NCBI GenBank assembly: GCA_964234715.1
Contig: OZ174282.1
Length of the DNA: 64,000 nt
From: Podarcis melisellensis
Taxonomy: Eukaryota
Direction: 5' to 3' (one strand)
The notes below the pieces were generated by a model, which worked only from the letters and a program-made list of their open reading frames with translations, ran no database searches and was not told the DNA's origin. Each line of letters begins with the position of its first letter. The stretch's first letter is position 1. The translations under genes and the position numbers were made by a program. Below, piece after piece: positions 1 through 64,000 of the stretch.

Positions 1-101
1 AGCTCTTGTGGTTTTGCAGCAGCAAGCTCCTCCTCACACCAGGAGAAGGTGCACAATTTGCGGAAAGACTTCATGCAGTTGCAGAAAGCAGCAAGGGAAC
101 G
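1..101 (+). CDS. MACF1: MACF1 coding exon, 5'-truncated (SSCGFAAASSSSHQEKVHNLRKDFMQLQKAARE-R)
   Basis: Frame 1 resembles MACF1 SSCGF...HQDRVQNLRKDF; donor CG|gtaagg at 101/102, phase 2, completed by the A at 1371. Confidence 0.9.
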
Positions 102-1370
102 GTAAGGGGTGCTCTTTGCTGCTCTGTGATACAATGGTGGTGATGAGCAGATGCTCTGCAGCTCAGGGGTAGAGCATCTGCTCTGCATGCAGAAGGACCG
201 AGGGTTGTGCCACATGCACAAGAGACAGTGCAAGTGGCCCTGCATCTTGTCCTTTGCGGAGGTGGAGGGCATGTTTGGAAGGGAGCCAAGATCCAGCTTC
301 GTAATATAGCTCCTTTTACAACTTAATTTCTTTCCTGCCAGTGTGGTTTCCAAACAATGTGTCTGGTGCTTAGTCGTGAATTTTTGCTCAATAGAAATTC
401 ACAGCAGTTAGAGAAGGAATGTCAAAACCAATATGAGTCTAAAGCTTGGTTCTCCTTCGTTGTTGTTGTTTTTAATGAGGGCTACTTTGACTTTTTTGCA
501 GAGGTCATGTTTTGGAGGGAGTTGTCTGGTTTTTTTGGGGGGGGGCGAGTTGTCTGTTCTTTGGAGCAGAGGATGTCTGAGCATCATCAGTTTTTCTTCT
601 ATAGAATGAGTGTTTCCTCGTGCCTGTGATAGCTTCTTAGACTTCCAGATGTGTCCTTGGGACCACAAAGATGGAGAACCCCCCTGTCTAAAGCCACAGC
701 CTGACAAAGACATGTCAAGGCAATACTTTTCCTGGGAACACCAAGTTTATTTTCTTTCTCTGCTGGTGGTAGTGAGTTAAAACCTACTTACCTCACACCA
801 GAGACAGAGGCAGAGAGAAGGTTGAAGAACAAAGCTGTCATAAACTGACATTTTGATAACTTGAAGGTTTCGGGAAGGGTGTAGGCCATCTCTGCCTCAG
901 TGTTTTCTCAGCATGACTGGGAGGTGGTGGTTGGCTTTGCAGAATTTACTTAACAGGAGAAATTGGTCTAAATGTCTGCTCACTTTTCTGTGGTGGGTGG
1001 ATAACCTTGTTAGGGCCTGATCAGCCAGGAACGAAGAACAGAGCGTGAAGAGGCTGATATTTCCTTTCAGTCCTTAATCCATTGGACTGAGCAACAATGT
1101 CCCAAATAGGTGGTCCAGTGTTGCAGAAGGAGCAGTAACAATACTTGGCATATATGCAGGTGTTAAGTGCACTTTTCTCATAATTCCTTACACAGCAGCC
1201 CTGCAAGGCAGGCCATGTTAACACATTTTGGGAGCAGGAGCTGAGGTTGAGCCTGCTGTGGTTGCAGACTTCTCGGCAACTTAGAATTCATCTGATAGAA
1301 TGCATGCTAGGAAAAGGGCTAGCAGAGCTGACCCACTTTTTTACCTACCTCCTTTCTCTCCACTTCCCAG

Positions 1371-1527
1371 AGAGAAGGGCGCATCCTCCTGCCAAGAACA
1401 GTTGGACGAATTCCGAAAACTGGTTGAATCCACCAAGCAGTGGCTGAAAGAAACAGAGGCGACTATCCCAGCCACAGAGGCTTCTTTGGGCACCCACGAG
1501 TTGGAGAAGCGGATGCAGCAAATTGAG
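1371..1527 (+). CDS. MACF1: MACF1 coding exon (EKGASSCQEQLDEFRKL...MQQIE)
   Basis: Pyrimidine tract plus cccag acceptor; GAG|gtgggc donor; inside ORF 1300..1584. Confidence 0.93.
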
Positions 1528-1891
1528 GTGGGCAGAGAAAGAAGGAGAGAGTCCCAGAGCCTTCTAGGGAAGATGTGCTCTTGAGGGAGGGAGATCACAA
1601 CAGCATAAACAGAAGAGCTTCACTGCATCTGGGTTGATGGTCTGAATAGAGGCTAGTTTCCTCTGAAACTGCAACAAATACAGGAAGCTCTTGGGGGGGG
1701 CCCTCTCTTGTAGGCTTTCTCTAGTCTTCCCGGGTTCCTATAGCTAGAGCTGTGGTGTACTCTGTGAACGAACAAATCACAATTCTGCACCTCCCCCCAA
1801 ATTAATCTTGAGATCTGGGTTGTGGCATTGTTAAAATTATATTCGTCTTTTGTTCTATCAGGTAGCCTCTGAATGCAGAGCGGTGTGGTGA

Positions 1892-2010
1892 GAGCCAGTG
1901 TGGTGTAGTGGTTAAGAGCGGTAGTCTCATAATCTGGGGAACCGGGTTCGCGTCTCCGCTCCTCCACATGCAGCTGCTGGGTGACCTTGGGCTAGTCACA
2001 CTTCTCTGAA
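1892..2010 (+). mobile_element. tRNA-derived SINE 5' half (Squam3-like), 3'-truncated
   Basis: GAGCCAGTGTGGTGTAGTGGTTAAGAGC A-box head, GGTTCGCGTC B-box-like, GGGTGACCTTGGGCTAGTCAC core. Confidence 0.75.
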
Positions 2011-2801
2011 ATATATTCTGAATATATTCTGCTTCTGAGGTTGACCTGAGGCAAAGAGATATGCAGAGCACCAGGCTCCAGTTCCTGAGTACTAGAAATT
2101 CTTCTTGCCCTTTCCCAACCTGACAGCTGGGACTGAGGGGAGTCAGTATCCAAAACATCTGGAGACCACCAGGTTGGCAAAAGCTGCTCTGCCCCTCCCC
2201 GCTTTTCTGTTGAGACTTGGCAGGATTATGGCCATCTATTCAGGCCTGTCTTCACATCATTATGGGTTCTGAAAGAAAACATGGAAGCTGAAGTTCTCCA
2301 GATGTTGGATTTTTGCATCCAATAGTACTTTGTGCAGTGGAACTGGTGGAGGATACCTTTCCCTGGGGCCCAGCATGGTGTTTCAGGAATTGCCTCCTTC
2401 CATAGAAAACTACCCCTTCTTTATGTTTCCTGCTCCCCCTTCACCCATTAGTAGGTAGGGATAAGAGAAAGGTCTTTCTTGGGTTGCGGCATCCAAATTA
2501 CAGCATATCTGGTCCCTTGATTGCCCAGCCTTAGGCAGGCATTGAAAAACACTTGTTTTGCTGGGCATTTTACATTATTTAAATCTGTTCTGATAGTTTC
2601 CCATGTTGTTGTTCTTACAAATTTATTGTTCTTGTTGTTCTTACAAATTTGTTGTTCTTACAAATTTATAAGCTGCTGTAAGTATTCACTTGATATTAAG
2701 AGGATAGATCAGATATAAATGTGCACCAGTGCCAGCCAAGTCTTGGGATGCCCTACTTGCCTTTGGCCACCTTCTGATGCCTGACTGTGATCTCTTAACA
2801 G

Positions 2802-2919
2802 GTGATCTTGGAAGAATGGACAGGGAAAGGAGTTCTTGTGGATGAGATCAATCGCAGGGGGACGGCCTTGGAGAGTCTGATAGTTGAGATTACAGCTCCT
2901 GATGCCCAGTCCAAATCAG
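2802..2919 (+). CDS. MACF1: MACF1 coding exon (VILEEWTGKGVLVDEINRRGTALESLIVEITAPDAQSKS-G)
   Basis: ttaacag acceptor, G|gtgggt donor, 118 nt, phase 0 to 1; read manually, not in the + ORF track. Confidence 0.92.
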
Positions 2920-3294
2920 GTGGGTGAGAGAGACAGACAGGGGCACATGTCTTCAAAGCTGTTTGGAGACCACAGAGACAGCACAGTCCTTCCTCCACTT
3001 TGGGAGCCTTCCTGACTTCAGTTGCTGATTTGTCCAAACCATAGAAACTTGAGGTGTGTGGCAGGGGGTGGATTGGGGAATAAGCCATAAGGCTTGCCTG
3101 ATTCAGCATTTCTGCACTCTGCATAAGATCTTGGAAGATCTCGCCCATTTCTGGCATTCTTGTTTTGTGTTCACATTGATGCTCAGAGGCGATGTGGTGG
3201 AGCACTTCAGTCCCCAGGCTACCTTTGTCAAAGAATCTCAAGAAGACCCATTTCTGCCTGAAACTTCAGCTGTAGTTCTCTATTCCAAGTAGAG

Positions 3295-3423
3295 CAGCCT
3301 TCACCAACCCGTTGCCTTCCTGATGTCTTGAACTACAACTCCCATCAGCCCCCACCATACTAGCTGGGGCAGATAGGAATTTTAGTCCAAAACATCTGGA
3401 GGGCACCAAGTAAGTGGAGGTTG
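3295..3423. mobile_element. Palindromic ~130-bp hAT-type MITE, representative copy; others at about 2106, 8220, 24338, 31367, 33757, 45099, 46250, 46972, 55389, 57508, 61595, 62035
   Basis: Shared CAGCC..CCAACCTGGTGCCCTCCAGATGTTTTGGACTACAACTCCCATCA arm and its inverted partner TGATGGGAGTTGTAGTCCAAAACATCTGGAGGGCACCAGGTTGG..GGCTG. Confidence 0.8.
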
Positions 3424-4200
3424 CTCTATTTATTTGATTTATACTCATTTTGGGATTTTTATACTGCTCTTCATTCATGATTCCAGGGATTTTTGCAGCA
3501 CATAAAGCAGCAAAATACAGCAAGTTGCTATAAAAAGTCAAAAAAAATCAGTAAAAGAATAAGCAGAGCAGCAGAAAACCAGAATTTCAAGTAGTAAAAC
3601 GTTTTAAAGGCCTAGCAGACTAAAAAGAAAAAAGATAAAGACTTGCATGACCCCATAGTATAAATGACAGGGCTGAGCAGTTGTCCCCCAGCGCCATCTT
3701 CTGGAAATCACCAGAAGTAGAGTGAAGCCACTGGATGGCCATACCCACAACTCCTAACCTACAGAGGCAACCTAGAACATACTGGAAGTCACTGAGTGGT
3801 CCTGGATATTCAGTAAGGTAGCACTTTTCCATCACTCTCTTGACATAAATCATTTATCCGAGTGACCAATCTGGTTTCTATGCCAAGACCCAAATTGAAC
3901 TGGGTGCTTGTCCACCCTTGAGTTTACAGTGTTTTTACAGCTGTTTGCATCTCCATTTAATACGTGTAGCCGTTGGACAAGACTAAATTCAATGCTTCTT
4001 CCCTTGCAGGAAATTAGGTTCCAAACCACTCCACTTGAGGTCGCTGGCCATTTGTTTTGGTATTTTTGGGTGGTTAGATCAGTTGTCACTTTCTGCTACT
4101 CCCGTTTCCATGCCCACAACTTCCTCAGTGTTTTTGTTGCTTTTCCAGCTGTTTTTGCAACTTTCCCCAGAAAACTCCAGAAGGGAACTTTTTTTCTTTT

Positions 4201-4410
4201 GATCATAGAATCTTAGAGTTGGAAGGGACCCAGGGGTCATCTAGTCCACCCCCGTAATACAGGAATCTTTGCTAAAGCATCCATGACAGATCCAACCTCT
4301 GCTTAAAAACCTCCAAGGAAGGAGATTCCACCAGCTCTCGTGGCACTCTGTTCCACTGCCAAACAGCTCTTACTGTCAGAAAGTTTATCCGAATGCTTAG
4401 TCAGATTTGC
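4201..4410 (-). mobile_element. CR1 LINE 3' end fragment
   Basis: ATCATAGAATCTTAGAGTTGGAAGGGACC...GGTCATCTAGTCCA is the reverse complement of a typical CR1 3' terminus. Confidence 0.75.
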
Positions 4411-5212
4411 ACAAAACCAGAAAACTGCACAAGCAAACCACATTAAAAATGGCTGCAACAGATATATTGTGCAGCAACCTAAAAAGTGTGTGCTGAGAAT
4501 TATCAATAGCTTTCATTTCTTTTCCACCCTGCTGGTAAGGGCATGTCAAGAGCTTAACCCTATATATACCCCTTCTCTCCTTCTCTCCCTATTTTCCTTT
4601 TGATCCCCTCAATTGCACAAAGCCAGAAAAGTGTGAGAGAGAATTTACAGTTGCCTGACTGTGCTTTTGCACATTTCTTGGGCGGGCTGGTTTTTTTTAA
4701 AGAACAAGGTGTCCATGCAGCTTTCAGCAACATGCCCTGTTGGTACTTAATTAGCATAATAGAATCAACAAATTAGAAGGCAGGGATGGCCACGAAAGGA
4801 AATGCCTTTTGGGGATGAATAGGGATGACTGAAGTTGTTCCTCAAGTACAAATTCAAATGTGTGCAGGTGTGGATCACTCTGCTCTGATTTGAATGAGGT
4901 GGGGGAGTGGATTAACAGCTAGATAATACTCAAATGTGGCAGTTGTGTGGTCACCATCTGCTCAAGCACCTTGCTCAGGAAGAGGATGTTCCCTAGTGTC
5001 TAACAGGTGTTATCCATCCTTGAGGCCTAAGGTGACTTTGGTTTTCAAGAGACCTTCTCTCCTAAAAGCCATCGATTGCCACCTGGATGCAGGCAGTTCA
5101 TTTTCTTCTTCTCCTAGATGTAATTATCCATGAAGGGCAAGGGATGAGCAAGCATGACGTAGGCCACACCTCTACACGCCCCTTGTCTGAATCTTCAGGT
5201 TGCAGCAGCTGA

Positions 5213-5440
5213 CTGCTGCTCAGTGGTAGAGCACATGCTTTGTGTGAACCACTCTGAGATCAATGGGAGAAGGGCAGTATATAAATTAAAATAACTAAAA
5301 AATGCTTAGTGTGCAGAAGGTCCCATTTTTAATCTCTGGTGTCTCCAGGGAGGGTTGATGAAACGCTCCTGCCTGAAACCACGGAAAGCCAGCTGATGGA
5401 CCAATGGTCCGACTTTCTATAAGGTAGCTTCTTCTGTTCC
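5213..5440 (+). mobile_element. tRNA-derived SINE (Squam2-like) interrupted by a short LINE-tail insertion at 5247-5301
   Basis: GCTCAGTGGTAGAGCA head, GCAGAAGGTCCC, CCTGCCTGAAACC, GATGGACCAATGGTC. Related copies at ~152-205 (+), 7765-7910 (+), 33318-33400 (+), 53150-53340 (-). Confidence 0.7.
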
Positions 5441-6736
5441 AGTGAACCCACAAGACCCGAGCAGACAGAGTCCTGGACATGCCCTTTGTCTGAATTGCTT
5501 GTGGCAACTAGGAATGTGATCTCAGTTCAGCCTTTGCTCTGAAAGCAAATTCCTTAGCTCAGAATATGCTTCTCTTTCGGTCTCACTGTGTGTCTTTTGC
5601 ACCTGGGTCTGCTAGTAGATCTTGGGGGTTTATTAGACCTCTGCCCTCCTGTTCTCTGAACCATATATAGCCCCCCCTGGTATTTGGTTCCCAGGACTCA
5701 ATAAAATGCGGGGGAAGAAGTATTGAGAAAGCTGTGTGGTCTTGTGCTGTGCTAATTTTGTTTATGCTGAGGCTTTTTTCTCCCAGTCACATCCATCATT
5801 CTAAAATGAATTGTGGCTCAATTTGTGCATGAATTGGGCAACATAATAGGCGCCCAAATACTGCTTTTGTGTTGTTGGCCCCGCACTTTACAGTGTTAAT
5901 ATATGCAAAGGTCAGTCACGTCGGTTTCCCAGGTGACAGGATTACTTCCTGCTGCAGCACCAAGCCACATGACTTCATGGAGATTGTTCTTTGGTGTCTT
6001 CCTTGTTGTTACCCAGGCAACGACAAGGAACTGAGCTTCAGGCAAACACCCAAAGCTGAGGTTGTGACATGTCATCACTACCGGCTACTGAGACAACAAT
6101 GAATCACCTTTGGGGGTGGGATTTTATTTACACACAGCCTTTATCATAGAGAGGTTCCGTGAAATGGCCCACATTTGGGTATATGTGGCGATATTTTTGT
6201 ACTGGTGCACAACTTTAATTAAAAACGAACAACAAACCGGGAAGTGCACTAGAGCAAATGTTTTCAGCCAGTTTTCATATTTTGCAATGGGCATAATGGA
6301 GGCTTGTGCTTTTTTGTCTTGTGGGGAGAAATATTCATCTCCATCTGTTTTTTTGTTTGTTTGTTTGTTTTGTTTTAAATAAAAAAGTCTTATGCAAGAG
6401 TTCTACATTGTTATTATGGATTCTTTAGGCTGATATGTGTACTACAATCACAGTCTCTTGCTTGCAGAGCTTTTGAGAGAATATCTCCTCTGAACCAGGC
6501 ATTTGGCCATCAGTGGAAATGAGGGCCTTTTGTTTGGCATTGGGGGCTGCCGGAAACGAGCTGGTAGAGGTGCACTTGGGTGAGGATCCAGCAGAAGTCA
6601 GGTTGTCGCAATAGACAATCTCCATGGAAACGTCCCCCCCCCCAGATGAAACACCCACAGCAAAAAATGTGCTAACGAGCTTCCACACCAGCAATCACTG
6701 CAGAAGTATAATGAGTTATTTCTAACCATATTACAA

Positions 6737-7096
6737 CAATGGTTCCCACACCTTTTTGGGCCACTGCCCCCTTGACTCCATAAACTCATCCCCAGTGCCC
6801 TGTACCCTACCTTATAAAAAGCATTATTCAGAATAGCAGTTTGCACAACCCACTAATAGCACAATAAAATTCTAAACAGGAACAATTAATTGCACATTTA
6901 ATCAAAATCCAATTAAATCTATTTAGTTTAATTAATTCAACAAAACTGATGAACTTGATCCAGTAATGCCAGCTTTTCAATGTTTGGTAGTCATTTGCAC
7001 CTCCAGCGTCCCCCTCACCCCCCACCCATTTGCCTCTTGGCACCCCACTAAGCAATCCTGCTCCCAGGGCAGTATCGTCTACTTTGGGACCCAGTG
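6737..7096. mobile_element. Degenerate hAT/Charlie-like non-autonomous DNA transposon
   Basis: Ends CAATGGTTCCCACAC... and ...TTTGGGACCCAGTG resemble CAGTGGTTCCCAAA TIRs; TSD not clearly retained. Confidence 0.5.
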
Positions 7097-7334
7097 TTTT
7101 CAAAAGTTTGGGCTACCACTTTGATGCTGCTGAAGCTGTCCTGTGGATGCTGTAAAAACAGCAACATCCCCTCTCAGATGTTGGTCTCTGTTTGCACATA
7201 GCCCCTTCGTGGCCTCCTAGAAAGGGCTGTATTATGGCTTCAAAGGGCACAGCTTACATGTGTTTTCAGACGCCCGTATTTCTAACATGTTTTGTCTCTG
7301 TCGTTTTGTCTTGTCTCCCTGTTGTTTTGCTCAG

Positions 7335-7397
7335 GTTCTGTGCTGCCCGCTGGGGGAAGTTCTGTAGGCAGCGTTAATGGATATCACACCTGCAAAG
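7335..7397 (+). CDS. MACF1: MACF1 63-nt symmetric (phase 1-1) exon, GSVLPAGGSSVGSVNGYHTCK; probable cassette exon
   Basis: Long U-rich tract plus tcag acceptor; AAAG|gtgaga donor; matches recalled human GSILPSVGSSVGSVNGYHTCK. Confidence 0.9.
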
Positions 7398-8654
7398 GTG
7401 AGAGAGCCCAGACTGTTGTGCGTGCTTGTGTGAGTTGTGTCCTGTGACTGGTGTTGTCCTGTTGTTCTCTCAAAGTAACAGGGAAGTTGGTAAGGCCGAG
7501 GCACATGTTGCTGGTTGCCCTGAAGAAGAGCCTGGCTGCTGGATCAGGCCATAGGGGCCCATCAAGTCCAGCCCTCTGTTCTCACAGTGGCCAACCAGAT
7601 GCCCCAATGGGAATCCCACAAGCAGGACTTGAGTATAGCAGCAGCTCTCTCCTACTGTCTTGTGATTCCCAGCAGCTGGTATTCCAATGCATCCTCTATC
7701 CCTTATGGATGAAGATTGTGTTTGGGTGCCCACTGTTGTCCCCTGTATTCAAGGCAAAATATCACTGGCAGAGCACCTGCCCAGGTTCAATCCCCAGCAT
7801 CTCCAGGTGGGAAAGTCCTCTGTCGGAAACCCTGGAGAGCTGCTGCCAGTCAGTGCAAGCAACACTGAGTGAGCTGGACCAATGGTCTGACTTGGTATAA
7901 AGCAGCTGGAGAAAAGAAGGTGCTGCTCTAACCCCAGAGCATGTGTCCCCTCTGTTCGAACTGTGGGGAGGGGAGAGGGCATGCTGCAGAGTAAAAACTT
8001 TGCAAAGGTCCTTTCCCTCCCCCTCCCAAGCCTCACCTGGTGTCCAAGGAGGATACCTTCTCACAACAGTCTGACTGCTTTACCTCAAATCAATTTGTGA
8101 GGCCTGCCTGCTGCTCCTCCGGCCTAGATGGTGGGAGTCAGAGCAAATACTGAGAACTTGCAGAAGAAGAGCAAAAGGTTTTTCTGTGTGAAGTGAATAT
8201 TTTGGGAGAGGGTTTAGAACAGCCTCGCCACAACCTGTTACTGGACTACATGCAACTGGGGCTCATGGGAGTTGTTGGCTAAAACACATGGAGGGCACCA
8301 GGGTAGGGAAGACTGGCTTATTTCAAGTGCCTTTTGGAACTCATGTCTGGTCTGTTCTCAAATGCATGGCGAATAACTTGGCATTTCCTGTTTCTGTGAC
8401 TTCATTGGCTCTGCCTTCCATCAGAATGTATGGAAAGCACACCTTTGTATGTATAGCTGGTGTGCCTGTGAACCACACAGGTACAACCACACAGGTACCC
8501 CTGGAATCACCTCAGCTGATCTGCTTTGGTGTCCTGTCTTTGTCCATATGAACACATCTCTAACTTTTTATCTTTATATTACCATCAATATGGAAATGAA
8601 ATAATTTCTCCAGCTCAGATTCAGTCCTCCCCCTCTTTTTTTTGTTTTGTTTAG

Positions 8655-8896
8655 ATTTGACAGAGATCCAGTGTGATGTGTCAGATGTCAACCAGCAGTA
8701 TGAGGGGCTTGGTGCCACCTTACGGGGGCACCAGGAGCAGCTGTCCTCCATGTTGGCCAAGATGAGAGATGTCCAGGAGGAGGTGGGCTCCGTGCTGAAG
8801 TGGCTGGAGTCAAAGGAGCGGGCCTTGACAGCGCTGGAAGCTTCCTCCTCCCCTACCAAGTCAGAGACGATGAGGGCTCAGGCGGACCATAACAAG
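8655..8896 (+). CDS. MACF1: MACF1 coding exon (DLTEIQCDVSDVNQQY...AQADHNK)
   Basis: tttgtttag acceptor; AAG|gttcct donor (weak); 242 nt; inside ORF 8642..8986. Confidence 0.93.
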
Positions 8897-9252
8897 GTTC
8901 CTATTGTTATTCATACATACCTTGATATGTACCTCCTCATCTTGTTTGCAGCAGTTCGTGATAATTTAAGGGGAGAACGTCCATAAATGAAATAACTTTC
9001 AGGGGGAGGAATATCGCAAAGATACGCAATTTGGAAGTGGTCATTTTTATAGATCTGGCACAGGAGGTACTCTTTTATAAGGCTGATCTAACTGTTGGTG
9101 CTGGTGCACGGCCAGCCACTGAGCTTAATGACAAGAATCTAGTTGCACCGTGACAACCACAGGTGGTTTAAGGCCTTTATGTGCAATCCAAAAAACTAAG
9201 CAGGGCCCCAGACGTAGCATTAAAAAGATGAGTACAGAAGGGAAAGTGTTTT

Positions 9253-9880
9253 TATTTTATTATTTATTTAAGTTGGTAGGCTGCCCTCCATCCACAGATC
9301 TCAGGGCAGTTCACAACATAAAAATGCAAGACCCCCAAAAATACAAAATGCATAATAAAAGCAAGAGCAAACTAAGTATCCACCACCCACAAGACATTAA
9401 AAAGGGTATTGGGTGTAATCAGCCAAAGGCCTGGTTGAGGAGGATTGTTTTCTCCTGGCACCTAAAGGTGTATAATGAAGGCGCCTGGTGAGCCTCCCTG
9501 GGGAGAGCATTCCACAAGCGGAAAGCCACCACAGAAAAGGCCTGGTCTCATGTTCCCACCCTCAGTTCCTATCATGGAGGAGGCACATGAAGTAGGGCCT
9601 CAGATGGTGATCTCAGGGCCCAGTTAAGTTCATATGAAGAGAGGCAGTCCTGAAGGTATTGCGGTCCTGAGTCGTTTAAGGTTATAGGTTAAAAGCAGCA
9701 CTTTTAATTGGGCCCCAAAACTAACTGGCAGCTAGTACAGTCAGGCCAGTATCTTTGTAATATATTTAAATCATCCTGCCCCAGTCAGTAACCTGGGTGC
9801 TGAATTCTGCACCAGCTGAAGTTGCCGAACTGTCTTCAGAAGCAGCCATACTTATAACGTGTTGCAGTAATCTGAGGACA
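9253..9880 (-). mobile_element. L2-type LINE 3' fragment
   Basis: (TTTA)n tail, GCCCTCCATCC...CTCAGGGCAGTTCACAAC terminus, GGGGAGAGCATTCCACA...GCCACCACAGAAAAGGCC and TTGCAGTAATC motifs seen in squamate L2 on the reverse strand. Confidence 0.7.
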
Positions 9881-10630
9881 AGAAGGTAAATTCCTGACAC
9901 CGGACATGGAGGAAGTAACTGAGCAAAGTTCATCTGATCTGTCAAAGAGGAAGGCCTGGCCAAAACTGCACAGTGTGGCCCTAAGCAGACAAAAGGTTCA
10001 ATGCTAACAAACACTTCTGAAGAGCCACCTGAAACTGATGAATGTATTTTAAAGATAACATGTCCCTTAAATGCTGACTGGATGGTGGCCTTGCAGCCCT
10101 GAGAGTCCAATTTTGAAAATCTGCTACTGCAACTGACTTAACAAAACTGGAGAATGAAGCACTGTCTCTCAGGATTGGCAATCAGTCTGAGTTGGTCTGA
10201 CTGGTGATACTTTACAAAGCTGCATTTATAAACACATTTCTATGTGTCGTGAAAAATTATTGTGCATTTTTCAAACTGACTTGCTCTTAGAGTTCATTAA
10301 TATGTGGCTTTGCATTATGGCCTGTAATATATTTCTGGTTATCAGTGGAAGTGTTGTTGGGTGTGTTGTCCTTTTCAGAAAAGTGTGCTTATTTTATAGT
10401 ATTTTCTAGATTCTGCCCTTCATGAACAGGCCCAGCTTGAAATGCATGTGGCACTTAAATCCCTTGGAAATGGCAGCTGTTTTTCTTCCCACACACCCAT
10501 CCACCCCACACCTTGAGATTTCTGCTGCTTCATCAAATCCACAAACAAACCATATTCTGTTTCTAAGAATAATAATAATATTGCAATTGTCTCTTGTGGC
10601 TCTTTCCCCTCCCTGCCCATGACCCTGTAG

Positions 10631-10760
10631 GCATTTCTGGCTGAGCTGGAGCAGAACGCTGTGAAAGTCCAGAAAGCAAAAGAGTCTCTTTCTGGACTCC
10701 TGGAGAAATATCCCGAATCGCCAGAAGCAGGAAATTGGAAGCGGATGCTGGAGGACTTAA
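10631..10760 (+). CDS. MACF1: MACF1 coding exon (AFLAELEQNAVKVQKAKESLSGLLEKYPESPEAGNWKRMLEDL-N)
   Basis: ctgtag acceptor; A|gtatgt donor; 130 nt, phase 0 to 1. Confidence 0.93.
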
Positions 10761-12221
10761 GTATGTGACCCAGAGACCTCTGAGAAACTCATCTGGGGCT
10801 GAGCAAGACTGGGCCAGTTCTAGAAAGGGGAAGCAGAGCTCTATCTAGCTGAAATATAGACTGTGTGGTGGGTGGTGCCGTGGCAGTCGGGAAAGGACTG
10901 TAGACTAAGGGGAAAGTGTGGAAAGCAAGACAAGGAAGCCAAAGGTCCAGGAAGTTCTCTTAACTCTAGTGCTGTGGAAGTGAATAAGAGCTGGCTGCCT
11001 CAGATGGCAGATGCTGAAGGGCAGGGAATGGCAGCGAGATGGCGGACAGCAGCCTCTTCTGTGCCCCCTAAAGAAGCCTGCTACGCTCAGGGCAATGTTG
11101 TCCTATCACCAGTATCAAAATAAGATTTAGCTATCAGCCCAGTCAGCATCTGGGTATGAAATGAGGGGTGCCATCTTGTCCTTGCCTGTAGAAGCAAAAT
11201 GGCTTGTGCTGGCTGGGGAGGGGGAGTCATTTAGAAATTGTGTTACTGACAATCTTGGGGTATCATCAGATAAACCTCTTTGGTGGCAAGCAGGCCAGCA
11301 CATCCTGCTTCTGAACAAACCAGGCTATCACAAGTGGAGAAAGCATGTGCAGCAGGCAGAGAAGAGCGTTCAGCAATTGGGGGGTGGAGAGGCTGAGAGA
11401 GGAGGTGTGTCTTAGGCAGTTATCCTTGGTGTGAGAAAAGGGGCCATCCTAAGTTCATGTGTGTGGGTTTGCATTCATTTCCCACAGGGTTGGCCCAGTG
11501 GATTATTCCACAGGAATGTGCAGCTCTTTCCATTTAGGAGCTCTAGCCCCTCCCAAGCTGAGTGCATGGTCTCTCTCCACCCCACTCCCTGTTCTGCATG
11601 CAACAGAGGATCCACACTGGCCAGAGAGATGGAGTTGCACAAGGCCCTCCTGAGTAGTGTGTAGCAGTTGCAGACTCTGAAGCCTGCAGTTGTGGGCATG
11701 CCTTATAGTCAAGAGTTCCCTTACCCTCATATTTGGTTGTGTTTCCTTTAGCACAAAGCATGATCTAGTTTTTGAATGAGTGTCAGAGCTGATTGTGCCT
11801 GTCAGCTTGCCCATGCTACTGCAGTCTTACTGTTGTTATTTTGGAGGAATGCTGTGTGATTTCCCACCACCACCCCCAGAAAGATGAAACCTGACATTTT
11901 AAATGTTTGCTTAAACTGTAATTCATATTTGCAAAAGAATATTGAAACTGCTTTGCCAAAATTTTCCCCTGAAAACTTTTTTTTTAAGAGCAGTTTTAAG
12001 AGCAGTTCCACCTCTGTTTGTTGAGAGGAGACACTCCCTGTTTGCATAGGAACTGGGCCAATGAAAAGCATTGTATGGAATCTTTCCAAAAGTTTATGGA
12101 GGAGGCTCTGCCATTCAGCTGAGATCAGGTGACCACCTCATTTTGTGGGTAGCGTGGGGGTAGGACACAGTGTGCACCTGTGTTAAATTTTGGGTTCAGT
12201 TTGCAGTATCTTCAGTTAAAT

Positions 12222-12418
12222 CAGGAGGGACAGACTTAACCTTCCAGGGGGCCACATTCTAGCCATACAGGCAAGGCCGCCCCACACTATCACCACACCC
12301 ATATCCAAACACACATGCCTGCATGTGTTGACCATGTCCCAACCACCTAGGTCCATGTCACCTGGGGAGGGGAGACCTGGCCTCATTTGGCCCATGGGCC
12401 TGAGTTTTCCCACTCCTG
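12222..12418. mobile_element. Degenerate hAT-like MITE (CAGG...CCTG ends)
   Basis: CAGGAG... and ...GGCCCATGGGCCTGAGTTTTCCCACTCCTG ends; flanking 8-mers agttaaat/ctgtaaat share TAAAT. Confidence 0.45.
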
Positions 12419-12544
12419 CTGTAAATACCTGATCAGGTAAGTCCTAAAAATTCCCTTAGAGGTCTGCATTCACCCGTAGCCAATGAGTCCTATGGAAGCC
12501 TTTGTGGAGGGAATGTACCCAGTCATGGTGTTTCTGGCATTCAG

Positions 12545-12744
12545 ATTCCAGGTGGGCACATGCCAACCAGGTGACAGCAGAGCGCCAGCAGAAGTTGGAG
12601 AAATCAGCCAGCGAGCTGGCCAGCTTCCAGGTGGCTGAGGGCCAGCTGCGTCCCTGGCTGATGGAGAAGGAGCTCATGATGAGCGTGTTGGGCCCACTCT
12701 CCATCGATCCCAACATGCTGAATGCACAGAAGCAGCAAGTTCAG
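12545..12744 (+). CDS. MACF1: MACF1 coding exon ([18 protein letters not shown]...AQKQQVQ)
   Basis: ttcag acceptor; CAG|gtgaga donor; 200 nt. Confidence 0.95.
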
Positions 12745-14487
12745 GTGAGAAGCCAGCAAAGGCATTTTATGCAACCAGGTTGAAAAGAGTATGGTGGTCA
12801 ATGCAGGTGGAAGTGACTACAAGAGTGCACCATGCTGGTCATCTGCCAGTGAGAGGGAACTGTTGACCTTTTGCACTGCACTGTCACCACTGCAGATGGC
12901 CTGAGCAATCGCAGCTTCTAGCCCAGCAATGATCAGTTGGTATAAGGGGCTGATATATTTCCACCTGTTCCCTGGTTCATCAGTTTGAGCAGCACAGGGT
13001 GCCTGTCCTTGCCTACCTGCTTTCCAGCTCCAGATCACTAGCCCTGACAGAAGGGGTGCTTGTGTAGAAATGCTTAGTTTCATTGAACAGCAGGCCCATC
13101 TCTTGCATTTGCCTTCCTCTCCCTTGGATTATGAATCATGCTGCTCAGAAGGGGCCTGTAGGCAGTCAAACGCTCGAGAGGGTAGGATTGTCGGGAGATC
13201 TCCATGCTTATACAGTTTGACTCTCAGTCTGCAACTTGTTTATATGAACTGTAGCAGCAGCAGGACAAATAAGGCAGGGGAGTGGAATGTCTTTTGAATG
13301 TCATCATCATCCCTGACATTTTTTTAAAGCTGAAATCCTGTTTCAAGCTGACTTCCCACAGCTTCTTTCCAGAAACTCTACAGATGGTTTATAGCAACTC
13401 AATATGCTTTTAGTTGTGTGTCAGCCAACCTAAACTCTTGCAGCAGACTAACTTGTTTAATTGATTCATCAGCTGACATCACATACATTTGCAGCTCATT
13501 GGATGTATCTTCCTCAATGAAGAGGGACAGTTCATCTTTGGCTGCCTCATTGCCCAGACCTCAGCTTTCCAAGGAGCCTTGGACTTCCTTGGAAGCTTAT
13601 CAGGGGTTTCTCATTCACAATCAAATCAGGCATGGCAGGCAAGCTTTCGTTTACCACTTCCCTTCTAGTGTGCACACACAGGGAAATGTTAGGTGTGCTC
13701 CAGGATCCATTTGGGTCATGTGAGGCCATCTGGAACACTTGCAAGAACCAAGAGCATGTCCTGGAACAGGGGTCAGCAACTGGTTGATCTCTCAGTTGTT
13801 CAACATTAGCAACAGCAAAATGACTTTTCTCACCTAATTTAGGCTGCTGAAATGGAGATGGCTAACAGGGAGTGGATTTTTTTGTGCAAAAGGACTGGGC
13901 TCGGAAAAAAATGAGCTCAGAGGCACCCTGGTATTTAATTCTAACTATGGGCTCCTCCAGACATTCCATTTATTCAGCACTCATATTAATTTGTTTACAT
14001 GGTGGTTCAACTATGTCTGGTCTTCATTGCACACTCCTTCTGATTTGTTTGTATATATGCCATTTAGCATTTCTTCTGCATTCACCCTGACTTGCTTCCA
14101 GGGGATTTACACATCTTCGTCTTAGTCAATCATTCATCCCACAGTTTCCCCCATCATTTTCTGTGCTGCAAAGTGGGACTTGTTTTATAAATTGGAGTTT
14201 GTGTAAAAAATGGATTTGTTGCACTTGGGTGACTGAACCCTTTAATCCACTTTAAATGCCCCAAATAGTGATGGTCCGGAGGCACCCTGCATCTCTTTTG
14301 CACCCGGCTCTCATTGGTAGATCTTGGGGTTCTGGTGAAAAAACAGATTAGATCCAACAAGCCTGAAGTCCACCTCTGCCTTAGAATCCTTTGCAGTGTA
14401 TTGAGGGGTAGAACGTGTTCTCAGATTAATTAATGTGTAAATGGGAAAAGTTTGGAAACCACTGATATTCCCAGGAAAGGTATTGCT

Positions 14488-14534
14488 TACATCACATCAC
14501 ATCACATCACATCACATCACATCATCACATCACA
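14488..14534. repeat. (ACATC)n pentanucleotide microsatellite
   Basis: Directly visible tandem ACATC units. Confidence 0.9.
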
Positions 14535-15070
14535 TATGTGCCGTTTGATTGTAAAAAACAAAGCACCTTCTAAGTGGTTTTACAAAAATTAAAAGAAACA
14601 TTAAAGTTATAAATAAAAGCAGTTAAAAGCAAGTAAGGAGGCACCAGAAATTGTACAGCCTGATGTCAATGGGCAGGGAATTTCAAAGTGTAAGTGCTGC
14701 CACTCTAAAAATTGATTTATTGCAGAATGAGCATTATGTGGCACTTGTAACAGTATCAGTTCCACAGTTCAAAGCAGCTAAGTGGGCACATATAGGGTGA
14801 TCCTATAAGTAAACTGGTCCCTGGCTGTTAATGCCAGTATATAATAGTAACACCTTGAAAATGGCCCAGTAGTAACACCAAGTCATTATTTTCATCAGGT
14901 TTAAGAAGGCAGCCATTCCCTTGGTCCTTTTATAAAAGTGTTTTATTATTCAACCAAGACTGGCAGTGCTATGGTTGCATTCTCCTTGGCCTCTTTAATC
15001 TTTTTTTAACCATCTTGGTCTCTCATTAAAAAACATATGCACTGCTTCTCTTCCCCCTCCCCCATTTTAG

Positions 15071-15566
15071 TTCATGCTGAAGGAGTTTGAGTCCCGCAAG
15101 CCCCAGTATGATCAGCTGAATGAGGCTGCCCAAGGGATACTCACCAGCCCCAGCGAAGGGTCTCCATCCATCAGCAACATGCAGGAGGAGCTCCAGGCTG
15201 TCAACCAGAAGTGGACAGAACTCACAGAGAGGCTCAACTCACGCTCCAGCCAAATTGACCAGGCCATTGTCAAGAGCACCCAGTACCAAGAGCTGCTCCA
15301 GGGGCTGTCTGAGAAGGTGAAGGCTGCTGGGCAGTGCCTGAGCACCCAGTCCACCATCAGCACCCAGCCGGAGGCTGTGAAGCAACAGCTGGAAGAAACG
15401 AGTGAAATCCGGTCCAACCTGGCACAGCTGGAAGAGGAGATCACGGAGGCTCAGGCCCTATGTGATGAGCTCTCAGTCCTCATTGGGGAACAGTACCTGA
15501 AGGATGAGCTGAAGAAGCGCTTGGAGACTGTGGCCCTCCCTCTCAAAGGGCTGGAGGATTTGGCAG
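15071..15566 (+). CDS. MACF1: MACF1 coding exon (FMLKEFESRKPQY...LKGLEDLA-G)
   Basis: cccattttag acceptor; G|gtatgg donor; 496 nt; ORF 15074..15634. Confidence 0.96.
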
Positions 15567-16234
15567 GTATGGAAATGAATCATTTGAAAACATGGGGTCA
15601 TCAGGTGCCATATAACACCATTTGCAGAATTTAGAAACACAAACAGCATTTAGTCAAAGGAGGAGGACTCCCAACAGCCAGGAAAGTTGTGTGGGCAATA
15701 AGGACCCAATAGATCCTTGGCTCACCAGATGTGGTGAAAGGCTTAACCTCAGGGCCACTCCACACATTATGAAGCAAACTCAGTGTGTCACCAACACAGG
15801 CCCAATAGGAAGCCCCAGCCAGTGCCACTTCTCAGGCGTATTTTTCCCTAATGCATGTGTAGAAGAAGTGGGATGGTTAGCTGGGCTCCATTTTGTCTGT
15901 CTGAAAAGAATTGGAATGCCACCCCATCCCATTTTGACCACTGCCTCTATGTAAATGTAAGGTCTAGAAACCACTTTTTAAGGAAACAGATGTTCTGGGG
16001 ATCCTACAGAATCAATTAAATCCCCCTGAATAGACCCTATGTTCTATGATTTGTGGCTTCCTGGGTTTATAAGATTGCCTTACCTTTAATGGTATACCAA
16101 TTTGCTTTTTCACTGAAAGGTGCTTATTTGCGAAGACTGGAATGTAGATTTGTGCATCAGGCACATTAGGAGAGGTTCCTAGCTTTATGAAATGCATATC
16201 TAAACAATGTATTCCTGCCTCCTCCAATTTTCAG

Positions 16235-17706
16235 GTGACCGGATGAATCGATTGCAGACAGTGCTTGCCAGCTCCCAGCAATTCCAACAGATGTTTGATG
16301 AGCTCCACACTTGGCTGGATGACAAGCTGAGGCAGCAGGCACAGAGCGGGCCCATCTCAGCTAAGCTGGAGAGGCTGCAGTCTCAGATCCAGGAGCAGGA
16401 AGAATTCCAAAAGAGCCTCAACCAGCACAGGGGCTCCTATGAATTGATTGTGGTAGAGGGCGAGTCTTTGCTTCACTCCATTCATCCCGGCGAGGAGAGA
16501 GCCAGTTTGCAAAGCCAGCTGATCAACCTGAAAGCAAACTGGGAGGAGCTTAGCAAACAGATCACAGACCGACATGCTAAACTCAAGGACTGCTTACAGA
16601 AGGCTCAGAAATACCAGCGTCATGTGGAAGACCTTTTCCCGTGGGTGGAGGACTGCAGGTCAAAGATGCTAGAGCTGGAAGTCACTCTGGATCCAGTGCA
16701 ACTGGAAGCCACACTCCTGAGGTCAAAGGCTATGCTGAGCGATGTGGAGAAGCGCCGCTCCCTTCTGGAGATGCTGAACAGCGCCGCTGATATCCTCATC
16801 AATGCATCAGAAATGGATGAGGATGATGTTAGGGATGAGAAAGCTGGGATCAACCAGAAGATGGACGCTATTACAGAAGAACTCCAAGCAAAGACCGGTT
16901 CCCTGGAAGAAATGTCGCAAAGGCTGAAGGAGTTCCAAGAAAGCTTTAGGAACATTGAGAAGAAACTAGATGGGACAAAGCATCAGCTGGAAATCTATGA
17001 GGCTCTTGGCCCACAGGCCTGCAGCACTAAGAACTTGGAGAAGCTGAGAGCCCAACAGGAGGTTATCCAGGCATTGGAACCCCAGGTGGATTACCTGAGG
17101 AATTTCACTCGGGGCCTGGTGGAAGATGCTCCAGATGGGTCTGACTCCTCCCATCTCTTAAGTCAAGCTGAGGTTGCCCAGCAAGACTTCAAAGCAGTCA
17201 AGCAAAAAGTTAACGAATGTTGTCAACTTATGGAGAGCAAGCTTGAAGGGATTGGCCAGTTTAATAATCATGTTCGGGAGATGTTCTCTCAGCTGGCTGA
17301 CCTAGATGACGAGTTGGACAGCATGGGCTCTGTTGGGAGAGACATGGACAGCCTGCAGTCTCAAGCAGAGGATGTCCATGAATTCCTGGGCAAACTTCAG
17401 AGGCTGAGGCTGGATATCCAAGCTTCTGAAGAGAAATGCAGGCAGATGTTGGATGATGAAGGAAGCCCTGACCTCATAGGGTTGAAACGTGAGCTGGAGA
17501 CTTTAAATAAGCAATGTGGCAAACTGAACGAAAGAGGCAAAAGTCGCCTGGAGCAGGTGGACACAACGCTGGCTCGCGTCAAGGACTTCTATGACAAACT
17601 AAAGGAGCTGAACTACATGACAGCCACAGCAGAAGACAGCGAAGCTTTGCAGTGGGTCGTTGGGACAGAAGTGGAGGTCATCAGCCAGCAGCTGGCAGAT
17701 TTCAAG
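16235..17706 (+). CDS. MACF1: MACF1 large coding exon, 1472 nt, several spectrin repeats (DRMNRLQ...QQLADFK)
   Basis: ttttcag acceptor; AAG|gtaagg donor (phase 0); ORF 16207..17766. Confidence 0.97.
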
Positions 17707-18335
17707 GTAAGGACCTGGCTATGCTGCAGGTGGCTAATGTTGAATCTACTGATGAGTTGTTTTTAATGCTGTAACCCACCCTGGGACCTTAGAGTGAAGG
17801 GCCTGCACTGCTCCATGGGTGAAAATTCCCCCTGCGCTCATTCTTTTTCTTTCTTTCTTTCTTTTTGCCATATATGATCTTTCAGCTTACCTTAGCTGTT
17901 TTTATACAAACGAGGGCGATAAAAGAGTTCTAGAAATAGTATAATCTTATTTTTAAAAGACCTTTATCACTTGTTTGTATAAACACTGCCAGGTTGGGCA
18001 GAAAACAAAGAGCACAGGGTATATTTCCATCCGTGTCATTCTCCCTGGGTGACTCTTTCATTCGCATGAGCAACTTGTGTGGTCCAATTTAGGAGGCTCT
18101 TCATTCATTAAATCTTAGTGTGTACATGTATTGCAACACACTAAAAACTTAATATGTTGTGCTTAAAAAACATCTGTCCCTCACAACCCACAGTGGTCAA
18201 TGACCCTCCACTTATTTGGATTACTTATTCTAAATATTTAACTTGAATTTGGTTTGAATATTTTAACAGCTCTCAGCTGCCACAGGTATTCTGTGAAAAG
18301 GCTCTTGATGTTTAGAAGCATGTAAGACATAATGA

Positions 18336-18683
18336 GGGATGTGGGTGGTGCTGTGGGTTAAACCACAGAGCCTAGGGCTTGCCAATCAGAAGGTTGGCGG
18401 TTCAAATCCCTGCGACGGGGTGAGCTCCCGTTGCTCGGTCCCTGCTCCTGCCAACCTAGCAGTTTGAAAGCACGAAGTGGAAGTAGATAAATAGGTACTG
18501 CTCCAGCGGGAAGGTAAATGGTGTTTCCGTGCACTGCTGTGGTTTGCCAGAAGCAGCTTAGTCATGCTGGCCACATGACCTGGAAGCTATACGCTGGCTC
18601 CCTCAGCCAGTAAAGTGAGATGAGCACTGCAACCCCAGAGTCGTCTGCAACTGGTCCTAATTGGTCAGGGGTCCCTTTACCTT
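18336..18683 (+). mobile_element. Full-length Sauria SINE (Squam1/POM-type) with 13-bp TSD
   Basis: GGGATGTGGGTGGTGCTGTGGGTTAAACCACAGAGCC head, GTAGATAAATAGGTAC core, GGGGTCCCTTTACCTTT tail; TAAGACATAATGA repeated at 18323-18335 and 18684-18696. Confidence 0.93.
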
Positions 18684-20577
18684 TAAGACATAATGAACTG
18701 TACTTTTATTACTTTTGTAGTAGTAACTCCTACACCACAGAATGAGAAGTGAATCAGTTAAATCATCAAATAATTCTGTATTCTTCTGCTCACTCCATGG
18801 GGAGGTTGCCAGAGGCTTCCTTGTATGACTTGGTGCTCTGACCTTACCTCCTTCATCCAGTGGGGGCAGGAGTTTCTGCCACAACCCAGCACTGGACGCA
18901 ATTGGAATTGTTGAACCATTCTCAATGCAGAGATGCCACAGTTTCCTCTGAGGAAACAGACTGGCTGTTGTCCCACTGCAGAGCCTGGATCCAGATCAAT
19001 GAATCACAAATCATGGAGGAACATCCTCTGAGGGTGTGTCTTTTCTACTTTAAACAAAAGTCTTGCTGGCTGCAAAAGTGAATTGTGCTTCAGAAGTCTG
19101 AGAAACTCTACTCTTGAGGATGTATTGTTGTGCAAGAACTCTGAGCCAATTGCCTTGTTGGGCTTGCTGTTTATGGCAACTGACTTGAACACACAACTTT
19201 TCTACTTGCCAGGAAAGACGGGGACGTTTTAACAATCTCAGTGAATCACACCATGAATTGATCTCACTTGGGCATCTGGTGCTGACTCAGTTACACATAA
19301 GGCTCTGGACTCCTCCTAGCCTGAGTGCCTTTGATTGGCAACTGAGATTGAGCAAACTTTACATTGAGAAGGAACTGTCCTCTAGCTGTCCTGGCTGATA
19401 TGGAAAAGTTGGGAAGGGGTAAGGACTGTGACTTGGGTTTTCTGTGTGGAGAGTAGAAGGCTTTGAGGACCCTCTGTAATTTCACCCTTGATATGTTTAT
19501 CTATTTAATAATTTCTGCCCAGCCGTGATGCATAAATCAGGCAGGTGCATTATAACAAATAAAATTGCAATTGCAGTGATAGACAAAATAGCTATTTATT
19601 TATTATACTGGTTAATATTTAGAATTTATAAGTGATGTACATAAAATGATTTTTTAAAGCCATACAAAGAATAAGAGCAATTATAATTCATCCTAGAATG
19701 CCTACCTTAAAATGCTTGCTGAAACAGGAAAGTGTTTGTCAATCACCTCAAATTCGGCAGGGAGGGGGCCTGTCTAATCTCAGTCAGGAGCAAGTTTGAC
19801 AGGGTTGGGGTCCACAATACTGAACTGCATGGCTGTATCTGATGGCATGCAGAGCCTGGGGAGTGGACTCCCCAATTTTTCCAGTTCTAGTAACTGGTAA
19901 CATATATCGTCTGCACCAAGGAAATCCTAACCCTTCAATCAGAATAAATTATTATTATTTATTAAACTTACTATTTTTTATTTATTTTACAAAAGCAGCT
20001 CACAGTAAACACCTACATTAAAACTGGCATGAAACAAAATGAAGAAAAATCTAAAAAGTGATCATATTTTTAAAAGACAGGATTAAAACATTATGTGTAT
20101 GCATCATTTGAACATTATGTGAAATTTATTGTGCTTCCAAGATTTCAAGTTTTCAAAGGATAGAGAGGAGGGAGATTATGTTGACTAACTATGGATAGCC
20201 TGTCTGGTTGTTGGGCTGATGGGAGCTGTAGGATGAAGACTATAAACTATTGAGAACACTGCAGGTCTCCTAAGGCTCCCCTGCCCTTTCACATCACACT
20301 CCTACCTGATCTCTGGAAGTCCTTATTAGGTTTCACCAGACCACTTCACAAAAGAGTCTCTGAAATCATAAGGTCTAGAAAGTGCCTGAAAATCTGTTCA
20401 GCACTAGCAGTGTGTTTTTTTCTAGAAAAATTTGTGCTGGTACTTGCCAGTACTCACCATGAAGTTGTTACAGTAAGTAACTTTTTAACCAAAGATGAAG
20501 AGTGCCGGTAATTACCAGGAATACAGAAGGACTGTGTAACTTGCTTGTTCCTGATGATGTTGGTGGTGGTCTTTTGC

Positions 20578-20765
20578 ATTTCCATGCGCTCTGGTTTCTG
20601 TCACAGTGTTCCATTTCTCCAGACGCGGCTTAGTGACGCTGGCCACGGAAAGCTGTCTGTGGACAAATGCTGGCTCCCTCAGGCTGAAAGCAAGATGAGT
20701 GCTTCACCCCACAGTCGCCTTTGACTGAACTTAACTGTCCAGGGGTCCTTGACCTTTTACCTTTA
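20578..20765 (+). mobile_element. Sauria SINE 3' fragment (older, more diverged)
   Basis: GCGGCTTAGTGACGCTGGCCAC...GGCTCCCTC...CCAGGGGTCCTTGACCTTTTACCTTTA, similar to the 3' half of the 18336 copy. Confidence 0.75.
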
Positions 20766-22099
20766 TACAATAAAAAGTTTCAAATTGATTTGTCAAAATA
20801 ACAACACATAAAACAATTTAACTCATAAAGCAATTCACTTAGAGTTGGTGATATGAGGGCAGAGTCACTATGATAGTTGTCCTTCCTCACAAAAAAGGAG
20901 AGTTCAGGCGCCTCCTGAACTTGCTGCAGGGGAAAGAACTTTGAATGGTTTCCCGCATCAGCATGAAATCACACCCTGGGCTTGTAAGTGTTTTCCTTTG
21001 GGACAGAGACTGGAAAGGCGCCAACTCAGAAGCTTCTCTTCCCAGAGCTTGCAGCAATTCTGTGACTTTCTTCTGCTGTTCTCATGTTGCAGAAACCGGG
21101 ATTGGCAGCCGGCTGGCTGATAAGGGGGATCTGTGTTGTGCTGAGCTCACAGGAAGTTAGAACAATGGGAGGAAAGGATTTGTCTCTGTCGGCTATATTT
21201 ATACCCCCAAGAGGGTCTGTGACTGGGCAGAGCTTTCTCCTGAGGCTCATTTCCATAGCTTGGAGAGCAGAGTATCCCCTTTCTCAAACATCCTATGAGT
21301 GCAAAATTGGTTTACCTTCTACAGAATTTACTTTCACCACCCTTAAATAAAAACCCCAAGCTTGCTTTTTACCTTGAGTTCCCTATTGCAGCAAACCTGG
21401 TGCCTTCCAGATGTTTGGTGCTGCAGCTCCCATCAGAATCAGCCTGTGTAAGACAAGAGGGCCCTCCCAATCTGATTTTTCTTCCTGTTGCTTTTTTTGC
21501 TCTGAGCTGTTGCCCCCGCTGCTGCTGTCAAGGCTGCAAAAGAGAGGCTGCAGATTGGCAGAGGGAAGTGTTAAGAAGGGAAGGAAAAGGCTATCCTTGA
21601 CACAATTTGCAGTCCCACCCCCCAAACTATCAAAATAGCCATTCATTTCTTAGCGTTTAGATATGAGGCAGGTGCTTAGTGGGTGGTGTGAGCAACGTGC
21701 AGCCTTCCAAGTGCTGTTCCCAGTCACTGAGCGCTCTGTTATTCCTGTCCTGGAGAGAATTCTTTATATCCTTTGAAGGCTGGCCCCAGGACTGGCCCGG
21801 TACATTTTGGCACCTGAGGTGAACCACAAAATGGCACCCACCACCACCAGGGAAGAAGGGGTGAGTGAACAAGAGTAGAGGAGACCAGCAGCAGCACCCA
21901 TTCACCAATAGGATGCTATAGAGGCAGCCTGGGGGGCAGATTTTGTCTCTAAGGTGTACCCTTTAGCTGTTGATGCCACCATGACAGCAGCTGCAGGGGT
22001 TCATTCCTTGGAGGCTGGGTTTGCTGCCCTGCTAATCCTACCACCTGAGGCGGTTGCCTCATCTTGCCTCATGAGTGAGCTGACCCCTCCTTATTTTAT

Positions 22100-22229
22100 C
22101 CTCCAAGCTGCTTCTGTGAGGTAGGACAGGCTGAGAGCTGGTCATTTGCTCAAGGTCACCCTGTGACCTTTATGACACAGCAGGGATTTGAACTCTAGTC
22201 TCCAGCACTCTGACCACTACACTATGCTG
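22100..22229 (-). mobile_element. Degenerate tRNA-derived SINE (Squam3-like)
   Basis: CTGTGAGGTAGG...CAAGGTCACCC...GGGATTTGAAC...ACCACTACACTA (reverse complement of SINE head and core). Confidence 0.6.
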
Positions 22230-25200
22230 ATCCTCTCAATTGCTCATTGACCTCTCCTATCCCCAACTGTTAGCACTTGACTGTGGACAGCTGAGCATCT
22301 GTAGCACCTATTGCAAGTCCTCATAGGTTTGGGGCCAGACTTGGAGAAAACACTGGGGCAGATTCACTGGAGAGCCAAAGGCAAAGCCAATTGCTCTCCA
22401 TAGTCCAAAGGGGAAGGACTGGAATGTGTGTGCAGGCAGAAGGGCAGCATTGGCAGGAAGACAAACTCAGAAGTTCAGAGCTTGGTTCTTGCTCAGGTGC
22501 AATAGGTCAGGCCTCACCTGGAAGTATTTATAGCCCGAACCAATATACTCGATTAGGGCCCTGAGAGGGCAACACTTGTCCTTTCTACATGGCCTGCATC
22601 CCTGGGCGGCTCACTCACCACAAGGACAGCCAGGACACAGAGCAAGAAGGCTGCTGCTGGCACAGCCTTTTGTATGCTTTCAGGTTTGTGATGCCTCAGG
22701 TGAAGTGATGGCATGAAGGGGGATCTTTGCTAGGGGAAAGAGTCATGAATGTCCCTGGGACTCACCAGATCTGGAGAGCATCAAATTCAGCTTTGTTTTT
22801 GTTTGGCAGCTTAGTCAAGTCACATCTGCTGCAAAGACTTGCAGCTAATAACTCCAGAGCAAAATTGCTTCTCAAATGAAAACTGCCAATACTGAATTAG
22901 TAATAGCATTTATACAACACTTTTTGTATTTTCAAAGCACATTATCTCTGTAATCTTTAAACCAGTCCAGTGGTATAATTAGTGCTAGTATATTAGAATT
23001 ATCTGCCCTTCACCAACAATTGCAACAATTTGGAATTCAGTATTAAAAGAGATAAGGAAAAAATTATGTCACAGGAATATATGCCATTGTTACTGCCCCA
23101 TGTTGCAGAGAGGAAGGGGAGAATTATGCTTTGCTTAATGTCGGCTAATGAGATTGGGGCAGAGGTGGGTTGCTGCTGGCTTAATCTCAGCGCACCAAAT
23201 CCACCCCAGGCCAAATGGTGTTGATATGATTCATGGAAAGTGCTCAGGCTTGGACTCTTGGTGAGTTTTGTGTGAGAGGGACAGCTACTGAGGATGTCCC
23301 TGGTGAGCGCTTCTGCTCAGTGTTTGAAACTCCCATTGTTCTAGGCGCATTTTATCACAGGGAATTCCATTAGTGCCAGCAGTTTCTGAGCTCTGGGTGT
23401 AGTACCACACCTAAAATTTCAAATTAAAACTGCAGAGTGGAAGGAAAGGAGGACCTTTTTCTGCCTCCACACTTCCAGCCACTCTCTGAAGACTGGAGAA
23501 GAGACCCTCTTAAGAATATTAGGGGGTGGGCAGGGGAAAGACTAAACCATGTAAAAAATGAACATAATATTTTAGCTGCAGTTCATTCATTTTCAGCTTT
23601 GTATTCTTCTTATAAAAAAGTGCACCTAGGCATTCCGTTGTTGCATCCATAACCTAGGTTTAAGGTACCATTTAGCTCCTAGCTTCATACAGTATTTCAG
23701 TTTCTAACACTGCTTCTGCTGTCTGAACTTGGTTGGTGTGGTCAAAAAGGTGTGCTTGGTCTGTGATGAAGATCACAGTCGGTGGGATGCTATGGAGGAG
23801 ACAGGACTTGTGCAGGCCTTAAAACCTGAACCCTGTAGGTAGAAAGTTATGGAGGAGGGTAGGTTAACACTGGGGTGGGTGACTGCAAGCAGAGCTGCCT
23901 TGGTGTTCCCCAGCAGAAGCTTCTGAAGAGTCATTGAGAGGTAGCAAAGAGACACACAGAGAGACCAGATGGCTGGTTCCAGTCTATTGGAGCTCTGTTT
24001 TTAATCTGCAGTCAAACCATCCATTGCCTAATCACTCCAATTATTTGATTAAGAGTGCAAATTACCATGCACAGCATAGGGGGATGGGACTATGACTGGT
24101 TACCAGGAAATACATTAAAGCATCCAGCCAGACCCAGAAAGGACTTCATGCAAGGCTGATGTTCATCTTCAGTTGCCCCCGTCCGCACTTACACGTATGC
24201 CAATGTAATTCCACGCTTGCTGCTACACACCCAGAAATATGGTGCTTAATAAGCCTCAGGAATGTGCCAGGCACCATACAGGATGCCAAAGAGACTCCAA
24301 TCGTTACTAAGAGAGAGGCTTGCTTATTTGTTAAAAGCAGCTTTCACCCACCTGGTGCCCTCCAGATGTTTTGAATTATAGTTCCTATCAGAATTCCCTA
24401 TGCTGGCTGGCACTGATGGGAATTGTAGTCCCAAACATCTGGAAGGCACTAGGGTGGGGAAGGCCGATTTAAAAAATATTTTTAATCCCACCCTTTACTT
24501 ATGTATATTTGCCAGGGTGGCATGAGTGGGATCATGAGAACAATAAGAACCAGCAAAACATTTCAGAAAAGCTCCAAGATGATGAAATGTTCAAACTATA
24601 GCAAAAACAAGCACACACCTTCACTTTTCACCTTCAGATTCATCTCTCTTGCTCCATCTAACAAGGCCTGTTAATCGGCCTGGTTCATGGTCCAAGAAAT
24701 AAATACCTATGACTGAAAGAAACTCTGCAGATGCTCAGAGGTACTCTCCCTTCCAGCCTGTTTGCTAGCCAACATCCATTTCAGTGGATGAATATCTCAC
24801 CCTTGGATGTTGTAGAGTCTTGGCACTGAAACTGAGCCCTGCATTTGTCTCTTATCCTCTCCCCCCCCCCCTGCGTCACCTGCTTTGTGCAGATTGTAAC
24901 CCCACCGGAAAGGGCCCAAGCTGCCCCTGTGGTCTGGCTAGTGGTGGGATTCAAGAAATGTATTAGTGGCAATGATGACAATACATTCATGGGTTTCCTG
25001 TTCATGAGCTCCTTTTCCCTACAATGGCCTTTTTTGTTTTGGGGGAGAAAAGAAGCCAGTGCCCTGTTGGAAATGGGATTTTGCATATTGGCAACCCTAA
25101 AAGAACCATAGCCTCCTCCTTCTCCTCCTCCTACTCCTCTCCCCCGCCCCCAAGTCCTCCTCTCTCCTTTTTGCTGTCTGTCTGGCTGCCATCCTTTGCC

Positions 25201-28200
25201 AGCTTTGTATAATAACTGCAGGAACAAAGGCGCTGTGGCCAGAAGGGGGATGAAATTGAATGCAGATTTTCCAGGTGGTTTCATCCACCCCAAAGCTGAA
25301 AAGCACCTGCGTGCTCTTGGCAGAACAGGAGTTCGGCTAACAATAGAGCCGTTTTGTGGGGGCGGCCATGAGGGAGAAGGAAGAAAGGCTTGATCCATCA
25401 CACACACCAACATCATCACCTTTGCAGGCTGAGTGGTTGTTGTTTTATTCTGAATGGTTTGTGCTTTTCAGTTTTTATGCAAAAGAGGCAGATAGGGGCT
25501 CCTGTGTGTTAAGAAACAAAAAGGCACAAATGGTGATGTAGGACAGAATAACCCATCATTCCAGCCTGAAACGGACCATGAGTGAAGCTAGTCTAGTTTG
25601 CACACAAAGCCTTCCTTTGCCTCTGTGATCAAATGTGAAAACCCTGGTGTGAGGCGAGGCTTTCCTGTGCTTTAAGAGGGTTGCAAATGCCCACTAGTTC
25701 ACCAGTCATTACCCCTGACTTCCTTGTCCACAAAGCTAGGAGTGGTGATCCTTTTCCCTCTTGTAAATGATCTTTACCTTTCATATAGGATTTAGTTACA
25801 CTTGAATGGAAGGGATTTTACTGCTGAATTAACACTTCCAAACCTATCATCTCCCCACCTTTCTAACACCTTGCAACTTAGATGTGCCTAGGAGAATAAT
25901 TATTTTGCAGCTTTCTCCATCCCTTCCTTCCTCTCCCCCACCCCCTAAATCTAAAGGTCGATCTGTGCTGATGTTTTAGGGAAATTATCTACATCCTGCA
26001 CCCAAAACCAGTGCCTTTCCAGTGTTGAAGATGATGTTGGGGTGGACCTTTCCAAAATGCTTTGGATGGTTGCTTCTGTGGTTGGGTTAGCCCTGGGTGC
26101 TGCCCTGCACTTATCCCCACAGTTGGCAGGGGTTTGTTTTTTTAAAAAGGGGGGGTTCATAAAAGTTGACATTCTTTGGACACCGATTTTGGCCATAGAG
26201 AACCAAGGCTGACTTTGTCAGGCCAATTGTGCAGAATGCAACAGGCCCGGTTGCCATCATTTCAATTAACATAAGGTACCGTAGTCCTTTAAAGTAGCCC
26301 TATCAACCTGGTGCCCCCCAACACAGCTGTAGTCCAAAGTGGCTGAAGTTGGGAAAGGATGCTTGAGGATGTGTGAAGCACTGCACATACCTAAACCTTA
26401 TGATGGCCATGCAAGATACTTTGAAATAGGTTAGGCTGTGAGTTTCATGGCATAGTAGGGATCTGAACCAGCACCTGTGGTTGACATTTTTATGCCTGTA
26501 ACTTGAAATCCTAGTTTCTCTGTGTAGCTGCATTGGCCCTGCTGGGTAGCAGGAGGAGGAATCGTCTCCTCTGTAATCCTGGTGCCTTTATGGATGCTGT
26601 GATGCTGATAAATCCACCCTTGCTCATTCCTCTGCCTTGCCAGATCGGATGGCCCAGCTGGCAATATTTTTAACCCTTCTCTGATGTGCATTGGCTCCTT
26701 CCAGTCCAGCTCTGAACAGCTGGGGGTGGGGAAGGGGTGGGAGGGAGGTGAACAGGGTAGCTATTTTGTTTTCCTTGTTGGATGCTTTCCAGGCCCACTT
26801 AAATTGTTGCTGTTGCTGCCACCGCCTTGCTGTTTTGAGGGCCAGCATCACCCAGCAGAATGCTTCCTCTTCCCCAGCTGCCTAACCTTCTTCAAGTCAT
26901 GGCACCAGCACCTCCAGGGGGCAGCGTTAGAACTGGGGCTATGGGCAATTCTATCCAGTGATTGGAGAGCAGCAGCACCTGGGCCAGAGATACACCCATT
27001 TGGCTGGGTGGCCTTGGACCAGCATCTAGTGCTCAGCCCTTAGGGTGTTTTTCTTTCCTCCAGGTGCTTTGCATCGTTGGTTCCTACCTGTGCCTCCCAT
27101 TCATGACTTTCCAACATAGTGCCTCATTAAGCAGGCACTAACCTCTCCACCCTTGTTCGTGGCTGCATGGACATCCTGTACTGCCCCTCACCCAAAATAC
27201 CCCACTGTTGCTACTCTTCTCTCATCAAAGCCTTTTCTTTCTTATAAAATAGCACAGAATATGCACGTATTCATCCATCCTAACAATAGATGTCAGGCTT
27301 TTCCAGGGGTGGCAAGGTGGTGATGATGTATTTCTTCTAACAGTGGAAATGCTGTCAAGATTAAGCTTTGCATGCAACCTACCCACCCTGCTTCTATGGG
27401 TGGTGCCTGTAGAGGTATATATAAGGGTGAAAAAATGATCTGTTGTTGTTTTCCAGTTGCCTGACCCAGTGAGCTCAAGAAAAGGAAGGCTCTGTGTGTG
27501 TGGCAGGGGGATCCCATGCAGAAAAAAGGGCCCCTGGTCTTCTCCATCTGCAAAATGGAAGTGAGAGGACAAACAAGATGTGCCTTGCATGTTAATAGTG
27601 CTTTATAACAGAAGACTGAAATGAATTAGGCATTAATCAATGTAATTGACTGCAGAGTTAAAACTGTGGTTGAGTTGGGGCTCTCCCATGTGAAATAGTT
27701 GCTGTTCTTGGAAGCCAGTTGAATTGGGGGGCAAGGGAAGGCCTCTGGGGCCCCAGTCCCACTGAAGTTTTTTTTGGGGGGTGCCTCAGGCGTCTTCCAT
27801 TAATGCTCTCATGGAAAAAAGAGAGGAGGCAAAAGGGTTTGGTGTGCCTGCTTCTGAAAGGGAGGTGCATAATGCAGTCCATCTGTGTTCTTCTCTGGTT
27901 GTTCAGGAAGAAGCTAGCTTGCTCTCAAATCCCTTCCAATGCCTTGGCCAATGAGTGCAGATGCACTGGCATTATCAGCAAGGTTTAATTCTTTTAGCTT
28001 AAACTTTAATCAAATCAGACTGAATTAATTAAGTCACTTTATATTTAGACTCCTTGTACTTAAATGTTTGCTTATGGTTCCTCCCCCTTCTTGCCAGCAT
28101 ACACCTAGGCACTGTGCACATAAGTAAGAAGGGGATGGCGCTGAGGGTGGTAGGCCCCTTCCTAATGTGTGAATGTGCAGGTGCTGCAAATAGATCTGTG

Positions 28201-29117
28201 TGCAAGCAGAGATGTTCTCCAGCTCCAGTAAGAAGTCTTAATGAGTTGTGTCAGGCAACACCCTTCTTACTCAAGGAATAAAAGTGCTTTGGAAGAGAAG
28301 CCAGCAGGAACCCAGACAGCTTCCGCTTGCCAAAAGCAGCATTGGCCAAAGAATCTTGCCATTGTTCGTTCTGTGGAAGACAGGGGGGGAAAACCCTGAT
28401 TAACCATGACCTTGGCCTTTTGGTGGGAGGTCAGTCTTGCAGTTTGCTCTCTCTCTCTCTACCTCGCTCTCTCTCTTGGGATGAGGTGCAATCTGGCTCC
28501 CTTGGGAGTTGATGCTGAACTCAGTTTCTCCCCTGTTTGCTTATTTGTTTGCTTATTTGTTAATTAATTTTCTGCCCAACCCTTGCTCTCAAAGGAGCCC
28601 AGGGCAGTAAGCAACAAGGTAGTAAAACAATGCAATTACAGTAAAATAAAAATCTCTTTATAAACATTAAGGCCCTAGAAAGCCCTAGGTCATTATCAGT
28701 GATGGAAAGACAGGCCTATCCCCATGGCAGAGCAGTGTACCCAGTCCAAACCACTAGTGCCCCACAAAGAGGGAGCAGGTACCCAGGCTAGAGTCTTCTC
28801 CCAGGACTTGTTTGCAGTGCAAAGTTCAGCCCTGCAACATGCGAAGTAGCAATAAGCAAGATTGCTTCTGCTTATCTGCTGAATGTTTCTCCAATGGCTA
28901 ACCACAGTTAGCACTCATGCACAGCTGGGAAGAGTGAAAAGGAGGAATGGGAATCCTGGAAGGACCACCTGATCATATAACAGGGCCATTCCCCATAGAG
29001 TTCAGAGCACAGAATGCCCCAAGTTGAGAGAAGGCAGATGCAGATTCAGTAACTGGAGGGTGTGAGCCAAGCACCTGTCCACTGATTGATGATTGCTAGC
29101 ATTTCAGCACTTTAGAG

Positions 29118-29178
29118 CAGCCTTTGTGGTAGCTGAGGCTGATGGGAAGATGTAGTCTGATCAGGTTGGCAAAGGCTG
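29118..29178. mobile_element. Internally deleted copy of the palindromic hAT-type MITE family, with retained 8-bp TSD
   Basis: TIR CAGCCTTTG/CAAAGGCTG; flanks CTTTAGAG (29110-29117) and CTTTAGAT (29179-29186). Confidence 0.75.
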
Positions 29179-31918
29179 CTTTAGATGGGTGGGCATTCGT
29201 GTTTGCCTTCTTAACAGCTCTCAAGCTCCCCTGTGCTGGAAGGCAAGTTGGCCTTGTGTTTGGGGAAATGTGTGCGTGTCTAATTTGACCCTTTGGTAAA
29301 CAACATAAAAGGATGCTTCATCAGCTCCCATTGCTTGCCACACCTTCCTGTTGTGGAAATCAATCAGCAGCTGAGTTTGCCAAGCAGAGTAGGGAGAGAG
29401 AGTTGTGTTTCCTGCAGGGTGCGTCCCAGAATGGGCAGCAGCTGTGAGCACTGTAGTGTTTGGCCTGGCAAGCCAAGAGGCTGTTTACTTAGCAGCTCTG
29501 CAAAATACCCGCTTTATCTGAGGTTGGCATCACCAGGGCGCTTTCGGTTCCCGACAACAAACTAGTCATTTATTTCCACTTACATAGTTTCCCAAAATTT
29601 GAGGCAACACAGTTTCAGAGACTAAGAATGAGCAGGTGACTCATGAGCTGGAGGCTGGCGACAGAGGTTATTTTTCTGAAGAAAAGGAAAAGGAAGAGTG
29701 TATGTTGTACATACAATTGGGTGCCCAGGGCTCAAATTTGGCATCTTTCGCCTGGAAGCTCTGCTCCAAAATCTCCAGTCTGTTAAAGCAAGCTACTTAG
29801 TGGCAAGAGGAAAGCACTTGGTACATGTTTAAAAGAAAATTAACCTTAAGGAAACAAGCCCAGGGTTTAGCTCAGCTGAGTGCCAACCCAGATGAAGCAT
29901 CAGAGGGGACTCTTAATCAGGTGGGAAACCCAGGAGAGGCCTGAAGTGCAGATGCCCAAGGACTGGATGAGCTGCAAAGGTAGGAAGCTTACATAGGGGT
30001 CTCCCAGCCAATCAGAAGGCCAGGCAGGGTTTCAGTTTGAGGAATAGATGAAGGCATGGCAGTGGGAAGGATCCACCACTCCCTGGGATGGCTGAAGTGA
30101 GGGCCACTCTTCAGTGTAGCATCTAGTGCTGGAGTATGAGCAATTTTAGGTACAAATTCTTCAAAAAAAGTAAATGTTGGGCAACTAGGAGGAATGGCCA
30201 CTGAGAGGGTGAGTTCTGGGCAAGTGGGAAGCCCAACTGCGGCAGTTCACAGCTGAGTTGATGGAGTGGCCCTAATCCTGTCACTTGAAGTGGCCTTTGC
30301 TGGTGCCAAATGTCACATCTGAGGACACTGAAAACACTCTCTCTGAATGGTATTGTAACCAGGATTGCAGCAAATGGGTTGCTGTACTATATAGACCAGT
30401 TTTCTTCCACTACTCCCCAAAGGAGCTAGAACAAGGGCTTTCCACCACCAGTGTGAGATGATATTCCTTCCAGTGGCAGAAAGAGAAGCTTGTATTGGAG
30501 CTGCAACTTTCTTTCAGTGGTGTTGTGCTTCCTTATTTTCTGTGGATGAAATATGCTCCTTAAATGGACCATGCCAGACTGTAGGGCTCCAGAACCTTCC
30601 TGGTTTTGTTGCCTGGTGGTTGCTTAGCATCTAGCAAGGTTTGATCTGTGCCTGGTGGGCTTCAGTCAGTTTGGTGAGCAGGTTTAATCCAGGCACTTTG
30701 CCAGGCATGGCCTGGTTGGGCTGCTGTGGGGAGCAATTTTCTGCAGTGCATCCTAGGAAATTCTGTTGCATCGCTTGCAGAAATGCTAACTCTGGCTGTT
30801 GGGACAAGGCCACCTTCCTTTAACCACAATCTGCAAGAAGAGAAGAGGCTTTTCTTCTTAGGAAAGCAGGATTGTAAGGTGCCTGAGACCTGACATGAAA
30901 TCAGTTTGAAGTCTGTCATGAGCAAAGCAGATAAAAGGAATTGCCCAGTGCAGTGCAGTTGGGTGGGATTAGCCTGGCAGCTTTTGTCTAGAGCACGTTT
31001 GGAGCTGAGGGTTTAGCCTTGTGTCACAGCTACCCCCTATGTCCACAGAAATGTAATTTCCTCCCCTCAAAGATTGGTGCAGGCAGAACTGCTGGATCTA
31101 GGCTGGAAGAGGTTGAATGGAGGAGGAAAGATAAAGTAAATCCCTTGTGTTTCGTAAGTACTAGCCGAGCGTGAGTGAAGGAGGGGCTTTAAAATAAATT
31201 ATACAAATCCTGCTTCTTTCGTAGGAGGGTGTGTGCTTGTGCGAAGGTGCAGTGTTAAATTCTGAATTAGCATAATCACAGAGAGGTTAGCACTGGGATA
31301 ACTTTAATGCTGCTGGCTGTGGTTGCGGAGGAGCACCTCCCTGTGAAAAACTTTGTGCCTGTAAATCAGCCATGCCTTTCTCAGGTTGATGGGAGCTGTA
31401 GTCTTAAGACATCTAGTGGGTACCAGTTTGAGGAAGATTGCTGCAAAATCTCCATAACTATCCTTAAAAAGAAGAAGCAGATAAGATTGTAAGGTCACTG
31501 ACAAAAAAAGCAAAAAAGAAAAGGTGCTGTACATTTATGAACTTCCAAGAATCATAATGGCTAACTAGAACTTCCAAGTGCAGAGGCAGCCTACCAGTAA
31601 TACCAGAAACCTGGGACAAACTGTGAGGATCAGCCTATTTTCCTCCTGACCTGCTTGTGGCCTCCCAAGATGTCTCTGGTTGCTTATTGTTGGAAACAGG
31701 ATGCTGGGCTGAGATGGACCTTTGGCCTGATTCAGCAGGTGTCTCCTTACATCATAGTTCTGTGTTAGCCAAAACTGCCCCTCCCATCTTTCCCCAATAA
31801 CCCCATCATAGTCCAGTCAAAGATCGCTGATTGGGCCTAGGAAATCAGGGGGTGTTGTTTGAATCAAAGCCTGCTTCCACTGCCATGGGCTTAGCCTTGG
31901 AGTGTGTGAATTAATGCT

Positions 31919-32505
31919 GGAAGATTCAGGACAGATCAAAGAAAGTACTTCATGCAGCATATAGTCGAATTATGGAACTTGCTACCCCCCGGAGGCAGTG
32001 ATGGCCACCAACGTGGATGACTTTGAAAGAAGATTAGACTACCGTATTTTTCGCTCTATAAGACGCACCAGACCACAAGACGCACCTAGTTTTTGGAGGA
32101 GGAAAACAAGAAAAAAAATATTCTGAATCTCAGAAGCCAGAACAGCAAGAGGGATCGCTGCGCAGTGAAAACAGCAATCCCTCTTGCTGTTCTGGCTTCT
32201 GGGATAGCTGCGCAGCCTGCATTCGCTCCATAAGACGCACACACATTTCCCTGTACTTTTTAGGAGGGAAAAAGTGAGTCTTATAGAGCAAAAAATACGG
32301 TAATTCATGGAGGGGAGGGCTATCATTGGCTACTAGCCACGATGCCTATGCTCTACCTCCACAGTTGGAAGCAGCAATGCTTCCATTATGCCTGAGCTGT
32401 GCTTGAGGGTTTCTTACAGGAATCTGGTTGGCCACTATGAGAAAAGGATGTCCACCAATGCTGGACTAGGGGAGCCTGATCCAGCCGGCTGTTCTTACAT
32501 TCTTT
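31919..32505 (+). mobile_element. CR1 LINE 3' fragment split by a Tc2-type MITE
   Basis: GTGATGGCCACCAAC..GGATG..AGATTAGAC|ATTCATGGAGG..GGCTATC..TGGCTACTAG and GCCTGATCCAGC..GTTCTTACATTCTT tail; similar fragments at ~31575-31760 (+), 47875-48105 (-), 56145-56310 (+). Confidence 0.75.
32042..32300. mobile_element. Tc1/mariner-superfamily (Tc2/pogo-like) MITE, 259 bp, TA TSD
   Basis: 27-bp TIRs CCGTATTTTTCGCTCTATAAGACGCAC and reverse-complement CCGTATTTTTTGCTCTATAAGACTCAC; TA at 32040-32041 and 32301-32302. Confidence 0.9.
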
Positions 32506-35500
32506 CATTCTAAAGAAGTGAACATGTTACTGGGCACGTGCTGAGTGAATTCTCACCACTGAGCAGCCTCAAGCCGCTCACACACCAAGGTAGAATAGTG
32601 AAGAATGCCTTCTAGGCCAATACTGGGTCTGGGCTCCTCACATTTTAGAAATGAAGTCTTGAGGAAAGTGCTTTGCTTTGCTGCTTACTTCCAGCTGCTA
32701 AGTTGCATTACGAGGGACCTAAAAATACCCATCCAAATAGCCTCCTGATGTGGCTTGCCCGTGCAAGCAGTTTGTGTTGTTGCCTGGAGGAGCTGTTGTG
32801 CAGTTGTTTAGCAGATAGGGGTAAGGAGGGTGCTGAAGTCTGCAAATGGGCAGTGTGGAGGGGGGTGCACGAGGCAAGGCCCATAAGCAAAATACAGGCT
32901 GTGTTGTATACTTTTGCATGCCCAGCAAGCCCCATATATGGAGGTGCTCTGCCTTCTGAAGGAAAAATAGGGAGTTTTGCTGTAATCCTTGGTGCCGTTT
33001 AACCATCAACGGTCTTCTTATGCCTTGTTTGTGAAACACAACCCATAGTTTAAGACTTGAGCTTCAAGCTTTAATTGATTTAATCAGTAGATCAATCAAC
33101 TAAATCTTTTGCTGATGAATCCATGGGAACTGATTTTAATTAGCAGAGTTAAAAAAAACTTACCTATTTTCTGAGGCTATTTTGAGTACAGTGTGCCACT
33201 GCCATAAAAAAATTACAAAAAGAAAACATTGAAGGTGGTCTTTTCCTGTTAATAGTGTGCTTTAAAATGCCACTGCTGCTGTCTCAATACAGTACATATA
33301 TTTTAGACTTTGGGATCTCCTGCCTGAAACCCTGGAGAGTCCCTGCCAGTCAGTGTAGACAGTACTGTGATAGATGGGTCCAAGGGTCTGAGTCAGGAAC
33401 ATAGGAAGCGGCCTCATACCACCTGCCTTGTGAGTTATCAACTGCCATTCATTAATTGCTCGACAGCCCTACTTAAGATCAGTTTGTAGGATTAATTTGC
33501 TCAGTGGCTCACCAGAGCATAGTCCTGGAATCTGCTTGTAGCTACAAGCCACATTCCCCAAACATGTGGATTAACACTGTGCCTCTGAGCATGTGGACTG
33601 CTTTCCATCCACAGCTGAGTTACTACAGCAAACCCTGCAATCAGTTTAACAAGGCGGGGACCCAGGTGCAACAGTGGGCAAAGTCCCAGCTCCCTTTAAA
33701 TAAATGCTTTGTGAAAAGCTGCTGGCTACAGAAGGAAACCAACTTTGGCTTAAAGTGCCCCCTCCCCAAGTTATTGTCCTCCAGGCATTTTGGACTACCA
33801 CTTTCAGCAGCCCCAGCATCACATGGCCATGCTGGTGGAGTTGTAGTCCAAAACATCTGGAAGGTCTCAGGTTGGGGCTGCTCGAAAGGATGAGCCTCTT
33901 GAGCTAACAAGCCTTTGCTGTGCGTGTGGGCTTGGGAGTTTGCTTGAATTTGCCTTGGGATTCTTTGCTCACCAGGCATACTGTAATCCCACAAATAAAC
34001 TGAAATTAGCAGACGTGCCTTTGGCTTGTTCTCCCTCTCTCACGCCCTTCCTTCTAAATTGTCGCTAGGGGATACAGAGTCTGGAAGTTCCATCATCAGG
34101 TAAATATAGTTCAGTGCCACAGCTGGCTGCTTGGCTGGTCTTCACACTGCAAGAAATGCAAAAGGAACCATGGTCCCCATGGATCCCTCAGAAATCTTGT
34201 ACTCTGCCCATCTCCTATACCTGAGCCAATAATCTGGGTGCTCAGAGCATCTTATTGGAAGGACCCCAGAACACTCAAAGTGCTGAAGACAGTCATAAGG
34301 AAGTAGCCATTATTCATTTAAAGGAGTGCCCTCTTGTTATGAACCCAAAAGGATTTCCCCCCACCAGGTAAAATGTCCCTCCAGGTTTTTGAAAAACAGA
34401 TATAGGAGCAGGGAGGCATTAGTTCCTACTCTCTCCAGGCAAGGAAGAGGCATTATCCAAGTTCGAGGACACATTTAAGCCAAGCAAAACTGCTCTAGGA
34501 TAGTGGTTTTAGGCAGGGCCAGTGAAAGGTGTGGCCTGTGGAGACTCCCAAGGACCAGAAAGTGAGGTCTGAAGTACTTAGACTCCAGGCTCCCTACCCC
34601 TATCTTAATCAGCTGGGCAGCGGAAGAGATATTTCAGATTCTTAGTTGCCAGAGCTGAAATTTTAGAGACCATTTCAAGGAAGTGGGTAGAGTGGAAGAA
34701 ATGTTACCATTCTTATACGTGGGCATCTTGTGTGAGTTGTTGCCACTTGGATTTTTTCCAAGACCGTCAACCAGGCTTGAGGTAATGCCAGTTCAAAGCA
34801 AATATTTCAGCTTCAAGAGAGTCAATTTGTGTGATGAAGGACAGAGCAATTTCGATGTCAGTATCTTTATGTGCATATTTGATTTTAGTGGGGAAGGGGA
34901 TAGGCCTACATTCCCTCTTCCAAGGAGGAGGGGAATGAATGTATATTGGCACTCCTTTTGTTGGCATGTGACCTGATGAGGAAATAGCCAAAGAATTCCT
35001 GGCTGCAAACTCAACACATCGTCCTTTTATAAGTGAGGGGGGAAACCTCACATGGAATTCCTCAGATTCTTCCTGCAGGAAGCTGGGAGAGCCGTTAAAA
35101 AAGAAAAACTCGCCCTGCGCAATTGAAGGCAGTTTGAACAGCGAAGGCGGCGGTGGCACATGAAGGGCCTGCTTTGGTGAAACTACTGGCCAGATTATTG
35201 TTGCAGCTGCATCCAATTATTACAGCTAGCCTAGACGTTCTTCTGTGGCTGTAATGTCTGGCTGTCTACTGCGCTCTTGAGCCAAGCAAGGGAAAGGCCA
35301 GGAAGGGGGTCTCTGTGTGCACACAAAACAGTATATTGGCTGGTGGGGCTCTGGGAAGAGAGGAGGCTGGGCAATCTCTCTAACCCTGTATGCAGCCATT
35401 GCTATAGGGCTTTTTGGTGGTGAAATTTCCTGTTTGGTATAAATGATGCAATGAAATGTTGGTTAATGAGATGAATGCTCTGTGGCACCAGAATCCAAGC

Positions 35501-37399
35501 AGATAATCTGGATCAACTTTACTTGGCCCATCCCTTAACTGTTTGCCAAGTTTTCTCCCTTGCCTTGGGGGAGGAAATCATATTTAAAGTTTGATTTGAT
35601 TGACAAGAATTGCTCCTCCCCCAGAATTGCCTGGCTGGATTGTGCACCTGCTCTATGCAGCATACCTGTGGCCTGGATTGCTTTGGTTGATTGTGGGAGG
35701 AAGCTCCTAGGAGGGTAATTTCTTGGGTAGGAGTGTGAGCTATGTTTGCATGGAAAGTGAATTGCACTCGCCCACTTCTCCCCCCACCCATACAATCCGG
35801 GTTCAGTTGCTGCTTTTAATCACAACCTTGCAGGTTTTGTGGGGAGAAGATGTGTGAATGTGCTGTTGCAGATGAGGCAACTGCTTTTTGCTCTTTGGCC
35901 ATGATTTCCAGATTGTATAATGAGAAAATCTGTGTTTTGTCAAGTGTTCACTGTGGGTTCCTCAAATCAAGGTAGACAATCTTCCCTGAGTGTTTGCCCC
36001 AAGGCTACCAGCAACTCCCTTCACCAATCACAGAGTGTTGCAGGCTGTGCTTTTGGTTTCCAGGGAGAAGCCCAGGACACCTGGTATGAGCTGAAAATAA
36101 TGCCCTCCTACATGACAAGGTGGGCAAAGTTCAATGTAGAAAAGCTTGAAAACTGTGTGACTACAAGGAGTTGGGACTATTGAGCATTAAGGATTCAGGG
36201 CCTCATTGAGGCAAACGCCTGTGCAATGTTTCTCCGGCCAGCTCCTGCAGTGTTGCTAGAGCTAGAAACCTTCAGCTTTGCTTGCTCTTGGTGCTTTGTT
36301 TCTGCAAATAGTCATGTTGCAGGGAAGCCAGATTGGCAGGGAGTGACTTGTTAAAAAGTGTTTGCACATGGTCAGAGGTGCTCCAGCCAGGGGCACTTGC
36401 AGTAAAAACAATTACGCTGTTAAGATACATTGCCCAAACTGAGCCTCTGGCTGAGCCACTGCATGTCACTGCAGGGCTGCTCTTTTCACTCCTTGGGGTG
36501 ATGCTGCCTACATTTCACCCCACCTTTGGTGTGTGTGTGTGTGTGTGGCAGCAGCACGACCAAAATGTGCTGTGATTCATTAATGCAACCCCACCCTAGC
36601 CACAGCTAAAGTGGGAAGCTTGCTGCATTTCCTCTCCATCTGACCCCACTTACCTGTCTCCATTCATATTGCCCTGAAAATTTAAAGGAGGCATAGAGAA
36701 GAATCACAGCTTTTCATGTGAGGCTTTACACCTTACTAACCGAGGCTCACTCTTCGCATGCTTTTCTTTGGAAGTGTATAGTACCATGAGGGCTGGTTGT
36801 GGGTGTGATTTTGTGTGAGAAAGGCCCCCAAAAGAGGAACTCTTTTATTCTTTGTTTCACAGGGCTTAATCCTATAATGTAGTTAGAAGCAGGTTATGTT
36901 GGGTCTTTGCTATGGCCCTCCTAAAATGGTGTGTTGCAAGGGAAATGTCAGGCAAATGCCTTTGAAATCCAACTATGAAACTTTAGCCCTATTTGAAATA
37001 TCCTAGCATACATTTGTGCAGATATTTCCACATAAAGACACATCTTGACCCTGTCCTGCTGTTTTCTCACACGTGCCCACCTGTGCTTTAAAAAAAAATG
37101 GAAGTGAGGATGCTTTCATACACAGTGTTGTCAAAGCTGTAAGGTTGCAGGAGATTTAAATGACCTGCAACTCCTGAGCCAATTGCTGGATAGCAAATAA
37201 GAGCTAAGAAAGAGGGATTTACTCTGCACAGGTACCTCCCCTGCTCCATCATATTAATAAGCTCATCTGCAAGTTATTTCCCCTGCCCTCTCCTGGAAAA
37301 ACCCAACGTCAGCAATTTAGAATAGTGGTTTTGTATGCCTAGGAGGAAGACAGTGGTGAGGTACTATCATTTCCGCCCCCTGGTGAAAATTGCAGCTTT

Positions 37400-39260
37400 G
37401 AGAAGATTGTTTGCTCTGCACTCTGCACATGTTCAAGCGGCGCGTTCTCACGCTCCAACGAAAGGTCTCTACCATCTTTGCGGCTCCAGTGTGCTACTCG
37501 AGGCAGAACCTTATATTTCTCTGGTTTGGGGGACGGCTGTTTGCCGGAGAGAGGGTGGAGAGAGATTCGCTGGCAGTCGTGCGGGCGGTTGCTGATCGCA
37601 AGGCGTCTCTCCCCGCCCCCGCCCCCCAAAAAGTCTTGGCCTCCGCGAACCGGAGTCAGCGGAGGGGCGCGCTGGAGGGAAGCAGGGCGCCGCTGCTCTT
37701 TGTCAAGGGATTTGCGCTGCGACCTCCGCCCCAGGCGAAGGGGGCAGAGGAGGAGGGGGAGACCCAGACAAGGCGGGGGAGGGGTTGTTTCTTCCCTTGA
37801 ACCAGCAAGGTTCCTTTTCTCTCCCGCGGACCAGGCTCAGTGCCCAGCCGCGTTTCCCGCTGCTGAGCGGCCGGGTCCTTGACTGGCGGGGCTGGATTTC
37901 CGCGCCTCGATCCGCCCGTGGCCGTTGGCTTCGCCGAGCCCGCCTGGGGCTCACTAAGGCCGCCCCCATCCTACCTCCTCCCCGCTCCGCCTCGCCTCGC
38001 CTGCTGGTCCCCGCCTCCTTCCTCCCTCCCCTCTCTCCCTCCCCGCCACTCGGCGCGTCCCCTCCCCTCGGAGTTGGCAGCTCGGTGGCCCAGCCGGAAT
38101 CTCGCAGCCGTTGGCGCTGAGGGCCGGAGCTCTCCTGCCGGAGTTGGGCTTCCCGGGAGGGGGGCGGACTGCTGCTTGGTCTCGCCCCGCCGGCCCTCCT
38201 CCAAGGGCGAGCAAGAGGGGCGGCCTGCCAGCCAGCCAGCCGTCGCGCGCTCTGCATCCCTCCATCCGAGCGAGCCTCGCCGCGCAGCCTTTTGTTCCCC
38301 CGGCAAGAAGTTTGTGCGCTGAGAAGGGCCGTGACAGCTGCAGCCCCGTTAGGGAGCACAGAAGAGGGGGCGGCGGCGGCGGTTCCTGCTCCTCGCTTGA
38401 CATGCAGCCCACGGCTCGGCTCGGCGGGGACGGCTGCCGGGGGAGGCGGGCCCCGCTCTTGCCGCCGCCGCGACGCACAAAAGGCTCCAACTAAACTTCC
38501 CTCCTGGAGAGCGAGCAAGCAAGCGGGGAGAGCTCCGTCTGCGCGGCCCGAGCATGGTAGGAGCGGAGAGCCGCCCGGCGAGGACACCGGCAGCCGGCTG
38601 TCCCAGCCCGTCCCCTGCGGGGGCGCCTCTGCTTCTGTCCGCCGGCTGCCGCCGCCCTTGAGCGAGGGAGGAACGCCGAGCAGACTTCGCCACGAGATTC
38701 CCAGACTGCACGGGGAGAGCTGCCCGCCTACCTTCCGGGGCTTTTGCTAGCGGTGCTGAACCAGCTATCCCGCCCGCCGGCCGAGGATGCTGGGCAAACT
38801 GGAGGCGCCCGACGTCGCCCGGCATGAAGAACTTCCTGCGCTGGGACCGCGAGGGATCTCCGCCGCCGGGCGCAGTCCGAGCCAGCCGCGCCGCGCCGAG
38901 GGGCCGACGAAGCAGCCTCTGCAAAGCGCAGTTCTGCCCGGGCATGGAGGCGCGCGGGAGGCCGGGCCTTTGTTCCGCCAGGAGAGCGCGCTCTGCGGCC
39001 GCCTTCCCGAGAGCTGGCCTTTTCCTCGCCGCCGCCGCTGCTGAGCTTCCGACCGGGGCGCCCTCTGGAAGAGGCTTTGTCGGAGCGGGCTGGAAGACTT
39101 GCCTTAAGGAGAGCAGCCCTACCGAGCAACCGGAGGAGGCGGAGGGCTTGCAAATAGCGATCGGCAGAAACGGCTTTATGTGTTGGCCTTGGACTGCTAG
39201 CGTTTCCGCAGGAGCCATGGAATGCCTTGCCCCTTTCAAGGACTTCCACGGTGGAAGATG
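37400..39260 (+). promoter_or_regulatory. Intragenic CpG island; likely internal promoter and 5'UTR of the KIAA0754-type transcript
   Basis: Abrupt very GC- and CpG-rich block with GGGCGG/CCGCCC boxes in an otherwise CpG-depleted intron, directly upstream of the 39493 ATG. Confidence 0.88.
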
Positions 39261-39492
39261 ACTTCTCTCTGGAAAGCTCTGTAACTTCTGTGGAATACAA
39301 AATTGTGGCCTCCCAAGTGGTTATTAGGGATTTTCAAAAGACACCTTGCTCCACCACAATCTATTTCATTTTGCTTTGAATGGAGAGCTTGTGAGGCAGG
39401 GGAGGTTTTTTGTTGTTGTTGTGGGACTCTTCTCTGCGGGGTCCCCCCCCCCATTCTATTCTGTTCTGTTTTCTTTTATTGTTTTGAAAAGT

Positions 39493-42400
39493 ATGGGCAA
39501 GCCACTCAGCAGGCCTGACTGTTTAAGGCAGAGTCCTGCTTGCTTGGGGAAAGGAGAGGATGAGGATGGGTATATAGAAGACTGTTACGTCCCTCAGAGG
39601 TCCATCTACGACACCATGAGGATAAATGAGCAAATTGATCAGGGGTCCAAGACTAGCCAGCCTTCCAAGAGTACCCTTGAAAAAGGGGATGGCAGCACAA
39701 TCTCTAGCAATGGAACTTTAGGGGCACCCAGTGTCTTTGAATCAAAGGCACCTGAGAGCAAAAAGTTAGACGAGAGGGTCATTTTTGATGCCTTGAAACT
39801 TAGTAGTGATGTTTCCAAGTCAGCACCAGCACCCCCAAGGCGGCGGCCAAATCCAGAGAAGAAGGAGAATGTCAACAGGCGGTCATGGAAGTCCTTTATG
39901 CCACCCAATTTCCCTGAGTTTGCTGAGAGAATTGAGGCCTCCTTGAGTGAAGTCTCAGAAGCTGGAGTTTCTAACCCATCCTTGCAAGAGAAGCAGGAGT
40001 CCACTGCCATGTTGGCAGAGAGCCCTAGGCAGTCCGACCAGGGGGAATGCATGTCAGAGCCGTTGACCCTGGAGCACATTCCCAAACTGTCTGGAGTTCC
40101 AGAAATTCAGGAAGTGAAGCAGCTAAGTGAAGCCTTCTGCGAGTTGTCTCAGGATGAGTGCCAGCCTCTTCTGGGACCAGAGGACATGGTAGTTGACCTG
40201 ACCGGCGGCAGGCGGCGGGACCACAGGCTCTCGAGCGCCACGTGGCCAAGGGTGATGAAAAATGCCATCAGAGCAGGCCTTGGCAGTGGGCATCATGACA
40301 CCTTGGAGGCAGACAACACAGACTGTGTCGTAGAAACGGTGCCACTGTCTCCTTGCCTGAGTGAAGAGCTCCTGGACCCAGGAATGAGCATTCTCATCGC
40401 CCCCAACCTCCGGGAAAGGACTGAGTCGGAGCTGAGGTTTGAGGAGGATGAGCGATTGATCATGATGGAGACTGGGGAGGAGTGGGAGGAAGGCTTGCTG
40501 TCAGGGAAGGCTGCTGAGAAAAGAAGTTGTTACTTGACAGATATTTCTGAAGAAAAGGAACAATTAAGTGTTCCAGCCGTGACAGTTACGGAAGCTATAG
40601 AGAGTTTTGCTGGTGTCCAAGGGACCTCTAACCACCCATCTCACTGGCAAGAGCTGTGGGATGACTCACAGCTGCGAGCTGTCAACTCTGCTCCCGTTCC
40701 CCAGGAAACGCACCAAGACTTAAACGCTACTCTTGAGGAGGAGGAGGAGGCTGGTGCCTGCAATGCTGAAGCTGTAGCAGCCGAAGTGGAAGAGGAGGAA
40801 TTTGCTTCTGGCCTAGAAGCCTGTGCCAGCTCTCTTGCCCCAGAGCAGTTCTCTGACACGGATTCTGTGCAGATGTTCCTTGAACTAGAAAAGCTTTGCA
40901 TGCTCGAAGAAGGAGGGGATGGAGTGGCTCCAGGTGATCTGGGAGTGCAGGATGCTAATCAGTGTTCAGAAGGGCTGGACATGCAGAAGGACTTGGCGGG
41001 AGCCTCCCAGCCCTTGACTCACCTTGAAGTCAGCATGGCAGACTCTGCTGTGGTCTCAGATCTGGAGGACTTTGATGCCACATGTGGTTCTCAAGCAGTA
41101 AGTACAGCAGAAGCTACCCTTTCAGAGTGCTACTCTGAACGGGAAACTTCTGGTGACTCTGAAAAGGTGACGTCTTCCAGTCCTCCGCTTGAAAAAGATG
41201 CTGTATCCCAACAATCACTCTCATCCTTAGTTAGTCAGATAGAGGAGTATGGGGCAGAACTGTTGGCAGGTCATGACCCTGCAGAAAGCCAGAGGGTCAA
41301 AGGATTGTTGGACTTTGCCATGGGTGAACCTGTGGCTTCAGTTGATTTCCCTTGCTGTAGAGAACCACCTCCTTGCATCCATGTTCTTGCCATTGGCAGA
41401 GAAACTGAGCAGCAGCAAATGCAGCCTGTCATTTGCTATGAAGCAAAGGAGGTATCCCCGAGCCATGATGAACTTGCCACAACTGCTGAGGAGCTGGACT
41501 CCCAACCAGATTTTGACTTGGCAAAAGAGATGGTGAGCGCTATGGGGAAAGAGCTGCAGGCTTGCGATGAGCTCAACCCATCAGAAAGGACTGACTTCTC
41601 CAACTGGGATGTCCCAGAGCTGGTTTCTGAGGATGAAGTTGCAGAACTGGATAAAGAAAACCTCCTTTGTGGGGGCCATGTTAGTGACATAGAGGATGTA
41701 GATAGTTCCTGGGTGCCTTCACAAAGTGAGTTTGTATTGCGGGACTCTGAGGAGCCTCTAAAACATGTAGGCTCCTCTGAGAACTTGAAGGCTGTGTGTC
41801 AACTTGAGCCTTTAACAAGGCTGCTGTGTGATGGAGAAGTGTCAGCGAGTGCAGCCCTTCTCCAGGAGGAAACACCAGAGGTAGTTGAGCAGGGAGCAGC
41901 AGCAGCAGCCAAAGGCAGCCCAGTGGAAGAGAAGAGATATTGCTTGGAACCTGGAGACTTGGAGTTCCTTTTTGGGCAGAGCAGGGACAGTGAGATAACA
42001 AAGGATGAGGAATATAGTGCCAAGTTTGTGTGTACCAACTCACAAGCTTTTGTTGAAGATTTGTTTGCTGCACAGCCCAGTTCAGAAGACTTGGCTGCCT
42101 CTTTTGGAGAGGAATCTGCTTCTGTCAGTCCCCTCCCTAGTGACAAGGCTCTTGATGCCCCTCCAGATAGCCCAGAGGAGCTTGCTGACCCCTTTCCTTC
42201 TGCTGGAGTGGGGCCTTCCATCACTGATGGTCCAGCAGCTGTAACATGTTCCACCCTGCCTTTGCCATCCTCACTTGCTTCTACCCCAGAAGCAGAAGGG
42301 CCTGTTGTGGATGCTGCCTGCTTATCCAGGTATAAAGAAGTTTGTGGTCAAGATTGTCTTCCAGGAGTCACTTCAGAGCCCAAAGCAGAGGACCTGATAC

Positions 42401-42855
42401 CATTCTTACTAAATGCAGAGGAGATGTCCTCTGCTTCTGTGCCATTCTCCTTGGAAAATATGCCTCTAAGTAGAGAGGAACAGCCTGCTCTGGAAGAGCT
42501 GGCCAATGCCACAATGCCCACCTCCACCAAGGAGCCTGTTCAGGTGGTCCAAGCGATTAAAGGCCTTGCCATCTCTATGCCATTGGGTGCAGATGGTGTG
42601 CCAGAGCCACCAGAAGTTGGTTTCTCTCTGGCACCTGGAGCAGTGTGGGATACAGTCTGCAGCACACCACATCTGCCCTCTTCTGCAGCACCTGAAAGTG
42701 AAGAGGAGGAGCTGACCTCTGCTGTGCCAGACTCAGAAAGTACCTCCTTTTCTTCCCTCGTTGCTGAAGGGCCTCCTGCTGAAACGGATGGATTGGTTCC
42801 AGATAATGAGGTATTTGTTTCCCCTGGTCCCCACACGCTGCCATATCAGACATAA
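39493..42855 (+). CDS. KIAA0754: KIAA0754-homologous ORF: 1106 codons to a donor at 42810, or 1120 aa if read through to TAA; probable alternative first exon of MACF1
   Basis: Uninterrupted ORF starting MGKPLSRPDCLRQSPACLGKGEDEDGYIEDCYVPQRSIYDTMRINEQIDQGSK, recognised as the KIAA0754 N-terminus. Conserved blocks RRSWKSFMPPNFPEFAERIEASLSEVSE, PLSPCLSEELLDP, SDTDSVQMFLELEK. Same intronic position in MACF1 as recalled for human. Confidence 0.92.
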   Translation: MGKPLSRPDCLRQSPACLGKGEDEDGYIEDCYVPQRSIYDTMRINEQIDQGSKTSQPSKSTLEKGDGSTISSNGTLGAPSVFESKAPESKKLDERVIFDALKLSSDVSKSAPAPPRRRPNPEKKENVNRRSWKSFMPPNFPEFAERIEASLSEVSEAGVSNPSLQEKQESTAMLAESPRQSDQGECMSEPLTLEHIPKLSGVPEIQEVKQLSEAFCELSQDECQPLLGPEDMVVDLTGGRRRDHRLSSATWPRVMKNAIRAGLGSGHHDTLEADNTDCVVETVPLSPCLSEELLDPGMSILIAPNLRERTESELRFEEDERLIMMETGEEWEEGLLSGKAAEKRSCYLTDISEEKEQLSVPAVTVTEAIESFAGVQGTSNHPSHWQELWDDSQLRAVNSAPVPQETHQDLNATLEEEEEAGACNAEAVAAEVEEEEFASGLEACASSLAPEQFSDTDSVQMFLELEKLCMLEEGGDGVAPGDLGVQDANQCSEGLDMQKDLAGASQPLTHLEVSMADSAVVSDLEDFDATCGSQAVSTAEATLSECYSERETSGDSEKVTSSSPPLEKDAVSQQSLSSLVSQIEEYGAELLAGHDPAESQRVKGLLDFAMGEPVASVDFPCCREPPPCIHVLAIGRETEQQQMQPVICYEAKEVSPSHDELATTAEELDSQPDFDLAKEMVSAMGKELQACDELNPSERTDFSNWDVPELVSEDEVAELDKENLLCGGHVSDIEDVDSSWVPSQSEFVLRDSEEPLKHVGSSENLKAVCQLEPLTRLLCDGEVSASAALLQEETPEVVEQGAAAAAKGSPVEEKRYCLEPGDLEFLFGQSRDSEITKDEEYSAKFVCTNSQAFVEDLFAAQPSSEDLAASFGEESASVSPLPSDKALDAPPDSPEELADPFPSAGVGPSITDGPAAVTCSTLPLPSSLASTPEAEGPVVDAACLSRYKEVCGQDCLPGVTSEPKAEDLIPFLLNAEEMSSASVPFSLENMPLSREEQPALEELANATMPTSTKEPVQVVQAIKGLAISMPLGADGVPEPPEVGFSLAPGAVWDTVCSTPHLPSSAAPESEEEELTSAVPDSESTSFSSLVAEGPPAETDGLVPDNEVFVSPGPHTLPYQT

Positions 42856-44612
42856 AATTACTTTTTTTGTAGGAAGTGACTTGGGGAGGAAGCGAGGAGT
42901 TAATCCATAGTTGACTGACTGATGTAATTTGGAGTACAAAGCATGCCTGACTTTTTCTTCCTTTTGTTAAAATTTGGGTTCTCCTTCCCTTTGAAAGGGG
43001 GTTACATTTTGTAGGTCTTGATAGAAACAGTGTTGGGTTGGTGGGTTTCTTTTTCTTTTCAGGTGTGGGGAGGGTTTCAAACAAGAACAAACCTGTCATT
43101 ATCTTGCTTACGTAAAAATATTCTTGCCACCACCAATGTCTTGAACTGACTTATTCAAGTAGCATTATGTTCATGCGCTTAGAAGCAAATTATACATTTT
43201 CTTTTGAAAGATTGTGATTAAGTGTGGGTAGCTGCAGAGCTCATAGATGGGAAAATGTGTTGCTAAGAGGGAAATAGTATAAGGCAAATTCCAGCTAACA
43301 ACGTTACATAAATGATAAAAACCAACCAACTGCCTAGTCAAGGTTCTTTCAAATCCATAGAGAAGAAAAGAAGTTGCTGAAAACGTTTTATTTAAATCTC
43401 CAAGTAAAGAAGGGGTTTGGAAAAGAGAAGCTTTTGTGCCAAGTCTGTTTGCAGCACCAAACGTCTATAAAAGGGCATTGTTTTCTTTTGGATACTGATT
43501 TTGACAGTTGTCAACCAAGCTAAGCTAGTTTTTTGTACTTTTTAAACTGTCATGACGTTGGTTTTTTCCCCCTACCCCCCTGCCTAGGAACTTGGCTTGG
43601 TTGCAATTTCTCACGCTTCAGACAGTTGCACATTTGAAAAACAAGAAAAGCAGAAGTAGCCAGAGGCTTGAGAAGGGCTATGATGTAGTGTTCAATTCAC
43701 ATGTGGAAAACAGTCTCCAACTGTGGGCAGAAGGCTGAGTTTTTCTCAGTGAAAAAATGCAGCACCCACAGCCAAGACTGTACAGTTCAGACCTGTAATT
43801 AGGAAGAAAGGTGGGGGGGGGAGCAGGGGATGCCAAGCTAAGCCAAACTGACATGAATTATCGCTCTGGGTTTATTACAGTCTGTCCAGCTGAGTCTGAG
43901 GAGAGAGAGCTATCTGAGGAGAGAGAGCTATTTGATAGAAAACATTATCAGTCCTATGGTGCCCAGAGTGGGAGATATTTGCTCAACACCCCAGGGTCAA
44001 AACAGCCAGGGAATTATCTGGAAGGTGCTCTTAGCTGTTGCCATGGTTGGTTCTACAGGGGAGAAGAGAAGCTATGAGGGGTTATGGGGCATTTCACACA
44101 TTGCCAAACTGTTGTGCTGCTAGGTATGAGATAGGATCTCCCACTTTTTAATATGGTGCAAAGCAGCTGTGAGCCCCCAAACTGGATGGTTGGAACTGCA
44201 CTAGGGAGAGAGTGTTTAGTTGCTGCCACTTACTCGACCATCTCTTGTTTTCCTTATCTAATCCTCCATTCTCACTTTAGCTGTGTGATGATGGGGGAAC
44301 GGGCAAGTACATTAGGCAAGAAGCCATGACTTCTCCTGGCTTTCTGATTGGTGTGTCTGCATGATACATTTATTGCAAGTGTGTGTGTGTTGCATTTGCA
44401 CTTGGATAAAATATAAACCAGCTGTTAGGTAGGAGAAAGAGGTCAGCAGCTTTACCATGAAGAATGGGAACAGGATACTAGAAAAGAGTCTTGAGAGAAG
44501 CATCTTGTAAATGAAAGCCTGGTAGCATCATTAGGAGGGCAGGGAAGCAGAGAATAACAAACAGATGAATTCTGTTTATTTTCTGGGTAATTCTGCAAAA
44601 CTTGCTTCCAAA

Positions 44613-44844
44613 TTCATTCATTCATTCATTCATTCATTCATTCATTACATTTATATCCCACCTTTCTCTAGGAAGCTCAATATGGCCTACAAGCTTCTCC
44701 CCATTTCTTAATCACAACAACCCTGTGAGGTGGGTTAGACTGAGAGTGAGTGGCTGGCCCAAGACCACACCCAGTGAGCATCATGGCTGAGTGGGGATTT
44801 GAAGCCTGATTTCCCAGCACTCTAACCACTACACCACACTGACT
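44613..44844 (-). mobile_element. tRNA-derived SINE (Squam3-like) with (GAAT)n tail
   Basis: CTCTAACCACTACACCACACTG head (reverse complement), ACAACAACCCTGTGAGGTGGGTT core, (ATTC)n at 44613-44646. Confidence 0.75.
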
Positions 44845-47638
44845 CCTGTGAATAGGAACACGGACTGGCATTCTCCACCCCAAACACACGCACATTTCGT
44901 TTCTCTATTGGGCTAACCCAAATGTCACAAAATGGTACAGAAGTTTTTAAGTTCGCCAAAACTTTTCATTGGTCTAGATGGGAAGAAGGTACTTTTGTCA
45001 AGCCATCCATTTCTGCATCTGGTAAGAGTCTTAAGATGAAGAGTGGGAAGAGGTAGACCCCCCCCTTTTCTCCCCTCACATATTTACTGTCTAAAAATGG
45101 CCCTTCCCAGTGTAGCACCATCCAGATCTTTTTGAACTACAGTTTGGCTGTGCTGACTGGGGCTGACGGGAGTTGTAGGACAGTGTGTCTTGAAGGCGCC
45201 ATGTTGGGGAAGGCTGGTGTGAGGAAAAGGGCCGCATGCTGGCCCTCCTATTGCAAGGCAGTTAGTGTCTGTCCTCCCTTTTCTTTTGCCCTCCAGTCTT
45301 TCCTCCTCCTGCTGCTTTTGCTTCTCTGATCAGGGAAAGGTTTGCGCCTTTGTCCAAGTGAGAGCTAGCCAGCCAGTGCTCTGGCATCCTCTCCGCGTTC
45401 TGTATTTGAAGCTCTAAGCTATGCTTCCAAGTATTTTCTGCCGAGGCGGTTGTTAAGGCTGGGTTTTGCGTTTTTAAGCCTCCCCCACTAAACCTGTCTC
45501 TGGTTTCTGGATCATTCCCACCCAAATATGGCAGCTGTTCCTGATTGTGGGTGGGGGTGGGGATTTTGCTTGAACAGAGCAAAATGCTTTGGAGTCCTCT
45601 CCTGTGTTCGTTTTAAAAATAAGTTTTGTATTTGAGGTTATGGCCGGAGCGTGTAGGAAGAGGTGGCGGCATGTCCCTTCAGAGAGCTTGCATGCCTGGC
45701 TTATCGGTCTGGGGTGTGTGTGTGTGTCTGTGTGTCTGGCTGCTGTTGCATGTAGGAGGGCCCTTTCCATTTATATCTATCTATAAAATATATAATATAA
45801 AATAAGCAGTCCCAGCAGAAGGGCTGGGTGAGTCGTTTGCTGTTATGTTGCCATCAATCCTTCTTATGGCAGAATGGCTCTATAGCTCTGGACAGCATCT
45901 TCATTTAATATCCTGGCATGTTCCCATTTCTGGAGACAAGTTGCTGAACGTTGCAAGGGAGGAAAACATTTCCCCCTGACTTTTCCAAGCTTAGATTCTT
46001 GCTGCCTTGCATCGCAGCTGTCTCGCTCAGGGCCCTCCGTAAAACATAGGGAAGTTTGGGCACAGTTTTGTTTGGAAGTGGCTGCTAAATCTTTAGCTGG
46101 CTGCAAAGCTTTAGAAATGTGTTGCTGTTCCTCAATTTCTTATGAACAGAGCAATTTGTTGCTTCGGTTTGGTGGTTTTTGCTGCTGATTTACTTTTCAT
46201 GTGCCACTTTCCCCTGGGAGCAAAGGGCTCCTTAAAGATCACCAAAAACTACCTCGCCAGGTGTTTTGGACTACAACTCCCATCATCCCTCACCATTGTC
46301 TATGTTGGCAGGAGTGGGAGTCCAGAGCACCTGGGGAGGCTGTGAATGAGTATGAGCGTGCTTTTTCTTTCTCCCACTCCTGCTGCTGACATTTATCATG
46401 ACACCCCTATGAGGTAGGGCAAACTGACAAATAGTGGTGATTCAGGGCTATTGGATGAATAAGAGACTTCGTCCTGGGAGTCTTGTGTTCTAGCAATTAC
46501 TCAGCAGCTTTAAAAAGACCCCAGCAACCAGGTACTAAGAAATTGCGGGGGGGGGAGGGGCATGTTGCGTAATGCACTGCTTGAAATTTGAATGTTTTTT
46601 TCAGCTCTGGACCTTAATACATTTGGTCATGGTTAAATGCCCTATGGGATTTAATCACACATCTAATTTTTTTGTTATAAAACAAAAGTCTGTAGTTTGA
46701 AGTAATTGTGTTTAAATGCCACGGCAGATGAATTCTACCACTTACACCTGCACAAATCATGCATTTTAATATGATATTTACAGAATTGCTGTGTGTTGAC
46801 TTGATCTTTTTGGAAAGGCACCTGATAAATCTTGTTAATAAAAAAAGGGTTCTCCCAATGAAGCATGAGAAAGAGGCTCTTCTGGGTGGCGTATCTTGGC
46901 AGGATCCCAGCAAGACAAAGCACTCTGGTATATCTGAACCAATGTCTGTAGCTTTCGAGTAACACAAAACTCCTTGCCTAGACCAGATGTGCGGAACCTC
47001 AAGTTGTTGCTGAAATACAACAACTCCCACCATCCTTGGTCTTCAGCCATGCTTTCTGGAGCTGATGGGAGTTGCAGTTTAGTAACATCTGGAGGGCGAA
47101 AGGTTCCTTGCACCTGGTCTCAGTGATATGCCAATAGATGTTGGCCCAATAAGAAGAAGCAATAAAGACAACTTTTTGTTTTAAAATGGAGGTTCAAAGG
47201 AAGACTGCCAGGGTGTAGGAAGATGCCTAATCTTAAGTCAGACTATTGGTCCATATAGTCCAGGAGTATCTACACAACTGGCAGCAGGTCTCTAAGGATT
47301 CCTTCCCACCCCTACTTGGATACAGTGAATGTATTTATTCTGTCTTCTGTCCCAAGCAGAAAACATTTGCTGCCTCTGAAGTAAGGTGTGCACAGAACTG
47401 TCTCTTGCAGTGCATGATGGCAGCCTTCGTGCAAAGAGTAAGAACCAGTCCAGGGGCTGGATGCAGCTGGTGTGGCTTCGAAGGGCATGGTGGGATGGGA
47501 GGCTCTTCTGCCCTTTTTCTCGCCTCCTGAGGAGAGGAGTTTGCTCAAGGGCAGCTACCCTTTGAGTGTCACTCTCAGTGTGGCCTCTGACCACTTCGGG
47601 TGCTCTTCACGCAGCTGTCTTGCAGGGCAGTGGGGAGG

Positions 47639-47641
<3 letters not shown>

Positions 47642-47686
<45 letters not shown>
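47642..47686. repeat. (AAT)n microsatellite
   Basis: Directly visible. Confidence 0.95.
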
Positions 47687-47688
<2 letters not shown>

Positions 47689-50626
47689 TTATACCCTATC
47701 CATCCAGTAGGGTTTTCCCAGTCACTCTGAGGAGCTCCCAACAGACTAAATGCAATGCCTCTTCCTTTAATTTGCCACCCTGGGCAACTGCCCTGTTTTC
47801 CTCCTGTAAATACAGTGTGCCCGGAGATGCTGGGGATTGAATCTAGGAGCTTCTGCATGCAAAGCAGTTAATTATAAGAAGAGCCTTGATAGGCCAGAGG
47901 AACTGACTAATCCAGTATCCTGTTCTCCGGCTGGCCAGCAAGATGGGAAGCCTGGACCTGAATGCAGCGATGGAGGCAGAGCATAGCCATTGTGGCTAAT
48001 TGCCATTGATAGCCTTCTCCTCTGTGAATTTGTCTAATCTTTTTAAAGCCATCTAGGTTGGTGACTATTCCTGCATCTTGTGATAGGTGCTCTTCCATGC
48101 AGCTACAGCCCTTCCCATAAGTTGAATCAATGTAAGCTGAAGGAGAAGGGACTGTGTGCATTTTAAAAGGAAGTTCTGGAAGAGAAAGGGCAGCAAGAGG
48201 AGCGGGAGGCAGCTGGGAAGAGAATGAGGTGCTAGACCAATCAAATGATATGGTCAGGTGGAGGGGAGGGGAAGGCGCTGGAATGACAGTTGATGTTTCT
48301 CCAGGACAGCATCAAACCTTCAGGTGTTTATTGACTCACATAACTCCTTTGTGTTCATTAAATAAAAAAATAGTAAATCTAGCCCTCTATAAAGAACCTT
48401 GAAGATCACAGTGAAAGTTTTGCGCCAGACATGGAAGTGAGGCAGAAGGGATTGGGATGCAGGTTTAGTAAACTCATCCTTTGCTCTGTCCCTACAAAAG
48501 GAAGTTGCAGCATAAAGTATATCCTCCTTAATTTCCATCTGCCAGCTTGGCTTTGGGCCTCTGCTGTTTAGCAACCATCCAGGGCAAGCAGTCCTATGTC
48601 ATCTGCCACTGTGGCTGCTGTTGATGGTTCCTTGGAGTTTGCCCAGCTCTGTGTGAAGCAGGCCACTGTTCTTCCCATTCCACAGGGGGGGAACCAAGTG
48701 ACATGAAAGAGCAACATGCCGTGCGCTCTATCATGGTATATTGTCAGAACTCCCAGAAACACACAGGGCTTGTCGTCGTCACTGAGATCAGTTTACATGT
48801 GCAGCTGGGAGTCAACAAGCTGAGAATCAGGCAGTCCAAAACATATCTAAACTGGTCCTTAGTGGGCTAAGGGTCTCTTTCCAGGGATGCTTTAGCTAGA
48901 CAGTGAGCAGTTTGGATGAGATTGCCTTCCTGAGCCTTGAATAGGCAGTGCAAATTCCAACATGGAAGCATCTTTTGTGTAGGAATTTGTGTTCATATGA
49001 ATCTCCCTTGATTCCAGCCATTGGATTCTTCCCTACCTGTGATCATATGTATTCCTGGGAGTTGCAGAGGTTTGGCGTTTCACGTGCCCACATGGCTAAA
49101 TGGCCTCTTCTGCTGTAGTGTTCCCAAGTGAAGGAGCTACCTGCCTTCCCCTTTTTCTTAATTCCTCCTCTGCTACCATTTCCCCTTCACAGGAGCCTCC
49201 CTTTCCTGGGAAGGAGAAATGGCAGCTCTTTGTCAGAGTCTTGTCTGTCATCAGGTACTTTTCAGAAGATCCAGGGCTCCCTGATAGGAACAGCCTTCTC
49301 CTGATTTTATCTCGCACCTTCTTCCCTCCCTTTATTTCTAAACCTTGCTTTGCCTTATGGAGCTTTTTTTCTCTCACAAGGTCGTGGGAAGATCTTGGAG
49401 ATTGAGCAATTGCACTCATCTTTCTTTTGTCTTTTTGAGTGATAATGCAGCAAACTTTCCATATGTTTATGATACCTTGTGCATGTGGAAGGCAGTGTAT
49501 AGGAAGCAGTTGTGCAGCTGGTGTGAACATGCTGTGGAATGTGGTGCTCTCTCCAGCGGTGTTGAGAGAGGGAGGTGGATAAGTTTTTCTCCAAGAGAGA
49601 GAGTGAATTATGCCTGTCAACCTTACAGAGGAGTGTGGGTGTGTAGCTAATCTGACTTTTCTGGTGCAGGAGGTGGTGGTGGAGAGAGATGTAGCTGCTG
49701 GCCACTTTGCCTTCTAGGGCCACATGTTGTGTTTCAGTACAGCCTCATTTGTTGCCATGACTTTTCCTCCCAGCTCTAAATGCAACAGAGCTAACACTCT
49801 TCTTGTCTATCAGGTTGGCTGGCTGGTTTTTACAGAGATACCCTTTATAGCTCAGCTGCATTTTCTTTCTTTTTGCTTGTGTTTAAAACCTTTTTCCAGA
49901 AGTGAAACAAAACTCCAGATTCCTCTCTGCAAATACCTTTATATCCTCAGCTCAAGATACTGATAGCCAATTAGTAAGCTAGTCCATTCTCATTAACTTG
50001 CTATCTCTGCAAGCTTCATTCATGGGTTGGTGTGATCTGTAAATGAAGTCTGGCATTCATATGTAGGAGATGCTCTCAGCCACAGCTGGAGACAGAATGA
50101 AATGGTTAGCCAGTAGCCTCCAGGGATTGCCCTAAGGCAGCCTTCATCAACTGGGTGTGCGCCAGATATTTTCTACTGCAACTCGCATCAGCTCAGCCAG
50201 CACTGGCAATATTCAGGAATGATGGGAATTGTTGTCAAAAAGTCTTGGGGGTACAAGGCAGGCCGAGGGTGCCCGAAAGTACTGAGCAGCTTCTTGCCAG
50301 TCTGGTGTTAGATTTAGATCAATGTTGTGTGCTGACAGAGACCTGGATTCAAATCCCTCCATAGCCTTGATGTTCACTGACAGCCAGTCATCTTGTCCTT
50401 GGGACAGTAAGAATCTCCACTAATGCATCATCTATCTCACAAGTTTGTTGTTAGGATAAAATTGGAGTGGGGCTAACTATGTACAGTATGCTGCCCTGAG
50501 TTCCCAGCCTGATAAAACTATAGCAAATAAAAAGGCTAAGTAAGACAACTGATGATTTGTGATGGAGGCTGACATCCTTTGTCTCTGTCTCTCCCTCCCC
50601 CATCCCCCGCTTCCATGTTTCCTCAG

Positions 50627-50788
50627 ACATTCCAGAAGGAGCAAGTTGACCCCCTTCAGGCAAAACTGCAGCAAGTCAATGGGCTCGGACAGGGACTCAT
50701 CCAGAGTGCGGGAAAGAATTGTGACGTCCAGGGCTTGGAACATGACATGGAGGACATCAACACCCGCTGGAACACCCTCAACAAGAAG
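50627..50788 (+). CDS. MACF1: MACF1 coding exon ([30 protein letters not shown]...NTLNKK)
   Basis: Strong pyrimidine tract, cctcag acceptor; AAG|gtgagc donor; 162 nt, phase 0-0. Confidence 0.96.
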
Positions 50789-51131
50789 GTGAGCTGCACT
50801 TGGTGGCTCCTCGGCATTACTAACAACGTCCTTCTGCTGGGAGGGGCAGTGGGATACAGCCTGCAGGCACACAAGGTGACCACCTTGCAGAACTAACCAG
50901 GCCTGAACATGGTTGATGCTTGGATGGGAGATGCCTTGGGAACCCCAGGTATGCCACTTTGGGTTCCACGATGGAAGAAAGGTGGGATTTAAAATGCACT
51001 TCAACTATTTATATTGCATGGGAGCTGTTAGGATGCAGGAGGAGGGTGCCTGCCCATGAGCAGAGTGAAGATCATTGTCAGTGAAGTCCAGGCCACCTAG
51101 TGCTAGGCATGGAGAATGGATGTGGGCCTTT

Positions 51132-51132
<1 letters not shown>

Positions 51133-51182
<50 letters not shown>
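51133..51182. repeat. (CA)n microsatellite
   Basis: Directly visible. Confidence 0.95.
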
Positions 51183-51184
<2 letters not shown>

Positions 51185-51426
51185 GTCTTCAAGTACTTTG
51201 TCTATTCCTGCGTATAAAAGAAGGTAAAAGGGGCACTCTTGGGGAGGTGGCTGGGGGTGGGAGATAATTGTGTCCCCCAGTGGATCTGTCCACCATTGTG
51301 AGTTGTGTTTGCTTCTCTCTGTATAGATTCATTCTGGATTCTGTTGCTTGGTCATCCTAGAGAGTGACCAATTATTGGGAAATCGATTTTTACATAAATG
51401 TTATTAGTCACTTTAAAAAAATAAAA

Positions 51427-51427
<1 letters not shown>

Positions 51428-51493
<66 letters not shown>
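51428..51493. repeat. (ATT)12(AAT)10 compound microsatellite forming a perfect palindrome
   Basis: Directly visible; centre between 51463 and 51464. Confidence 0.95.
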
Positions 51494-51932
51494 TTTTATT
51501 TATACCCTGCCCTCCCCAGCCAAGGCCGGGCTCAGGGCAGCTAACAACCAATAACAAAAAACGTTGAATGAATACAACTTGAAAACAAGATTAAAATACA
51601 ACATTAAAATGCAGCCTCATCACAGGAGGAGAAAGGGAAAAAGAAAGAGGGGGGGAGGGAATCTAACTGACTCCAAGCCAAAGTCCAGGCGGAACAACTC
51701 TGTCTTACAGGCCTGTGGAAAGAAATCAGATCCTGCAGGGCCCTGGTCTCATGAGACAGAGCATTCCACCAGGCCGGAGCCAGTGTTGAAAAAGCCCTGG
51801 CTCTGGTTGAGGCTAATCTAACTTCCTTAGCGCCCAGGACCTCTAGGGTGTTGCTATTTATGGACCTTAAGGTCCTCCGTGGGGCATACCGGGAGAGGCG
51901 GTCCTGTAGGTACGAGGGTCCTAGGCCATGAA
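51494..51932 (-). mobile_element. L2-type LINE 3' fragment
   Basis: TTTATTTATACCCTGCCCTCCCCAGCCAAGGCCGGGCTCAGGGCAGCTAAC terminus; AGAGCATTCCACCAGGCCGGAGCCAG..GAAAAAGCCCTGGCTCTGG; GGAGAGGCGGTCC. Confidence 0.75.
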
Positions 51933-51980
51933 GAACTCAAGAGAAGTAATGTTCTACCTTGCACAGTGACTGTGAAAATG

Positions 51981-52074
51981 TGTATCTGAAGAAGTGTGCA
52001 TGCACACGAAAGCTCATACCAAGAACTAACTTAGTTGGTCTTTAAGGTGCTACTGGAAGGGGAAAAAAATTTGT
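51981..52074 (+). mobile_element. Penelope-like element terminal fragment with 10-bp TSD
   Basis: GTATCTGAAGAAGTGTGCATGCACACGAAAGCTCATACC..TTAGTTGGTCTTTAAGGTGCTACTGG resembles recalled squamate Penelope-like termini; TGTGAAAATG flanks at 51971-51980 and 52075-52084. Confidence 0.75.
51982..52019 (+). ncRNA. Minimal type I hammerhead ribozyme motif
   Basis: Stem I GUAU/AUAC, core CUGAAGA(A), stem II GUGUG-CAUG-CACAC, GAAA, palindromic AGCU helix III, predicted cleavage after UC at 52015. Confidence 0.7.
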
Positions 52075-52179
52075 TGTGAAAATGAAGCGAATCTGAGAAG
52101 CACTCTTTCCAAATGGTTGACCAGTAAATGCTTCTGTAGCAATATATATGTGTGACTGTTATGTTCTGGCAAAATGTAG

Positions 52180-52350
52180 GTGGCGCAGAGGATTGCACAG
52201 CTGCAGGAAGCCCTGTTGCATTGTGGGAAGTTCCAGGATGCCTTGGAGCCTTTGCTCAGCTGGTTGGCCGACACGGAGGAGCTCATCTCCAACCAGAAGC
52301 CACCATCTGCTGAATATAAAGTAGTGAAGGCTCAGATTCAGGAGCAAAAG
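52180..52350 (+). CDS. MACF1: MACF1 coding exon ([19 protein letters not shown]...QIQEQK)
   Basis: aatgtag acceptor (poor pyrimidine tract); AAG|gtgagg donor; 171 nt. Confidence 0.96.
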
Positions 52351-52869
52351 GTGAGGAGTTGGTGGCCGGGGGACCTTGAACTCACAGAGCACAGCTGGCT
52401 GGCAGCACCCACCATGGCCTCTCTGTGCTTTGGGCACTCAGCTCCACCAGCAGCCCCAGGTATCCCCAGTTGACAGGAAAGGTTTCACTTGCTTTCCTTT
52501 TGGCAGACAGCTTCTACCTACCACCTGTGCCATGCCAAATAAGCAGGAGAAGGAAGGAAAGAGGTTGGTAGTTGGTGAGCTTTGGAGAACAGAGAGGGGA
52601 CAATATAGGGGACAGACACCCAACCTTTAGTGTGGAGACAGCCCCCACTAGGAATGGCATAAAAGGCAGCCTTTGTTGGGTGAGTTCTGGGAACTTGAAG
52701 TTGATGGTGGTGAGTGAAAGGGGAGAAAGAGGGCACAGTTAAAAGTGGTAGGAGGGAAATGTGAGTTTAGCAGAGGGAGAACCCTGGGGACTGTTGGCCT
52801 TACTGAAAGCAGAAGGGTAATTCCTTCCTTAGCAAAATAATTATCACTTTCTAATACTTTATTCCAAAG

Positions 52870-53036
52870 CTGCTCCAGCGTCTCCTGGATGACCGGAAAG
52901 CTACTGTCGAGATGATCCAAGCAGAGGGTGGGAGAATAGCTCAGTCTGCTGAACCAGCAGACAGGGAGAAGATAGTTGCCCAACTGGAGAGCCTTGGAAG
53001 CCACTGGGCAGGACTTCTCAGCAAAGCTACAGCCAG
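52870..53036 (+). CDS. MACF1: MACF1 coding exon ([25 protein letters not shown]...SKATA-R)
   Basis: ttccaaag acceptor (AAG type); AG|gtaagc donor; 167 nt, phase 0 to 2. Confidence 0.92.
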
Positions 53037-54834
53037 GTAAGCTACAAGGCCTGTAGGATGCAAGCTTGTCTGTTGTAATTTAGCACTGAAGCGAGAGAAA
53101 GTAACCTTTGCTTTGCGCTCTCCCTGCAAAGTATACTTTGATGTTCTTTTGGTAAGCTGTCTTATACTGAGTCGGACCATTGGTCCATCTAGCTCAGCAC
53201 AGGCTACTCTGATTGGCAGCAGCTCTCCAGGGTTTCAGGCAGGGAGCCTTTCCCAGCCCTACCTGGAGATGCTGCTGGGGGCTGGATCCCTTGGGGCTTC
53301 TGCATGCACAGCAGATACTCTGCCATTGAGCTGTGGCCCTTTGCTCTGGTAACCCTGCTGTTTCATAACACAAGTTATTTTATGAACTGCGACTACCTGT
53401 GCATTGCACACAATAACTTTGCAAAACAAGCTGTTAAAGATGCCGTCTCATGCCTGTGCTCTGAATGAAATCACTCTGAACTTCTGAGCCATATGGCTAG
53501 GACATTGCAACTGAGTGTGGTTAGCAGGACTGAAGAATACAAACTGTGTCCGCAGGATGGGATGCACTACTTGCAGGAGAGTCTCTTGCTTGTAAAACTC
53601 ACAAAAAAACCCTCTTGATCCTGTGAGTCCCAGAGCACCATGAGCAGCACATGTGGAACATGCTTCTGTGCCACACTATTTCTTTCTTTTTTAAAATATT
53701 TATCATCTGCCCTTCACTCGAAGGTGCCAAGATAGAAATATGTGCAGTATAAACCAAAACCAAACTATAAGATTAAATCAGCGTAAAACAAAAATACAGA
53801 ATTCAGATACCAATAAAACCAGCAGTGGTAGCAGGTAACCTTTGGCCATCCAGGGCCAGTCCAGGATGTTTTAATGTCTGTGGAGGGCAGTCCTCAAGAC
53901 CTCTCTTGCAGATGTAAGAAAAAAGGGAAGGTCCCCTTTCAATGAATGGTAGCTGTGCAAGAACAGATAACAGCTGTGGTTCACTTCAGAGGAGGCAGTC
54001 AGTGCAGGAGAACTTTATGTTAGTGGATTTTGACCTGTTCATCAGCTCTGTGTTACTTTCTGCTGCCCTTTAGCTTACCCCCAAGCTGCTACCTCACCCT
54101 CCTTCTTTCAAGTACTTGGGGTTGGGATGGAGTGTTTCTTCCAAACTCAGTTTATATTGGCACACCTGTGGGCTCATCATTACACATGACTGCATGCATA
54201 CCGCTTTCCCACATATGTGAAGCAACCCACAGACCAAAAAAAAAGGTCTAAGGAACCATGATCTGGGTATAAAGAGCTGTAGGTTCCCTCCCTCTGTCCC
54301 TTGAAGTTTCTGCTTTGCTTTGGGGAGGGGGCTGTGTGCGCGAGAGAGAGAAGCTTTTCTGCACAGCTCTGGAATTAGATGGAAGTGTAAAATCCAGGGA
54401 AAGGGTTATCATTAATATTTTTTTAAACCTGGCAGTTGCATTCCAGCAACTCCACAGAGAATCAAGTGCAACATCTGTGAAAATGGCCTATATCAGCAAT
54501 TTCTTCAAGCTGTATGTCTCTCCTCCCCCACCCCGTCTTGGCTTTCCCACATTTCCTAGACAGGTTTCATTTACATGGAGAAGGGGGAACCCCACTCCTC
54601 CTTAGCCCCACCATGTCTAAACATGAGATTTCAGATCATCAAATCTTTTGCAGGGGGCTACAAAAATTACCAATATTTTCACTGAACCCACAATTCCCTT
54701 CTTGGTCAATCATCACCAATTTAGGCGACATCAGTGTATATATCATTAAGGTTTTGGGGGTTGTTTTTGTTTTTGCTGTTGTTTTGTTTTGTTTTGCTTT
54801 GCTTTGCTTTGCTTCATGCATCTATCACTTTATT

Positions 54835-55335
54835 CATATATTCATTGAACTGCATTTCTCCTCTTGTTACCCCCTGCCCTGTTTTGGAGACATCCTTTTG
54901 GACCTCTTCACAGCCCACTTGGTTGTTCATCATACTGAATACTTTGGTGTCATCCACAAACTTTGTCAGCTCCCTTCTCACTCCTGTCTCCAGACCGTTC
55001 CTGAACAAGTTCAGGGGCACCATCGGCTCCAATGCACAGATCCTTCAGGAACTTTACTGCGTGCTTCCTTCCTTTCATTGTGAGAACTGTCTGTTTATTC
55101 CCACACTCTGTTTCCTGTTCTTTAACCAGCTGCTGATCCTTAAGAGGATCTTTACTTTCACCCTGTGACTGCTGAGTTTATTCAGAAGTGTTTGGGGACA
55201 GGGACCTTGTTAAAAACTTTTAGGGAGCTCAACTATGCAGTGTCTGCCAGACTACATGTTTCAGCAATCTTATTGGCACTCCAAATCTTATTGGCACTCT
55301 CGAACTCCAAAAGGTTGATGAGGCAGGCTCTTGAT
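54835..55335 (-). mobile_element. CR1 LINE reverse-transcriptase remnant (degenerate)
   Basis: ORF 54814..55032 (-) LNLFRNGLETGVRRELTKFVDDTKVFSMM...CEEVQKDVSK resembles the CR1 RT FINDL..KFADDTKL..LQKDL region. Confidence 0.85.
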
Positions 55336-55703
55336 ACATTAATCCTGTCTTCAAAAAAGGGGGGTGGAGTTAATGACCCTGGAGGCTCTTGCCCATCCTT
55401 TGCCAAGATGATGCCCTCCAGATGTTGACTGGGGCTGATGGGAGTAGTAGTCCAAAACATCTGGATGACATCATCTTGGCGAAGACTGTTCCAGCCAGTC
55501 CTGGAAGTCTCTTAAAATGCTTTCTAGCAGAATCCCTGGTGCAAAAGCTGAACCTGGTTATCTGCTCAACTTTCTCAGGATAAATACTCTGGGTGCTCAT
55601 TTCATTCTTTGTTATTGCAGCAATGGCAAAGTAGCCTCATCTTCTTCCTCGTCCCGCCCCCCCCCCCATTGTTGCTGATGGATTTGTTTTTTTCTTGCCA
55701 CAG

Positions 55704-55863
55704 GCAAAACCAGCTGGAGGAGATCTTGGTTTTGGCCAAGCAGTTCCACGAGACATCAGAGCCCATCTCTGACTGGCTGTCGGTGACTGAGAAGAAACTG
55801 GCCAACTCGGAGCCCATTGGGACTCAGACGGCCAAGATCCAGCAGCAGATAAGCCGGCATAAG
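55704..55863 (+). CDS. MACF1: MACF1 coding exon ([17 protein letters not shown]...QQQISRHK)
   Basis: ccacag acceptor; AAG|gtgggc donor; 160 nt. Confidence 0.95.
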
Positions 55864-56847
55864 GTGGGCGAAGGGTTGCCAAGGAATTGCGCAATGTGGG
55901 GGTGACGGGGGAGCACTGTGCGGTAGGCACTTCAGTAAGAATAGCTGCTGCTGTAGAACCTGGGTACCTGAATAAGATGGGGGCGGGGGGAGGTTGGAAA
56001 CATGCATGTCATAACGGAACAATACTTAAGCCAAGTTGAGTTGGTTGGAATTCAGGATGAAGATTCTCATGGTTTGTATCGAAGCAAAATGCAAGACAAG
56101 ACTGCCAGTGACTACTACCCATGATGACTTACGTTCTGCTTTCGCTGTCAGACACAGTATACCCCTGAATAGCAGGTGCGGGAATCAGAGACAGGTAGAA
56201 TGCCGATACACTTGGGTCCTGCTTGCGGACTTCCTACAGGCATTCGTTTGGCCAGTGTAAGAGCAGGATACTGATCTATTGGACTAATCCAGCAGCAGGG
56301 TTGTTCTTAGTTTTTAACTTTAGTATTTCCTAGGGTATTACCCATATCACTAAATCCTAGAATCCTGCACTTGGTGCAATCCTAGATGGGTCTGCTTGGA
56401 ATAAGTTCCATTGGGTTTAGTGGGACATACTCCCAGCTAATTGTGTATAGGATTGCTGGTCTCTGGGTAGGAAGAATCCTGGCTCATTAGAAGGAAATTG
56501 TGTGGGAGATACACCCCACCACACACACCTTTCCCAAATTCAGTAACTTTTCCTCTTTAAGCTATGAAAATAGCAGCCACAGCTATAACTGTTCATAAGA
56601 CCTGGCCTCCAGAGAAGAATGAAACAAAACTCCCATCTCTCATTTTTCTTTATTTAAACAATTTATTTCATATATGTTATTGCCCTCGTGGGTGGATATT
56701 TTTACTTTGAGTTTGCATGATCATCAGACACACTTATTTCTCAGTTTTGTTTTAGATTTGTTTCCCGTTTATTCCATTTTCAGTCATAAGTTTCTGTCTG
56801 CTTGTTTTGTGTTCCCCCTTCTCTTAAACCATCTCACGGATCTCCAG

Positions 56848-57174
56848 GCCCTCGATGAGGAGATAGAGAGTCATGGCTCAGCTGTGGCTCTGGCGGTCAA
56901 CACTGGACAGTCCCTGGCCTCCTTGAGCTGTCAGGCTGAGCAGGCCTCGCTGGCTGAGAAGCTTGACCTGCTTGAGTCCCGGTATGCAGAGGTTTGCGAC
57001 CGGTGCGGCCGGAAGGCTGCCCTTCTTGACCAGGCCTTGTCCAACGCCCGGCTCTTTGGGGAGGACGAGGTGGAGGTGCTCAACTGGCTGGCTGAGGTTG
57101 AGGACAAGCTCAGCTCAGTGGCCGTCAAGGATTACAAGCGGGACATCCTGCAGAGGCAGCATGCTGACCACCTG
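56848..57174 (+). CDS. MACF1: MACF1 327-nt symmetric (0-0) exon, 109 aa, about one spectrin repeat (ALDEEIESH...HADHL); probable cassette exon
   Basis: tctccag acceptor; CTG|gtactg donor; contains RLFGEDEVEVLNWLAEVEDKL. Confidence 0.94.
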
Positions 57175-57204
57175 GTACTGACTCCTTTTCCCATCTTTCA
57201 TGAT

Positions 57205-57205
<1 letters not shown>

Positions 57206-57259
<54 letters not shown>
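57206..57259. repeat. (TTA)n microsatellite flanked by a ~27-bp direct repeat
   Basis: TTTTCCCATCTT(T/C)CATGATGTATTATT at ~57186 and ~57261. Confidence 0.9.
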
Positions 57260-57261
<2 letters not shown>

Positions 57262-57928
57262 TTTCCCATCTTCCATGATGTATTATTCTTCTTCTTACCT
57301 TTTCCTTTGTTTCTCTTGCTTTGAGTCTTTTGATTTTGATCTGGGCCATTAATATCTCCCTAGAACACCAGCCCCACCCTTGCTGCTGCCCCATACCACC
57401 ACACAAACCGGCGTTATTGCTGTGCCAAAGGGAAAAAGAGAGAGAGAATGATGACCAACCCTTGTCCCAGTTAAGCCTTTTAGAAGGTTGCCACCCTCTA
57501 CTTAAAGCAGCCCTTCCTAAAGGCGCTCCCCATAGGTTTTTGACTACAGCTCCCATCAGCCCCATGATCCTGGGGTTGATGGGGTTTGTAGTCCAGAACA
57601 TTTGGACTTGGTTAGGAAAGGCTGGTGTAAGTATTCCTCCTAGCTTGATGCAGTGGTGGTCTGCCTAGGACTCTCCCTCCTCTTCTGTTTGGTAGAAATA
57701 GTGAGCATCATCAATGCCCTGCCTTCCTTAGGCTTCAGGCTGCTTCTGTGTCCCCTCCCAGGGGCTTCCTGTGTGGAAGGGAGCCACAGGTGTCTCTTGG
57801 GTGCCGCCTTTACTCTGTCAATGTGCTGGTGTTGTCTGAGCCCCAGTGGGGGAAACTTGTTTTGGTCAAAGAGGAGCCTCTCCAGGGGAACTTGCCTTTG
57901 ACACAAGGTTTTTTCCCCACCTGCCTAG

Positions 57929-58013
57929 GCCTTGAATGATGAGATTGTGAACCGCAAGAAGAATGTAGACCAGGCCATTAAGAACGGGCAGGCCCTTCTG
58001 AAGCAAACCACAG
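57929..58013 (+). CDS. MACF1: MACF1 coding exon (ALNDEIVNRKKNVDQAIKNGQALLKQTT-G)
   Basis: gcctag acceptor; G|gtaagg donor; 85 nt. Confidence 0.95.
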
Positions 58014-58457
58014 GTAAGGCTAACCAACCTATTGCACTCCCCACAATCCTTCCTGTCATTCTTCATTGACTTCTCTGTGCCAATGGCTGCAGAACATAGT
58101 ACTCCCCCCCCCCCCCCAAAAAAAGATTCACCCACTTCATTTCTTATTTTCTTATAAAGGGTTGCTTCAGGCAAACAGGAGTGGGGTTGAAAGCAGGGGC
58201 TTTAAATCCCAAGTATTTGCTGCTTTTTGCTTAGGAAGGCTTGTCATTTTCTAGAACATTAAGTATAGAAATTGTTTTATTGCTTTTAGCTTATTGAGTC
58301 TATAACATGTGGGGAGTTAATCTTATTTTATTCTACTTCGGTAGCTTTTGTTTGAGAAGTAGTTTCTAAGCCTGCAGATAAAGAGGCAAAACAAAAGAAG
58401 TCTCTAAACCAAATGACTAGAGTTTGCTGCAGCTAAACACTTGGTGGCTCCCTGCAG

Positions 58458-58699
58458 GGGAAGAAGTGCTGCTCATCCAGGAGAAGCTGGACGGCATCAA
58501 GACGCGCTACTCGGATATCACCACAGCCAGCTCAAAGGCTCTCCGCACTCTGGAGCAGGCCCGCCAGCTGGCCACCAAGTTCCAGTCCACGCACGAGGAG
58601 CTGACAGACTGGATGGGTCTGGTGGAAGAGGAGCTGACGTCGGGTGGAGGGCACTCTCCTGTCGGGGAGCAGATCCCTCAGTTCCAGCAGAGGCAGAAG
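58458..58699 (+). CDS. MACF1: MACF1 coding exon (EEVLLIQEKLDGIKTRY...QFQQRQK)
   Basis: cctgcag acceptor; AAG|gtcagg donor; 242 nt. Confidence 0.95.
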
Positions 58700-59452
58700 G
58701 TCAGGAGCCATTCCACACTCAGGCAGAGTGTTTTCAAAGGAGAGTGGGCTTTGGTAGTAACAGGGAGTGTGCTAAGTAGTTAGTAACTAACGGACCAAAA
58801 GCTCACAAAAATGTGAACAGCTCGTAAGTTCTCTAGGACTTCTCAGCAGGCAAGAAGCCATTGTTACTTTACCAAATGAGCCTCGCTGTGTAACCTGTTG
58901 TTTGTAGCATCAGAGAGGGACCTTCTCCATCTGCAATCCTCCTCTTGGAATGTGTCTACAAGTGCTGACTTCATGGCTTGCTAATTGCGCTACTTCCCTG
59001 GGTTTTGGGGTTTTTTTTAAAAAAAATTGTCCATACTCCCAGCTTTATGTGATATTCTGAAGAGTTATGGAGAGCTTAGAAGCTTTTAGATTGGTCCTAA
59101 TAAAGGCATTTGCAGACTTTGGAATGGTTTTTAATGGACTGACACAGCTATGTCTGCTTTTTAGTTTAAAGCACCTGCATGTAAAAGTGGTTGTTATCAT
59201 ACACTGGCCTGTGATCCACAGCCAGGAAGATGCCTTGCCTGCTTCTGCTGGGATGGGAAATGTTCTTTCCTCTTTCCTTCCACTACAAATGAAATACCTA
59301 TCTCCATCTCAGCAAATGGAGGCTTGGATTTCCAACATCAGGGGGCCCTCTGCCAGTCTTTGATCATGAAAAAATACCCTTCTTGCACAACCCAAAGGGC
59401 AAGTGGATTCACAACCACAGACAGCCGGACCTTTTTTCCTTTTCTTTTCCAG

Positions 59453-59659
59453 GAACTGAAGAAGGAGGTGATGGAGCACAGGCTTATCCTGGATACTGTG
59501 AACGAAGTCAGCCGTGCCCTCCTGGAGCTGGTGCCCTGGCGTGCCCGCGAAGGGCTGGATAAGTTGGTTTCGGATACTAATGAGCGCTACAAGATGATCA
59601 GTGACACCATCAAGCAAAGAGTGGAAGAAATAGATGCTGCTATACAGAGGTCCCAGCAG
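59453..59659 (+). CDS. MACF1: MACF1 coding exon ([14 protein letters not shown]...AAIQRSQQ)
   Basis: ttttccag acceptor; CAG|gtagag donor; 207 nt. Confidence 0.96.
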
Positions 59660-60703
59660 GTAGAGTTTGAGAGTTTGCTTTTTTAGTGGCCCTTGTTTCT
59701 TCCCTCATAAAGACCTTCTATGGAAAACGGCTTGGTGCAGAGAAGGCAGGGAGTGGGCAGGCTTCTAAATTAAAAAGAAAATCGGTCCCGCTCCTCCACA
59801 CAAATGACAGGAGACTTTGCCTTCAGTAAGCTGTAATCGGGACTGGTACAATGTGCCACAAACACAAGACAAGAACTAAAGATATGTGTACAGCCAGTCA
59901 GTAAAGCACGTGATCTCACCCACAGGATACACATCGACTCACAAAACGTAATGTTTCTGCATGGAGCATATTATCAAGGAATCAAACATTTGTAAAATCA
60001 GTTTATTTTTCTAGCCTGTCTTGGGTGGTCCTTTTTCTGGGCTGTCTTCTGCTTTGCAGGCAGAGTAACACTAGCGAGGCCAAGGTCAGTTTCAAGGGTA
60101 ATGAGTGAGTCATTGATGGAGAATTGGATGAAAACAGAGTTTTCACTCGAGAATAGTGAAGCAAAAAACCACAAGCTTCAGGTCAACTTTCTCACACACA
60201 TTCATTCATTTCAGATATGGAATTAACTCCGTAAATCTCATCTCTTGATCAGTCAAGTGCCTGAAACACTAATGTTGATTCCTAAGAATTTTCCATCTTT
60301 GCACAGGGCTAGTAGTTTTAAAACTTTGATTTCTCGGCACTTACGAACTTAAAATTATTTTCACACACTGCTCAGAAGCTGCCTTCCTTCACGTGGCCCT
60401 CTGGGTGCTGTTGATGGACTCATCACCCCTGTCCCTAAGGAGAGTCTGAGTCCCAGCAGCATCTGGAGAACAGCACTGGGGCTTGTGGATATGTCAGAAA
60501 GTAATGTTGTGGCTAAGAGGAAACTGCAGCTTGGTCCGAATGTACTGCTTCAGCCAAAATCTAGCCTGACTTCCTTTCCCCTACCTTACTCTTCACTTAA
60601 TGCTCATGCAGCCTCATAGTTGCCCCACTGCAAGGGCAGATGCCAGGCTTCTTCCGGTTTGTGTCTTGCTGGCTCTAAATTCTCCTCTCTTTCCCCCGGA
60701 CAG

Positions 60704-60823
60704 TATGAGCAGGCAGCTGATTCAGAGCTTGCCTGGGTTGCTGAGACGAAACGGAAGCTGATGGCGCTTGGCCCAATTCGCCTGGAGCAAGACCAGACTA
60801 CAGCCCAGCTTCAGGTCCAAAAG
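60704..60823 (+). CDS. MACF1: MACF1 coding exon ([40 protein letters not shown])
   Basis: ggacag acceptor; AAG|gtgcgg donor; 120 nt. Confidence 0.96.
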
Positions 60824-61911
60824 GTGCGGGACTCTGGGTTGAGCGCTTGCTGGATGGAGTGAGCTGGAGGGCAAAGTGGTACTTTTAACCTTGCCGTTGC
60901 AGAAGAGTAGATGATGGCCCTGAGTGCTGGGAAGCCAGCAGAGAGGCTGGGTGCTTCCAGGGAAGAATAACATGGAAGCATCAGCATCAGCTGGAGCTCT
61001 TGAGATTTCTTGAGGCATTGGGAGTCGTGTGGTGGTCTAAAGGCATCATGGATGAAACCATGGATTAGGTCCAGACTTAGCCATGCTTCCTGCCCATTGA
61101 AATCACCAGGGCAGATTAGTAATGACTGTCTTACATAGTCTGCTGATATCAATTGGTCTAAAGAATGACTGGCTTTTTCTGGAACCAACTCAGTGTTTGG
61201 GTTTTGATCTCCAAAGGGATAAGAAGGACAAGGGGGAGGGGGGGATCAGCGGGCTTGGGTGGTTCTGAATAAAATTTGAGGTGTTGTTCAGATTGGGCAG
61301 ATTGGATGGGGTGTTGTGGACAAGGGAGTTGAAATAGAATATTTTTGGGGGGAAGTGGGGGCATCTGGACTCCAGCTTAGCAGAACAGACTGTATCAGGG
61401 CAATATTGCATCCAATTCTGTTCTCATTATTTTTAACGGGCTGTTTCCTTGATCTGTTTTTTACCAGTCTGGGGTGGGCTTTTTGCAGTTTTTTTTATTT
61501 TACAGCTTTGTTCTTCAAGTTGTATTTTATCTTATTTGTTGTTACTTATCTCTTGGGTACCACTATATGGATGGGTGGGATAGAAATTTAAATTGGCCTT
61601 CCCCACCCTGGTACCTTCCAGATGTTTTTGACTACAACACCCATCAGCCAGCACAGCCAAGGGTTAGGGATGATGGGAGCTGTACCCCAAAGGCGTTTGG
61701 GTGGGGGCACCAGGTTGGCAAAGGCTGATTTGAATAATATTAGATGGTTAGAGTTAGGCAGACTTGAACCCTATGGCCCTGATAAGTGTAGGCACGATGG
61801 CTTCAGTCAGGCCAAGAATGACATTGCAGTATGGATGCAGGGTGCTTGCGCCGTCTCTCGTCACCCACTTCTTTTTAAAGAAAATTGCTTTGTGCTTGTT
61901 CAACCTTTCAG

Positions 61912-62019
61912 GCTTTCTCTATTGACATCATCCGACACAAAGATTCTATGGACGAGCTGCTCAGCCAGCGGAATGAGATCTTTGGAACCTGTGGGGAAGA
62001 ACAGAAAGCCACACTGCAG
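61912..62019 (+). CDS. MACF1: MACF1 coding exon (AFSIDIIRHKDSMDELLSQRNEIFGTCGEEQKATLQ)
   Basis: ctttcag acceptor; CAG|gtaaat donor; 108 nt. Confidence 0.96.
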
Positions 62020-62360
62020 GTAAATCTCTTGTCCTGCATGCACCAACTTGCTGCCCTCCAGTTGCCTTTGCACTACAACTCCCAGCAGCCCCCAGTGCTG
62101 GCTGGGGCTGATGGGAGTTGTAGGTCAAAACATCCAAAGGGCACTGGGTTGACTAAGGCTGCTGTAGTCAGAGAGAAGAAAGCTGCAGAGGGCAACACTC
62201 AGCCAGGGGCCAGCCTTGTTGTACTGGTGCATGTTTTCAGTGGTCCTGCCCCTGGGCTAACCAAGTTTTTTTGTTTTTTGTTTGCTAGTACTTAGCTACT
62301 GGAAGTTGCATCATGCATTTATAGCCAGTAGGTAGAAATGTCTAGTTAGCACAAAGCAAA

Positions 62361-62580
62361 AGGCGATTTGGTGTAGTGGTTAGAATATTGGACTAGGACC
62401 TACGAGATCAGGGATCAAATTTGAGCCAAGAAGCTCACTGGATGACCTGAGGCCAGTCATCATCTTTGAGCTTAAGCTACCTCACAGGATTGTTGTGAGG
62501 ATAAATTAGAGGCAGAGAGCCATATACACCCCTTTGAGCTCCTTGAAGGAAAATGGGGTATAAAACTAATAAATAAAAAG
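62361..62580 (+). mobile_element. Degenerate tRNA-derived SINE (Squam3-like)
   Basis: TGGTGTAGTGGTTAGA head, TACCTCACAGGATTGTTGTGAGGATAAA core, A-rich tail. Confidence 0.65.
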
Positions 62581-62914
62581 AATCCAGTTGGCATCCGCTC
62601 CATGCATCTGCTTTTGTTCTTTGACTCAGATAGACCATTTCCCCTCCTCTTAAAGTATATTATACCCAAAATGCAGAGTACCAAGGGATGTGTGCCTGTT
62701 GGCTAGTGGCAAGAGCTATGTGAATGGCCCAAGAGGCAGTGTGGGGAGATATATTTAGGAAAACAGGCTGGAACATAATCCAGTCATATCAGAAAATGAA
62801 TACAGAATGGAGCAGACCTGCTGACCTGGGTCTTGAAAACCGTCACCCAACATCTCCTAGGCCTCTTAATCCTTGTGCCTCCTCCCTGAGCTTCACATCT
62901 TACTCTTCCTGCAG

Positions 62915-63133
62915 GAGAAGACGGAGTGTCTTCTGAAGCAGTACGATGACATCAGCCACCTCAATTCAGAGCGCTACGCCCGCTTGGAGCGCGCCCAGGT
63001 CTTAGTCAACCAGTTCTGGGAGACCTACGAAGAGCTCAACCCTTGGCTGGAAGAGACGCAGGTGTTGATTGGGCAGTTGCCCCCTCTGGCCATTGACCAC
63101 GAGCACCTCAAGCAGCAGCAGGAAGATATGAGG
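62915..63133 (+). CDS. MACF1: MACF1 coding exon (EKTECLLKQYDDISHLNSERYARLE...QQQEDMR)
   Basis: cctgcag acceptor; AGG|gtaaga donor; 219 nt. Confidence 0.96.
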
Positions 63134-64000
63134 GTAAGAAGGGGGTGGGAGCATGAATGCCCAGATCACCAGCTTTCAGTTTTGTAAAACTTAAATTTCT
63201 CACACCTGTATAACCTGAGATATGAGGCTAAATTTGCAGGCTTTAGTTTTCTCTTTTGTGCTTGTGGCGGGGGGAAATAGCCTGCTCCCCACTTTGCATT
63301 GACTTTCCCCTCAAAAAAAGGTTCTGCAGACACCCATAGTATGAATCTGTGTAGCTTAAAAAACTATAGACCTTTAGAACTCTGATTGTGAGAAGCAAGC
63401 AAAAGTCCCTCTGTGTTCGGGCGATAATGCAAGCCTCAAATGTGCGGACCATGAAAACATTTGGCTTCAGGAGAGTTGCTGAGCTTTGCCAGGGGCCCTT
63501 CCTGAGGGACGGAGGTTGTTTGCAAGCAGACATTTCAAGCTGAGGGAGGTTGGTGAGCAGAACATGTGGAAACTGGGCAGTAGTCAATTAGAGAAGCAAG
63601 TGGGTTAGGGAATGGAGGGAGGGGAAGGACTGGAGTTAGTGATTGGTTGGGTAGGAGGGTGAGGGTTTTGTATCCCAAAGTCCTGTTGGAATTTTGGAAA
63701 GACAGTTAAATTTGTCCTGGCAATCCTCTTTGGATCCCTTTTGGATCACCCAAGGCAGTAGAGAGAGGGCATCACAATGCCCTCATCTTATTGCTGAAAA
63801 CGGTAGAAGTAGTTACTGAATCATGTAGTGATAAAAGATCTCTGCAATGCAGATTATGAATTCACTCTGGGACGGATTCAGCTAACCTAGTGCAGTAGCA
63901 GAAGCCAGCACAAGGACTCCCACTAGCACAGTGAGACTGCTCTCTGCACCCTGTGCCTCCCCCAATTCCACTCTGGACTTTTTGGGAGAAACCCAGAGCA

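Follow-up and report, generated by a model that had tools for sequence, protein, structure and literature searches.

Evidence for an internal first exon that gives lizard MACF1 a long alternative N-terminal head

MACF1 has been studied almost entirely as a cross-linker of actin and microtubules. Besides the canonical forms of MACF1/ACF7 (MACF1a and MACF1b; UniProt 'isoforms 1/2/3/5'), UniProt and RefSeq hold the entry 'MACF1, isoforms 6/7' (O94854, formerly KIAA0754). Dystrophin, the product of another giant spectrin-repeat gene, also has N-terminally truncated forms (Dp71, Dp116, Dp140 and Dp260), which are produced from internal promoters. We found no study of the spliced MACF1 isoform or of an internal MACF1 promoter, the KIAA0754 mentions examined being variant or expression lists only; a rod peptide has been assigned to both Q9UPN3 and O94854 (PMC13167194).

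Here we analysed 64,000 nucleotides of the lizard Podarcis melisellensis (contig OZ174282.1 of assembly GCA_964234715.1), hereafter called the window, which contains no N letters. A preliminary description had proposed that the ORF corresponding to KIAA0754 is a giant alternative first exon of MACF1, spliced from 42810 to 50627 and giving a form without CH and plakin domains. The splice, predicted from raw sequence alone, was then confirmed by RNA: a contig from a congener, the conservation of the donor and full-length models of teleosts all agree with the proposal, and we give a probability of about 0.9 to an internal-promoter first exon spliced in this way. The head isoform is the lizard orthologue of 'MACF1, isoforms 6/7'; it is real, ordinary and already known at the database level.

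The head exon and its host gene

The head exon lies on the sense strand inside MACF1, at 38.0–42.8 kb, between the end of a canonical rod exon at 17706 and a shared exon starting at 50627. The features of the locus are as follows.

16204–17706, + strand: canonical MACF1 rod exon immediately upstream of the host intron, ending ...QQLADFK/gtaagg in phase 0; 5' end approximate
37250–39250, no strand assigned: CpG island and internal promoter region in the MACF1 intron, from GC content and CpG observed/expected; RNA begins within it
38048–42810, + strand: alternative first exon, from contigs and reads; 5' end approximate, minimum length 4.4 kb, probable length about 4.8 kb
38048–39492, + strand: extended 5' leader containing 10 upstream ATGs; the contig is unbroken across 39491
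39493–42810, + strand: coding part of the head, 1106 aa, acidic, predicted to be mostly disordered, starting with MGKPLSRPDC
42808–42816, + strand: phase-0 donor GAG/GTATTT, from the sequence, the RNA contig of the congener and cross-species conservation
42811–42855, + strand: read-through tail of 14 codons and TAA, which would end a stand-alone protein; no RNA support seen
42811–50626, + strand: intron of the alternative transcript, 7816 nt, from the contig junction and cross-species comparison
50627–50788, + strand: shared acceptor exon, encoding the latter half of a spectrin repeat; both boundaries in phase 0
about 52180–52353, 52867–53037, 55693–55866, 56845–57183 and 57929–58018, + strand: first five of ten further spectrin-rod exons, from tblastn with turkey model P0130
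about 58457–58699, 59450–59665, 60701–60823, 61909–62058 and 62906–63133, + strand: last five of these exons, from the same search

The ORF runs on the + strand from 39346 to 42855. Its first ATG, at 39493, has a favorable context (A at -3, G at +4) and is preceded by an in-frame stop at 39343–39345. Exactly 1106 codons separate this ATG from the donor at 42810 ((42810-39493+1)/3), and the phase-0 donor GAG/GTATTT departs from the consensus at positions +4 to +6 (TTT versus AGT). Read-through past the donor gives VFVSPGPHTLPYQT, that is 14 codons, before the TAA at 42853–42855. The 1106 codons, the phase-0 donor and the 14 read-through codons had been noted in the preliminary description, together with the phase-0 acceptor at 50627 (ACA TTC CAG), a CpG island belonging to the ORF and the absence of a canonical poly(A) signal in the next 1 kb or so. 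The sequence bears out each of these points, and the absence reaches 3 kb: neither AATAAA nor ATTAAA occurs in 42800–46000, where only weak variants are present (e.g., AGTAAA at 43403). The CpG island at 37250–39250 has a GC content of 0.57–0.72 and a CpG observed/expected ratio of 0.74–0.96 (flanks about 0.1). The 10 upstream ATGs in the 5' leader of about 1.4 kb should impede translation from the ATG at 39493 if most transcripts do not begin nearer to the main ORF.

The canonical upstream rod exon was located by reading ORF fragments; the cross-species conservation of 10-kb flanks yielded nothing useful for this exon. Since it ends at 17706 and the next canonical exon starts at 50627, the host intron spans 17707–50626 (32.9 kb), and the donors at 17706 and 42810 compete for a single acceptor, 50627. 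The shared exon reads ...tttcctcag/ACA TTC CAG at its start and AAG/gtgagc at its end, its protein finishing with ...NKK. It matches positions 47–94 of the 105 of the Pfam Spectrin profile, with a score under the Pfam cut-off because only half a repeat is encoded. The ten following exons, whose bounds are limits of protein matches (tblastn) and not splice sites, keep the order of the head-fused turkey model P0130. Eleven rod exons in all, from 50.6 to 63.1 kb, match this model by tblastn on the window, which shows that the spectrin-repeat rod is present. The layout around the head exon is alike in Candoia, Caretta, Apteryx and Mus caroli.

Conservation of the head, the donor and the junction

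Orthologues of the head were found across vertebrates, with 249 proteins at E<=0.001, the best matches being squamate (63%), followed by turtle, bird, mammal, coelacanth and frog. Their source names are 'KIAA0754 homolog' or 'MACF1, isoforms 6/7', the mouse protein NP_001161390 being named 'Isoform 7 of ...', and the tie between KIAA0754 and MACF1 that had been stated at the outset is thereby upheld. The lizard and mouse heads are 40% identical along their full length and about 90% identical in the first 80 residues, and residues 1–146 contain long runs of invariant columns. The dN/dS ratio is 0.30–0.34 over the full length of the ORF, 0.01–0.06 in the first 150 codons and 0.6–1.0 in the last third among squamates. 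An ORF with such orthologues and such constraint lies well outside what chance would produce.

The conserved first 480 residues were the query of an exhaustive HMMER search, which gave 54 representatives among 1.84 billion proteins. In 50 of them, the matched segment of the head occupies its expected place when counted from residue 1 of the protein; in the remaining four it is displaced by 13–234 residues. All tetrapod matches among these representatives are the MACF1 copy, and almost every one of the weaker matches checked is a duplicate from a teleost (e.g., Si:ch73-305o9.3). The paralogous head exon for which a search in DST had been suggested was not seen in tetrapods among the 54 representatives of this protein search, which an unannotated exon would escape.

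The alignment of the donor across amniotes had also been suggested, and it shows conservation of both the site and its phase in four further sauropsids and in a mouse: GAG/GTATTTG is kept with its phase in Lerista (skink), Candoia (snake), Caretta (turtle) and Apteryx (kiwi), and Mus caroli has GAG/GTAATTG, again in the same phase. The lizard data add two small points, one being the undetected read-through product described below and the other that the donor and the last codons are conserved despite the near-neutral third of the ORF that precedes them, the final 24 nt of the head exon being nearly invariant in sauropsids. In every lineage the ORF is open exactly to the donor although its last third is near neutral, as would be expected if it were read into the rod. 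Read-through tails measure 4–25 codons in other species and are unconserved past the first few donor-adjacent codons.

In gene models, the head is joined to the homologous exon in turkey (P0038, P0130), catfish (P0143), cyprinodontiforms (P0179, P0141) and hagfish (P0159). The fish full-length models are automatic predictions; among them, the teleost models P0143 (3242 aa) and P0179 (3300 aa) consist of the head, 11–13 spectrin matches, EF-hands and GAS2/GAR, and the domain scan of these two found neither a CH nor a plakin domain. In the Arapaima 'MACF1-like' protein P0182, whose gene may be a MACF1 duplicate or DST-like, the head stands on a rod 55% identical to catfish MACF1 and is joined further downstream.

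RNA across the junction and competing readings

The RNA contigs come from a congener, a sister species about 2% diverged from the window. The junction 42810>50627, which the preliminary description had proposed to look for, is present in one assembled contig of one run, the library type (RNA) being guessed; we take the contig as RNA because it skips 7.8 kb exactly at GT...AG. This contig (X2 record 3, 4439 nt, depth 55) is unbroken on 38415–42810, continuous from the CpG island into the ORF across 39491. Past 42810 it carries 28 loose letters, ACGTTCCAGAAGGAGCAAGTTGACCCAC, which match only 50627–50654, with 2 mismatches, both synonymous and both at third codon positions; shuffled letters gave no match. 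Since this contig covers no more than the first 28 nt of the shared exon, we infer the continuity of the lizard transcript to the EF-hand/GAR end from the fish models. A second contig (X2 record 1) covers 38048–38427, and the 98 raw RNA reads of three runs all lie within 38000–42810, at a depth of 1–4, too low for loose ends at 42810 to be listed. RNA reads and contigs are on the sense strand and begin inside the CpG island, at about 38000–38430. In the paired libraries X23 and X24, the exon reads have their first mate on the - strand, save for a few X24 pairs at 38600–38999; such a first mate corresponds to + strand RNA in most stranded libraries. That the head exon is a first exon with a separate promoter is seen from the CpG island, the continuity of the contig, the lack of coverage upstream of about 38000 and the N-terminal position of the head.

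A pyrimidine tract and an AG directly 5' of the ATG could point to a cassette exon inside full-length MACF1 that is entered via the AG at 39490–39491. This AG is not used as an acceptor in the contig, which crosses 39491 unbroken into the CpG island. With the upstream canonical exon ending at 17706 in phase 0, entry at 39492 would read TAT GGG ... and meet a TGA after 8 codons. The in-frame stop at 39343–39345, the N-terminal place of the head in nearly all of the 54 representatives and the absence of intron-level reads in 37800–37999 (none of the 98 reads of the three runs) speak against it as well, so that the cassette exon is already contradicted and we give it next to no weight. No more credible is an artefactual junction, for which the de Bruijn assembly would have fused two unrelated transcripts into a chimeric contig. 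Logan contigs can indeed be chimeric at shared words, and a single contig carries the join. However, the position of the break coincides precisely with a phase-0 GT donor and a phase-0 AG acceptor, and no 31-mer is common to its two sides. The contig extends 28 nt past the acceptor, to the point at which a graph with k=31 has to split into two isoforms. Independent models of turkey, teleosts and hagfish also show this join.

The classical view of KIAA0754 as a stand-alone nested single-exon gene requires read-through to the TAA at 42853–42855 and intronic polyadenylation, with a protein of about 1120 aa lacking the rod as main product or co-product. Many annotations model the gene in this way, including the mouse RefSeq entry NP_001161390 (UniProt 'isoform 7') and dozens of 'KIAA0754 homolog' models of 1000–1400 aa, and the sub-consensus letters of the donor at +4 to +6 would favor such a read-through. 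In the lizard RNA, none of the 98 reads (three runs, depth 1–4, tissues unspecified) falls in 42811–43799, where about 20 would be expected if read-through equalled the exon in abundance, a rough upper bound of 15%. The lack of AATAAA or ATTAAA for 3 kb, the short unconserved tails and the maintenance of the reading frame up to the donor in every lineage, with a near-neutral last third, also argue against this gene structure, which we regard as very unlikely for the lizard. The suggestion that one locus may yield two products thus found no support at a depth of 1–4, the short read-through product not being detectable here.

The predicted product and comparison with described systems

We propose that an internal CpG-island promoter in the 32.9-kb MACF1 intron drives a separate transcript. 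Its first exon, from about 38.0 kb to 42810, would comprise the leader of about 1.4 kb and the 1106-codon ORF; the phase-0 donor at 42810 would be spliced to the phase-0 acceptor at 50627, which is also that of the canonical transcript, and the lizard transcript would run on to the normal MACF1 3' end. The product would unite a head of about 1100 aa with a C-terminal MACF1 part of about 2,100–2,170 residues, made of the later spectrin repeats and then, outside the window, of the EF-hands, the GAR/GAS2 microtubule-binding domain and the tail. Its total length would be about 3,200–3,300 aa, with neither CH nor plakin domains. Both the scan of the head and the teleost models indicate that these N-terminal hallmarks of spectraplakins (the CH actin-binding region and plakin) are missing from the head isoform.

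The head starts with MGKPLS(R/K)PxC, in which M1, G2, K3, P4, L5, S6, P8 and C10 are invariant in 20/20 sequences from hagfish to mouse. In the lizard, the start MGKPLSRPDC fits a predicted N-myristoylation/S-acylation (lipid-anchor) motif. The Pfam scan of the head revealed no family, and AlphaFold2, run on residues 1–360 with a 20-sequence alignment, returned a mean pLDDT of 46.7 with four short helices and no globular fold; the 1106-aa head is predicted to be mostly disordered. If its start is myristoylated and acylated, as the motif suggests, the isoform would be a membrane-attached, microtubule-binding form that does not bind actin. It is possible, though on balance we doubt it, that the head form is an ancient, functionally separate spectraplakin predating the split between hagfish and jawed vertebrates, in which a myristoylated and palmitoylated disordered head pins a rod of about 2,150 aa with EF-hand and GAR to membranes as an actin-free membrane-to-microtubule tether; the stand-alone KIAA0754 protein would then be an unselected read-through by-product.

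A conserved isoform without actin-binding and plakin regions would have a function other than cross-linking. N-terminal knock-outs of MACF1 would spare it, and variants labelled 'KIAA0754' would in fact sit in a MACF1 coding exon.

The closest described system is 'MACF1, isoforms 6/7', which shares with the lizard locus the orthologous head, the same position in the gene, a phase-0 donor (...E/GTA), the same downstream exon and, potentially, the production of two forms, a long one by splicing and a short one by read-through. The middle and the end of the head are very diverged between them, and the short read-through form is curated for mouse, whereas it is unsupported in the lizard RNA examined (depth 1–4). 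With the canonical MACF1/ACF7, the head isoform has every exon from 50627 on in common and, as the fish models suggest, the EF-hands, GAR and the microtubule-binding C-terminal tail. In contrast to the canonical form, it is without the CH (actin-binding), plakin, plakin-repeat and early spectrin-repeat regions; it has its own promoter and, instead of these parts, a disordered acidic head that is probably lipid-anchored. As the CH domains are missing, it could not link actin with microtubules by way of the known actin-binding site. By analogy, the arrangement resembles that of the short dystrophin forms, where a promoter inside an intron and a first exon specific to the form lead into common 3' exons, the actin-binding head being lost and the C-terminal interaction domains kept. 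The unique first exons of dystrophin encode few residues, whereas the lizard MACF1 first exon would encode about 1100, with modules conserved across vertebrates.

A reading frame inside a MACF1 intron

The host intron spans 17707-50626 (32.9 kb), its bounds being set by the end of the upstream rod exon at 17706, and the donors at 17706 and at 42810, both in phase 0, face a single acceptor, at 50627.

Features of the locus in the window (a slash marks the splice boundary)
ends 17706: last canonical MACF1 rod exon upstream, ...QQLADFK/gtaagg, phase 0
37250-39250: CpG island, GC up to 0.72, CpG observed/expected 0.74-0.96, flanks about 0.1
39346-42855, + strand: open reading frame
50627-50788: shared exon, acceptor tttcctcag/ACATTCCAG, donor AAG/gtgagc, both good; phase 0, ends ...NKK
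47000-47126, 55389-55460, 57430-57601, 61622-61700: examples of SINE-like copies

The first ATG of the frame, at 39493, stands in the context AAAGTATGG, with A at -3 and G at +4. As the preliminary description had claimed, exactly 1106 codons lead from it to a phase-0 donor, GAG/GTATTT, at 42810/42811, and read-through adds only 14 codons (VFVSPGPHTLPYQT) before TAA. No AATAAA or ATTAAA occurs within 42800-46000. The description's statements that the frame has its own CpG island and that the next MACF1 exon, at 50627, is in phase 0 were likewise correct, and the window holds no N. The donor departs from the consensus at +4 to +6, yet it is conserved.

Against the Pfam spectrin profile, the shared exon covers the latter half of a repeat (positions 47-94 of 105); the 1106-aa head thus enters the rod in mid-repeat, and the first spectrin repeat is therefore incomplete. 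The rod of a head-carrying turkey model is matched by eleven rod exons at 50.6-63.1 kb, which follow the same order. Several copies of a SINE-like repeat are present in the MACF1 introns at 44.6-62.1 kb, in both orientations, and contain ORF fragments with common motifs, e.g., ...GADGSCS... and MF(W/L)TTTPIS.....

Transcription and splicing in a congener

RNA runs of a close relative, about 2% diverged from the window, were aligned with 37800-43799 (6000 letters). In run X2, one contig (4439 nt, depth 55) is unbroken over 38415-42810, and its last 28 letters, ACGTTCCAGAAGGAGCAAGTTGACCCAC, match nothing in the aligned region; in the window they match only 50627-50654, with two mismatches, both at synonymous third positions, and none of their shuffles matched the window. 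Since the contig skips 7816 nt exactly from GT to AG, it shows that it derives from RNA and that the junction 42810>50627, which had been proposed as a check, is real; its support comes from a single contig in a single run, and that run is of a sister species. The contig's end, 28 nt inside the shared exon, falls where two isoforms force a 31-mer assembly graph to branch.

This contig also continues across the AG at 39490-39491, so the ORF exon is not spliced into there. The continuous leader is at least 1078 nt long and extends into the CpG island, where 38048-38427 is covered by a second contig; near 38415 the contig depth increases from 12.6 to 55, a hint of multiple start sites. The transcribed leader (38048-39492, about 1.4 kb) carries 10 upstream ATGs and uORFs of up to 145 codons, several of which share the main frame and are closed by stops at 39259-39261 and 39343-39345. 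Such a uORF-rich leader is unusual for an efficiently translated mRNA, and together with the weak donor the 10 upstream ATGs suggest a regulated output, possibly low or tissue-restricted.

All 98 raw reads aligned from runs X21, X23 and X24 lie inside 38000-42810, with none in 37800-37999 and none in 42811-43799. The raw depth, 1-4, was too shallow for loose ends at the junction to be listed. In most stranded libraries a first mate on the - strand reflects + strand RNA, and this is the orientation of the paired exon reads of X23 and X24, except for a few X24 pairs at 38600-38999 with the first mate on + (depth 0.24-1.18), which suggest weak antisense or divergent transcription inside the CpG island.

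Conservation of the exon and of the head protein

Head orthologues are present throughout vertebrates. The donor alignment across amniotes, also advised beforehand, covered skink, boa, loggerhead turtle, kiwi and Mus caroli, and the donor is in phase 0 at all five loci (GAG/GTATTTG in sauropsids, GAG/GTAATTG in mouse). In four of them the next coding block is the exon xFQKEQVDP(L/I), preceded by a good acceptor and lying 3.2-6.8 kb further downstream; it was not found inside the 10 kb fetched for the skink. The final 24 nt of the head exon, GATGGATTGGTTCCAGATAATGAG (DGLVPDNE), hardly vary among sauropsids, and the last residues of a coelacanth model are ...ATEGLVPDNE. The read-through tails measure 4-25 codons and lack conservation past the first few donor-adjacent codons. 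The dN/dS is 0.01-0.06 in the first 150 codons and, among squamates, 0.6-1.0 in the third of the ORF before the exon end. In every lineage this nearly neutral frame nevertheless has no stop for about 1100 codons, as far as the conserved donor, and is closed within a few codons beyond it, as would be expected if selection acts on a protein translated through the junction. The isoform appears ancient and strongly constrained at both ends of the head exon. In squamates, turtle and bird (loci L001-L004), conservation extends about 10 nt into the intron (42811-42820; GTATTTGTT / GTATTTGCT); this exceeds the need of the splice consensus and may mark a regulatory element for the weak donor.

The head, about 1100 aa, is acidic and disordered (AF2 mean pLDDT 46.7, helices only at 38-49, 94-105, 141-148 and 311-330), and a Pfam scan of it returned no family, but short islands within it are highly conserved. 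At its start, MGKPLS(R/K)PxC (window 39493-39545), M1, G2, K3, P4, L5, S6, P8, C10 and also C17 are invariant in 20 aligned sequences, from hagfish to mouse. MGxxxS/T is the N-myristoylation consensus, and nearby cysteines suit S-acylation; the start fits a putative signal for both. Should this lipid-anchor reading be right, the isoform would link membranes with microtubules and would not bind actin.

An exhaustive HMMER search with head residues 1-480 returned only 54 representatives among 1.84 billion proteins, 50 of which carry the matched part in register with the head, counted from protein residue 1. The turkey models P0038 and P0130 run ...GFVPDNE and then into the shared-exon residues, and long models from catfish (P0143, 3242 aa), Crenichthys (P0179, 3300 aa) and hagfish (P0159, 1899 aa), as well as P0141, join the head to the homologous exon. 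The full-length teleost models P0143 and P0179 carry 11-13 spectrin matches, EF-hands and GAS2/GAR in the absence of CH and plakin domains from the domain scan, which supports the form that had been predicted. They have 2157-2168 residues beyond the junction. By the numbering of PMC13167194, where a rod peptide occupies residues 5336-5348 of a 7388-aa protein, the longest mammalian isoform has the junction at about residue 5280, which leaves a comparable length of about 2,100 residues. In Arapaima gigas, a 'MACF1-like' model (P0182 / P0157) has the same head, and its rod shares only 55% identity with catfish MACF1; in P0182 (2237 aa, EF-hand and GAS2 domains) the head is joined much further downstream. 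A teleost-type duplicate is one possible explanation, a DST-like gene that has its own head exon another.

Alternative readings and the known isoforms

The observation is confirmed, and its main interpretation, an alternative first exon spliced to the MACF1 rod, is supported. That the main product would instead come from a stand-alone nested gene is unlikely: about 20 reads were expected in the 989 nt beyond the donor if read-through equalled exon abundance and none was seen, a poly(A) signal is absent and the tails lack conservation. From the absent reads, the read-through share would be under roughly 15%, and at raw depth 1-4 a minor read-through product beside the spliced form is conceivable. 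Of the two products first envisaged, the spliced form is borne out by the RNA contig, and the read-through protein finds no support at this depth (0/98 reads past the donor and no poly(A) signal). A chimeric contig is also unlikely, as the contig breaks precisely at GT/AG, in phase 0, and independent models of four distant lineages show this join too. A cassette exon of MACF1 conflicts with the continuous leader, with the frame (an entry at 39492 runs into a stop 8 codons on) and with the head being N-terminal in almost every model.

For the alternative first exon, we propose that the intronic CpG-island promoter would initiate transcription at approximately 38.0-38.4 kb and that a first exon of 4.4-4.8 kb would be spliced from 42810 to 50627, the transcript presumably continuing through the shared exons as far as the gene's 3' end. 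The product would carry its disordered acidic head, about 1100 aa long, ahead of an incomplete spectrin repeat and the rod.

The tie between KIAA0754 and MACF1 named in the preliminary description agrees with UniProt, in which 'Isoform 7 of MACF1, isoforms 6/7' is the mouse 1115-aa protein NP_001161390. One rod peptide is assigned to both Q9UPN3 and O94854 in PMC13167194, and therefore the O94854 entry includes rod sequence; the pair of a long spliced and a short read-through form is already curated in databases. KIAA0754 occurs in 36 papers of the searchable literature; in those examined it is mentioned only in variant or expression lists, as with 'NM_015038 exon 1, KIAA0754/MACF1' in PMC4450850. 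No study of the head-bearing isoform was found in the searchable literature, and searches for an internal MACF1 promoter gave nothing relevant; the remaining interest lies in a functionally unstudied isoform. The catalogued short form is unsupported in the congener RNA. The lizard feature is the orthologue of a database-listed isoform and is, as such, already known.
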